From Tubiluchus corallicola (lineage: Eukaryota > Animalia > Priapulida): DNA of 64,000 nucleotides. The stretch's first letter is position 1. Every line of letters starts with the position of its first letter. The stretch lies in contig JAQGDQ010002372.1 of NCBI GenBank assembly GCA_030141605.1, forward strand, positions 62,001-126,000, in the 5' to 3' direction. Positions 1-64,000 of this stretch are shown here, piece after piece. The notes below the pieces were generated by a model, which worked only from the letters and a program-made list of their open reading frames with translations, was not told where the DNA came from and did no database searches. The position numbers and the translations under genes are program-made.

Positions 1-944
1 ATTGTGGGATTCTAAACTATTTTAGAATAATTCGGCGATGTAACGTGTGTCACAAGGTATATGAATCAGTTCATTTTTAACACCATTTCCTTCTTGTACA
101 GGTGCCATATGATTGCTTTCTTGTTGGAATAACCATAACACAATGTACCATAGGCAGTAATGCATTAACTTTAAAGTCATTCATGATTAAGTCATGATTA
201 AAAAATTACTGGTATTTTTGTCACTTATAAAAACTGTGTTCGTTGCTTTATAAATGCTTGCCACTTTGTAATGCAGTGTAAAATCGTTCTTCTCATTTTA
301 AACACCGTGTAGCTAAACATTTCTTCATCCATCCTACGTGAAACACTATTAGAATGGAAATACTAATTTTCCTTGAATCTAGCTAATCGTTTTTCTCATT
401 TAATGCTTTCCAGAAGAAATTCATTTATCAGTGTTTACTGTGGTCATTATCTGTTTTTCGGAAAAAATTAAATAGTGCGTATTTAAAGAAGACCTATTTA
501 TATATTAGAATGTAAGAAACCCCAAGTATGTAACCATACAACAATGCATAGGTTAAATCTATTTAATGGGCATCATACGTTTAACTGGCCTATTTGGATA
601 CTGAACGTCTGTGCAATGATCCGTGGTACCATGCAAAATTTCTGCCCGATAAAGCTGTATTAGGCTGATAACTTTCAAAGACAAATGTGACAACAACATC
701 AACAACAACAACAGCGTCACTTTGCACCGAATTTCTACAGTTTCTACACTTCATTATATAGAATGCCTAGGAAAATTTCAACAAAAACAATTGTTTAACT
801 TTCACGTTACCCAAAATTTATTCAGTATTCTATAAAATGCTTAGGAACAGTATATCTGAAACAAAAGAATGACATGCTTTGCCTAATAAAAATTCCGCAT
901 TATATTTAAGAGGAAAGGTGCAGAAGAATTTATCTTTGACACTT

Positions 945-1220
<276 letters not shown>

Positions 1221-2285
1221 GCCAGATAGACATACACCTTAATTTGTTTCAAACCTTTCGCCCTTATATCATAAAATACAAAAATAAAAAATTAAAAGCT
1301 ACCAACTACATGCCAATATATACACTGCCTCTATTTGCTGGCAGATAAGTTAATAATTATCTATCTATACTATTACTTCAAAAGTATTATGTACTTCGGA
1401 GAAGAAACGGCTAACGGGTAAAGGTATTATAAGTTTTGCGATTCAGTAATACATGCTGCGTAGCTTCGAGGTAAGTATGTGTTTTGGCCTTGGTTTTCTT
1501 TTGTCTAAAAGAAATCACAATGATAAGTTGCATAAGTGCGTTGTTTGTACCGGAAAATTGATTTGAATTTGAATTTCAGAAGTTCTTCCATGTAAAGCAG
1601 TACTTACAAACGTACAAAAAACAGATATATCCCTATACAAAAATTAGTAAAACACACTACTAATACAATGCGCACAATAATTTATGTCCAACACAATAAC
1701 TGATAATTTTGATAACACTAATATACTGGATAAAATTCCACTGCTCAGATCTATTAATCTACAAGTAAGTCATGCGTGATGAAAATGTTGTAATGCATCA
1801 ATTAGTGCAGCAATGAGACTAACGAGTTACAATGTAGAAATTAATCAAAATTCAGATCTAATGTTATTTTATTTATGCTATTGTATTAATGGCTAGTTAG
1901 AATTGAACCGAATTCTGCTAAGCTTACAAAGCATATTGCAATGTGCCATGCTAATTTTCTTTAATGTCTACATAGTAATTATTCTACATACTTTGTTATT
2001 TTTCATCATCAAGCCTAGAGAAAAATCTGTGTAGCAGTATGTTAACCTAATATATTAATGAATAAATAATTAAATAAATAAATAAATAATATAAATATAT
2101 ATATGCATTCATAAAAGCAGATAAATTTCGATGCTTAGTAATAGCTGTTTTTGTAAATGCGATTCTTTTTTTGTTGAATTTTTGTACAGCTTACATTGCT
2201 CTTTGTTATGAGCGTCGTCTGCGACGCGCAGTCCGCAAGGGTTTTAATGGATAATTTTATTTTTGTTCTTGTTTTTTTTTTATAG

Positions 2286-2539
2286 AAGACGAAGGTTTAA
2301 TCATTAATAAACGTTGTGCTCTCAGACCTTGCAATGTTCAACATCAGCAAGCCGTTGCATTAGGAATGGACTGCGGTTCACAATCAGGTGATCACTGGAA
2401 ATGCACAAGATGCTGCGAAGAAGACCTGTGCAATTTTAGCGCAGGAAAAAGTTTTTTGTCAAAATATACCATTAATAACTTAGCGGAAATATTCAGATTC
2501 GGCGCATTAATATTATTCGGTTGGTTAGCTTTTGTTTAA
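2286..2539 (+). CDS. Terminal exon of Ly6/uPAR (three-finger, LYPD6-like) protein, paralog 1; upstream exons not found in the window
   Basis: Polypyrimidine tract with acceptor AG at 2284-2285. Phase-1 exon translates DEGLIINKRCALRPCNVQHQQAVALGMDCGSQSGDHWKCTRCCEEDLCNFSAG...FRFGALILFGWLAFV*. It has the CCxxDxCN LU-domain terminus and a hydrophobic GPI-type tail, and is clearly homologous to exon 16633-16916. Confidence 0.88.
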
Positions 2540-3568
2540 GTATCTGTGTGTATTTTCCCTTAGTGAACTTTTGTGACAAGGTACGTTTTTTACAGCGCGG
2601 TGTAATATATAAATATTCTGTGTAAGAAAACACTTTTCTACAAGTTGTGTTCGTCCAATGAACTATGAATGATCTTTTTGGATGAGTAATTGTAATATTC
2701 TTTAATACTTATTATTGTGCCATTGATTTAATGTTGTTTGATAAAAATAAGTATGACTATTATAGTACCCGCTATTTGTGGGAATTTGCATAGAAACTTA
2801 GGCTGTACTCCTTATCTAACTAGTTAATAAGCAAATTACACAAGACATATAGGTAATTTTCAATGTTGTTAATTAATCACAATGCACTTATTATTTAGCG
2901 ATTCATTCTGACAACTTCACGAATACATGTGTTAGTAAATATTGCACAATGCTGTAAATAGCCAAGAATTTTTACGTGTTCATTTATATGTCACAATTTT
3001 ATTGCCACATGTTGAAAGGCCATGTGCTGACTTCCTATTGTGATGCTTGTTACAATTACAATTTCGTCACGCACTTCAAGACTCACTTAGAGCACGTTTA
3101 TACTGCGTAACACTACTACTCACTATGTTCATCCTGCCATCTGTGGTTAATTTTCTTCAACTAATTCTTGTTCGGAAAATTATTGTTTGCTTACAACGGA
3201 TGTTCACTGTTTTGTGAGCGAATTTTAATGTATATAAATTTACACGAAATACACTGCTCTGCTTATGTATTTTTTTCAAAATTAAAAAATGTCTCGTTAG
3301 TTTGTAAGGCTGTTCAAACATTTCGAATTGAAGATTTTAGTTTGTTGAGGGTGGAAAAGTACTAGAATTTCCTGCATAAGTCGTTCAAAAACTTGTTTGC
3401 TGATCATTGTGTATGTTTGTAAATACGAGTAATTAAGGCTGGATTTTGGGAAAAATATGTTTTTTAATTTTATAATAATTTTTAACAACTGCAGAGTACT
3501 ATTAAATATTATTAAACGGCTATTTTTATTAAGTGCAGTACTGCATATGGTAGCTTCAATCTACTTAT

Positions 3569-4015
3569 ATACTGCACGAGAATTGGAATCGGGTTATGGG
3601 GTCTGACACGGTTGTCCCGATGATTTGACTCAACTCCCTCGGTGACTCAAGTTCCCCGGTTTGATAAAAATTTGGCACAAGCGTACAACGAATACTTACA
3701 AGCAAAGACAAATACTTACTCCATATTTTCGTCATCGTCATCACCAAATCATCATCATTATCGTCGTCGTCATCATCGTCATCATCATCATCATCCAGCA
3801 CTATACATTTATTTTTTGATTATAGGCCTACCATATTAACTAACTAGGCAAGCGATGTAGGCATTTATAGGCATATAATTTGTGTACGAATTTTAAATTT
3901 TTGATTAATGAGTGAAAATGAACGGTTATTTTTATAACTCTACAAATGATTTGTAAAAAAGGGAAAAACCGGTTGACACGGTTTACTAGACCCGGTTCCA
4001 ACTCCGTGCCGTGTA
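3569..4015. mobile_element. MITE with terminal inverted repeats, TA-flanked
   Basis: Left end tatactgcacgagaattggaatcgggt is an imperfect inverted repeat of right end acccggttccaactccgtgccgtgta. No coding capacity. Confidence 0.6.
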
Positions 4016-6039
4016 TTACATTCGTTATTTGGGAGCTCTTAAACTATTTTTAGCAAAATCCTCTTTTTGGTATCTCAGATATGCATCGATCAACTCGATT
4101 GCTTACCTTTTAAGTTTAGATAAGTTTGTAACTGCTTGCCGAATTTTGATGAAAATAACTCCACCGGTTCGTTTTTCCGGCGCAATCTATTCAGCAGTAT
4201 TAGTTTGATCAAAATCTAGTGACAGATCGCAATTTTTTTAGCATTTGATGTGGATTCGTCGTTCACTTGCCGGCCAAACATCAGCTTTCAATAAAACAAT
4301 GTATTTGATTTGTTTGTATAATATACGACCAAAACTGCTTACTACTGAGAATATTGGCATGATTAGATTCATATTGTGGTAAATGGAACTTTTTAAATAC
4401 AGTTTTAAATAGTGAGCATCACTACTCGGTATAATTAATATTAGTTTACTCTTTTTCTTTTAATAATCGAATACACTAATTATATAGAGAGATAAACACG
4501 TGTATTACGCCTTATTGCACCAAATGTTTTTCGTAATATTTTACATGCCTTTTCAGCAATTACAAGTTTAACTTTGTAATGCATAATAATTTCAAAAAGG
4601 CAAACACTAAATCATTCTATCGGACAGTCGGGCTGGTGGTCGCTTAGGGTGCTAAAATTGTTTTTACTAACGTTTTTATCCATAAGTATTCAGGCAGTAC
4701 GGTATGGGCTTTGCGCTAAGTTTAACTAGGAGATGTGTGTGTTCTTATATTGCAGCGACTATTCGTGGTTAAAATTATCTATATTTGTTGTATTTCTGGC
4801 TCTCGTATATATATATTGTTATATATGTTGTCTGCGGTGATATTCGTATGATGTGAATAAAAATCGATGTTTTAATCTATAGATCTGATGTAGTGTAATC
4901 AAAAGAATTATAATTGTTGGTACTTACATGCGTAGATTAACAGGTAACATGTTGTTACAATCATTATTAATATTATGGTTTGTCCAACTGCATAGGAAAG
5001 GATATATCACATAACAATTAACCTTTTTGTTTTTTGGATCTAGTGAATAGGTAAGACTGTTTTAATCTGTATTCTGTCTTAATAGTAATAAGTGACCATC
5101 ACATCTATAAAGAGCAAACTTTAAATATAATGGTTTATTATATATGTGCTACAGCTGATGTACACATTTTGATAGTTCGCCATAATTGCAGTAATAGTGT
5201 TCCATGGCTGCAAAATTTGTAATCTAAAGTAAATTTATAAAAAAATATTGTCAAGTTGTGAGCGTTGACGAAGTTAAAGGCAAAATTTAAATGAAACAGT
5301 AGCATAAAATTTGTTTTGAACTGATTTCCAGGGTTCGCAAGTGTGTCTGCTCTGAGCTAGATGGCCTTGATTTGTAGGACAGAATCAATAAAGCGTTTAT
5401 ACGGAAGTCGCTGTTACTCAGAGTCAGAGAAGCTGCAGAAAAGGAGAGCATCCATACGGGGGAATGTGGCAGTCTTGTCTTGTCAAAGAAGTTAACTGTC
5501 TACACTTGAAGGATTTTTGAACTACTTTGTGAAAGCCCAGATGAACTGTTTATGAGTGTTACATACGCTGACTTTTCACTTCTGTTAGTATTTTCAAAAA
5601 TACTGAAAGTCGACCAAACTTGCAAGCAGCGTGTGACATGGCATTGTGTGGAGGGATGCATCATTCGTATAGGCAGTTCTTTTTTTTATGTACCGCTTTA
5701 TTCTTTGTCTCAACAAGTAAGTAAAATCACTAGCTTTTGTCGATTTTTCTACAGCGAATCTTTATTATTTCGTTTTCGGTGTATATGACAGTTTTACTCA
5801 TTGTCTATAGGTAATACGGTATAATAAAGAATTGGAATTTAGTAACTTTATGGTATGCAACGAGAAGATAGAAATCACGGAAATGTATAGAAGCAAAGCA
5901 ATCTCTATATCATTCAAATAACTAATTTAATTGTCAAATATTTTTTGTACAACGTCTTGAAATTCAACAAGGTTTATCAGTATTAATGATATTTCGGGAA
6001 ACCACTGCTCCCTTCACCAGGTTACATAAAATGTGTTTG

Positions 6040-6610
6040 TGTGACACCATTGTCTTTGTCTTTATTAACAATAGCATTCCTTTTTTAATCATGGCTCACT
6101 TACTGATATCGTCTAGACATGTCCTTTGCTGCCTTCTTCTAGTACTTCTCCCTGCGATTTCTTTCATCTGTCTCTGTATCAGTTCGCTATACCTTAAAGC
6201 ATGTCCACAATATTAAGCTTTCTTCTTGACGATGATATCCCAGCAGGTTTTTTCTCCTTTAACGTTCCTGTCACTTTTTCATTTCGTGACTTTTCTTCTC
6301 TAACTGACGTTCAGCATGCTTCAGTAACAGCACATTTCTAAGACTTCCAGTCGCTTACTTGTGCCTGCTTACTTCAGTGTCCATCCGTCCATGTAGCAAA
6401 ACTGACCAACATAACATGCGTCATTTTCCTGTCGTTACACTAATCTTTTGATTTCATATAAACTTTCTTAACTTCGCAAACTAAGTCTGCACTTTTGCAT
6501 TTTATTTCCTTCTCATAACTGCCGTTTTTTGTTACTTTCCCAACTCCTCAAATAGCAAGAATGCTCTGCCTGTCCATTATCTCCGCCATCGATATTTAAC
6601 TTCATTGTTT
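6040..6610 (-). mobile_element. Degenerate RTE-type LINE 3' fragment
   Basis: The minus strand resembles the RTE ORF2 C-terminus (GHV.R / G.R.R-like remnants around tctagacatgtcctttgctgcc). Heavily decayed, and the family call is tentative. Confidence 0.4.
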
Positions 6611-7475
6611 TCTACTTTCCCTCCTGATGGATGTGCAATCTCGTGGACAATGGATGGATATTAAAAAAACAGTAAGTATGCACCAAAGTGGTTTGGGGGA
6701 CCACAAGTGGCCGTTTCCTTGGATGAAATCTTCTTGAATGAGGAAAGTGACGATGATGGTGGTGATGACGATGTTTTGGTGACGATGTGATTATTAGTGA
6801 AGATGCAATTGGTGACGAGGAAAATTAAAATTATGACCATACTAATGGTTTTTGTTACTAAAGATTTTGCGATTGAGTTTAAAATTTATATTTATATTTA
6901 AAATTACAGTTATATTTTCTATAGTTACAATATTGTTCCAATTAGTGTTTAATATTCAGTTAATTCTCTTATTAATGGAATATTAAATTTATTTCAGTAA
7001 CTTGTTTGACGTAAATACGGTATTACGCAACTTTTGATCTCTTATAATCGTTGTCCAGTACAGGTCGTCTGATTTTTAATTTGTCCCGCCAACCTCATTA
7101 GGATTGGACATTTTTCAAACAGTACAATGTCCCCTACACTTTGGCAGAAAAATTAACCATGTACTTTATGGTGTAATTTTCGGCCCTCTGACCGCTAACC
7201 ATAATGGTGAGATTCCATATTGCCCGAGCAGTTCTCGTCAGATTTGGTGTTTTTTAATTCACGATAGTACCACCTACAATTGTAGACATCTAGCCATGTA
7301 CCCTATGATGCAATTTTTGGCCCCTTTTGAGGATACCTATTGTTTCCACCCCGAACGCCCCAAAACTCCTTGTAAGACGGGCAGTTTTATGAAAGCGTAG
7401 ACTAGTACTCAGATGCCCAAACCTTTTGTTCCTTATCATGTCCTTATTTCGTCTAGGACTTTTTCTTCTGGAACT

Positions 7476-7718
7476 ATTTGGACACATGGGTCATTTGGAC
7501 GCAAGGTACTTTGGACACATAGATCATTTAGATACAAGGCAGTTTGGACATATAGGTCATTTGGACACATAGGACATCTGGTCTGAAGGCACTTTGGACA
7601 CATATGACATTTGGACACTAGGTGTTTTTCACGCAGTATTCAGAAGCGTAGATAATTTTTGTCCAAATTATCTATGTGTCGAAGTAGCCCGTGTCGAAAT
7701 GACCCATGTGTCCAAATT
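7476..7718. mobile_element. Short non-autonomous DNA element with TIRs and internal tttggacac subrepeats
   Basis: atttggacacatgggtcattt (7476) is inverted as aaatgacccatgtgtccaaat (~7697-7718). About 9 tandem copies of (a/c)tttggaca(c/t) lie between 7476 and 7620. Confidence 0.65.
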
Positions 7719-7788
7719 GCAGCAGAAGCAGCATCAGCAGCAGCAGAAGCAACAACAGCAGCAGCACCACCAGCAGCAGCAGCAGCAG
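7719..7788. repeat. (CAG/CAA)n trinucleotide repeat
   Basis: Directly visible. Confidence 0.9.
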
Positions 7789-8064
7789 TTAAATTTTGAG
7801 GCGGATATGGTCTGTTTTACTTCTATTTGTGCCAAAAAAGAGTTAGACGTACATTTCTAAGTTTGTTTGCATTGACGGAGTCTGCGCTTTACTGAGCAAC
7901 GCTCTAGTTCAATGACGTTTTGCCAGATTTAATATAAAAAGATCTGTAATTTAACTTTGGTGATACTGCGCTCAAAAAAGCTATAAAGCATACAAGTGTT
8001 AGTGATCATTTGTTACTGCAAGTTAAGACACCTAAAGACATTTTTTATAATTATAAAATTATTA

Positions 8065-11000
8065 ATGATGCTGAAATTAAAAGCTTGGGAACTTGTTCTG
8101 TTGCTAGTCGTGTACTCTGTTGCAAAAGGTTTTGTCCCCCTTACATCTGCTGCCCCTATAACTGAAACGTCACTTTAGACTGACTTGCAATTTGTAAATT
8201 TGTAAATCGAAGTAGCTCCATTCAAATGACGGTTTTTTACAATTATAAAATATTCTTAACAGTTAATATGTGAATGAAATTTCAAGCCCTTTCAGTTTCA
8301 TTTACAAAGTAAGACGTGTTAATTAGACACAGTTCGTATAAATGAAAACACGTTAAACGCAGACATGTGGTAGTGGTATTTCGGATTTATCGTCACACTA
8401 TAATGGCATACTGGTCTACTGGAATCTAATTCTCACAAATGCAATTTAAACCCTTTGAGATTTGCTGGCGGCTGACTCTGCAGATGCTGAGTTACATTGA
8501 GTAAATAATTGTAGACTATTATTTCGTGAACCATTCATCACGCCATCGTGAATCATTTCTAGACTAAACATTTCTCAAATTCTTTCATAATTAATCGTTT
8601 TTAGGCAAGAACATCTTCCCACACAAGTGCTCGTTTTGCCATAAATTTTCTGAAGCTTGCTGGGAATAATTACGTTTCACAATTATGTACAATATGTGTA
8701 TTTTCATAATTATGTTTATTAATAAAATTACGGTGCTTTTCGTCAAACGGTGTTGGGTTTAAACAAGTGTTTGCAACGTGTTGAAGGCCGTATGTTAAGG
8801 CATGTGTCGCAAATTCCAGATATTGATTGTTTCACGACATGTAATGCTCATAATAAAACCGACTGAATAAAATGTGTGTTTTCATTTTCTTGATATTTTA
8901 TTATAGAACTTACAATGAAAAGGTTCAAAAGGAACAAAACACAAGCACTGCTGTTCATATTAATTAAAATCATCAAGTTTTTGGTGCTCATACAGCTCCA
9001 ATATCAGCAAGCTTAGGCCCGCGCAATTTTCTGTTGCACAACTAATTGTTGCAAAATCTGTAAATAACTGAAATCTACGGAGAAGAAATAACTGAAGAAC
9101 TAAAAAGTTACAAGCTGAACTCAAACTTTTAGTTGCGCAACTATTTTGTAATGTACTGTTTTCAATGGGGGCGTGCAGATATACAATTTTTAATTCCGCA
9201 ACTTTTAACCAAACACAATATTTAAGTGCAAGAATAAGGCAGCGCCTTATGAAAAGGTTCTATTAAGCGTACATTAGAGAGAAATGAAAAACAAATTAGA
9301 TACATAATTCTTTTTGTTATTGCTACCATCCTTTAGGATGTTCAGTGACAAATTCGGAAATTGGAGACCAAAACATTTACTGAAAAGTGAAAAGTGAACA
9401 GCGCACACAAACACGTCTTACTACAAGCAATTAAAATCTTTCTGCTGCCTTTTTCGAATTTTTTCCTACTATTGCGATCTTTTACAATGACAGACACCTC
9501 TTATAAGACAGACAAAACGGGCAATAAGAGAAGACCAAAGATAAAAGTCTTGGTGTTGGAGATGGTTTTATTTCTGCACTTAATGTCGAGATAGATAATG
9601 TGCAACCCAATAGTACGCAGCAGTTCATCAAAACTATTTGGACTCATACGATAATAACTAAATAATTCAGTCGAATGAGCCCGTCTGCCGTGATAGAGCT
9701 TATAAAATTACCTTTTCAGTAATCGGTGGCTATTTATTAGGCGGGCCAAGTGTTTCCGGTGTGCATTTGTCTTTTATGAATTAATAATATACAAATACAT
9801 GCAAACTTTTCAAGCTCCATAGCACCAGCCTGGCAATTAACAATTGCGTGTGTGTGCGCTCGATTTCGGTACACCAGTAAAATTGCCGCAGTTTTCAATT
9901 GTACAACTTTTAATTGCGCTGCGAGGGCCCACAACTGGCGGTAAGGCGCTTGAAGACGTTACTTGTATTTATGCATTATTAATTTACAAAAAGACAGAAA
10001 CGTCGAAAGTAGTGGGGCAGGTATTACTGAAAGGACAATTTTACAAGTTCTATGACGACTTACGGGCTCATCCGAGTAAATTTCTTAGTTATTAGGTTTC
10101 TGTTCTCATATTCAGGTAACTATCTGTCATGGAAAACAACAATGCTACAAAATCCCTATCTTCCATTTTCCAGTAAAAGTTTCTATGCGTCTGGAGTTTT
10201 TTAACAAACAATGCAAAATGAGCGAAATTCGCGGCAGCAATAGCTGCAGCATGCCTAACGTGTTCGCAGGAAGTGTTCACTCAAACTTCGTATTTTGATC
10301 TTCATTTTCTGAATTTGTCACAGAATTTCTTGAAAGACAATAGCAGAGATAGTAACAATGATTTATCTTCATTAATTTGTTTTTCTTTTCTTTTGTACCT
10401 TTAATTATGCCCTTCATAAGGTGCTGTTTTTTCTCACGCTTAACTATTGTGTTTTGTTTACAAATTGCATGTCTGCGCGCTTGTCGGAAACTCGTTTCCG
10501 AAGTAAGCAAATTACTATTTGCTCTGTATAAATAATTGTACGAAGTACTTAAAGAAAGAGTACATAATTACTTCTGTAGTTTTATTGTGCAAGTATGTAT
10601 GTAGTAAACCTGTCTTATCGCATCACTAGCCATGTAATTGTTAGGCAGGAAACAACTTGTTGGGGGAAAAAACTGACGTCTCTGAAAGTTGACGGAATAG
10701 GTCCCTACGTTAAGAGGAAAAGCTATCTCTTAACTTAATATGGACTAACTGTAATTAAAAGGAAGTTGACTTTTCCTTGCGTATAGAAGGCTGTTTTCCT
10801 CATGTAATAAAAACACTCGGGAGTAAAGAATCCCATGGTGATATATTGAATTGTTAATTTCGTGACGTTGGCTAACACTATTTAGTTTTATTTACAGGTC
10901 TTGTTGTGAAGTTATTATATTGTTATGTTATGTCTTATATATGAAGTGATAATGTAAATAAGTACATTATGATGTTTTTAACTCATTTGTTTAACTTTAG

Positions 11001-14000
11001 GTAATTAGTTTGATACATCGATTCTCCCGCCTTCTCTAAGCTAAACGTGAAATAAGCGAGATTAAGAACCAAAATAAATTCCCCGTTCTCGGCCTGATAC
11101 CAGATTTTATTCTTGTTCTCGCCAGCGCTCTCATTTAAACTTGAAAATTACAAAACGGTTGTTGCGCAACTAAAAGTTTGACCCCGTTTGCAACTTTTCA
11201 TCGCGCAATTTCTAGTTACATCTAACTGCGCACTCTAATCAGTAGCTTTTCAGCGGTCTTCAGTGTAGTAACACTTGTACGCGTTGACTGTACAATAAAC
11301 GCTTCTTTTTATTGTTTTCAAATGTGCAACTCTACATTACAAGTCCGACATCATGGCGATATGTAATATTGTATGACAATACTATAAAATCGTTGGAACA
11401 GCAGGCTTCTTAAGAAATGAGCAAAATTACTACTTGACGCTTGGAATCCAATATCCCTACAGCAACCCATATAAGCGAATAATGTAGGCTAGAAGAGCAT
11501 TGGTTTCACAACGAGCGCCGTATTGATCGCATAATCATCCCGCTTCCTTCAAAATGTCCCGTGAGAAATGCCGAGAATGTTTTTGTTTTATTGCGTCCTT
11601 TTCCTGGCGATTAACGACTGGACCGCTCTAGCTGAGTATGTCCATTGCGATTGTAATGTTGGGAATTAAACTGCAATATGATGGCTTTGCTTGCCGGTGC
11701 AGTGGCAAGCTATTAATATTTGGCTCTCGTGGCCTGCTCCAGAACATGAAAGGACTTCATGTAAGTTGTCGAGGTCGAAGTTACGTAGTTGCAATGATAT
11801 TTAGTTAACACCGCTATAAGTAAAGAGTTGTTTTGGTGAACATAGATAACTTACGTTTATAACATTGCTCGAAGCTTCCAAAATCTCTGGGGTGCTTTGA
11901 AATGAAAACAGGGTTTCCCGTTTCTATAGAAAGTACGACCACCACTTTTACCGCTGTTTATGGTACCCATGTTCAAGTGGCTGAAAGCAAAATTATTGCT
12001 TATCCATTATAGCATCTCTCTTTTGGGTGCATTATGAAGTGCATGCGTTTTATGGTACGAATCATAAGACAAAATTACCACTGAGCAGAGTGGAATTAAT
12101 TCCACATTATGATGTCCAGTCAGACTTGTGTATAAAATCTGGTGGTAACAGCGTTCATTTGTGACTTAAAGATATTCACAAAAATGTATACAATAGTTTT
12201 TACAGAAAACTAATGCTATTTGCAGTTAAGCTAGAGGTTCCAACATAAGCTATTATATCGTTGAGTTTGTTTTCATTTCTCAAGTAGAAAACGCAAGGAA
12301 AGTGACGCATGGAACTGCTGTCAGAAAATCAGAAAATTTACGATTTTTTCTCGAAATCCCTATGCAACAAAAATGTTTATTTCACAGTGAAAACGCGCGC
12401 CCTGTACAACAACATTGCGAGTTACAGGCATGTAGGCATATTAGGAGCATTTCACCGTGACGCCTCATGAGGATGAGTTTTTGTTTTATTGCCAGAATGT
12501 TTTTGTTTTATTGCGTCCTTTTCCTGGCGATTAACGACTGGACCGCTCTAGCTGAGTATGTCCATTGCGATTGTAATGTTGGGAATTAAAGTGCAATATG
12601 ATGGCTTTGCTTGCCGGTGCAGTGGCAAGCTATTAATATTTGGCTCTCGTGGCCTGCTCCAGAACATGAAAGGACTTCATGTAAGTTGTCGAGGTCGAAG
12701 TTACGTAGTTGCAATGATATTTAGTTAACACCGCTATAAGTAAAGAGTTGTTTTGGTGAACATAGATAACTTACGTTTATAACATTGCTCGAAGCTTCCA
12801 AAATCTCTGGGGTGCTTTGAAATGAAAACAGGGTTTCCCGTTTCTATAGAAAGTACGACCACCACTTTTACCGCTGTTTATGGTACCCATGTTCAAGTGG
12901 CTGAAAGCAAAATTATTGCTTATCCATTATAGCATCTCTCTTTTGGGTGCATTATGAAGTGCATGCGTTTTATGGTACGAATCATAAGACAAAATTACCA
13001 CTGAGCAGAGTGGAATTAATTCCACATTATGATGTCCAGTCAGACTTGTGTATAAAATCTGGTGGTAACAGCGTTCATTTGTGACTTAAAGATATTCACA
13101 AAAATGTATACAATAGTTTTTACAGAAAACTAATGCTATTTGCAGTTAAGCTAGAGGTTCCAACATAAGCTATTATATCGTTGAGTTTGTTTTCATTTCT
13201 CAAGTAGAAAACGCAAGGAAAGTGACGCATGGAACTGCTGTCAGAAAATCAGAAAATTTACGATTTTTTCTCGAAATCCCTATGCAACAAAAATGTTTAT
13301 TTCACAGTGAAAACGCGCGCCCTGTACAACAACATTGCGAGTTACAGGCATGTAGGCATATTAGGAGCATTTCACCGTGACGCCTCATGAGGATTTTCCT
13401 CGTGAGCAATTTTGCTGCCAGCTAGAAGGTATGCGTCCTTCTCACGACGAAAGTTGCCGCACTGTAGAAATCCTGCATGTTCTATTTTCGTGAGGAATCC
13501 TCGTGGAATTACGATTAAAATTTAACTGCTCAATTACTTCTTTCTTGTTTAACGAACAACAATTAACACATTTTAACATAAAATTATAAGGATTTAATCT
13601 CTCTTTTAACAGAAGAGACGATTTTGTGTGTTATTTTTTGTAATAGCCATGGTCATTTCTCTTGATCGTCTTTCAAATGCCCATACAAGGTTGGAACAAC
13701 ACCACGGTGCTCTATTGATTCGTTAATTGGGTTCCGTCAATAACGATGGTAATTAATACTATCGTAATTATAGTTAACAGTTAGTAAAAACATGACGTCG
13801 TCTTCATTATCCATGTTGACGATCGAGTAATAGCTGTAAACCTGCAACTCGCAAAGTAGCTGCAACTAACTGGACGAGCGGAAAAAAACGCACATTGAAA
13901 TGTTTTTTTTTCTGAAAATTTTCTGATTTTCTGACAGCAATTTCGTGTGTCATTTTCTTTGCGTCCTCACTGTGAAATGGGCCTTACTCGTCAACATAGA

Positions 14001-16916
14001 CAGCGAAGACGACATCATGCTTTTACTAAGTGCTACTATTTATCATCTTTATTGGGTGTACCCAATTAACAAAATAAGACAGCACCGTGGTGATGTTGCA
14101 ACCTTGTACGAAAATTTGAGAGAAGATTTGCAGAAATTTACAGTTAGATTAGTATCACTCCGGACACTTACGACGAGTTATTAGCTTTGCTGCAGGACTC
14201 GATTACAAAAAAGATGTAAACTTCAGGGACTGGGTTGACCCTTCGTTTAAAAGCTGTTAGTAACCTTTAGGTAACGAACTTTAACTTCTTGTAAGTTTTC
14301 TTGTGCGAGTCATGTTTCACAATTTCAATAAAAATCATAATGATTACTTCTGCTTTTTGTTTAAACTGACAACGATTGTATACTATTATTTATGTTATAC
14401 AATAATTGCATACTTTAATAAAACATAAAGTCGCTTGTTTGTTAAGGCGAAAAATCTTATATTTTATTAATCTTTATTAATCTTATTAAATCTTATAATC
14501 TTATGCTGAAATATATTAATTGTTGATCGTTAAACAAGAAATAACTAATTGAGTAGTTAATTATTAATCATAAATTCTGAGAGGGATCCTCACGAAAATG
14601 GAACATGCAATATTTCTACCATGCGGTAATTTTCCTCGTGAGAAGAATACATAGCTTCTAGTTGGCAGCAGAATTCCTCGCGAGGAATTGCGGGAGGAAA
14701 ATTGCCATTGCGAAATGCGCCATGTGTTCCATTTTCGTGAGGAATACCGCAAGGAATTTCTCCTCAACGGATTTTGTCGTCGCCCTCATTGTGAAATGGG
14801 CTTAAGTTTGTAAAAGTAGATAGTTGTCATGATAGTGATTAGTGACTGTCGACAAAGTGTCATCATTATTTTTTTTCGTACTTGTCCTTATCGTCGTAGT
14901 CGTTGTTGTCGTCACTGTCATCATCATCATCATTAATCATTAACATTTGCCATTATAACCCATCATTGTCATTATGATTACCACCGCTTTCATCATCATC
15001 ATTATCATCATCATCATCGTCGTCGTCGTCATCATCATTATCATCATCACCATCAAATCATCATCATCATCCATTATCATAGCCACCGTCATCATCGTAA
15101 TCATCATCATCAATGTTATTATCATCATCACCATTATCACTATTATCACCGTCGTCATTATCGCCATTATAAGCATAGTCATCACCATCATCACAGTAAT
15201 TGTCGTTGCCATAGTAAACTGCTTTGTATGTTAAATTATTCATAATTTTAACTTGAAGATTATCATTAATGACCTTTGGACTACCATAGCGGCCTTGTGG
15301 TTCTCGCATCAGCTTTGTAAGCCGAAAGTCCCTGGTTCAAATCCAGACAGTCTTTCAACTTTTCACATTTCCTTGTTACCAAACTTTAATTAACTGTGGA
15401 TTTATTCCGTCATGTTTGTATAGTGTTCTGTTGTTATGGATATCACTGCAATCAAAGAACAACTTCGCATTCAATAAATGACATAAATTACAGGTGCGTA
15501 GTTACAGCTTAATTATATAATAACATTTATTGTTGGAAAGGCTTTTGAAAAATAAAAGCAGGGCCTTTTGTCTGTTATAACACTTTTGTTAGATAAAATG
15601 CATTTTTATATTTTTTGTTGAAGTAGACTTTTCATTAGTAAGTTTATTTATTTTTCAGCATCTGCTTTAAAGTGCTATGAATGCTGGGATGTAGCTGATA
15701 ACAAAGACTGTGTCCAAGAGGAAAATTTAGTAGATTGTAGTACCAAAAAAATAGCTACAGATACATGCGAAACTACGATAAATTATCACAGTAAGTTATC
15801 ACAAAGTGCTTATACTAATGCTTATTGTTGTTATCTATCTCTTGCTATCTACTGTTATTATTACCTACTAAAATTATGTCTGCTTTAAAATATATGTAAA
15901 TGTACAAAATATGGCAGTTGATATGGATCTGATGTGTTCCTTGGAGATATTGTCGTTCCACAAAGCAACCGTTTTTTTTTGTTATTTTTGTGATCGTTTG
16001 TTCTTAATGCAGTCTCTTCAGTTGAGAAGCTGTGACTTTGTGAGTTTTGCAAAGTTAGTATATATGTGTCTGCTTGCAGTTGCGAGTACTACTCTGTGCT
16101 GCACTTGAAGGAAAAACAGATTGATCTCAACATGACAAATGTTAAGGCACGTCAACTGGTTTAGAAAATGCACGAAAAAAACAACGAATTGATTTAAATA
16201 AACAAATATCCTTAATACGAAATTCGAAGTTTGTTTCGTTCACGAAGTAAAGATCTAGCACTCTTTAATTTTTTGTCAATTTATATTTTAAGCGTTGTAA
16301 AAGTTGAATAGCTACCTTCCACATCTGCTTCCACGTTGTCAGTGACCATCTTAATGACGAGTTTTTTTGTCGCAGATTTACATCTTCTTATCCTTCAATT
16401 TGCACTCAATTCGAAAAAAAATGTAAAATGAGTACAGTTTATACTGCAACACGTGGTGTACCACATGGATCGATACTCAGACCGCTGTTATTTATTTGAT
16501 CTATTACTGATGACTTATCAACATTGTACTAACAGAGAGCGAACAAATTGGATGAAAGCAAGCAAATTGTCAGTTAACTACGCCAAGCACATTATTAAAG
16601 ATTAGCAGTGCAAATTGCTTTTTCTTTTCCAGAAACTACCGGTTACAGCATAACAAAGAAGTGCGCCTTACGTCCCTGTTCTTTATCTGTGAATGAATTA
16701 ATGGGATGGCAGTGCGGAGATACAAACAGAGATGCTTGGACTTGTACTAGGTGCTGTGAGGAAGATGGGTGCAATTACATAGACCCCAAATCGAAACGTT
16801 TTCTGACTGGCAGTAGCAGAGCTAGTACACGGACCAGTGGCACGGAGATCATTATAATAACTGCCTTTGCATCAAGCTTAATAGTTAAACTCTACTTCAA
16901 TGGAAACAGGCGGTGA
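8065..16916 (+). CDS. Ly6/uPAR three-finger protein, 12-Cys LYPD6-like, paralog 2 (3 exons, 159 aa)
   Basis: Exon 8065-8128: MMLKLKAWELVLLLVVYSVAK, a signal peptide with phase-1 GT. Exon 15659-15790: ASALKCYECWDVADNKDCVQEENLVDCSTKKIATDTCETTINYH, donor GTAAGT. Exon 16633-16916: KTTGYSITKKCALRPCSLSVNELMGWQCGDTNRDAWTCTRCCEEDGCN...IIIITAFASSLIVKLYFNGNRR*. Phases are consistent and the total is 480 nt. LxCYxC...CCxxDxCN is the canonical LU pattern. Exon 1 is the least certain (weak donor GTTTTG, 7.5-kb intron). Confidence 0.85.
9016..11245 (+). mobile_element. Decayed PIF/Harbinger element with a transposase N-terminal fragment
   Basis: Subterminal inverted repeats caaacttttagttgcgcaac (~9122) and gttgcgcaactaaaagtttg (11161). 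The fragment LLKGQFYKFYDDLRAHPSKFLSY (~10024-10092) fits the Harbinger transposase G.F..L..DLR..P.KF..Y motif. Boundaries are approximate. Confidence 0.55.
11574..13394 (+). repeat. Direct tandem duplication, 901-bp copies (11574-12474 and 12494-13394), period 920
   Basis: The copies read as identical except for one substitution I noticed (c11671 vs g12591). A 19-nt junction insert occupies 12475-12493. Confidence 0.95.
13190..14802 (+). mobile_element. Non-autonomous PIF/Harbinger element Y, interrupted by related element X
   Basis: Right end gtgaaatgggct|taa. The internal fragment at ~14050-14270 reads YWVYPINKIRQHRGDVATLYENLREDLQKF...TYDELLALLQDSITKK...KLLVT, which is the Harbinger transposase N-terminus with frameshifts. 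Confidence 0.75.
13364..13983 (-). mobile_element. Non-autonomous PIF/Harbinger element X (620 bp) with TTA TSD
   Basis: TIRs ggagcatttcac...gtgaaatgggcc, flanked by TTA at 13361-13363 and 13984-13986 (the Harbinger TWA target). Minus-strand transposase remnant INESIEHRGVVPTLYGHLKDDQEK. Confidence 0.8.
14885..15215. repeat. Degenerate (CAT/CGT)n trinucleotide repeat
   Basis: Directly visible. It explains the poly-I/M/D ORFs. Confidence 0.9.
15284..15352 (+). mobile_element. tRNA-derived SINE head or tRNA pseudogene (Thr-TGT-like anticodon arm)
   Basis: A-box-like tagcggccttgtgg, imperfect arm tcagc-tttgtaa-gccga, B box ggttcaaatcc. No intact acceptor stem. Confidence 0.5.
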
Positions 16917-19599
16917 GACAGCAAAAGTAATTCCGGTTCAATAATTTTTCTATTATAATGAGTACTATGTAGGCATTATAATTCAAAGTGGTAAGCTTTA
17001 GTTAACAGTATTATATAATCATTTATAGGCCAAAATACATTTAGAACATCGTCCTCAGTTCCACTGATTTCTACTTAATTTGCCTTATAAAATGACATCA
17101 AAGCGTACAAATTGCATTTCATGGTAACAATAGAAAAGTTAGCAATAATTCAGTATAATGGGCATCATCTTTTACTTGACTGCTGCTTTAAATCGCATCA
17201 GCTACTTTTCTATTTCATTGTTTCCGTCATCACAAATATTCCTTGTTGGTGCAAGAGTCTTCTACAACAGCGTCAACTGAAACATTAAAAAGCGAAGTTT
17301 TGATTTTAGTGTTGTGTTGTCATTATTATTATTATACATCAATATGCCTAGTTGTTGCGAACAATACAACTTAATGGGCTTCCAAACTACTTGAAAATGG
17401 AATGGTTTTCTAGGCGTTTAGTAAGGTTAAAGGTATTGTAAGTTATCTCTAGCAGTCAAGACCGATTGCATTTCGTGAAAAACACTGTATCAGGAATTCG
17501 TAATTGCATCCATTAACGCCATTAACGTAAAGCAGTATGTCGTAAATTTCGTGCAATCACGCAATTTTGGCCAGTTGCATTTACAAAAATAGAGAATAAA
17601 TCTATTCTCTCTCTCTTTCTCTCTCTCTTCTCTCTATTTTTCTGTGCTCAGCCTTTTTCGACTATTTTAGCTATGATCTTATTCTACGACAAAGACCAGA
17701 AATGATTTCCGGGTCGATTTCTGTGAACTAGTGCTATATAAGTGTGTGATTATTGTTGAACTGTCTTTTTCTTCAGTTCACGTTTGTAATGCATGTACAT
17801 AACAATATTTTCATTGAATAGCTTAACTTTCGATTTCTGTTGTCAGTTAGTGTTAAGGGAGAATAACCAAAATTATTTTATTTACGACTCTAATCTGTAT
17901 GGTGTTTTATATAATGTATTATAGTGCATGGTATTCTGCAATTATGTGCACATTTAGCTTTTAACTTACATTAGGTACTCGTCTATTCCATATTAAACTA
18001 TGTTGCATGTGGTGCCGATTTTTTCTTAAAAATAACATTATAGTATGCATTGTGCTTATATGTGTATAGTCTATGTCACACTGTTATTTCGGCTTTATAA
18101 TCGCTAATTTTTAACCTCCCATATAGGTCCACAAAAGAAAACTATGATTCCTACTCTTTTAAATTCGTAAAATTGTCACTTTAGGTTCATTTCTGATCTT
18201 AATGAAGCAGATACCATTATATGCGATATACGACTTAGCCAATAGGTCTGCTACTCGGCTTTTAAAAATATAGTCTCTGTCGAAGGTGACAATGTTATTT
18301 CCACATTATAATAATAAATGTATTAAAATTTGTCTATAAAAATTTATGTACTTTATACGTATGATTTTATGTAAATGATTTTTTTCTGTTTAATTTTCTA
18401 ATCTTAATTGATTGTGATTTTTCAACTATAGTTAATGTAGTACATCAAAATAAAAAAATACCAATCTTACCATTTTTACTCACTCTAGACTATCAAAACT
18501 AAAATTATGAACACATTTCAGCTTAAAAAAGATTCTTAACAAAACTGAATCAATTGAGATCCAAGTCTCCGAGCATGACCGCGCTTTACTATGCCTGGTC
18601 TAGTGTAGTTCGCTCATGTGTGACTGACCAGAGTGCACAGTGCTCGTGACTGTCAATTGACTATATCCGGTCCAGTGCTATTTACTCATGTGTGACTGAA
18701 CAGTTTGCCTATTTGGGTTCTATCCCGGGCCCTTAAACAATCCCAGCTTATTCTATCATACCATTATGTGAGCCCCGGGTCACGTGTGTATATTGGAAGT
18801 TTGTGATTCTAAAGTTTTAGAGTTATTCACTGTTATGACTCCATTACTAACGTGACGATGACAGCAAACGGGCTTCTTTGTTGCTCACGGTTTAAAAATA
18901 TTAATTTTTGGAATTTTGCTAATCAAATTCTATAGCCAGGTCTGTACAAACTAATTATCACGCGAACGATTATGTTTTACTCAGTCATAAATCAGTGATT
19001 TTATAAATTCCGTTTACATGTATGCTGATTCTGGTCACGTTTTGACAAAGTGTTCTTCGGAATTGTATTAATTAATAACTTCACCAGTTTAATTTATAAC
19101 AAACGTGATGTAAATGGTGTAAACGTTCAATCGCTCCAAATGCAGTATAGTTACAGTACGTGGTGTAACGAAATCCTTTGCTACAGAGGTTACAAACAGA
19201 AGTGCAGTACAGAACATTACAAGGGTAATATATAGGTTTTTTCACTCAAATATTGACACGCCTAGTATCAAATATGACATTCATCATCAAATACGACTAG
19301 GTCGTCCAAATGTAACAAAAACCATGGACATAGGCTGATGCATAAAGGGTTGCTGTTCTTGTCGTTGTTATGCTGTTATTGTGATTATTATTGCTGTAAA
19401 ATTATTATGAACTGCCTGAAATGTTATAAGCATAATGGTTTGTCGTCAGTTGACGTGTGAACATCGTCGTGCAAATCGTCCTGCTAATGAATTAATTTAC
19501 GCAGAACTGGTTTTACTTGATGCTGCAAGCCTCGTAGTTTAAACTATGATATAACATAGGTTACTGGTAATGTATTTTTTACCTGTAAAATTACAATCT

Positions 19600-22500
19600 G
19601 AACAACAACAAAACTACTAAAAATGAGTGAAGAATAGCCAAAGAGAAGTAACATGGAGCAAATAAAAATGAAAGTAGAAGTTTATGGGAAAATTTTCCAT
19701 CAACGCTGAACATGACGATGCCGGGAAAATTGTTGTGCGAGGTGAGAAAGTGAACAAAATCACCGATGGATTGAGGAATGCGATGAAGATCGTGGAACCA
19801 AACTCTACGTGTGATCAGACAAATAACGAACAAGGTACTGTTCTAACCTATAAAATCACCGTATCGAAAAAATTGACCTGGGAAAAATCTTCAATAACAG
19901 TATTGTTATCACAGAAGACTGCTACATAAAATAGTGTAATGAGAAACTAGCAACGTTACTAAACATGGCAATGGAAGCCACTGTTTTAAGTGACACTGAA
20001 CTAGTAAATATAAACAACGAAGCCCTACACCAAGACAAGAAATTGTATATGAAAGCAGCGACAATGAAATAAATACAAAAGAGAATGACGTAACATATAT
20101 AAACAAAGATGACATCCTACGAGAAAATGCCTTTAATGAGAACAGGGATAGTACACCAAACCTAACAATAAAGCTAACAATGAATCCATAAACGAAATAT
20201 CCATATAAGCAGTAGAACAAGATAATGAAAATTATGTAGAAGTCCTGCCCTCAGTGCAAAACAAAAATGAGTCTTGTGAAAGAAACGAACCTGACTGAGT
20301 TCACATAGATTCAGTTTTTAAATCTCCTCCCCCTAAGCAAGCAAAACAAATCGATCATGATCGAAGTTCAAGCGAAAAGGTGCATCCAACCCGAAACATC
20401 TACAGTGACAACAAACACTTACGCCAGTGTTGTCAGTAATAACGGGAAACGTGATAAGGTGAACACCTCAAACACGACACCTGCTTTATTAGCCGTTGAA
20501 CGTCGTTGAGTACACAGACATCCTAAGCAAACATGATATGACACCACTGAATGACAAAGAACCAACAAGAATTACAAAAACAACATCTACTCTTATAGAT
20601 CCTATATTAGTACAAGACAATTTTCAAATCTATACCAAACCACTTCTCAGACCATAACTATATTATCTGTATTACGAAAATGAGCACACATTTACAAAAA
20701 AATAATGAATTCACCTACAAATATAGCGAAAATATGAATAACATCAACCAAGATATGTTTCTGTCAGACTAGAATAAAATGCTCTGGCAAGAAACATATC
20801 AAACAATTGATATAGACTTACAAATTGAAATTTTATTAAACAATATTAAATACTGCCTAGTTATTTATGCTCCAATACAGAAAATCAAATTGTCAAATAA
20901 AAGAACACTTCCACAACGTAATAAATCTGCCAGAATTAACTAAATTACAACAAGAAAAAAATGTTCTATTGAAAACATTTATGTCGACAAAACAGCTCAT
21001 CGGCCATAATGCTTACAAAAAGCAAGGAACCGTTTCAATACAAGAAACTCTAATTTAAAAAATAATTATTATAAAAGCAAGTGCTTAAATGCAAAAGCAT
21101 CAAAAGAAAAATGGCAGGTCATAAACAAGGTTTTAAATAAAACAAACACACAAACCTCCATAAATAAAATTATCATGAATAACAAAGTGTACAAGAATCA
21201 AGAAATAGCAAACATACTTAACAACACCTTCTTAAAATGGGTGAGTACAAAGGAGACCCATCATACAAAAAAGGGAATATGACGAAATATTTCTTACCAA
21301 AAAAGTAAACTGTGCCTTTAGATTCATGCCAACTGATCCAACAGAAATAATATCCATTATTAACAACATGAAACATTCCAAAAGTGCAGGTCCATGTGAT
21401 ATTCCTATTAAAGCTATAAAATGATCTGGTGCCATCCTAGCTCCACATATCTCTTATATATTCAACCAAATGGTAATGAGAGGAAGCTTTCCAAATATAT
21501 GCAAGATAGCTAATGTAACTCCAAAAGATTAAAATGGAAATCTTGAAACACCAGAAAATTACCGCCCAATACCTATTGTACATGCAGTTTCTAAAATTTT
21601 TGAAAAACTAATTCACAAACAAATATACAAATAATTGGTAGATAATAATATTCTAAAAAACATTGATTTGGTTATGAAAAGAAATATAGCACAGTGGACG
21701 CAATGTGAAAGTTGTAACTGTATATTTTAGGTGCTGCCATCTATTGATTAGTCACTTTAACATTTTACTAGTTAAACTCACCCCTAGTATAATTGCTCGG
21801 TCCAGTGAATATGCAAACTCACTGGATCTCCCCTATTTTTACTGTAATGAGATATGTGAAGCCAAGTTTTTGCATAGTTCTCTACCTATATATACTGGCT
21901 GGATTTCACTTCTAGCCACTGTCTAACTGTCACGTTCTCAGTGCAGTGCAGTCGTGCTACACACTGTTTAACTCACACTCTCACTGCAGTGCAGCAGTCG
22001 TGATCTTCATTTTACTTGTGTATTTAGTATAATAAACGGTTTCAGTTTTTGTGCAGATATGTAATATAGTGTTCATTCGTTTTCTACAAGTGTTCAACTT
22101 CATACATGACTTTCACACGCAAAAATTTATATAACTCAAATATGGCGCTACTTTTTAAACGATAAATACACAGCTTCTGCCTTTCTTGATTTGAGCAAGG
22201 TTTCTGACAGCCTCTCACACACCATTTTATTAAAAAAATTGAACGCCATTGCATTTGACAACTATTCTGTCAAACTTATTCAAGATTATCTACCTACCAG
22301 TAAACAAGGGGCTAAATTAAATGACATATACTCAAATTGGGGCAATAATATTAATGGAGTACTTCAAGGCACAATTCTAGGCCCACAGCTATCTATCATA
22401 TATACGTAAACGGTATTTCAAACATAATAAGTAACTGCCATATCGTACAATATGCCGATGATGCTAACATCACAACCAGTAGCATTAATTCCTTTAGTGC

Positions 22501-23522
22501 AGTAGACCAATTCAAATCAAAAGTAGAATAAATGAAATATATTCTGTATATTCTCGATTATTAGCAACTTAAGATGAACCCAGAAAAAACCATTTTCATG
22601 CTTCTAAACATCAAGAGATACAACAAATATACTTTTCGATACATGTCAAATAACTTTAAAAATATTTTTAAAAATGTATAAAACCATGATCTGGTCCTAC
22701 TTAACGTATGGCTGCCACCTACTCTCAAATATATCTAAAACTTCTTTAAAGAGGCTAGAAGTGGCCCAAAGTTACGCTTTAAAACACCTCGTTGGTTTCA
22801 CAACAAGAGCAAAATATTTAGCTACACTGAACAGGGAAAAACTAAAAATACCCACTGTAGAATCCAATTTCCAATTCCATTCACTTTATAATTTTTCTTT
22901 AAACGATTTGGTGCCAGCTTTCAGTGCCAATTAGCTTCCATTTAATATCGAAAAAAATGCTAAACCAATGAACACACAGCACAAGATAAATAAATTCAAA
23001 TAATAAATATGTACAAAATTTAGTCTGTAAAACGACAATAAATACATGGAATGCTTGCCTACTTAATGTAAAAATGTGCAGTGACTCTAAAAAAAATCAA
23101 AAATTAACTGAAAAATACTATAGTAGCCTTCAAAACATGACTAATACAAAAACATCAGACAACACGTATTGTCAATTTTAACCCAATAGTCTGTAGTAGT
23201 GGCATATCAAAACCTGTCATGCATTAGCATCAAGTCAACAAATTAAAACCCACCAACACTCAAGTCACTAACACAAAACATCTATAAAGCACCTAATTTG
23301 AATTTCAATTTGTAAATATTGTAAAGTTTTAAAGTCTTAAATGTATCTTAAGCTTTAGCGTAATTTATTATAATATCATTTGTGTTTTTAATTGTAAATT
23401 CATTTTTTAACACTATTGTTCACAGCAGTGGAAACACTGATTACACTTAATTTTTGGAATGTAGTTTACAGTTCATCGATGTGTAATTTTAACAGCAATA
23501 AGGAATTTTATTATTATTATTC
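19600..23522 (+). mobile_element. Degenerate CR1/L2-group LINE (ORF1 remnant, APE C-terminus, RT)
   Basis: Fragments: EPTRITKTTSTLIDPILV...SDH (endonuclease end, ~20560-20655), NYRPI (~21557), FLDLSKVSD (~22182), GVLQGTILGP (~22356), QYADD (~22448). A 3' AATAAG plus (TTA)n tail lies near 23500-23522. Many stops and frameshifts. Confidence 0.85.
21704..22117 (+). mobile_element. Solo LTR (414 bp) inserted in the LINE RT
   Basis: Termini TGTGAAAGT...ACTTTCACA (TG..CA, 9-bp inverted) with a perfect 5-bp TSD CGCAA at 21699-21703 and 22118-22122. Internal TATATATA (~21887) and AATAAA (~22031). Removing it restores the frame FGYEKKYSTVDAKIYITQIWRYFLNDKYTASAFLDLSK. Confidence 0.88.
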
Positions 23523-24139
23523 ATTGTATAAGATCTTTAAGTTTTGCAGACATATTTGGTAGTTAGTTAGTTTTGTTAACTATTTTGTTAACCGTTACCA
23601 TGTGACTGTTACATTTGCTTTAGTTTATTACTTTGACAAGATGTAAGGTACAGAAAATTAACGAGATAAATATATAGTGACTTTTCTGATTTTTTAGAAG
23701 TTAATTCATACGTTTTAAATATATCAAATTTTTTTGACTTTTATTACATTGTGCAGTGGTCGCTTCTGTTCTCTTATTAATACCTGTTTACATATATATA
23801 CTGAGCACACTACAAGCCATTTTTCTCACGCAGCAAAAAATCTTTCAAATAAGAACAAGGATATCATACAAATCATAATTATTAATGTTTACAAGTTTCG
23901 ACCGCATTCTAACACTACAGTGACAGCTACCAGCCTAAACATTTAAAAAATGTGCGCTTTTCGAAGAAGCTACCAAGTCAAAAAGTTTTTAAAATAATTT
24001 CTTTGTTTTCAAATTTTTTGTCCCACTGTTATGACCTATATCACATTTGATATACCAAAAACATCAGATTTAAATCTGTGACTAAGACGAATTTGAAGTG
24101 ACTAGTAGGAGGCTATAATTTATAAAGATAGCTCCTAGC

Positions 24140-24884
24140 AAGGGAGTACCCAGAACAAATGGCAATAGAATTTTTCTCTTCAGATTCTGTTTGAATATTG
24201 TTTCAGGTACCCACAACAAAAAATCGGCAAAAATCGGCTTTGATACTCTTCAGATGCATGCGTAAATCCAAAATGGCGCCTGTTGAGGCCAAAAATCAAA
24301 GTATATCTCTCAAACCATTGCATCTAGATGAAAAATATGCTTTATCGACTGGTACGAAGGTGCACAGGTAGACTTTGCTCACAATTTTTAAAATATATGA
24401 TCCTTATGAGTTGGCAACAACCATCTTGTCAGTCGTCAAGTATGCGGTGGCCATATTTGATAATTTTCGGTTGGCTCCACATCCAATAATAATAAACCAG
24501 ATGGATTTTAGCATTGTGCAAAGTTTTGTGTTTTTCAGGCAAAATGAGCAGTTCTGTCATTTGTGCAACATTTGTAGCCATCTTAACAGTCATGTTGAAA
24601 CGGGGTGTTATTACATGGGAAGATATGAATTCCTTGACCTTGAAAACCTATTATTTAGATGCCAAAGTCATTATCCTGTATTCTCTGATAGTTATAACAC
24701 ATAGCCCTTATAAGTTAGTAACAAACATATTGCCAGCCATCTCGAAACTTGCGGCAATATTATATGAATTTCGATTAACCCCATGATCAAAATTAATTTA
24801 TCACCTTAATGAGCTCTAGCACTAGGCAAGGTTTTCGTGCTTTTGGATCAAAATGAGTATTGATTCCCCATCCGGGTAGACTAA
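24140..24884. mobile_element. Probable non-autonomous DNA transposon remnant
   Basis: Recurrent aaaatggcg, gccatctt and gccatattt motifs, and a terminus cccatccgggtagactaa. The left boundary and family are uncertain. Confidence 0.35.
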
Positions 24885-25789
24885 CATTAAATTAACTACC
24901 TTTTTTGACGTCATAATTAGGCGCTATGCCGTGTTTAAATTTCGGCCTAATTTGAACGTGTTATTCTCCGGACCAAATGCTAAAGAAACACCAAAAATGT
25001 TTTCTTGCAATTTTTCATTATATTGATCCTACTATTATAGTCAGGGAGGCATATGAAGTGTTCTAGAGAAAATTAAACATGCATAAAAAGTTATAAAATT
25101 GTGCAATAAAACTGTTTGTTTGATATGGGTCTGATTACTGCAAAATGAAATGGACGGAACACGAGAAACTGCTAAATAAACAGCACGAATTTAATATTCG
25201 GGAGGCTGCGAGATTAGGATGTTCCTCAGTTATCAAAGAGGTCCCATACTGTCTATGTTGTGTGACTTTTCTAGCGTTTCTCCGGTTTAATTCTATTGTA
25301 ATGTTGATTTTTTTAAATTTGAGACTCTGAGTCTGGGAGCAGCTAGGCAGAGTATTATAATTACCTGTGCGATAAGTAAACTGAACGTAAGAAGTGCATT
25401 ATTTTTCGATTAGGATTTTTAACGCTACTCCGAGCCTCATGCTCAGTCATAGTCATACACGTCGCTAAAATTGTGGACAAGATTTAGAATTGCTGAATAA
25501 AACCAGTCAAAATGAGCAAAGTTTACGTTTTTAAGTTGTAGGTTTGTTGTTTATTCGAAAAGGGGCGACCAATTCGAAGGTATTTGGACCTCGGAGGAAG
25601 TTTTGTTGCTTTTACTTGTTAAATTAGGGTCGTTTAACTATCTCGCTAAATTTTGCTAGTTACGTATCTTTATTCTATGTTGCTAAACTGTATTTAATAT
25701 AGATAAAAAATGTCTAATCTAACTTAGATTAGGCATGACAAACAGAACATTTATTAATAAAAGCGCAAGCATATTCATCACATTATAAA

Positions 25790-26200
25790 ATCCAAGGTCC
25801 TTACAATTGTGGAATACTCTAGTCCTGTTAGGAATCCACACTTTATTAAAGACATATATTTGATCAAGGGTGTCCAAAGAAGGGCTACAAAAGTGGTTGA
25901 AGGGTTAAAGAATGTTCCTTACTGTCAGCAACTTAAGCGTCTAGGCCTGCATACATTATTAATTAGAAGTTCATATGCTGATTTAATATAAGCTTTCAAA
26001 GTTATTAAAGGAATTGATGCTGTGCTTCACATTTAAGAGCCATGGGAGAATGACATGAGGACTCCAGTTACAATTGTACAAGAAAAGAGCAAAGCTGGAT
26101 TTAAAAAACTGTTTTTTCAGCCATATGATAATTGATCTGTAAAATGGCTTACCTCAAAGGTCCATGGAATCTTTATAGTTAATGAGTTTACAGGGACCAT
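25790..26200 (+). mobile_element. CR1 LINE 3' fragment
   Basis: EYSSPVRNPHFIKDIYLIKGVQRRATKVVEGLKNVPY..QLKRLGL..L.....ADLI..FK is the typical CR1 ORF2 C-terminus. Confidence 0.85.
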
Positions 26201-26271
26201 CCAAACGTATGCTAATTTTTATTGAACAATAAGGTTGAGACAGTTAGGCTTTTTTAACTAACCGTCTAAAC

Positions 26272-26715
26272 CAGTGGTTCTTAACCTTTTTCACTACTGG
26301 TACAGCCTGAAGGCGAACAAAGTCGTCTGGTGCCCTTTGTAGAAATTTACAAAAAGTATGTATATAGGAACAAAGTAGGTTTTTTAAACTGCATGCCCAA
26401 ACTATTTCTGCGGTATAAGTCCAGTATAACATCGTAAATTATTTAACACAATGTGCGCTACGATTTCTACGGAAATAGCAGTTCAGGTGGCTCACAGTGT
26501 CAAACCTATTTAGTAAAAGTATATTTTAACAACGTTTTAACGATTGTAATTAGGGTTCAACTACTTTATCCTCTTTGTTTAGCTTTGAGACTTATATCTT
26601 TTTTTGAGTCGCTCTCAGGGCAAAATTTTTGATAAAGCAGATCTGCATTTGGTATCCCCTGGGATGGCATTTGGTACCCCCAGGGGGTACCAGGACCCCA
26701 GGTTAAGAACCACTG
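26272..26715. mobile_element. hAT (Charlie-like) MITE, 444 bp
   Basis: 16-bp TIR CAGTGGTTCTTAACCT / AGGTTAAGAACCACTG. The 8-bp flanks gtctaaac and gtttaaat match at 6/8. Subterminal hairpin tggtaccccc-a-gggggtacca. Confidence 0.88.
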
Positions 26716-28354
26716 GTTTAAATGTTATTAATTGCAGTTGGTTAACAATTCCTGACGACCTCATACATATGACAATATATCAAATAGACATGATGAACTA
26801 ATACGAAGAAATTGTCTAACTCTAACCCCATTTTATAATACTCAAATGAAATTCAACTCAAATTGAATGAATGGAAATTCACTCAATTTAGTATTTCTTC
26901 ATTACGTGAAGAAATTATGAACCCTTTTGAATGTTTGAAGAAGTTTTTGAACAACACAATTCAATTTATAAAGAAATATCTGTGAGCAGTTACCTGCTCC
27001 GAATCATGACACGTTTACTCACACATCGTTGGTTGTACATAAACTCCCATGCTTTTAGAGTCTGCCATGTTGGAATCACCATGTGAGCAAACTCTGAATA
27101 TTAGGCCGGCCACAAAAAATGGCTTTTGTCTTACCTCATGAGCCCAGAAGAAGTCAGTAGGAAGAGAGGGGAAAATTTTTTTTAAAGCTTTGTGAATGTT
27201 TAAAGCTGAATTGTGGAATATTTAAAATCAGTTGAAATCAAAGTAGTTTATTTTCCACTTGTTAGCAGTAATGTTTTAAATTTTTTCGATACACATTTTT
27301 TACACGCTTTGTTTTTTAGTTTCGCATTACTAAATTATCGTATAATTATTAATTATTGCATAGTTTCTCTTTTGTATCATAAACGTGTATGTTCTGATAA
27401 TTATGGTGCAAGTGGCAACACTGCTCGGCCGTTAATACACCAATTTGGCAGAAAATTCGATATTTTTAGACTCCAATACAATGCAATCATACAAAATGAC
27501 AGCCCTGGCCGAGAGTTAGCCGTGGAAAAACATGGCCGTGTCCTGCATTTTCCGAAAGAATGATGTTATAGTAATTAATGAGTTTTACGTTTTGAATTAA
27601 AAATGCGCTTCTATATGACTGATTATGCGGAAACAGAAATACTTTTATTGTTGGCCTCAATGCACAACGAACAACAAACCACCTTTGGTTGGTGTTGTTA
27701 CAGGTTCATGATTCCATGTGTTGTTTTCAGTACTGCAATGATTTTGCCAGGGCAGCACTATAATCATGCACAGTAAGAGAAAATACAGGCATTTCCCTTG
27801 TAAAAGGCTTTAAAAGCCACCTGGAAATCACATTTTAACATGCATGTTTGCAAGATAATTGTGGACAAAATCAGCAGCATGTTGTGGATGAATATGAATG
27901 TGTGACACTCTGAACTAAGGCTGGTTATTTTAATCCTGTTTGCATCTGTCTTGTGATAGTTCATCGATGATTTTCTGTGTGTGTGATTTGATTTGCTTGT
28001 GAAAAATTGTGTGATGTTAAAATGCAAAGGAAAGTAATGGTTAAACAGTTAGTGATTTTCTAAACAGTTACATCATTTAGTGGTCGGTTAAATGTTTAAA
28101 CGATTAACCGTCTCAACCTCATTGAAGAATGAAATCTAGACTGGATTCATGAGAAAGAAGAAGCCTGCAAACACTGACTTTTCTGCAGAATGATACTAGT
28201 GCCTGTAGTTCTAAATGCCTATATGTTTTTGCTCTATAGATGAGTATGTGGTGTATATAGTGTGTCAAATTGTCATAATCATTGTAGGTAAAGTACATAT
28301 GCCACAAAAAAGTAGTTTAGAGATTGAGTGTATGATGTTATAACCCTATTTTAG

Positions 28355-28434
28355 GTTCCTTACAGAACGGCTCCTAAAATTAAAGCCATAATAAATATCA
28401 AAATGATGGGGCTAGCTGCAAAGATGAATTAAAG
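28355..28434 (+). other. Candidate non-coding 5' UTR exon of ABCB6
   Basis: Acceptor ctattttag (alternatively ccttacag at 28365) and a strong donor AAAG|GTGAGT at 28435. No transcript evidence. Confidence 0.35.
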
Positions 28435-28530
28435 GTGAGTTGAATTAACAATCTCTGTAATCTGTATTTATAAGATTACGTAAGCTGTATAGCTTGTTTT
28501 TTACTATAAATTTTAGTTATCATTAATTGG

Positions 28531-29510
28531 AATGCAGGTAAAAATGGCACAAATAAAAGTGACGCGAGAAAATTGGCATGGTAAAAACAGTGCAGGTAAA
28601 ATAGTAAAGGTAAAATCGCACTTTAAAAACATGCCACAGGAAAAAATGGCATACTTGGTAAAATATGAATTTAGGGTTAGTGTTACTGCGGGAAGTCATC
28701 CTTCAATGCAGCTTGTTTGTTTCATGGTAAGAATGGCACAGGAAAAAATGGTACACTTAGTAAGTAAAATATGAGTTTAGGCTAGGGTTGCTGTGGAAAG
28801 TTATGCTTCAACACAGTTTCTTTGTTTGTTTGCTGTTTTTTGTCTGTTATAGCAGTAAGCCTGTTATGCAATAACCACCTAATGGATTTCCATGAAACTT
28901 TGTAGAGAGGGTGGCTATAGGGTGCGAAAATCTGCATTTCATTGTCCGTTTTTTTGCTAAACTTGACCGAACACCAGATACAAAAAGCATTTTGTGAAGC
29001 ACTTTGCAGAGGTCCCAGAGATAGTGTTTAATACTTTTTATTATCTCCACCAAAACAATAAACTACGAGTTAGTTCTAAGTTCCATTTTGAGAAATTCTC
29101 GCTTGGAAAACTGTGTAATCCTGTTCTATAACCTTTGCTTATTACACTGCTATCTAATTGCTTATTAAACTGTTTGCTTATCTAAACGTTATGAGCTGAC
29201 TTGGTATCTAAATACGTATATATGTCAGTCTATTAGGAAAGCAAAATTAATGGTTAAAGAAAAGTAGATAAACACTAGGTGGAATATATAATACTGATAC
29301 AGGTACATTTTTGCATGTTTGCTTTTTATTTTTGTTTTATGTTTTTTTAATCTAAAGAATCAAATGAATGAGTTTAAGATTAGTCGACTTTGACAGAGGT
29401 CTGCTTCCTATTGAGTGCATTCTAGCTTTATTGTAGAAATCAGTTGCGTCAAAATAACATGTGCCATTTTAACATGCAATTTTTTCTTGTGCCATTTTTA
29501 CTGCACAATC
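28531..29510. mobile_element. MITE with aaaatggcac subrepeats, holding nested Crypton-like remnants
   Basis: Left tgcaggtaaaaatggcaca is inverted at right tgtgccattttttactgca. Internal pieces (ttatctccaccaa...gaggtctgc...gagtgcattctag; gatttccatgaaacttt) resemble non-autonomous CryptonV-type repeats, a family call made from memory. Confidence 0.5.
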
Positions 29511-29814
29511 ATTTGTTGTACTGTGGCTGTACACACTGTTTTACTCTGCAGTTTTTTTCTGGTGCATGTGTGCACTTGCTAGTTTTCAATCTGAAATGTA
29601 ATTAAAGGTTAAAATTTTGTGCATTTTTTAGTCGTCGCACTGGTAAAATTTTAGGTTGTAGCAATATGCAATTAGCAAGTTGCTGGAATAACCTGACTTT
29701 AGGTGATGTGATCTTGACTCATTTAAATGAATGTTAGATCGTGACACTTGCTGGTTGTGTTTTTTTCTAATTAATTTTTAGTAAAATGTTGTAATATTCC
29801 AAAATATATTTTAT

Positions 29815-30072
29815 TGAGTTTAGTTTGTTTAACATTAGGCCCTGTTGAAGTTGCAAATTGAAGTAAACTATCATTCTTACAGAGTATTAAACTACAAGTC
29901 TGGTGAGTTTAGTGTGTTAAGATTAGGTCCAGTTGAAGTTACAAATTGAAGTTAACTATTTTTCTTACAGAGTAGTAAACTACATGAGTTTAGTTTGTTT
30001 AATGTTATGCCCTGTTGAAGTTGCAAATTAAAATTAATTATCTTTCTTACAGAGTATTAAGCTACAAGTCTG
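29815..30072 (+). repeat. Three tandem ~81-89 bp copies spanning a splice acceptor
   Basis: Unit tgagtttagt...gttgaagtt.caaatt.aa....ttcttacagagta.taa.ctaca starts at 29815, 29904 and 29985. Confidence 0.9.
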
Positions 30073-30146
30073 CCATGCTCTAATAGCCAATTAAAAGATG
30101 CTGAGTTTAACATTTTATTGATTGGAATTGCAACTGGTGAATAAGA

Positions 30147-33100
30147 ATGGAAGACCCTACTAGCTATTGTCCACCTAACATTACTTTGAGAGTTGTATGG
30201 GATCATGGACTCAATCAGTGCTTTTTAGAGACTGTTGAATCAGCCATCCTTTTTGGCATTATTTTCATTTTTGGAGGTATTACCTTTTTGAGTTTGTTTT
30301 CTCTTTTATAGAATTATTTTTCTTGTTGTTATTGTTGTTGTATTTCTCATGATCAACCTAACTGATTGCATTATTATTTTAAAGTTTTGCCATGCAATAT
30401 TATCAGCCTAACGTGTTTCTTAAAAAAAATGACTTTTGGGCTGAAGTCATTCTTTTTTCTTTGTTGTAAGTAGACAGAATAACATAATTGATGCTTAAGC
30501 TTTTTGTAAAATGCAAACAAATGAAGCAGTTAATTCAAACGTGTGTTTCTTAAATGGAATGTAAATTTTGACCATTTTTTGTAATTCTGTACGATACATA
30601 AGTGTACATTATATTTTAGGAGCACAATTGTACTTTTATCACAAATATTCTAATCTCATTGATCCCAGAATACGACCAAAAAGCTTTTTCTTCAGTCTAC
30701 AGGTAACTTGAAGCTTTTTTTTCAGTAGTTTGTGTCTTAACACATTTTGCAACTGGTGAAATTCTAAGTATAGTGTGCAAATTTCAGAAAACCCTTGCTT
30801 TTTGATCAGTTCAGTGTAAATTAATATTATATAGCTTACTATAAGATCCTGTGTAAGTAAATCACTAATATGTTGTTAAGAAGTCAAATTCAGGATACTA
30901 AATTTTCAGCACTCTAGAAAATGCCAACAGTAAGATAAGTTCTGCAACTTCTATTGGTAAAATAGCAGTGTATTCTAACCTGATATTATGTTAAGTTGCT
31001 TAGCTTTTTTTCAAATTTAAAACCCTGCTAATGTCACATATTGTACATAAACTTTTTTGAAATTTTTATTTTTGAAATGTGATACTTGAGTTTTTATTGT
31101 ATTTTTTTGTTTAGTTATTTCTGACAGTTCTTCTTGCTCTAGAAGCAGTGGTGCATTTGATTTTGTATGGAACAGTATTAGGTAAGGTATATTTGTGTTA
31201 ATTAATTAAGCATAACTAAGAAACGATGACTAATAATATCTTCATCATTTCTAAGAAATCAATCAAAAATCAATTTGAACTTGTAAAGTAGCCAAAGAGG
31301 TGTTGGCTAAGCTGATTTTAATTATACCTGATTTGATACCTGTCCAGTCTGGTAGTTTGCTTTTTACTTTGCTGTGTTAAAACTATTTTCGTTGAAGTGG
31401 TGAGCAACTTGAAAATTTAAAGAATTATTGCACAGTGGTAGATTGCAACAATGCATTCTGAAAGAGAGCTATAGAGTCGATCTCATAGTCCTGTTGCTTA
31501 TATATTTCTTTGTGTTTTCTGAAGGTGATAAGCATATTTATGGATTTATGATTTTGAGTTCCATATTCTACCTGGCTGCATATTCCATTTCTCTTGCACT
31601 GATAATCGTAGAACGACGGCGCATGCTGCCAACCGTTCCCACCAGAGGACATGGCATGATCTTGCTGATATTCTGGATGCTTGCTTTGATCAAATCAAAT
31701 TTAAGCTTTCTTAATTGGTTTAGCGAAGAATGGTGGTTCAAGCAACGCACGTAAGTAAGCCGACAGCTACAGCAAATTTTTTGTTCAGAATCCTGTGGTT
31801 TATAAGTTTTAATTGGTAAACTGATTAACAAGAAAGTAAATATTTAGTGCATTTTGAAAAGATGAAGAGAAATTCTATGTCATTGCAGAAGCATTGATTC
31901 TTTTCTCTGAAATTAATTGCTTTCTCTGCTTTTAATTGAAAGTAATAGTAATTAACTAATATAGTACAATGGAGTTGGAAAAAACAGTATAATACTCCAA
32001 GGTGTACTACGTTGTCGTATACAGTGCTGTAGTATCACTGTATTTCTTAACAAAGATGCGTCGTGAAATTAATACTTTAACAAATGATAAATCATGTTTT
32101 CTATTATTAGGTACATTTGTAACATGGAGCATTTGTTTAATTTTGATTAGTCACTTTCATTAAAGTTTATATAGTTTAATTTTTGCTGACAAAAGGTAAC
32201 ATATTGTCCTTTTTTTATAGAAAGTCAGATAATATAGAGACTGCTTTATTCGTCATAAGGTATATCTCTACTGCACTTTTGTTTATCATTGGCCTTGCAG
32301 CCCCAGGCTTACCAAGTAAGCGAACTTGGTATGCAATGCTAAGCAGAGATGTTTCAAATATAGAGGAGAACAAGGTATTTTGTTTTTTGTATATTGCTGT
32401 AAGTATAATTTGAATCGGAGTAACTTCAAATAGAATTTGCTAAAAGGTTTGCTGTTGGTGATTTGATATGTATTTCAAAGCATTAAATGAGAATTTTAAA
32501 ACTTTTTTCCATCATTTAATTGTGTTGTAATTGAAGGATTGTGATCGGGTGCTGACATAATTTAATTTTTTTTGTTAAATGAGGAACATAAAAGTCATAA
32601 CCTCATACTTGTTGATTCACAGTTTTTGAGAAGCTAGAATCTGAAAACATATTTGTATTTGTTCTAATCATTTGTTTTTTAATGCTAAGGTTATTCTCTT
32701 CGTTTGGGACAAAAACACGAAAAATAATGCTATCATTATGTATTGAAATAATAAGGAAATGTTTTCCTTGGCACATTTATAGTTTTTGTTGTTTATTTAG
32801 CCATTAACAGAAGAAACGCCACTTAGAGGAGCACATACTAATACTAGTCAGTCTACATGGACAAATGTCTGGGAAAAGACGAAGCTGATATGGCCTTTTG
32901 TATTTCCAAAGAAGAGTCTTATGCTACAACTGCGAGTTGTATTTTGTTTTTTCATCATTGCAGCTGTGCGGGGCCTGAATGTACTTGTACCTGTGTATAA
33001 TAAACTAATAGGTTTGTTATTCAATTTTTTTGTTAAAATAACGAAAATAATTGGAATTATGATAGATAAATGTGACAGTAAGTATTGAAGCACAAGTACT

Positions 33101-36100
33101 TTTTGCTACAGTAGGCTATGTACAAGTACCAGGCCATTCGAAAACTGTTTGTGTACAAGTACTTGAGTATAGGAAAGTACCAAGTATATAAATAAACAAT
33201 ACTAATATTGATTTACCAATTAAAGTTATTTCTAACATTAATGGTTTTAAACCTTCACTAAAAGCTTGATAATGTTTATAACTGTGTTGATTTATGTAGA
33301 TTATTATAGTTTTTGTAAAGTACACTGGAAGATGATTATAGTTAGAGTGCTTTACTGTATGTTTTATTTTTTGTGTTGTACAAAATATGTATTTTATCAT
33401 TTTAATGGATGACTGATGTAATACAGAGTTTGATTTAGTTAATTTGCTCGCCTTTTTAAGTTCCTCAGTGTTTTAAAATTTTCTTGTTTTTTGTTGTTAG
33501 TTTTCTTAAAGCATGTTGCTGAAGACCACATGTTAATTATTTAAATTATTAAGTTTTTTATTACATTATAGTTGATAGTTTAACCGGAGTTGATTTGGAG
33601 TTTAAATGGGACTACATTTTGATTTATGTTGTACTTCGACTGCTTCAGGGAGGAGGAACAGGTAAAAATATTGTTAATACTTTAATGTTATATTATGTAG
33701 TTGTTCGAACGCAAGTTTTGAATATGAGTTAAAGTGTACATGCCATACACTATGGTGTATGTTTGCTAGGTGATTATTAACAGATAAGTGCTTAAAAATT
33801 GTAAGGCTAATGTGTGAATGTTCAAAATTTTGGCAATATGGCGTGAAGTGCCAGCACCCACAGATGCGTGATTGTTTTTGAAACTTTTACTTCAGTAAAC
33901 CATTAATTTTGGTATAAACAGTTTTTACCTTTATTGCTAAACAAAGAGTAACAATTTTGCTGCTGCATTAGTCACTTTAAAAAGCCCACATGCTTACCAG
34001 AATTCAATTACCACACTTTTTGCCCAAATTGGGTATCGTGTCCCACCTCATTTGACTGTGTAAGACTGACTTTTTTTATCATTCATGATTACAGGTTCTA
34101 TGGGGTTGTTGAACAACTTGAATACGTATTTGTGGATTCGTGTTCAACAGTATACAGCTAGGGAAATACAAGTAGATCTCTATAAACATTTACACGGGTT
34201 TGTATTCTCAACAGTTTTTTCATAGTGCTTTCTTGCACACAAAAGCATGTGAAGATGTGCCTGCTATAAGTGAATTTAGGGCAGCTGAAAATGAAAAAAG
34301 ATTTAGTGCTGTTAAGCTAATAAATGTAATGTAGAAAGTGTGCAGGGTTGCTTGAAAATTTGTGGTGTGCATTGACATACTGATACCGACGACTAGATAG
34401 CCAGACGTGTTTCATCGGCAGTCTGTTTTCTAATTAAACAACATAAGAGATACAAAACCCAGAGAAATTATTACAATAGTGCTTTATGATTAATGGTGAT
34501 TGATTTTTGCAGTAGTTTTTATGTAATTTTTCCAAAGCTATATTTTTTTGATAGGTTATCACTAAGATGGCATTTAGGAAGAAAGACTGGAGAGGTACTC
34601 AGAGTGATGGATAGAGGCACAACAAGCATAAACACTTTGCTCAAGTATCATATTTATTACTGTCTGTTACTAACTATCATTATTAAATGTTTGCAAAACA
34701 TGGAGTTGCCACAATTAACAAATAATAACCTTTTCAATTATAGTGAGTAATACTTTGAAATTTAAAGTGCAAATGCCTGAACATTCTACCTTCTCTGGGT
34801 TGCTATGATGATTATTTTGATTTAGTCCTTATACTGCTTAAAGTGTTTTTGATGAGACTTTTGCAAGTCTACGTTATTTTAGGTAGTAATTTATTATATA
34901 GGTTATGTGGACATATTGTTTCCGCAGCTAGTGCTTTAACTTTATTATCTTTTGTCAATTTATACATCAGTTGAAAGACTTTAATATATTTATTATTAAT
35001 GATTTAAAGAATTATTTTTAACAAATGCTTGCTAGAAGGGCAAGAAGTAAAAAACTCTTAATCTTGAAGTAATGAGAATGCATATGGGTCTGGGTCCAAT
35101 AACAGTTGGATTGTTCGTTTATTAGTGAGCATTACAGGCCTATTGACGTTTTATAGACTGACACCAGCCAGTTAATTTTTTTGCACAATTTTGTTTGTTT
35201 GAATAAGTACACAAATTTATTTTTATTTACATGTTTTCAATATTGTGTTTTTCAATTATGCACTATTCAACATAATAGCTAAAGCATTTAGTGGATTTTT
35301 TTAAGTAGGTATAGTGATTCGAAACAAATTTTGTTGTTTCCGATATTGTTTTGCAATCATGATTATTGTGATTAATTCCTACAAATGTCATATTTTTTTG
35401 TTTTCAGCTATATTATATTTAACATCATACCAACAATAGTAGATATTATAGTTGCAATTGTTTACTTCGCAACTACTTTCAACTTGTGGTTTGGCCTCAT
35501 TGTTTTCCTGACAATGATGCTCTATTTAGGTATGTATTATGTACCTGATATGTATGTATTATGTATTAAATAATACATACCTTACTTTAACTTTTGTTAG
35601 TTCAGTGGAAGGAAAGTATAGGTCGAATTTTTCAGGCTTTTCGGTTTGTTGCACTGACATTTGCTTGTCACTGAACAAGAACATTTGATGATGCTGACAT
35701 CAGTAACGGAACTTTCCTATGGTATATTATCTCACGGACATTATGTCTTCTAATGACAAGGAAGATCTTTTTTCACACGGCTAAGTGGTTTGAAAATGTT
35801 TTGCGTATCCGCACGGTCACTGGCTATTTGTTAGACGACATGTTGTGTGCATTGCTAACATCATGCCATTCAAATGATTTTAGTCTGAAACAGTTTGAAA
35901 ATGGTTCCAAATTACCTCCCAAAATGGTTCCAAACCAGTTTTGTGCCCCAACACTGTCGTGTGAACACTCAAACCAACTTTTTTAAAATGGTCTACATTT
36001 GCTGTTTTGAAAGGTATGCATATTATGAAGCTGCTTTGTTAAATACTATAGGATACAAATCTTTTTGTTTATCCTCATGTATGATAGATGTCAAGAGAGT

Positions 36101-39100
36101 ATTGTTTTGTGTATGAGACTGAAATTACACTCTACATTTTTATCTGTTAATTTCAAAATTGCATATTGCATTCAGATTTTTTATGATAGAGATTTAATTT
36201 GATGTTAAGGTTAATTTGGTTTATTATTTATTACAGTGTTTACAATACTCGTCACAGAGTGGCGCACGAAATTCAGACGTCGAATGAATTTACTTGATAA
36301 TGAAACCAGAGCAAAAGGAGTTGATTCACTATTAAATTTTGAAACGGTATGCAGATTTCTAAATACGCATTTAAATATACAGATACCCATAGACATAGAC
36401 ATAGGCATGTTTATTTATCTCTTATAGTGCACATTTACATGAAATACATAGCTGATTAATCATATAAAATTTACATGAAAATAAGAGGAAGAATATATAT
36501 TAATAAGTGATTACATGGGTGCAAGAGAAAGGGTAGCAAAATTAAAGGAAAAAGGGTACAATAACTAGTACCTGGTATATAGATAGCCTAGATATATAGT
36601 ATATAATAAATAGAATATAGTTCCCCAGAAAGTCAGGTTTTTGCATAATATAAATTTGCATTTTCAACACAACTCATAACTTCTAAGCATTAATTTGTGT
36701 TGCTTAGGATTCTCCTGAACAGGTTTCCTTTTCTAACTTTGTTTTGCTTGTGTGTTTAGGTGAAGTATTATGGAGCAGAAGATTATGAAGTACAGCGTTA
36801 CCGAGCAGCTATACTTAAATTTCAGGAAGCTGAGTACATATCCACAGCTTCTCTCAACCTACTCAATATGGTGCAAAGTTTTACGATAAATGCTGGGCTG
36901 TTAGCTGGTTCTTTGTACTGTGCCTGGTTGGTCGTTGGTGGAAAAGGATTGACTGTTGGTGATTATGTGCTGTTTTCAACTTATCTGATTCAACTGTATG
37001 TTCCACTGAATTGGTTTGGCACATATTACAGGTAGGACTGTTACTAATGTTCATTAATTGGAATCTTAGAGTGTAAGCTGATTTAGAAATTAGTGTCAGT
37101 TGATCATGAGAACTCAAAAACTGGCTGCATATATAAAAAAATTTCTACTGTTTGAAAATGTGATTTTAAGAGAGATCTAATTATGGTCAAGATGCAATTT
37201 TTTTAATCAGTTTAATCAATTGAAAGTTAATCTAATGAAATAGTGCAATGAAAAATGATCTTGAACATTTCTTTTGTTCACTAGGCGCCGTTTATTAGAC
37301 TCACGGTTAATAGACTCAGTCGCCTAATTGACTCAAAAACGTCTGGTATCGGCCGCTCCTATTCAAATGTATATAAAAACTGTCGATAATTGACTCAATT
37401 TTTCCTTCACATACTTAAAATAAGACACTTGTGTATGCCCAAAGATCTTTTACTGCTTTTATGTCAACTTTACGTCAATTTTGTGCATTATTAATATACA
37501 TAGAAACAGTTATGTTAGGTACAGTTTTTGTTTGTAAGCAGGCTCAGTATGTTTATCATATGCGTTAATGGTTTTGCTTTGAATCTGACACCCCCTCATC
37601 CACCTGCAGTTAACCTTGTTGGTTCTGGAAGCTAAACATTTAATCAGTTGTCCAGCAGTTTGCTTTTGAAGTTCCTACTGCTTTTCACAGGGGAAACAAG
37701 GTCATTGCCTACTGTAGTTCAAGCACTAAGTGACTAGGTGGCTTGCTTGAATATGTGCAGTATACAGCAACAGATTTTCAATGTTTTCATCATTATGAAA
37801 TTTTATAAACTTCTGCGTGAAGAAGTGAAGCAACAAACCTTGAATATTCGTAATATTTAGTGGTAATAATCAGATTACCGAGATTTTTTATTTTCTTTTT
37901 TATAAATTCACTTATGCACATAGTGTTCTTAAATAATTGCACATCAATAGGAATTTTGACATTAATTCATTTCGAACATTCATTTAAAGCCTTTCCAATG
38001 CATACTATGGTGATGCCTGATTACTCATACTTCTATAGTAATAGGCTACACCCTTTCTAATTGAATTAATCAGTTAGTTGGGTCAAAACACTTCCATCCC
38101 AAAGTGAGTCTATTAAAATGTAAAATGTTTATAAAACTTTTTTTGTTCTCCTACAGCACAAACATTGAACAAACTCACTTATCCAAATACGTAAAATCCC
38201 AGATCCTTTGTTGGAACGCAAATTGCACTAAATTATAACTTGTGAAATTACTAGCAGCTAGCAGATTGAATGAACTTTTTCATGTGAACAATGTAAGCCA
38301 AATTATATTAGCTAGCAGAAAGTATTTGAATTTTATGAGGCTAGGTAAATAAATATTTTGCGGAATTATACCTTCCAGTCATCCCAGCAAAATTTGAACA
38401 AAAAGTTTTTGGATAAAGTAGCAGAGGTACAAGAGTGCACATTTCACACGTATTTGATTATCATTTCTTTAGATGCAAGTGCTTTATGTATTGTTTGTAT
38501 TTATTTTTGGTATTTATGGTATTTTATTAAGTTACCAAAACTCATTTTTCAACAGGATGATACAGCAGTCCTTTATTGATATGGAGAACATGTTTGATTT
38601 ACTAAACCAGAAACAGGAAGTGCAAGACACACCTGATGCCTTAGACTTGCGTGTATCTAGTGGAAAAATAGAATTTAAAGATGTCTGCTTTCAATATGAT
38701 GACAGGTCTGCAAGTTTTTACATATTGATGTTCAGCTAACAGAAAGTATTTGAATTTATAGGTTATAGGTTCTAGTGCTCTAGGTTATTGTAGCTGCTAC
38801 AAAACAAAATAAATTCAAATTGCTTTTGAATGCACACATTTGTTTAAATTCAAATATTTTTTTGATAATATGAAGTAGTTAGAAAAAATTTAGAGTAAGT
38901 TTTCACATTAAATATCACATTGACACAGCGAGTTAAGTAAATTGTATTTAAGTGGCAATCAAGATTTACAACAAACTAACACTTCCAGAAAACAGCTTTT
39001 GAATATGAATATTTGAGCCTTCAAGAAGATGCAGTGTTGCTATAACATATGTACTTCCCACTCTTCCACTTTGGTTGTCATCCAGTTCAGTTCTCTGTTA

Positions 39101-42100
39101 TTGTTGGTGAATAAATGTACTTATTTATTCGTTATAATAGTATTACGAGAGGGCCTATAGAAGAATTAATCACATCTTGTTTAACTAAGCAATTGATATA
39201 TTGCTCCAAATATTATCTTTTATGGAGTTCTTTTAATTTTGCAATAACTAAATCACTTATATGGAGTGACACTCTTTATTCTGTTTCCCAACAACACTTC
39301 TCTCTCTTTGCCAAAATTGGTCACATTTGATAGTCTGTACTGCAGTATGTGGCTCAAGACCGCTAAGTGTAATTATTTGGCTCAGGAACTTGTGATATTG
39401 CTTTTAAGATGTTTTGCAGATACTTCGTTATTGTTTTGTAAAGTTATTAAATTTTTCGTAATTGTTTATGTAGTTGAATTGAACTATACTTTTTTCTGAT
39501 AATATGAATTTAGTTTAAGTATTTACCGTATATACTTATGTACAAGTCGAATTTTTGGGAGGCAATTTTCAAGGTGAAATTTTTGGAGTCGATTTATACT
39601 CACGATATGTTTTTGGGAGATGTTGCTAAAGAGTCGTCTACAATAGGAATATGTAAAGAAATAATCCTTCACTATATGCTGGACTGAATGAACACTCATA
39701 CTGTGATACTTCACATCAGAGAATGTTTGCATCTTGACATTACTTCACAAAATTAACAAATATTACTGTAATTTATTTTAATGTATGTGAAATTAAGTTA
39801 AAATTTATATATTACCAGTAAATAAACTAGCGACGGAGCACTTGATCAGAACATGGAATTGCTTATGATGTTACTGAATTAAACTGTGACGTTTCAGATA
39901 TGAGTTTTTAGTTATAAGTGAGAAATCAGCGACTGAAATGTTACGACGGATCCTGACCGCTATATCCTAGAGTTAAAGGCATTACAAACAAATTATGCAC
40001 GATGAAAGGCCAGGCTGTATTATCTTGGATTGCATTGAGGGCCCTCAACATGAATACACACACACACACACACACACACCACACACTGGTTAGATATAAT
40101 ATACTTGGCCCAGGCACTTGTACGTATCTTACACACTAACACAGTAGGCTGCTATTGATTTATTACTCGGCCATTGTTGACATCATTTACTTTGGAAGAT
40201 CTTAATATTTTATGGTGGAATTGTGCACAGGTAATATATAAAATGATGCAATTTTTGGTCTTAAAATGTACAACACCGACTCGTACATAATGCTGACTTG
40301 TACACACGTATATATGGTATTTCCAGATTCTAGGAGTTTTTTTATTGTCTTTCCTGCTTAATTTAAGGGATCACTTCTGAAAAGCATTTAGTATCAATTT
40401 TTTTCTTGTATTTGTGAAGGAGGCAAATATTGAAGTCTGTTTCGTTTACTGTCGAGCCTGGACAAACAGTGGCATTGGTATGTTTAGATTTTTTAATCAG
40501 TAGCATTTGAATAATGCAGAGGTTTTTAAAAATTTAAAAACAGAGATTTATAGTTTAGCAGGACAAGCAGTATAAGATATCATGGGTACAATACTCCTTC
40601 TAAGCTGTTTCATTTGTCGTACTGCCTGAGGGAAATATAGTCTTACTGAGACAGCATATACACAAATGTAGCTGAGATACTTTTGCTGGTCATGTGTTTT
40701 ATCTTAGAGAATTATCCTGCTACGAGTTTGTATGTTGAGTAGGTCTTGGAACAGTGTGCTGGGTCTCAGCTCACTGAATGCTGAATTGCATGAAAAATAC
40801 CATTAATCATTAATAATTGTGCAGTTAACATTTATATATCTGCAGTGATTTTATGGGTGAGTATTTTCTGATGCAGGTTGGTCATACAGGAAGTGGAAAA
40901 AGCACCATTGTTCGTTTGATATTCAGGTTCTACGATGTAAATAGTGGCAGTATACTTATCGATGATCAAGATATCTCGCAGGTAATATGAATGAGGATGC
41001 TAATTTATAAACTGGGCAGTGTGATGAATTAATTTATACTTTGAAGTCTACTATCTTTCGTGTGCACACTTATTAAAGTTTTTTGTATGAGTGACTAATT
41101 TCTATATAATTGGCAGCGAGATGCTTTTCTATGAGTACTCTGAGTCTTATGTTGAAAAAGGTGGTCTCCTTTATGAGCACTTAACATTAGCATTAGCACA
41201 TTACCTTACTGTTTAAATTATGGAGCACACTATGTGCTGTAGAATGAATAATTTTTAAATTTCCCCATTTGAGCATTTTTATCACAGATTCTACATTACT
41301 TTTTTTTACAGGTTAAACAGTCTTCTCTTAGAAAGACTATTGGCGTAGTCCCTCAGGATACTGTTCTTTTTAACGACAACATCATGTAAGTTTGTTTTGC
41401 CCAGTTATGTTATCTACTGCACATAAAAGCTAATATTGTGTGAGTTATTTGACTTCCTGAATGCCAAGTAACTGTTTTTAACTGTTTTCTAAACAAATTG
41501 AAATCCAAATAATTTTGAAAATTGGGTACTTTGATACCTCTATAAAAAGTTTTGCAACTTGCCATGTGAGATTAGTTATAGTCAGAAAAAGTACCATTAT
41601 TCGGCTAGCAAGAAGTCAAACAAAAGCCTTCAAGCTTATTTTACTGTGATGATAACTGAATTGTCACATACTTGTCTTACTCAAGACACATATAATTAAT
41701 ATAATAAGAGAAGCCAGCCATGCAGTTGAGCATGACATCTGCTTTTACCCTATCCTGAATATTTGCGTGATGACTTGAGTACGCTTTACATTTTCTTGCT
41801 TCTTATTTGGACATTGGATTGATGGTTGTCACATGGTAGCAAAGCCACTGCATTTTTAAGTTTGACAACCTTGATGTCAGGCAACGTGGGACACTTCGTA
41901 AATGTTTATGAATGTCTTTTTTCTGATGTCATCATTAAAAAAACACACCTGCCGATCATATGGTTTTCTTAATACATTCTCCTGGTGTTCACAGGTTTGA
42001 ATGCACAAGCTCCATCAAAACTTAAAATGACTTTGATCTGATGCTCTAGCATTGTGATAACCTTGTCCAACTAAATATGTTTTTCACAGGATTCTTAACT

Positions 42101-45100
42101 ATGCCGAGTTTAAGTAAATTATTTGATTGACAAAACTGTGATAATGAGAAATTTTCTGGCATTGCTGGTTCAGTGCAAAAAAAAAATTGTAAAAAACAGT
42201 ACATTATTTTGTAATTTATGTGCTCAAAGTCTTCTGCTTCTTTATGCACATTTCTCTGTCTTAAATATTGTTTTTTATGTTTTGTATTATCCAGGTACAA
42301 TGTTAGGTATGGCCGAGTGACTGCAGAAGATGAAGAGGTGGAAAAGGCTGCGAGAGCTGCTGAAATACATGACAGGATAACTACATTTCCTGATGGTAGG
42401 TAGCACTAGTTGATGATAGCTGTTATAATAAGCTACTGTATTTCTGCCCTGTAAGATGCACTGACATATAAGTGGCACCCTCATTTTGTAGAGCAAAATC
42501 AAAATTAACAGATTTTTAGCCTCTGTTAGGTTTTAAACTCAGTAATGGCTCATGATTCACATTTACAATTTGCAGACGACTTTGTCCTGATTGTTTCTTT
42601 GAGTCACACTACCCAGTGCACAACTGCTAGTGTATCAAGTTACAAGATTGTGAGCTCTAGTCATTTCATATTTGCATGATAGAAGCGGTTGTATAAGACA
42701 TAATTTAAAAGTTAAAAGTGGTTTTTAGCTTGACCTTCATCTGTAATCATTTAACCTGCAATAAAAGGTGCGCATGTCAATTGCCATTAGTATATTTGCC
42801 TGTTATAAGTGCAGCAATAGCGTTGTCGTCTATATTAGGCCTCCTCAATAAGATCCAAGCTGCTTTTAGCATGGTTTTTGACTTTCTGCTGGAAAAAAGC
42901 ACATTTCATGTGGTGAAAAATATGGTACACACCTGTGAAGGGCAGTGGTTTTAGTGGTTTAATATTGATGAAAATCCATGTATGTTATAATAGTTGTAAA
43001 CTGTTTGTTACAGGTTATGACACAACAGTAGGAGAACGTGGGTTAAAACTGAGTGGTGGAGAAAAGCAACGAGTGGCCATTGCTAGGACGATACTGAAGG
43101 CTCCCCAGATTGTCTTGCTTGATGAGGTGAAGATTTCTTATACTTTTTCCCTAATTTTAGTAAAATCACTTATTACTTGAGATTTAACAGTTTTGACTAT
43201 CTAAGATAGCTTTGGTTTTGACATTAGCACAATTAACTCTCGAAAAAATTTTAATTGCAGTGAGTAGAACAAGTAAGAAAAGTTAATGTCTATCTCATGG
43301 TTAGCATTTTGAACTTTTGTATAATGAACAACTTAAATATAAAACATCTTGCAAGCATTTTGGTTTTTGTACTGGAAAAGTAAAGGGATGCTTATCTATG
43401 TGGAAGGGAAAGTTTTAGAAGCATGTGATGATTGCAAGTAGACATCAAAAAATTGATTGAAATTAAATGATTTATGCAGTTAGTAAGCTATAGTTCTTAA
43501 ACTGGTTATCCTGATGGCAAACAAATATTTCAGATTGAAAGTATGAACATGTGCTGTTTTAAATATAATTTCAAGAAACAAGGTTTTTAATTTGCTGGGT
43601 GAAATTTTGTTTTATAATATTATATTACTGCTGTACTATGTATGTGAGTTCTTAATTTAGGCTAATTTTGTGGAGTTATTAATGTAGGTATTATTTTTTA
43701 AAAACAATTGAGCCTATGAATTGCAAAAATTAACATAAATGAATAGTAGTTCTAAATTTCGATAGTTGCTCGCAAACAGCTTACAAATAAAAAATTTCAA
43801 ATTATATTTAGGAATAGTAGTGTAAGGCATAGTTCACAGTACAACACTGTATGGTACAAACGACAATACTGACATTATTTAATTACTTAGCTAAACAAAG
43901 GCTTAGCAATGTATGCTGTGCTACCAAAACAGTATTCACAGATCACTTTTATTCATAATTCATTGTTGTTCCATAGCAGTGTGTGAATACAAATAATCTC
44001 GAAAATAAATCACGACTTGAATATCGATGTGTTTACAAATAGTACCACTATATACTGTTTTTGCTGGGAGGCAAAGGCACATTAATAACACGATTATATT
44101 AATATTCATATTGTGCACCATTAGCAGTTTTCGCTGTGGGAATAATCACAGTTTTCACTTTGTAAATAGCAGTGTTATGCATTAGTCACTGTTTTAACTG
44201 TCTGAATAGCTTTAGCTGATACAATGGTCACTACTTTCATACATATCATACACCAGATTGCAGTCTTCACTATGTGAACAGGTATATTTTGCAAGTTTTC
44301 ACTGTATAAATAAAATCCCTCTGTTCCTTTTCCATTTCTTTATTGTTGGGTATTTGTTAATTAAAAGTAAAAAGTAAATAGTAAATATAGTATAGTGCTT
44401 AATGATATTTAATGAACTAGTGGTGTGATATTTTGACTGTGAGTATCTTGTCTAGTTTTTTGATTAATTCATATGCATATTTGACAGGCAACATCTGCTT
44501 TGGATACTAAAACTGAGCGAGCAATTCAGTCGTCTTTAGCAAGGGTTTGCGCAGGAAGAACCACTTTGGTAGTGGCTCACAGGTATAACACAGTTGTCAG
44601 TGATTTTTTGCTGGGAAGGCTAATTTTTGTTTTACTCTTACATTTAGTATGGCTGCTGTTTTCCCTAATATTTAATAGGCTACATTTGCAAAGTTTTTGA
44701 ACAAGCCTGGACTTTCATTTAAAGATAAGTAAAGGATAATTAAAATAAATTAGTAAAGACTTGTGGACATTTCTTGAGACGTCCGCATTGTATTTAGAAT
44801 GTATCTCCATCAGAATGGATAGTATCTATGGTACTGGTGATCTACATCATTGAGCTTTAGTATTAGAATACATGGATTTGTGAGTTATCTAACTCTGTCG
44901 TAACTTTTTCGAATGATGTGTGATGAGAGGTACTCTAACCTTGAACCAAAAAACAAAAAAGTGATAGAAAAGTATTGTAATTGTAATTTATTGTCTCCTT
45001 GTGTTAAAAGATTGTTAGATGACAGAAAAATTAAGACCAGATAAAGTCATGCAGCCAGCTGATTTGTGTGAGCATTTTTTGACAGAAAATTTGAGAGGGA

Positions 45101-45748
45101 GACTTAATCAGTAATACCTGCTATAATGTCATTTAGGCTTTCTCTGATTTATTATTCTTAACACTAATATAATTTCATTGTCACGAATTCAATTTTTTGA
45201 TGCCTGAAAAAGGTATCGTTGTGGCTTATACGAGCGTGATGTTTTGAATGAATTTCTGTAAATGCACTTGTGTATATAATAGTTTACTTACTGAAACATT
45301 AAGTATTATACCTTTTGTACAGGTATTATAAATTATTGAAATGTTGTTTGAGTTTCTTAATTATCCCTAACACAATTTCTCTTAGAGTTGCCGAACCAGC
45401 AGCTGACAACATAGGCAAGACTCCAACAACTTTTATTATTTTAAAATGCAGTAAAGTTGGATAAGTTGACTGACTGCTGTTGGTCACTTTAGTAAAGAAA
45501 TATTGATTCTCTCTCATTTTAACCTCATTTGCAGACTATCAACTATAATACATGCAGATTTAATACTGGTATTGCGAGAGGGGGAAATTATTGAGCGAGG
45601 GAGGCACGATGAATTATTACTACAAAATGGAGCTTACGGCAGTATGTGGCAAGAACAGCAACAAAAACATAAAGAATCTTCAGAAGATGTTCTTATAAAC
45701 CTCGGTGATGATGAAACCAACGGGCCATCTGCTGGCAGTCAAAGTTAA
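30147..45748 (+). CDS. ABCB6: ABCB6 / HMT-1 ATP-binding cassette half transporter (20 exons, 855 aa)
   Basis: Exons: 30147-30276, 30620-30702, 31115-31181, 31525-31750, 32221-32374, 32801-33011, 33572-33661, 34095-34197, 34555-34644, 35408-35529, 36237-36346, 36760-37031, 38556-38705, 40420-40477, 40877-40981, 41312-41385, 42295-42395, 43014-43126, 44488-44582, 45535-45748. All introns are GT-AG and phase-consistent; the total is 2568 nt. Motifs: TMD0 N-terminus YCPPN...[56 protein letters not shown], Walker [11 protein letters not shown]-loop VVPQD, signature LSGGEKQR, Walker B VLLDEATSALD, H-loop AHRLST. Confidence 0.96.
37285..38120. mobile_element. Tc1/pogo (Tigger-like) deletion derivative in ABCB6 intron 12
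   Basis: Left ccgtttattagactcacggttaatagactca with repeated taattgactca. Right inverted end gtgagtctattaaa. Confidence 0.55.
39526..40317. mobile_element. Tc1/mariner (pogo-like) non-autonomous element in ABCB6 intron 13, TA TSD
   Basis: TA|CCGTATATACTTATGTACAAGTC ... GACTTGTACACACGTATATATGG|TA inverted termini. Contains (CA)n at ~40056-40086. Confidence 0.8.
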
Positions 45749-48700
45749 TATTAGATGAAAATTAGATATTTGTATTCATGTGATAATTATTAGGATGTTT
45801 GATGATGGTGATAGTGATGATGGAAGAATTGAATTGGATTATCATTCTTATGAGATACTATTATGTTTGCCTGTATAGTTTGTAAATAGATGTAGTTAAT
45901 AGCTGCTTGTTATCATCTTTACTGTTGCCAATTTATTAAAATTGTCTTTTGTCCAAATTGTCACTAAAATATGCAGAAAAGTGTGACTCTGCAAATCTAG
46001 ATTGACAGTAACAAAGACTAATGTAAATAACACCAACTGTAGATAAAATACAAACTCATTAGTTGTATAAACAAATCTTTAAACACAGTCTCATTATAAG
46101 ATCAGTAAATTTGTATTTTATCTGCAGTTGATGTTGTTTAAGTTGTTCATTGTTAACTCAATATTCAGTGCAGAATGATTTTTTCTTATACTTTGATTTA
46201 TGTCATACCTATATCTAGCATGTTTGTTTAATAGCCAGTTATACTAGTGACTGACATGATAGGGATTTGACTGGGATCGAGACTTATGGACCAATTAACT
46301 AAAAGCATATTAGTGGGCAATTGGGTTAAAGGCTCAGCAGCAATGGGCTTTTTAGACTCCAATCGTCTAAGTGATCTAGAAAACAGAACACACCTCACTG
46401 CAGTTAACTATGTATGTTGGATTTTTGGATCGTGCTAACAGTGTTTCAAGCATAGAAATTTGTTTTTGTTTGCGATAATGGTTGGTGTTTAGCATTTATT
46501 TATAACACACAAATCCATTTTAACTATAATATTGTGCGAGAGATAAGGATGAATAAGTTATTTAGAAGTTATTAATTGTAAATTTAAACAAAATTTATAC
46601 TGTTTTTATGCACTACACAGTAATACCCAGTTATTAATGCTAACTGAAAAGCACAACATAAAGAAGTTTTATAGCCCTATGTAATATCTGTTATTAGGGT
46701 TATGTGTCAGGAGAGTTTAGTAGAAATAATATCACAGTTAAAAACAAAGGTTGTTTGCTCAAATCAGCTAGTCATAGTGACGAATTATATCGTGTTCTCT
46801 TATTGAATATGTCAGCATCTACTGATTACTGCGCTGAGGGAAGCTTTGTTCTTTATGAAGGTTCAAAACATTACATGCAAATAGATCAGGTCGTGACATA
46901 CTGTGGCATTTATTACATGGACATATGCATAAAGCGTATATTCATAATACATGTACAGGAACATAGGTAGCGAGTATAAATCCACTCAAAGAAATAACAG
47001 CAACAAAAGAGGAAATGAACAATACACATTTAACCTATTAAATGTTTACAACCATGTGAATCCATTGCTTATCACAAACAATCCAGCCCGGTTTACATAA
47101 CATGCGAATTTCGTACTGCTTCTCAATAATCCATTCCATACAGTGGGAAGTTTAGTAAGACATTAACCAAACTGTTAAAGTAAAATTGCTGCATATCACA
47201 ACAGTATCATTAAGAAATATATACAGCGTGTCATCCTGTTTTCCCCGTAGTTTGCATAAAGGTATAAAATTGATTCACCAGCGAATCTGAGCCGAGTAAA
47301 AACAGTGTCTGTAATAGATACGCAATGCTTGTATCTATATAATGGTGCAATGTATTTATGGCGTTGTTTTTGACTGCAATATTGGTCCTTAGCACTTATT
47401 TATGACAGTCCATTCCTTCTCTAATGGTTTCTAGTTACTGCTTATTATTAAAGTAATGCCTGTTATTACGAAAGAAGCAAAACTATCATTTCTATAACTG
47501 CATGCTATTTTTTCATGAGTAACGGTTGACTGCAGAATTGATTCACCTTGGGTGCTAATTTAGTTTCTTATTCAGGAGATCACGTGAAGGTCATATTTAA
47601 CTAACTAAAGAAGCTAGTCACGTTCTCACCGAAGGTTAATTTAACTAGACGCAGCTGCACTGTGTGAACGTGAAACTGCTATGTGCAGAAAATTTGCTTT
47701 TAACTTACGCGAATCTTCAGTTTTTTATCTAAAAAGAAAGTAATTTGCAGTTTGACTTTCTGGACATGCATATGTGTTTAGCTATCAGTTCACAACTTGG
47801 AACTAGTCCGTTTATAATATTTTCTTGTTTTGTGTTTGGAGTTTTTGATACTGAATTGCTGGTAATATTTGCGTAATTCAGTTATGATTTGTTTTTTTTC
47901 TTAACCAGTACGGTAGTGTATAGTCAAACTAATAATTGCTGTTTTTCATTTTAATTTACCTGATTCGTTTTTAAGGATGACTTGAGTAGTTTTCGTCTTA
48001 TGCAGTATATTTCATGTATGGGTACGTGTGCATATTTTATTGTGAACGTCAAAAAGTGTATGTAAATAATCATGAAAAATTTATGACACGATTAATGGAA
48101 TAATAGTTATTAAATTTAGAATGTGTAGTTTGATCGGGTCTGTATTTATTACTCGTTTTTGTTCTGCGAACTTTGCTGGAGTAGACCAAGGTCTACATTT
48201 TTAAGCTTTGATTTGTACTTGTATATTGCGGTACGATCAATTCATGAGCTTCATAGTGGTGGTATTGAAACTCTAGAGGAATTCCTGTTAGGAGCAGGGA
48301 ACATGATAAATGTAACAAGATGCTGCACCGTCAGCTTGTATATGTATACAGTTTGGTGCGCTTGAAAATAATTTAAAAAATGGCAAAAGGTATTTTCTAT
48401 ATCATAAACATTATATAAGCTGTTTCTTGGAAAATCCGTAATTTTCATTAACCTGTAGATGTATATTAGTAAATGGATGGAATCATGATCATTTAACCAG
48501 CAACGAAATGCTGTTCTCCAGAAACAATAAATTAGTGAACTAACTTTTTTATTAAAAACGAGCTGACTGTCGTCCCGTGAGGTTGGTTTGTTAATTAAGA
48601 AATAATTTTTTTTATAAAACTAGCCTTATGATGCATTACACGCTTATAGGCGTACATGTACATATATTAAGTAGTATAATTTTGGCTTCCAGTTTGGCTG

Positions 48701-49079
48701 TAATTAGAGTGGTATAATGACACTAGGCTTCATTTTATGTTTTTAAAAGTCTAGCTCATTGCTCATTTTACTTTTCATAAAAGCTGAACGCTAAACAAAT
48801 TATTTTGCCGAGCTGACTGGATGATTGGTTAAATATAATAAAGCGTTTTCATAAAGAAATTAATAGACAATTTGGCTGTATGTTAATTACTGCTAATGCA
48901 TGCATGTAAAACGCGAACTGCTTCTGTGTAATTGATAAATGAGTTGCAATTATGCAGATAAACGTAGCCCCGGTTTGACGAACGGGTTGGGTTGCTACAA
49001 AACGGAAAAATACAAAGGCTAAATACTGGCCAGCATTAAAAAGATACGCACATTGCTTGTCAGCACCGCATAACCAGGA

Positions 49080-49400
49080 TGCCAGGATTGGTGATATCAG
49101 AAATGCTTATAAGGTACACGTCTTTAATTATCATTTCGCCCCGGCTGTGACTATTATTACAGGATAAGGTGTGCGAGAGTACCATTATTTACCACCTAAT
49201 CAGAACTTTCTGATCGCTTTTCCTAAGCCTACTCACCCTTAACTGAGTACCTGGTCGTGTGCAGGGGGAAGAAGGCAGCCGAGCAACGGACTAGTCGCCC
49301 CCTATCTTGTATGCCGCCTTAATCGCCAACGTATCTTCCCAGACAGGCATGGGTCATCCTTCCTAAGCAACATCCCCAACTCCCACCAGAGCTGCTGACG
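49080..49400 (+). mobile_element. Possible degenerate SINE
   Basis: A GC-richer island with ctactcaccctt...tgagtacctgg...ggaagaaggcagccg, resembling conserved SINE central domains. Pol III boxes are poor. Confidence 0.3.
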
Positions 49401-50225
49401 ATCCAGTTGGTGTTTTGGTTCAAGATATTTGTGAAACTTTCCAATTTATATCCTGAAGTTTAGACAATTGATAATATTTTTCAAATAGACGGAGTGTGTT
49501 TTGAAATATGCTATTACTCTGTAGCTTTATCCTCGGGTAGCTGTATATGAAATTTACTTATACGCGATGAGTGCAATGAGTACGGGGGTACAGATATACA
49601 GAATAATTTATTACGTCAAAGGATTGCAGAAATAATAGAGAATCTATTATGCCTTTAGAACATAGTATGGAAACCTCGCGTGTCTTCACACAATCTGGTC
49701 TTTCACGTAATTTGGAGGGTACGAACGGAGCACTGACCTAAAAATGCTGGGAGTAATTTATCGATTGACCTAAATGGCTTGGAAGTTCACCGGACCTCAA
49801 ACCCGTTAACAAATTAGCTATCCCGAAAGACAAAGTGGAAGATGAATGATAAGAGATAAAACTAAAAGATGACAAAAATAAGCCATGGTCAGTATTCAAC
49901 TAAACTTATGTGTTGGAGGGCCTTGAGTTCTTCGAGTCCCTACTCCAGTCACCTTTTCATTATTGTAGGCTGTGCTATATCTAATAGGCTTTTACCATAT
50001 TTTGATGGCATATTCCCTGAACAATAATTAGGTGTACTACTTATTTTTGTTCCAACGCAAAAGGTTGTGTACCACCCTGTGTTTTAGTTGTAACTGTTGC
50101 ATAAATGACTCATGGTTCCGTTTATGATTTACGTTTTCATCTGTCACGGATCTAAAGTTGTTTTTTCTTAATAATTTTTATAACAATTCACTGACCCCTA
50201 GACATTGCTCACGGCATTGAAAATA

Positions 50226-50227
<2 letters not shown>

Positions 50228-50263
<36 letters not shown>

Positions 50264-50282
50264 AGAGAGAGAGAGAGAGAGA
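50228..50282. repeat. (TA)n followed by (GA)n; 3' flank of the LINE
   Basis: Directly visible: (AT)n at 50228-50260 and GA run at 50261-50282. Confidence 0.95.
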
Positions 50283-50605
50283 TTTTTTATTATTATTACA
50301 ACTCTATTTTATTATATATATTAACATAAATACATACATAATATACATAAATTCCCTCTATTTGCAGGGACCAGTATGAACATGATTATAATAAGTTGGA
50401 AAATAATTACAATTATCCCTTTTAATATCATTTGTGACTATGATAACAGTAAAACGCTTATATACAAAAACATATCAACAACTAGAGGCAACATAGCTAG
50501 ATTTACATTTAAATTTATATTTACCTAATTTTATAAATAACTCTTACTTTTATATTTTCATTGACGGGTAGCAATCTAATTATATAAAATGACAGTGACT
50601 GGACT

Positions 50606-53600
50606 TCACATTTTTAAAAATAAACTCCACGTTTTTTCGGCTATATTTTCCTCTTTAGCATTTTTAACAATTTCTACAAACGCATTAATAGCATTTCTAC
50701 TTCTTATTCTGTATATATCCTTAAGTTGCCTAGATGGGAGTGCAGTTTCAAGTTTCCTTCTGAGTTCGTCTTTTATTAGAGGACAGTTAAAAATTATATG
50801 TTCTGGCGTTTGGCTGTTTGCATTGCATTTACACATATCAGCTTCTATCAGACCGATTCTATTGCTAAATTCATTACAACCTCTCCCTAATAATAAGTTG
50901 AAAGCAATGGTTTCAATAACACGTTCATTTCTTGTTATTTGCAGATCTAAAGGTTTTGCACAAACTTTAACTTCTTCCAAAGGGTTTCCAGCTAACTGGT
51001 TTCCAGCAACAGTTTTCTTTTCCATAGAAACTCTAGGAATTTTTGACATTCTTTCTTTGTGTATTTTAAATTGTCTTGTGGAATTGACTGTAACATTTCA
51101 TTTCGATTTGCGTTTAGACCTTTAATGGTTTTTAAGAATAATCTAGTCTTATTTAGGTGTTCTGCCAGGAAATGGTTCCAATATTCAGCACTGATGTAAT
51201 TCTCATCCGCCTTAATTAGTTCTTTTCTGACTAAGTCATCTGCAGGTAAAGTAAGTAATTTCAATACTGACTTAACAGATAAAACAGAATAAATAACATC
51301 CATTGATGGTAGTCCTGTAATTAATTCAGTTTCAATTCTTGGAGGATTAAAACCTACTCCTGTTGCCGTTTTTAACATATCATATAGTATATCATCAAAA
51401 GCCGTGATGTTCTTTGCTAACCATGCTATCGAGGCGTACAAAATCGTTGGAAGTACCATGATATTAAAAAGTCTCAAAATTGTCTTCATATGCAAACCTT
51501 TGTGCCGGAAACAAAACTGCTTTATCTGGTGCCATGTTTTCCACGCCCTTTTCCTGGTATCTAGCACGTGAGTGTTAAAATTTAATTGATTGTCCACTGT
51601 GACACCCAGCACTTTGCTTTTTCTTACATAATCAATAGGATTATTTCCAAACTTGAGGTTTGGTGGATCTGGTTCCCAATTCAAAATTTTTGAGTTCTTG
51701 TACAAAATGGCTTCAGTTTTGTTTTTGGCACAGTTTATGTTCATCCGCCACTTCTTACACCAAGTGTACAGTTTATCACAACATTTTTGTGCTTTTAAAT
51801 AACATTCATAGTTTGTGTCAGCTGCGATTAGCAAAGAACCATCATCTGCATATTTAAATTTTCCACAGCTTACTTCATCATCTATTGATTCAAACATGTC
51901 AATAACATACAACAAAAACAGTAATGGTGACAAAACGGAACCTTGTGGGAGACCCAACTGACAATTGTACTTTGGAGATGTGTGACCATTAATACGTAAA
52001 ACAATATTCCTATTTTTTAAAAATGTACTAATAAGACACAACATGTTTCCTTTAATACCATATTGATACAACTTGTACAATAGCCCCTTTATCCAAACAC
52101 TATCGAAAGCTTTTTGAAAGTCGCAAAGAATTGCAATGCAGCTTGTTTTAAGTAAATTTGTTCTAGTCAGGTTAGAAATAAGCCTGACCAAGTAGCGTAC
52201 TGTACTGTGTCTGGGCCTGAAGCCTTCTTGCTCATCATCAATAATGTCATATGCATTACAAAATTGTCTTACACGATTTTCAACAAGCTTTTCTGCTAGT
52301 TTTCCATAGTAGGAGGTAATGCTGATAGGTCTATAATTATTAGGGTCACTATAATCGGACTTGCCATTTTTTTTATAAATGTAACCTTTGAGTCATTCCA
52401 TGGCCAAATATTGCTGCCTAAGCAAATGTTGACTATATTGAGAAAGGTGGCTTTAGCCCAAAATCCCATGTTTTTTATCATTAGTGGATGAAACCCATGA
52501 ATGTCTATGCTCGTGTTATTTGTTTTAACACTTTTTATCGCATTATTTAGTTCCCTCATGTTAAATTTATCATTTAGCCATGTATGCTCCACAGCTATTT
52601 GTTGATCAATTTGCTGGTCAACAATTTCTTCGATTTCTTCAAACCATGCATTATCAAATGAATTAGGATTTATATGTTCTCCACTAAAAATGTTTTGTAC
52701 ATGAGTTTACTTTTGTCATCATCACTTACGTAATCTTTACCCTGCACTTTTAGGCTTTCTATTTCGTTACTGGATTTAGTTTCAAAAACGCGTTTATATG
52801 TTTTCCAGAACTCCTTACCTTGTGCTACATTTAAGTTTTCAGTATTTTTGTCAATCCACTTATTCATTTCTAAATGCAGCGCGTCACTAAACTCTGACTT
52901 GGCTTCCACATAAGATTGCTTGTTTTCGTAATTGGACATCTGCAGGTAATTTTTCCTGCAAAGCCTCACTTTATTACTTAATTTTGTTAACTGACTAGAC
53001 CAGAAAGGTTTGCTAAATTTTGTTATCATTTTCTTATTTAGTGCTTCTTCGTTTGCATTTTCTATGACCTTTCGGAGCTGTACCCAAGCACTCTGAACAT
53101 CTTTGGCCTGAATAAGTTGATTTAGTTCATGAAATTGTTCTCTTACTTTACGTTCCAGAACACCTGACCATCTGTACCAATCACTATTCTTAAAATCGTA
53201 CACACAACGAACTACTTTATCACTTTCCGATAGTTTACATTTAATTTTACTTATAACAACAAAGTGGCCCATTTGGGGTGCTCCCGAAAAGAGCTCTGTA
53301 TCTTTCTCTACATATTGCTGACAAAGTTGGGCAGAAAAGTTTTGGATAGCTAATATAACATCAATCGTACTAGAACCTGTTGCAGAACTGAATGTGGGTT
53401 CGTTTGGCGTAATAATGACGTGCTCACCATTGGCCTGATTTACGAAGTTGTGAAGTTGTATGCCATGTTCATTGTCAATCCTATCCCAGAGAATATTACG
53501 GGCGTTTAGATCGCCTATAGCCGCAATACTGTATATACCGTGTTTACTGCCGAAAGAAGCTGCTTTCTTGTACATTAATAACCATTTTCTCATTTGTTCA

Positions 53601-53974
53601 GGTGAATTTGGTTTTATATATACAGATCCTATTAACATTTTAGTATGCGGCGTATTTAAGATAACCCATACAACATCTAAATCTGAATCGCTTGCATCTG
53701 ATAAGTACAACATGTTACTAGCAATATTTTCTTTTATATACAAGGCTACTCCACCAGAGTAATTGCTCACGCCTTCTTTGAAATAACCTTTGTAATTTGT
53801 TAATTTTGGCTGTAAATTTTTAGTGATTTTCGTTTCCTGTACTGCCACCACATCAAAAGACATACTGTTTGCGTAATTGTCTAAAGCTAACCTCGATCTA
53901 TCTGACATATTGTTTATATTGATTTGACAAATAGTAATCGAGTCTTTTACTTTGACGTCTTGCAAATTTGCCAT
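50606..53974 (-). CDS. LINE ORF2: APE endonuclease + reverse transcriptase + C-terminal CCHC; three single-base frameshifts (~52685, ~52367, ~51000)
   Basis: APE motifs QININ, VAVQET, GGVALYI, GDLNA, PTF...STID. RT motifs NYRPISITS, DFQKAFDSVW, GLPQGSVLSPLLF, KYADD, KVLGVTVD. C-terminal CKC...TPEHIIFNCP. No in-frame stops apart from those created by the frameshifts. Confidence 0.92.
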
Positions 53975-53975
53975 T

Positions 53976-55437
53976 TTATGCATAATCACTTAGTCGTTTG
54001 GCTTCATTTACGTAAAGTGCACAACTTCTGTCCCATGCCGCGTGCGATTCGCCACAGTTTGCACACGTTAACTGTTCTGAAGTACACTCGTTTGATTCAT
54101 GCTTTCCTGAGCATTTTCCACATTTGGGGCCTCTAGTACACCATTTCGCAATGTGTTTGTACCCCTGACACTTAAAACATCTGAGTGGTCTTCTCTTAGG
54201 AGCAAACTCTTCTACCGAGCACATCATTTGACCGATTGGTATGCTTTCCTGGACTGCTTTTGTGAGATCGTCTCCTGTCTGGAACGTAACTTTCACTAAT
54301 GGCAAGTTTTTCCCGTCTTTTCTTTTGAAGCGTTCAATCTGGATGTTGTCATAGTATCTTTCTATATCAGAGCGTATTTCTGCGTCGCTCAAGCCCGTAT
54401 CACAGTCACGCAAGATCCCTATACGCGGAGATACTGGCTTTCTTACGCGAGTACCACCTCCCAAAAATTCTGGCTTCCAGTTCTTTATCATATCGTTTGC
54501 TGTTGTTTTGTCTGGGACTTGTAATTGAATTTTCCCTCTGGATGTTCTGAAGGCAATATCAAATTTCGTTCTCGGAAAATGTGCACACAAATTCTTCTTA
54601 ATGTTAATGCTGGAACTGACGAGATGTTTTTCGCTCACATTTTCTACAATGACAGTTTTATCAGGGTCATATGGACGAGGAGATACTTGTAGTGTTACTT
54701 GTCTTGGCTGTTTCAGAGAATGACGTTGGCAGGTTCTTTCTGACTGCATTGCTATATAAAGGTTTGCCAGTTTGGCCTGATATTATTTGTGACATCTTTT
54801 TGTCTAGGTTTACAACCAAGTTGTTAACTGTTTCCAGTTTTTCTAATGTTTGTTGCGAATTGTCATGTCCTCTCATAACATTTATGACTATCCTTAGTTT
54901 TTCAACATCTTTTGACTTCTTGATTAAATTTACAGCTAATGCTTTCATTTCTGTGACTGAGCTATATTCAGTGTCATCTGCCTCGCTAGTACTGCCGTCA
55001 TTGTCATCCTGTATGCTGTCATTATTATCGTTATCAACACCATCATAACTATCTACGTCAGAATCACCGTCAGCGTCGTTTACAGCAGAAAACCTGCCAT
55101 CGAGGGCGGCGCCACGCTCATTTGTTTGCTGGCTATTATAGCGTTGAGAGGCTTCGGACTGTTTTGTGTAGCAGCGGTTACAGATGACAGCAGTAAGTTT
55201 TGTAGGCCAAATAGGCGATGCAGTTTTTCTGCAAATATCGCAGGCTGTTTTCTTCGGATTTATGCATTGCTGACTAAGGTTTTCATCACAACTATGGGTA
55301 GCAGCACATTTAGCACATACAATAGCACTAATCTTTTTAGGTTGCACTGGTCTCTGGGTAGACCTACATATTTCGCAGCTCCGGCGTTCTTTGGCTTTGT
55401 GTTGTGTTTGAGATGCTAACTGGTCTGAATCCGCCAT
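53976..55437 (-). CDS. LINE ORF1 (gag-like) with two N-terminal C4 zinc fingers, an acidic tract, a coiled coil and 3 CCHC knuckles; one frameshift near 54700
   Basis: ATG at 55437 (agcATGG). The 261-aa and 257-aa ORFs overlap and most plausibly join. Knuckles: CFKCQGYKHIAKWC, CGKCSGKHESNEC, CANCGESHAAWDRSC. Confidence 0.85.
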
Positions 55438-55762
55438 GCTTCTGAGCCTCAAATAGGCCTGATTGTTGGCCTATTCAAAGTTGTTGACTGGCTTAATTAC
55501 CTAGTCCAACCAGTGCAGGTACAAGTGGCTATAGTTGCAATAATATTTTCTAAACAAATAGTTATTTCTTTACCTCAAGATTTCTGCCTGTCTTCAGGTT
55601 CTTTGCAGTTGAAAATATCACCAATGGATTGTTCACCACTTTACGATTGTCACACTATAAGTTTTGCCACAAAACTTTTCGATAAACTATTAAAAAAATT
55701 ATAGTTCGCTCGTAACGAAATACTCATGAGTCTATGTGAAGTCACGCTTCACGCGAGAGCGT

Positions 55763-56049
<287 letters not shown>

Positions 56050-56979
56050 AAATATAGATATAGACGTCTGCTGAAAACAGCAGTAAATCTACAGACGCAT
56101 ATAATAATGATTTCACTGCCATCTTAATTGCCAGTATCCGACATGCAGAGATTAATGACTTTTTGTATTCAATGGGAGAAAAGTATTTTGTCTCAGCTAC
56201 AAAAGCTGTGGAAGAACGGAAATTAATTCTAACTTGATAAGTACTTTCAAGAAATGCCCATTTTTCAATAAATTTTGATTTACATCACATGCTTTAAAAT
56301 TTGCCGACTTCTATAATGATGAGCTCGTAACACTTATAAGACGTAGTTTAAAAAAGGATGGTCAAATATTTCACCCATGAGTACTTTGAAAACGCATGTT
56401 TAGGTCACTCTTTTTGTTTTTTGTCAGTTTAGTTATTTCACCTACTACAAACAAACATTGAAGTTTTAGAGATAAGCTGATAAGACGATAAGATTTCAAT
56501 TATTGTTTGAGATATTGCTCATGATATGTTCATCGCTGTGAACTAATTCAATTTATGCTACAAATGCTTTACAGTGTCCTTAAGGACGTAATATATATTC
56601 CCAAGAACTCTGCACATTATCATGCGTTGTGGCGGAACAAACAGCGCAGCGATAACTGTGAGTGCTTAGTGACAGACAACTGGAGAAAACTGGATGGGTG
56701 ATCTTCAGGAAAGTCTGCTTTTGAGCAGTTGCATATAATGTACTGCTTCTGATTGTCTGAAGAACTGTTCATTGTGGCTAAGACCGTGATTCTGTCGGTT
56801 AGTAATTCATCTAAGAGGACTACTCTTGATAGATAAGCTAGGTTCCGGTCCTGCCACATAACCATTAGCGCAATCAGCAGGCCTAGGCTTAGTTTTTGAT
56901 GCTGCTTATCTGCTTGCAATGTACCGAACTTAAAATGATAGTGCAGTGTTTTAAAATTAAAATTAAATATCATTTTGCA

Positions 56980-57590
56980 CGTTATGATTTCTTCTTTTTC
57001 TTCAAGGTCCATTCCGTCTATTGTAGATATTGAGGCATTAACATTTATTAGAGTATTCTACCCGCTCCTGTCTGCAGCTAACAGCGTAAGTTCTTCTACT
57101 CCTAAAAATAGATTTGGTTGAAGTTGTTGAACATCTCTATTTATCTTAGTTATCGAAGTTGTTCTTGGTTTGCCAGGTAGTTTTGTGCAAGGTTTTAAGG
57201 CTTCCTTTAAGGCGATTCTTGCTAGTAAATCACTTAGTGATCTTAGAAGGTGTAATCTTAATCTTCGGATCTTGACTTGCTCCTATGCATTTCTTTTGTT
57301 TTTGTGTATAAATCTTCATTTTTGATTATGTATGGCCTTCTTAACTTTAGAACTTTCCTTAGAAGACTTCTGTGAAGCATGTCAATCTGCTTTTCTTGAG
57401 TAATTGTTAGATTCCATCATTCACTGTTGTGCATAAATATGCTGTTAAGGTCAGCATTAAATAATCGAAGTCTTATGTTAAGACAATTTCTTGCTAGTTA
57501 ATGTATTCTTGCGTTGAAGAAAAGCATGCATTGCTTGTTGCTTTTAATATCATATTCAGTGTTTAGAAAAGTGCCCATATACTTGCACTC
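56980..57590 (-). mobile_element. Degenerate RTE-type LINE 3' fragment
   Basis: The minus strand gives CKYMGTFL..., IRLRLFNADLNSIFMHNSE*WNLT..QEKQIDMLHRSLLR and ...LPGKPRTT, which are RTE C-terminal motifs. Confidence 0.7.
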
Positions 57591-57729
57591 TTATATATAT
57601 TACTGCCCATATATTACTGATGTCATTTTTAAGTGTTTTTAACAAGAGGCATAGATGCTCTTACGAATGTTTACTATGCTTACGTGCAACTAATTTTGAA
57701 ATATTGCTCCACTGAATCTATGTTCCTAG

Positions 57730-57915
57730 AACGCATATATTGGTGTTACTGATAAAATTCAAAATGTGCAAAAAGCATTCATACGCAGGTTGCTTTGCAA
57801 GTCTTCCAGAACGGGTTGCCCATAAAAGGAACGCATGCTCAATATGGACCCACTAGTACTTAGAAGGCTTAGAGCTGACCTGATTATAGTTTTCAAAATC
57901 TTAGGGTTGATGTAT
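57730..57915 (+). mobile_element. CR1-like 3' fragment
   Basis: DKIQNVQKAFIRRL ... LRRLRADLIIVFKI. Confidence 0.6.
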
Positions 57916-59444
57916 TTTTAATTGAAGCATTTGATTTTCGCAGTTAATTCACACTAAATTCAAACTACTTTAAAAACTGTAATTTCAATAATCATTTTAG
58001 AATTTTTCGTTAGTTTAGAGGATGCGCTTCGTAGAGCCACCCTGAATCCCAATGTACATACAATTTGTAAATATTTATTTTATAATAGTCACTAACAATT
58101 TACATGGTATATCTGTAAAAGTGTTTATTTTTGGTTCATTGATCGTAATTTTATAAAGCTTTAGATCATTAAAACTTTTATTGTACTAGCCCGTTGAGGC
58201 TCCTTAAGTCGCTATCGTAATGTTTGTATAATTGTGATTTCACGAAACTGATTTTTTTGAGCCTTGTTAACCCTGGTTGCTCCAGCGCTTTTAACTTTTT
58301 ACTATTTACTTGTGCATTATTATTTTGTTGAAAGTGCAAATAAAATTCATCCATTCATTCATTCATAAAATGACTACCCGGAAAACCGTTTTTCTTTACT
58401 CGCAAGCGATTTAGTGCCGAAATGCCTTCCGTCCGACTATTATGTTACAAGCGATTTATCGGATGCCTCCAATCCATAATTCATACCACGGTTTCATAAT
58501 GAAAATACGTTAATATACACGTAAAAGCTGTTTGGTTTTTCCTCAGTGGATAAACATCACATCAGTACCGCAAGGACCTACGTAACTAGGACGTATCGGT
58601 TTGAGAAAGGTAATAGAGGCGGTAATGAATAAATCAATAAAGCAAGTTTTGCTGTGTAAACTCAAACTACGTATGATATTCAGCCGTATTCAAAACGTGC
58701 TGACGATTTTTTAATTATTACTTATATACTTGTGGTCTATATATTGCCCCACTCATTTCTTAATGCTACTAGTTCCGGTAATGATATTATTACACAAACC
58801 GGCGATATGATAAAAATTACGTAACCGCCACAATTGAATGTTACTATAATTTTGAAAAACCTGCAACAATTTCTTGGTTGTTCCTGGCTTGTTACTAGTG
58901 TCATGGAGTGTAGTCTAATTTTATAACCTGTTTCATTGCCCACGCTAAAACCAACTAAATGAATCGTTTGAATAAACTTCAACAAGTTTTTTGTTTTGTT
59001 ATTGTTATATGGCGAGTCAAACTCCGGCCGTGCGGCTAAGGTGATTTATACATTGGCACATTCATGCGAACAATCACTCGATCATACTCGCACGCAAATC
59101 CCTCGAAATCGTGATAGGAAATTATTACGAGATGTTAATCACGCCAATTTAGCTGGAAGGCATTGATCTGTTCTCTTTGTAGCTGTGGATGTGTGAAGTT
59201 CAACGGATAAAGAGAAGCCTGCTAATTCTTGGAATAATACGCGTGGTCCGAGCTAATTAATTGTCTTGTATGGAACATGCCGCCTTGGTCTGTCATCACT
59301 TTCCTTTTTAACCATTGCTGTTATTACTGCAATTGTTATTGAGATGTACTTCATGAAAGTCCCGCTATCACTGAAACAAATAGTTATTATGGAATACCAG
59401 ACTTGTGCCTACAATACGCAGTGTTTGAAAATCATATTACTAAT

Positions 59445-59930
59445 GAAGAGGTTATAGGCCTTTCGGGGTGCACCTCGTAAAAACCCGCTGCCATTACAAA
59501 CGGACAGTCATTTGTGGAACACTCATTCCTACGATGTGCTGTGGTCGAAAGTGATGTTTCTGATGAAGCTGTTGTTAACCACATTTTTAAAACCAAAAAT
59601 GGGTACTCATTTGTGTACTGCCGATGATATACACCTATGATGTACAGTGGCCGAAAATCGTGTTCCTAACAAGGAGGTTATATGCCTTTTTGGGGGCACC
59701 TGTTTTAGGATCTATCCCTTGAAAGCCCCTCTCCCATTACAGACGGGTAGTCATTAGAAAAATTTTACACACCGTCTATGATATGGAGTGTTCGAAAGTC
59801 ATGTGTTATAGGCCTTTCTGGAGGTACATATTTTGGGATAATCATAAACGGGTAATCATTTGTGGACTGCCAGACTCGTACCTCCGATATGAAGTTGTCT
59901 CAAATCATGTTCCTGGTGAGGATGTTATCT
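59445..59930. repeat. Degenerate minisatellite, about 4 units of ~110-130 bp
   Basis: Recurring gttata.gccttt..gg.g (59451, 59677, 59805), ccattaca.acgg..agtcatt, and gat.tg..gtg..cgaaa.t..tgtt. Confidence 0.6.
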
Positions 59931-60214
59931 CGTCACTTGTTCTTGCTGGCAGTATGGCAGTGGTAGAGTTGCGGGCAGCGAGGCAGTGGTAGTATTGCTG
60001 TCGTTTTGTTGCTTTGTAGATCTTGTTCATGGTGATGGCTGTTTTAGTGTCGTTGTTTTTGCTGTTGATACTTCCGTTGTCATTACCGCCATCTTGTCAT
60101 CTTCGTAACTGGCATTACAATTGTCTTTGTTATTATTGCAGTCTTAATAGTGCTTCTGCTCTTGTGTGGCTAACTGTTGCCCTTTGTGCTTTTGCTGTCA
60201 TTGTACTTATTTGA

Positions 60215-60390
60215 TATTGTGACTTGTTCGTCGTTGTATTGCAATAGTTCCATTGTGTTGTATTGTATTGTATCGTTGTCGTGTCCTTGTTATTGTTGTT
60301 GCTGCTGTTGCTGTTATTATTGTCGTCGTTGTTATTGTTATTGTTACTCTTGCTATTGCTGTTGCTGCCATAGCTACTATTGGCGTTGCT
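60215..60390. repeat. Low-complexity (GTT/GCT/ATT)n
   Basis: Directly visible. Confidence 0.85.
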
Positions 60391-61569
60391 ACCACCCACA
60401 TCACTACTGTTCCTCTTACATATTTCTGGATAATATTAATTAGCTAAGCTTCAGCAGACTGTGCTTTGTGTAATTCACAATTGGCTTCACGTCCAAGACT
60501 GATACTCAGAATTCAGAAACTTGAATAAAAAGCACCCAATTATTATAATATCGCTATCCTACTTAATTAAAAACAAACCGTCCGCAGTCGTTGTGGGCGG
60601 TGAGACCTAGAAAAGGAATGCGGTTAAAAGCCACGCACGTGCGTCTTGTTAAATTATAAGAAGCTGCATAATAGTGACAGACAAACTGCCTTGGCAGTTA
60701 GCAGCAATTTTACGCGAAGCCAGGCTATAGACAACACATGCAGTGCGCGTTGCATTCAAGTACTGACGTTACTATACTTTATCGCTCCTTATTGTACAAT
60801 ATTAATTATGTTTGTGCGACGTTCATCTAAATAGTAACAAATGCGAAGTTTGACACAAACATAAATTTTTCTGATGATTTTGTTTCAAGTTTCGCTTGAA
60901 CGGTGACATTGTCATTAAAGTCTGGCCAGCAGTATGATATCTCTAATGCAAGCAGGTTTGGCCCAATAACGTGTGGCGATTGTTAGTGTCAGTGATAAGC
61001 CTCCCTAATATCGTTGACGTTTCTCTCATTAATCGCAGTAATTTCTAGGGCTTCAAATGAGTAAACCCGCCTGCAATATGAAGCCACTGAGCGGCATGTG
61101 AGATCGCATTACTTGCCGTGTGTGGGAACATTATGAATTCACACAAAAACAACTTGTGTGGCTAAAAATTTTAATTAGTCTTTATTGTGCTTACCTGCAT
61201 GACAGTTGTAATTTAGCTGTCATGAAAAGGGTCGAATATTTGCTGAGAATTTATGTAATTTGTTTTGTGACCCATTGATTTAAACACAACATTAAAATGA
61301 GGTTGAATCACTACTTGGTTTTTATTACGGTGTTACGAGACGTGTTGGTTGCATCCAGCACAGGATATGACGTTATTAACGAGGGAAGTAAGCTTGATGT
61401 TAATCGCTTGCAAAAGATTTTCGGATATAAATGGGAAGGTAAGTGCATTGCTCGATTACCACGATGATTGCTAATAGATGCACGTGTGTTGTTAATAGAT
61501 GTATCAACATCTATAGAGACTGTAAATATATTATTGCCCCAAAGTAAAATAAGAATGAAGTGTAATTTG

Positions 61570-61860
61570 ACCCGCTGAAAAGTTATTTTGCAAATAATTT
61601 CTGATAAGGTTAAGGGATGTACTGTTAAATCCAAGAAGTTTGAGATTATTGAGCAATAAAGCGTAGTTTAAACTGTTAAATGCTTTGCTTAGACCCAGAA
61701 ATGTTCTTACTATGTATTTGTTTTTGTCAAAATTTGATCTCCAATTTCGGTTAGCATTTAGTATTTCATTGATAGTTGAGTATTTTTTGAAGCCATTAAT
61801 GTAAATAACGATGTAAAAATTAATATAATTTATGTTGTATAATATAGTGTTATATAATAA
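61570..61860 (-). mobile_element. Degenerate LINE RT fragment (CR1/L2 group)
   Basis: FLGLSKAFNSLNYALLLNNLKLLGF...SLNLIRNYL is a decayed FLDLSKAFD.V.H..LL.KL...G motif. Confidence 0.7.
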
Positions 61861-63242
61861 CACTTTTTGTGCAACACGATAGAAGTGACAGAAAGTCTAT
61901 TTTTAAGTGTTTTTATGTTTTGTATGTAATTTTTGGCGCAACTGTTTTTGCTAAAATGTCAGATAAATTCCGACAAAGTTTTTAGTAATAGCATTTGCCA
62001 AGAACAGTTGTCGTAAAAGTCACTGAAATGGAGTGTTATCACTCTTGAATAAACAGTAAAAGTAGATGATATAACCACAAAAATGTCGAATTGAATTTAT
62101 GAAACTCTGTTACTTAAAAAGCGAACATACATAAATTGATCTATGGTGCACGCAGCCACGATGACACCCAGACCAAAGACGACAATGACAACAACAACGA
62201 CAGTGGCTGATTATTGTCGGTTGCGCTTTATTTTAATTATTTTTTACATAGATGGCTCGGGGTTGCTATCATCACATAACTTAACGTTTTACTGCACTTT
62301 CTGCAGAGAAGTTTTTATTATGCTTTCGAAGCTTAATGAAGACGCGCCGAGAAAATGCGTACTCTTAAAGTTTTAATCGAAAATTATCAGCAAAACTTAA
62401 TTTGCTGTGTGTGCGGTGGCAGCAAGTCCAGAAACAGCAGCTCCGGGAATGTATTTATCCAGGTTTATTACGTATTCGGTTTGTGCATTTTATTTTTTCG
62501 ACCAATATAATCACACAGAAATACCCATAAAGTGCCTGCGCTGTATAGATTGATGTCAACAAGAAAGCAATAAACAGGATCGTTTAATTCTTTCGAGTGA
62601 CGTGCATCCAATTTTATAAAACCTTAACTGTAGCTGGCAGGAGACACAATTTTGAAATTTCACCGCTTGTACAACATTTATTGTGTATCCAATCCATTTA
62701 GATTTTGCAAGGTTTCAATGTATAGCTGCTTTAACGCCAAAATAGTCGACGAAGTAGATGCAGTAAATTAATACCTATGTCTGAAAATTTTCATTTGATT
62801 TCAGCCAGAAAATGTCCGTAAGCTGAAAGCTAACATGTGTTACGGTTTTTTAAAAGAGCGTATTAATTTCCTCCCGGAACACACCCTGTACGTAGCTTTT
62901 AAGTATTTTGGAAGAACTGATGTTGGATTTAAAGCATATTTTAAAAAGCAAAAAGGTTTTCATATATATTTGAATTTTCCGGTGCACTGTACTGTCTTTG
63001 CAAGATTATTTTGATAATCGCAAACGTATAGGTGGAGATTGGAGCAGCATAATAGATAATCGTTTTTACATTTTTTGACATTTACAGTAAAATAAAAATA
63101 ATGAAATAAAATAAAATAAAATAAAATGTAACAGATTTAGCCCAATCTGGAAAAATAAATTAGAAAAAAAATTGGAAGCAGCTTAGGGAGGCCTTTAAGT
63201 CGCTGCTTGGCGGAAAACAATTTTGCGTGGTAAGCCAACACT

Positions 63243-63332
63243 TCGCCTGTTATCTTTTCACCAGTCTACTTTTTCGCCAGTTTACTTTTTTGCCAGTCTA
63301 CTTTTTCGCCAATCTATCTTTTCGTCAGTGTA
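63243..63332. repeat. Tandem ~17-bp repeat ttttcgccagtctactt, about 5 copies
   Basis: Directly visible. Probably a DNA-transposon subterminal array. Confidence 0.7.
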
Positions 63333-64000
63333 TCGTGACTAACACTGACCTAGAAGTCACCATTGCCAATTAGGTGTCGATATGGTTTCATTTGAACACT
63401 TTGTGAACGGAAGATATAAGTCCTACAGAGGCGTGCCATAGCCATATATCGTTCGATTCGCAATAAAACGTAGAACCTGATGCACTGTGTCAAAATCGCT
63501 AGTCGCCTTTCATTTAGCCAGAAAATGGCAATAAATAGGATGTCCGGTCGAAAATTTGACATTCAGTATCTGCTGTTATTTTCGTTTTGCGATTTTAGTT
63601 TCTGAGATACGCATCTTTTTTTGGAATAACTCAAAAACTACACAGAGCTACTCCACTAAATTTGGTGTGTTTGTAGCTAGCGCCTGCTGACCTGCTTGAG
63701 TTATGAGCCAAAAATCATCCAAATATGTCCATCTTTGATAAATCTTAATTCCTACAAGAAACGCCACCTACCAAGATCGCGCTGAGTGGTGATTGTTCGA
63801 TCAATAACTTGCTACCTAGCCGCCACCACCACCGGGCTGCTACGCTATGCACGTTTTTCTGGTACATGTCGGTACCATACTTATACTATCAGGTTAGCAA
63901 GTATCGACATGGTTTCCTTTAAACGCTGTCTGAACGAAAACCGTAAGTCCCACAGAGACGTACCATATATCATTTGATTCGCAATGAAACGTAGAATGAG

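What the first reader, a model, noticed from the sequence alone, without database searches (positions are those of the whole stretch)
55171..55377. Two GATA-like C4 zinc fingers at the N-terminus of LINE ORF1
Seen: two repeats, CEIC-RSTQRPVQPKKISAIV-CAKC and CDIC-RKTASPIWPTKLTAVI-CNRC. Both are Cx2Cx16Cx2C and they lie 45 aa apart. Known: GATA fingers are Cx2Cx17Cx2C with a T-x-T-P-L-W ... L-C-N-A-C core, and finger 2 has TASPIW ... ICNRC in that register. I-group ORF1s normally carry RRM-like plus CCHC knuckles; PHD fingers are known in CR1/L2 ORF1s. I am not aware of paired GATA-like fingers in a LINE ORF1. Inference: a captured DNA- or chromatin-binding module that could steer the RNP to GA-rich repeats, which is where this copy sits.
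Basis: partly seen in the sequence, partly recalled or inferred. Interest (0 to 1): 0.85.

Follow-up and report, generated by a model that had tools for sequence, protein, structure and literature searches.

The report
Duplicated zinc finger in LINE ORF1
A broken copy of an animal jumping gene (a LINE) starts its packaging protein ORF1 with two copies of a small four-cysteine motif that a related LINE carries once; the motif likely binds zinc and likely helps tether the element's RNA-protein particle in the nucleus, and it is probably not a true GATA DNA-reading domain.

Summary
Observation confirmed: ORF1 of a frameshifted LINE (50283-55764, minus strand) has two Cx2Cx16Cx2C motifs 45 aa apart, ahead of an acidic linker, a likely coiled coil, an inferred RRM region and three CCHC knuckles. 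The one ORF1 relative found (P0004, 43-46% identical) has a single such motif. So the unit is one conserved C4 finger, present here as a tandem pair, not one PHD. Finger identity between the families (14/30) matches the RRM and knuckle regions. The GATA likeness is confined to finger 2 (6 of 6 signature positions; finger 1 has 3, P0004 has 2). GATA spacing is not met, Pfam GATA gives no hit, and each finger's best weak PDB match is a different zinc-finger family. Models were too poor to fix the fold. The copy does sit in (TC)n on both sides, but published work assigns target choice in such LINEs mainly to the endonuclease. Verdict: an unclassified, likely treble-clef C4 finger in the N-terminal accessory slot that PHD or CR1-type fingers fill in other ORF1s. 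New variant of a known kind; GA-steering unsupported but not excluded.

The parts
50283..55764 (-). Full-length but frameshifted APE-type LINE (I-group-like by recalled motifs; clade not tested by a tree)
53976..55437 (-). ORF1, about 486 aa, with one frameshift near 54668 that contigs of other copies do not share
55306..55377 (-). C4 finger 1, aa 21-44, Cx2Cx16Cx2C
55264..55296 (-). Inter-finger His48, Cys50, Cys58 (Cys58 is Arg in other copies; His48 has a counterpart in P0004, Cys50 does not)
55171..55242 (-). C4 finger 2, aa 66-89, Cx2Cx16Cx2C, the only one with the GATA-like T-x-S-P-I-W and C-N residues
54958..55110 (-). Acidic low-complexity linker, aa 110-160 (17 D/E, 1 K/R)
54733..54957 (-). 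Likely coiled-coil region, aa 161-235 (11 of 21 a/d positions hydrophobic; inference)
54192..54665 (-). Conserved RRM-like region, aa 258-415 (label inferred from position; Pfam gave no hit)
54021..54179 (-). Three Gag-like CCHC knuckles, aa 420-472
52670..53989 (-). ORF2 5' part with APE endonuclease (PF14529 E 5e-11, PF03372 E 7e-8)
50992..52392 (-). ORF2 reverse transcriptase (PF00078 E 1.5e-33)
50606..51097 (-). ORF2 C-terminal piece with a Cys/His motif (CxCx7Hx4C); no RNase H seen
55765..56047 (+). (GA)~141 tract, i.e. (TC)n directly 5' of the element
50261..50282 (+). Short (GA)n tract, i.e. (TC)n directly after the element's (TAA)3A6 tail, followed by (AT)16

Best explanation
The two motifs are tandem copies of one conserved four-cysteine unit of this LINE lineage's ORF1, each predicted to bind a single zinc in a treble-clef fold, and they likely act as a basic, non-sequence-specific tether that helps the ORF1-coated RNA particle engage chromatin or a host nuclear protein, while the ORF2 endonuclease likely picks the (TC)n site. 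Shown: the motif, its duplication, its single-copy presence in a relative, its conservation at the level of the RRM and knuckle regions, its net positive charge and its N-terminal position ahead of linker, coiled coil, RRM region and 3 CCHC. Inferred: zinc binding, the fold, the tethering role and the division of labour with the endonuclease.
For: P0004 (E 6e-94, 43% over aa 165-486) has exactly one Cx2Cx16Cx2C and no further CxxC in its first 180 aa. Across the three fingers 4/4 Cys and 3/20 other positions are invariant (Fisher p 0.003, partly circular because the Cys define the motif). Finger identity is 14/30, against RRM 87/158, knuckles 33/65, coiled coil 18/66 and acidic linker 10/34 (finger versus linker plus coil p 0.047). 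Most weak hits are treble-clef-type families (membership of GATA, ArfGAP and ZAD in that group partly recalled): Pfam zf_Tbcl_2 E 0.017, GATA-1, LIM of CRP1, grauzone ZAD, ArfGap E 1.4. A treble clef is knuckle, loop, hairpin, helix with two ligands at each end (PMC4999995, passages), which fits CxxC...CxxCYxK. The fingers are basic (K+R vs D+E: 6/1, 5/1, 8/3). The same slot holds a PHD in type IC ORF1s, proposed to aid genome targeting (PMC4120745). Endonuclease swapping changes the insertion site in TRAS1/SART1, while ORF1p has a localisation role (PMC1919474, passages).
Against: No hit passes a curated threshold. Finger 1's best PDB match is the TFIIB zinc ribbon (E 0.68), which is not a treble clef. 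Both AlphaFold models were helical and low-confidence (pLDDT 64, pTM 0.35-0.39) and show no hairpin. Only one outside relative was found, and its DNA context could not be seen. No functional data exist; PMC4120745 states that even LINE PHDs had not been studied functionally.
Confidence: 0.45

Rival explanations
1. The finger is a self-association or structural module, working with the coiled coil to build ORF1 multimers, like the ZAD domain or the zinc finger/leucine zipper of CR1 ORF1s.
For: The only PDB hit of the three-finger profile is grauzone ZAD (E 0.57; ZAD dimerisation is recalled). A zinc finger/leucine zipper is described at the start of CR1 type IVB ORF1s (PMC4120745). ORF1 proteins generally multimerise (PMC3905857, passages).
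Against: The ZAD match covers only the C-terminal CxxC plus helix. A long acidic linker separates the finger from the coiled coil here. CR1 spacing x14 (recalled) is not met.
Confidence: 0.2
2. The module derives from, or folds as, a PHD-like cross-brace: Cys21, 24, 41, 44, His48, Cys50, Cys66, Cys69 would bind two zincs, making this an eroded type IC ORF1.
For: A relaxed C4HC3 pattern matches the window protein. His at +4 after the last Cys is kept in finger 1 and P0004. A PHD-type arthropod cluster is among the look-alikes of the whole P0004 (score 0.88, PHD_Pygo on 44% of members). The slot is the PHD slot.
Against: The strict PHD pattern fails. P0004 lacks the Cys after His and the closing CxxC. 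Cys66/69 are the first knuckle of a duplicated unit. No PHD hit in Pfam at E up to 10. The Atlas score is a lead only and reflects the whole ORF1.
Confidence: 0.13
3. One reading: GATA-derived fingers read GA-rich DNA and steer the RNP to (GA/TC)n microsatellites.
For: Finger 2 matches 6 of 6 GATA signature positions picked after seeing the alignment and retrieves GATA-1 at E 0.0077 (summed over two GATA fingers; single finger E 0.25), with 4 of its 5 PDB hits being GATA. The copy lies in (TC)n on both sides, where such tracts make about 1% of the rest of the window. 2 of 6 distinct 5'-side junctions of other copies shown with 19 or more loose letters are GA-rich.
Against: Finger 1 has 3/6 and P0004 2/6 of those positions; Trp is Gln in both. 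Neither retrieves GATA, nor does the profile. No Pfam GATA hit. The W-R-R after the Trp is W-P-T, and the basic tail of GATA is replaced by a polar then acidic stretch (GATA contact residues recalled). GATA reads WGATAR, not (GA)n (recalled). 4 of 6 junctions are not GA-rich. (TC)n-targeting Kibi elements are known, and targeting is attributed mainly to the endonuclease (PMC3812793, passages).
Confidence: 0.12
4. The finger is an extra RNA-binding accessory that helps ORF1 recognise or chaperone the element's own transcript, or one of the two copies is a dispensable relic.
For: Basic charge. ORF1's established role is RNA packaging (PMC4120745). P0004 has only one finger.
Against: RRM-like and CCHC modules already cover RNA binding. 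Both copies kept all four Cys despite only 37/72 DNA identity, which argues against a relic.
Confidence: 0.1

Closest known systems
Type IC LINE ORF1 (PHD + coiled coil + 2 RRM + 3 CCHC; CR1 subgroup 3, L2 subgroup 2; PMC4120745)
   Same: N-terminal zinc-binding accessory domain ahead of coiled coil, RRM region and three CCHC knuckles
   Different: C4 unit, single in the relative and double here, instead of a C4HC3 PHD; ORF2 looks I-group-like rather than CR1/L2 (recalled motifs)
CR1 ORF1 zinc finger/leucine zipper (type IVB; turtle PsCR1, Kajikawa 1997, title seen in the reference list of PMC3747384; Cx2Cx14Cx2C spacing recalled)
   Same: A non-PHD Cys finger at the start of a LINE ORF1
   Different: Spacing x16, tandem pair, acidic linker before the coil, RRM/CCHC body instead of an esterase
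GATA zinc finger (PF00320; GATA-1/2/3)
   Same: C4 finger of similar length; finger 2 has T-x-S-P-I-W and C-N in GATA register; two fingers in tandem
   Different: x16 rather than x17-18; signature incomplete in finger 1 and P0004; no W-R-R and no basic tail; no Pfam hit
ArfGAP C4 finger (Cx2Cx16Cx2Cx4R, PMC2542466)
   Same: Identical Cys spacing; weak Pfam match of finger 1 (E 1.4)
   Different: No catalytic Arg at +5 in any finger; rest of the 130-aa domain absent
zf_Tbcl_2 (PF23477) / TIGR04272 CxxC-x17-CxxC
   Same: Best profile match of finger 2 (E 0.017 and 0.011) over most of the 37-position model
   Different: Below cut-off (15 bits vs 27 and 36); only 1 of 3 fingers matches in the single-finger scans
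Kibi (TC)n-targeting APE-type LINEs of fish (PMC3812793)
   Same: APE-type LINE found inside a TC microsatellite
   Different: Family-wide targeting not shown here; Kibi is Tx1-clade (recalled), this element looks I-group-like

Membership tests
GATA zinc finger | Cx2Cx17-18Cx2C spacing | tested here: not met
   x16 in 3 of 3 fingers
GATA zinc finger | Conserved T-x-T-P-L-W and C-N-x-C core | tested here: not met
   6/6 in finger 2, 3/6 in finger 1, 2/6 in P0004; not conserved across the family
GATA zinc finger | Pfam GATA match at the curated threshold | tested here: not met
   not listed at E up to 10; phmmer to GATA-1 for finger 2 only
GATA zinc finger | Treble-clef fold with one zinc | tested here: inconclusive
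   low-confidence models; fold searches uninformative
GATA zinc finger | Sequence-specific WGATAR binding | not testable with these tools
   needs EMSA/SELEX
PHD finger (type IC ORF1) | C4HC3 ligands with canonical spacing, conserved in relatives | tested here: not met
   strict pattern fails; relaxed pattern fits the window protein only, not P0004
PHD finger (type IC ORF1) | Position N-terminal to coiled coil, RRMs and 3 CCHC | tested here: met
   RRM label inferred
ArfGAP domain | Cx2Cx16Cx2C spacing | tested here: met
   motif from PMC2542466
ArfGAP domain | Catalytic Arg at x4R and 130-aa domain | tested here: not met
   Pfam E 1.4 over 36 aa only
CR1 zf/lz finger | Cx2Cx14Cx2C next to a leucine zipper (recalled) | tested here: not met
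   acidic linker intervenes
APE-type non-LTR retrotransposon with type I ORF1 | APE + RT in ORF2; CCHC knuckles in ORF1; A-rich/simple-repeat tail | tested here: met
I superfamily clade (I/Nimb/Outcast/Loa etc.) | RT phylogeny | not testable with these tools
   no reference LINE set available; assignment rests on recalled motifs
Microsatellite-specific LINE | Most copies inserted in the same repeat | tested here: inconclusive

The most novel reading that the evidence does not exclude
A LINE lineage captured a GATA-type finger into ORF1, this family doubled it, and the pair binds GA/TC-repeat DNA (or a GA-repeat chromatin factor) to guide the RNP to (TC)n microsatellites: an ORF1-encoded, DNA-reading targeting module in an APE-type LINE.
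Probability: 0.12. Interest if true: 0.8.

Novelty: new variant of a known kind. Interest (0 to 1): 0.4.

Why it matters
LINE ORF1 N-termini are known to swap accessory domains (PHD, zinc finger/leucine zipper, esterase), but what those domains do is largely untested. This adds an unclassified C4 finger to the set, with natural one-finger and two-finger versions, in a multi-copy family that has at least some association with TC microsatellites. That makes a compact test case for whether ORF1 accessory fingers contribute to target choice or only the endonuclease does. If the fingers did read DNA, it would be an unusual targeting route for an APE-type LINE.

Tried and rejected
No genome is held for this window, so copies, flanks and dN/dS could not be taken from an assembly. 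Homolog searches with the finger region found nothing usable: (0 of 7 candidates; 0 of 356), Atlas by features best 0.78. The HMMER scan of 1.84 billion representatives gave one hit, P0002, a fish protein of 57-aa tandem repeats that lacks the motif; rejected as a repeat-inflated score (hhalign probability 1.2%). Locus scans confirmed no relative: metagenomes 0 of 251 and 0 of 107 stretches, viral 0 of 205, prokaryote genomes 0 of 185. AlphaFold models were low-confidence and all-helical; Foldseek (best E 6.5) and VIA-align (best Z 4.6, helical hairpins) carry no information on the fold. The homodimer job with zinc gave no answer. No RNA holder was listed and the one possible RNA run laid no contigs. 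Within-family variation is too shallow to test Cys conservation: 5 non-synonymous and 2 synonymous sites in the finger codons, 0 of 8 motif Cys hit, chance 0.38. Earlier scan notes: nothing. A shuffle control of finger 2 against the GATA-1 sequence was left out, so the strength of that resemblance rests on the phmmer E-values. Paper searches for a GATA or treble-clef finger in a LINE ORF1 gave 0 papers (the phrase in 54 was narrow); a search for GATA contact residues gave nothing relevant.

Full report
OBSERVATION. The minus strand at 50283-55764 holds a full-length non-LTR retrotransposon. ORF2 has an APE endonuclease (PF14529 E 5e-11) and a reverse transcriptase (PF00078 E 1.5e-33) and is broken by three frameshifts. 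ORF1 begins at ATG 55437 and has one frameshift near 54668; contigs from 3 of the 4 runs laid carry two more bases there, so other copies do not share this break. Read with X at the break, ORF1 is 486 aa. Cys 21/24/41/44 and 66/69/86/89 form two Cx2Cx16Cx2C motifs 45 aa apart, as reported. Of 9 six-frame matches to Cx2Cx14-20Cx2C in the window, 2 are these, 2 span this ORF1's CCHC knuckles and 5 lie in one low-complexity tract. The two motifs are duplicates: 11/24 aa, non-Cys similarity reached by 0 of 100,000 shuffles, and only 37/72 DNA identity, so the duplication is old.

ANATOMY. Behind the fingers come an acidic linker (aa 110-160; 17 D/E), a likely coiled coil (aa 161-235), a conserved region in the RRM position (aa 258-415; Pfam silent, so the label is inferred) and three CCHC knuckles (aa 420-472). 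The host is an animal by inference: the window also has intron-split ABCB6-like exons (PF16185, PF00664). On the element's strand the 5' flank is (TC)~141, and the (TAA)3A6 tail is followed by a short (TC)n tract. GA/TC tracts make about 1% of the rest of the window.

FAMILY COPIES. Four DNA-type runs from two studies hold the element in many variant contigs (125, 28, 71 and 52 laid), consistent with a multi-copy family; depth is not a copy number. In the finger codons 7 variable sites were listed (5 non-synonymous, 2 synonymous) and none touches the 8 motif Cys, but chance alone gives that with probability 0.38. More telling, the extra Cys58 is Arg in 3 of 3 covering runs, so it is not a ligand. 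Of 6 distinct 5'-side junctions shown with 19 or more loose letters, 2 are GA-rich and 4 are not (10 and 2 further rows were not shown). A (TC)n preference is therefore suggested, not shown.

THE ONE RELATIVE. Searching with ORF1 aa 165-486 gave 1 hit among 950 candidates: P0004, 408 aa, E 6e-94, 43% identity, from a 1.7 kb contig. It starts with a single Cx2Cx16Cx2C and has no other CxxC in its first 180 aa. It is about equally close to finger 1 (12/30) and finger 2 (14/30), which are 12/30 to each other. Either this family duplicated the finger or the P0004 lineage lost one; an upstream finger outside the called gene cannot be excluded because its DNA was not seen. Invariant across the three fingers are the four Cys plus R+5, K+15 and A+18. 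Finger conservation (14/30) equals that of the RRM (87/158) and knuckle (33/65) regions and exceeds the coil (18/66) and linker (10/34). The autonomous unit is therefore one C4 finger under selection.

IS IT GATA? Finger 2 alone does resemble GATA: 4 of its 5 PDB hits at E up to 10 are GATA-1/3, best E 0.0077 summed over two GATA fingers and 0.25 for a single finger. It has 6 of 6 signature positions chosen after the fact. The resemblance does not generalise. Finger 1 has 3/6 and hits TFIIB (E 0.68) and ZAR1. P0004 has 2/6 and hits the LIM protein CRP1 (E 6). The three-finger profile returns only grauzone ZAD (E 0.57). Pfam lists no GATA or PHD at E up to 10; the best is zf_Tbcl_2, 'probable treble clef', E 0.017 for finger 2, mirrored by TIGR04272. 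The x16 spacing is the ArfGAP signature (PMC2542466, passages), but the catalytic Arg is absent. From memory, GATA's base contacts need the Arg after Trp and a basic tail; finger 2 has W-P-T and a polar then acidic tail. A GATA ancestry with decay in two of three fingers remains possible; GATA-like DNA reading is unlikely.

IS IT A PHD? His48 and Cys50 let a relaxed C4HC3 pattern fit the window protein, but the strict pattern fails and P0004 lacks the last three ligands. The fold could not be settled: two AlphaFold runs gave pLDDT 64 helical models and their fold searches are uninformative.

MECHANISM. Most weak matches fall in the treble-clef group, defined as knuckle, loop, hairpin and helix with two ligands at each end (PMC4999995, passages); the TFIIB ribbon is the exception. 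The fingers are basic and sit where type IC ORF1s carry a PHD that has been proposed, without functional tests, to help genome targeting (PMC4120745, parts 1-3 of 6 of the text plus passages; supplements not read). In target-specific APE LINEs the endonuclease determines the site in a TRAS1/SART1 swap, while ORF1p of SART1, HeT-A and TART has a localisation role (PMC1919474 and PMC4700185, passages). TC-targeting Kibi elements exist and their targeting is believed to rest mainly on the endonuclease (PMC3812793, passages). I therefore favour (0.45) a one-zinc treble-clef accessory that tethers the RNP to chromatin or a host nuclear factor without reading a sequence, doubled here, perhaps for avidity. 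Rivals: self-association (0.2), eroded PHD (0.13), GA-reading GATA-like pair (0.12), RNA accessory or relic (0.1).

NOVELTY. N-terminal zinc modules in LINE ORF1s are known: PHD and zinc finger/leucine zipper (PMC4120745), and the turtle CR1 finger (title seen in the reference list of PMC3747384; its spacing is recalled). I found no description of this x16 finger or of a GATA-like pair: 'GATA' occurs 0 times in the main text of PMC4120745, and searches returned 0 papers, while searches listed 4, 4, 1 and 2 papers, of which four were opened (passages or parts) and none of what I saw reports it. The library lacks most subscription journals and Repbase Reports, so this is weak evidence of absence. 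Verdict: real and conserved, a new variant of a known kind of ORF1 architecture; the GATA and GA-steering reading is mostly unsupported. Interest 0.4.

Noticed in passing
window 54233-55214 (table 5; table 7): Contigs in runs X1 and X3 skip about 980 bases of ORF1 or run from 55214 into 255 or more unrelated letters. This may be a non-autonomous derivative that keeps the LINE's 5' end, finger 1 and half of finger 2.
   Followed up: no
window 55380: A more divergent subfamily contig in run X2 has a 15-base in-frame deletion just before finger 1, so the leader length varies while the finger is kept.
   Followed up: no
window 31413-45748 (+): Exons of an ABCB6/HMT1-like half transporter (PF16185 E 7e-28, PF00664 E 2e-9).
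   Followed up: partly
window 2255-2539 and 16599-16916 (+): Two paralogous exons ending in C-x2-CCEEDxCN, Ly6/uPAR (three-finger) like; Pfam only weak (PF16975 E 0.52 for the first, none for the second).
   Followed up: partly
window 21010-22934 (+): Decayed second LINE (RT fragment PF00078 E 2e-4), CR1/L2-like by eye, unrelated to the main element by blastn.
   Followed up: partly
window 946-1221: A second long (AG)139 tract with no copy of the element beside it, showing that such tracts are common in this genome.
   Followed up: partly
window 55745-55765: The element's extreme 5' end carries a short palindrome (CGCTTCACGCGAGAGCGTGAAG on the + strand) whose centre is GAGA, directly against the (GA)n tract.
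   Followed up: no
P0002/P0005: Fathead minnow proteins made of 57-aa tandem repeats with a short likeness to the tail of finger 2; judged a chance hit.
   Followed up: partly
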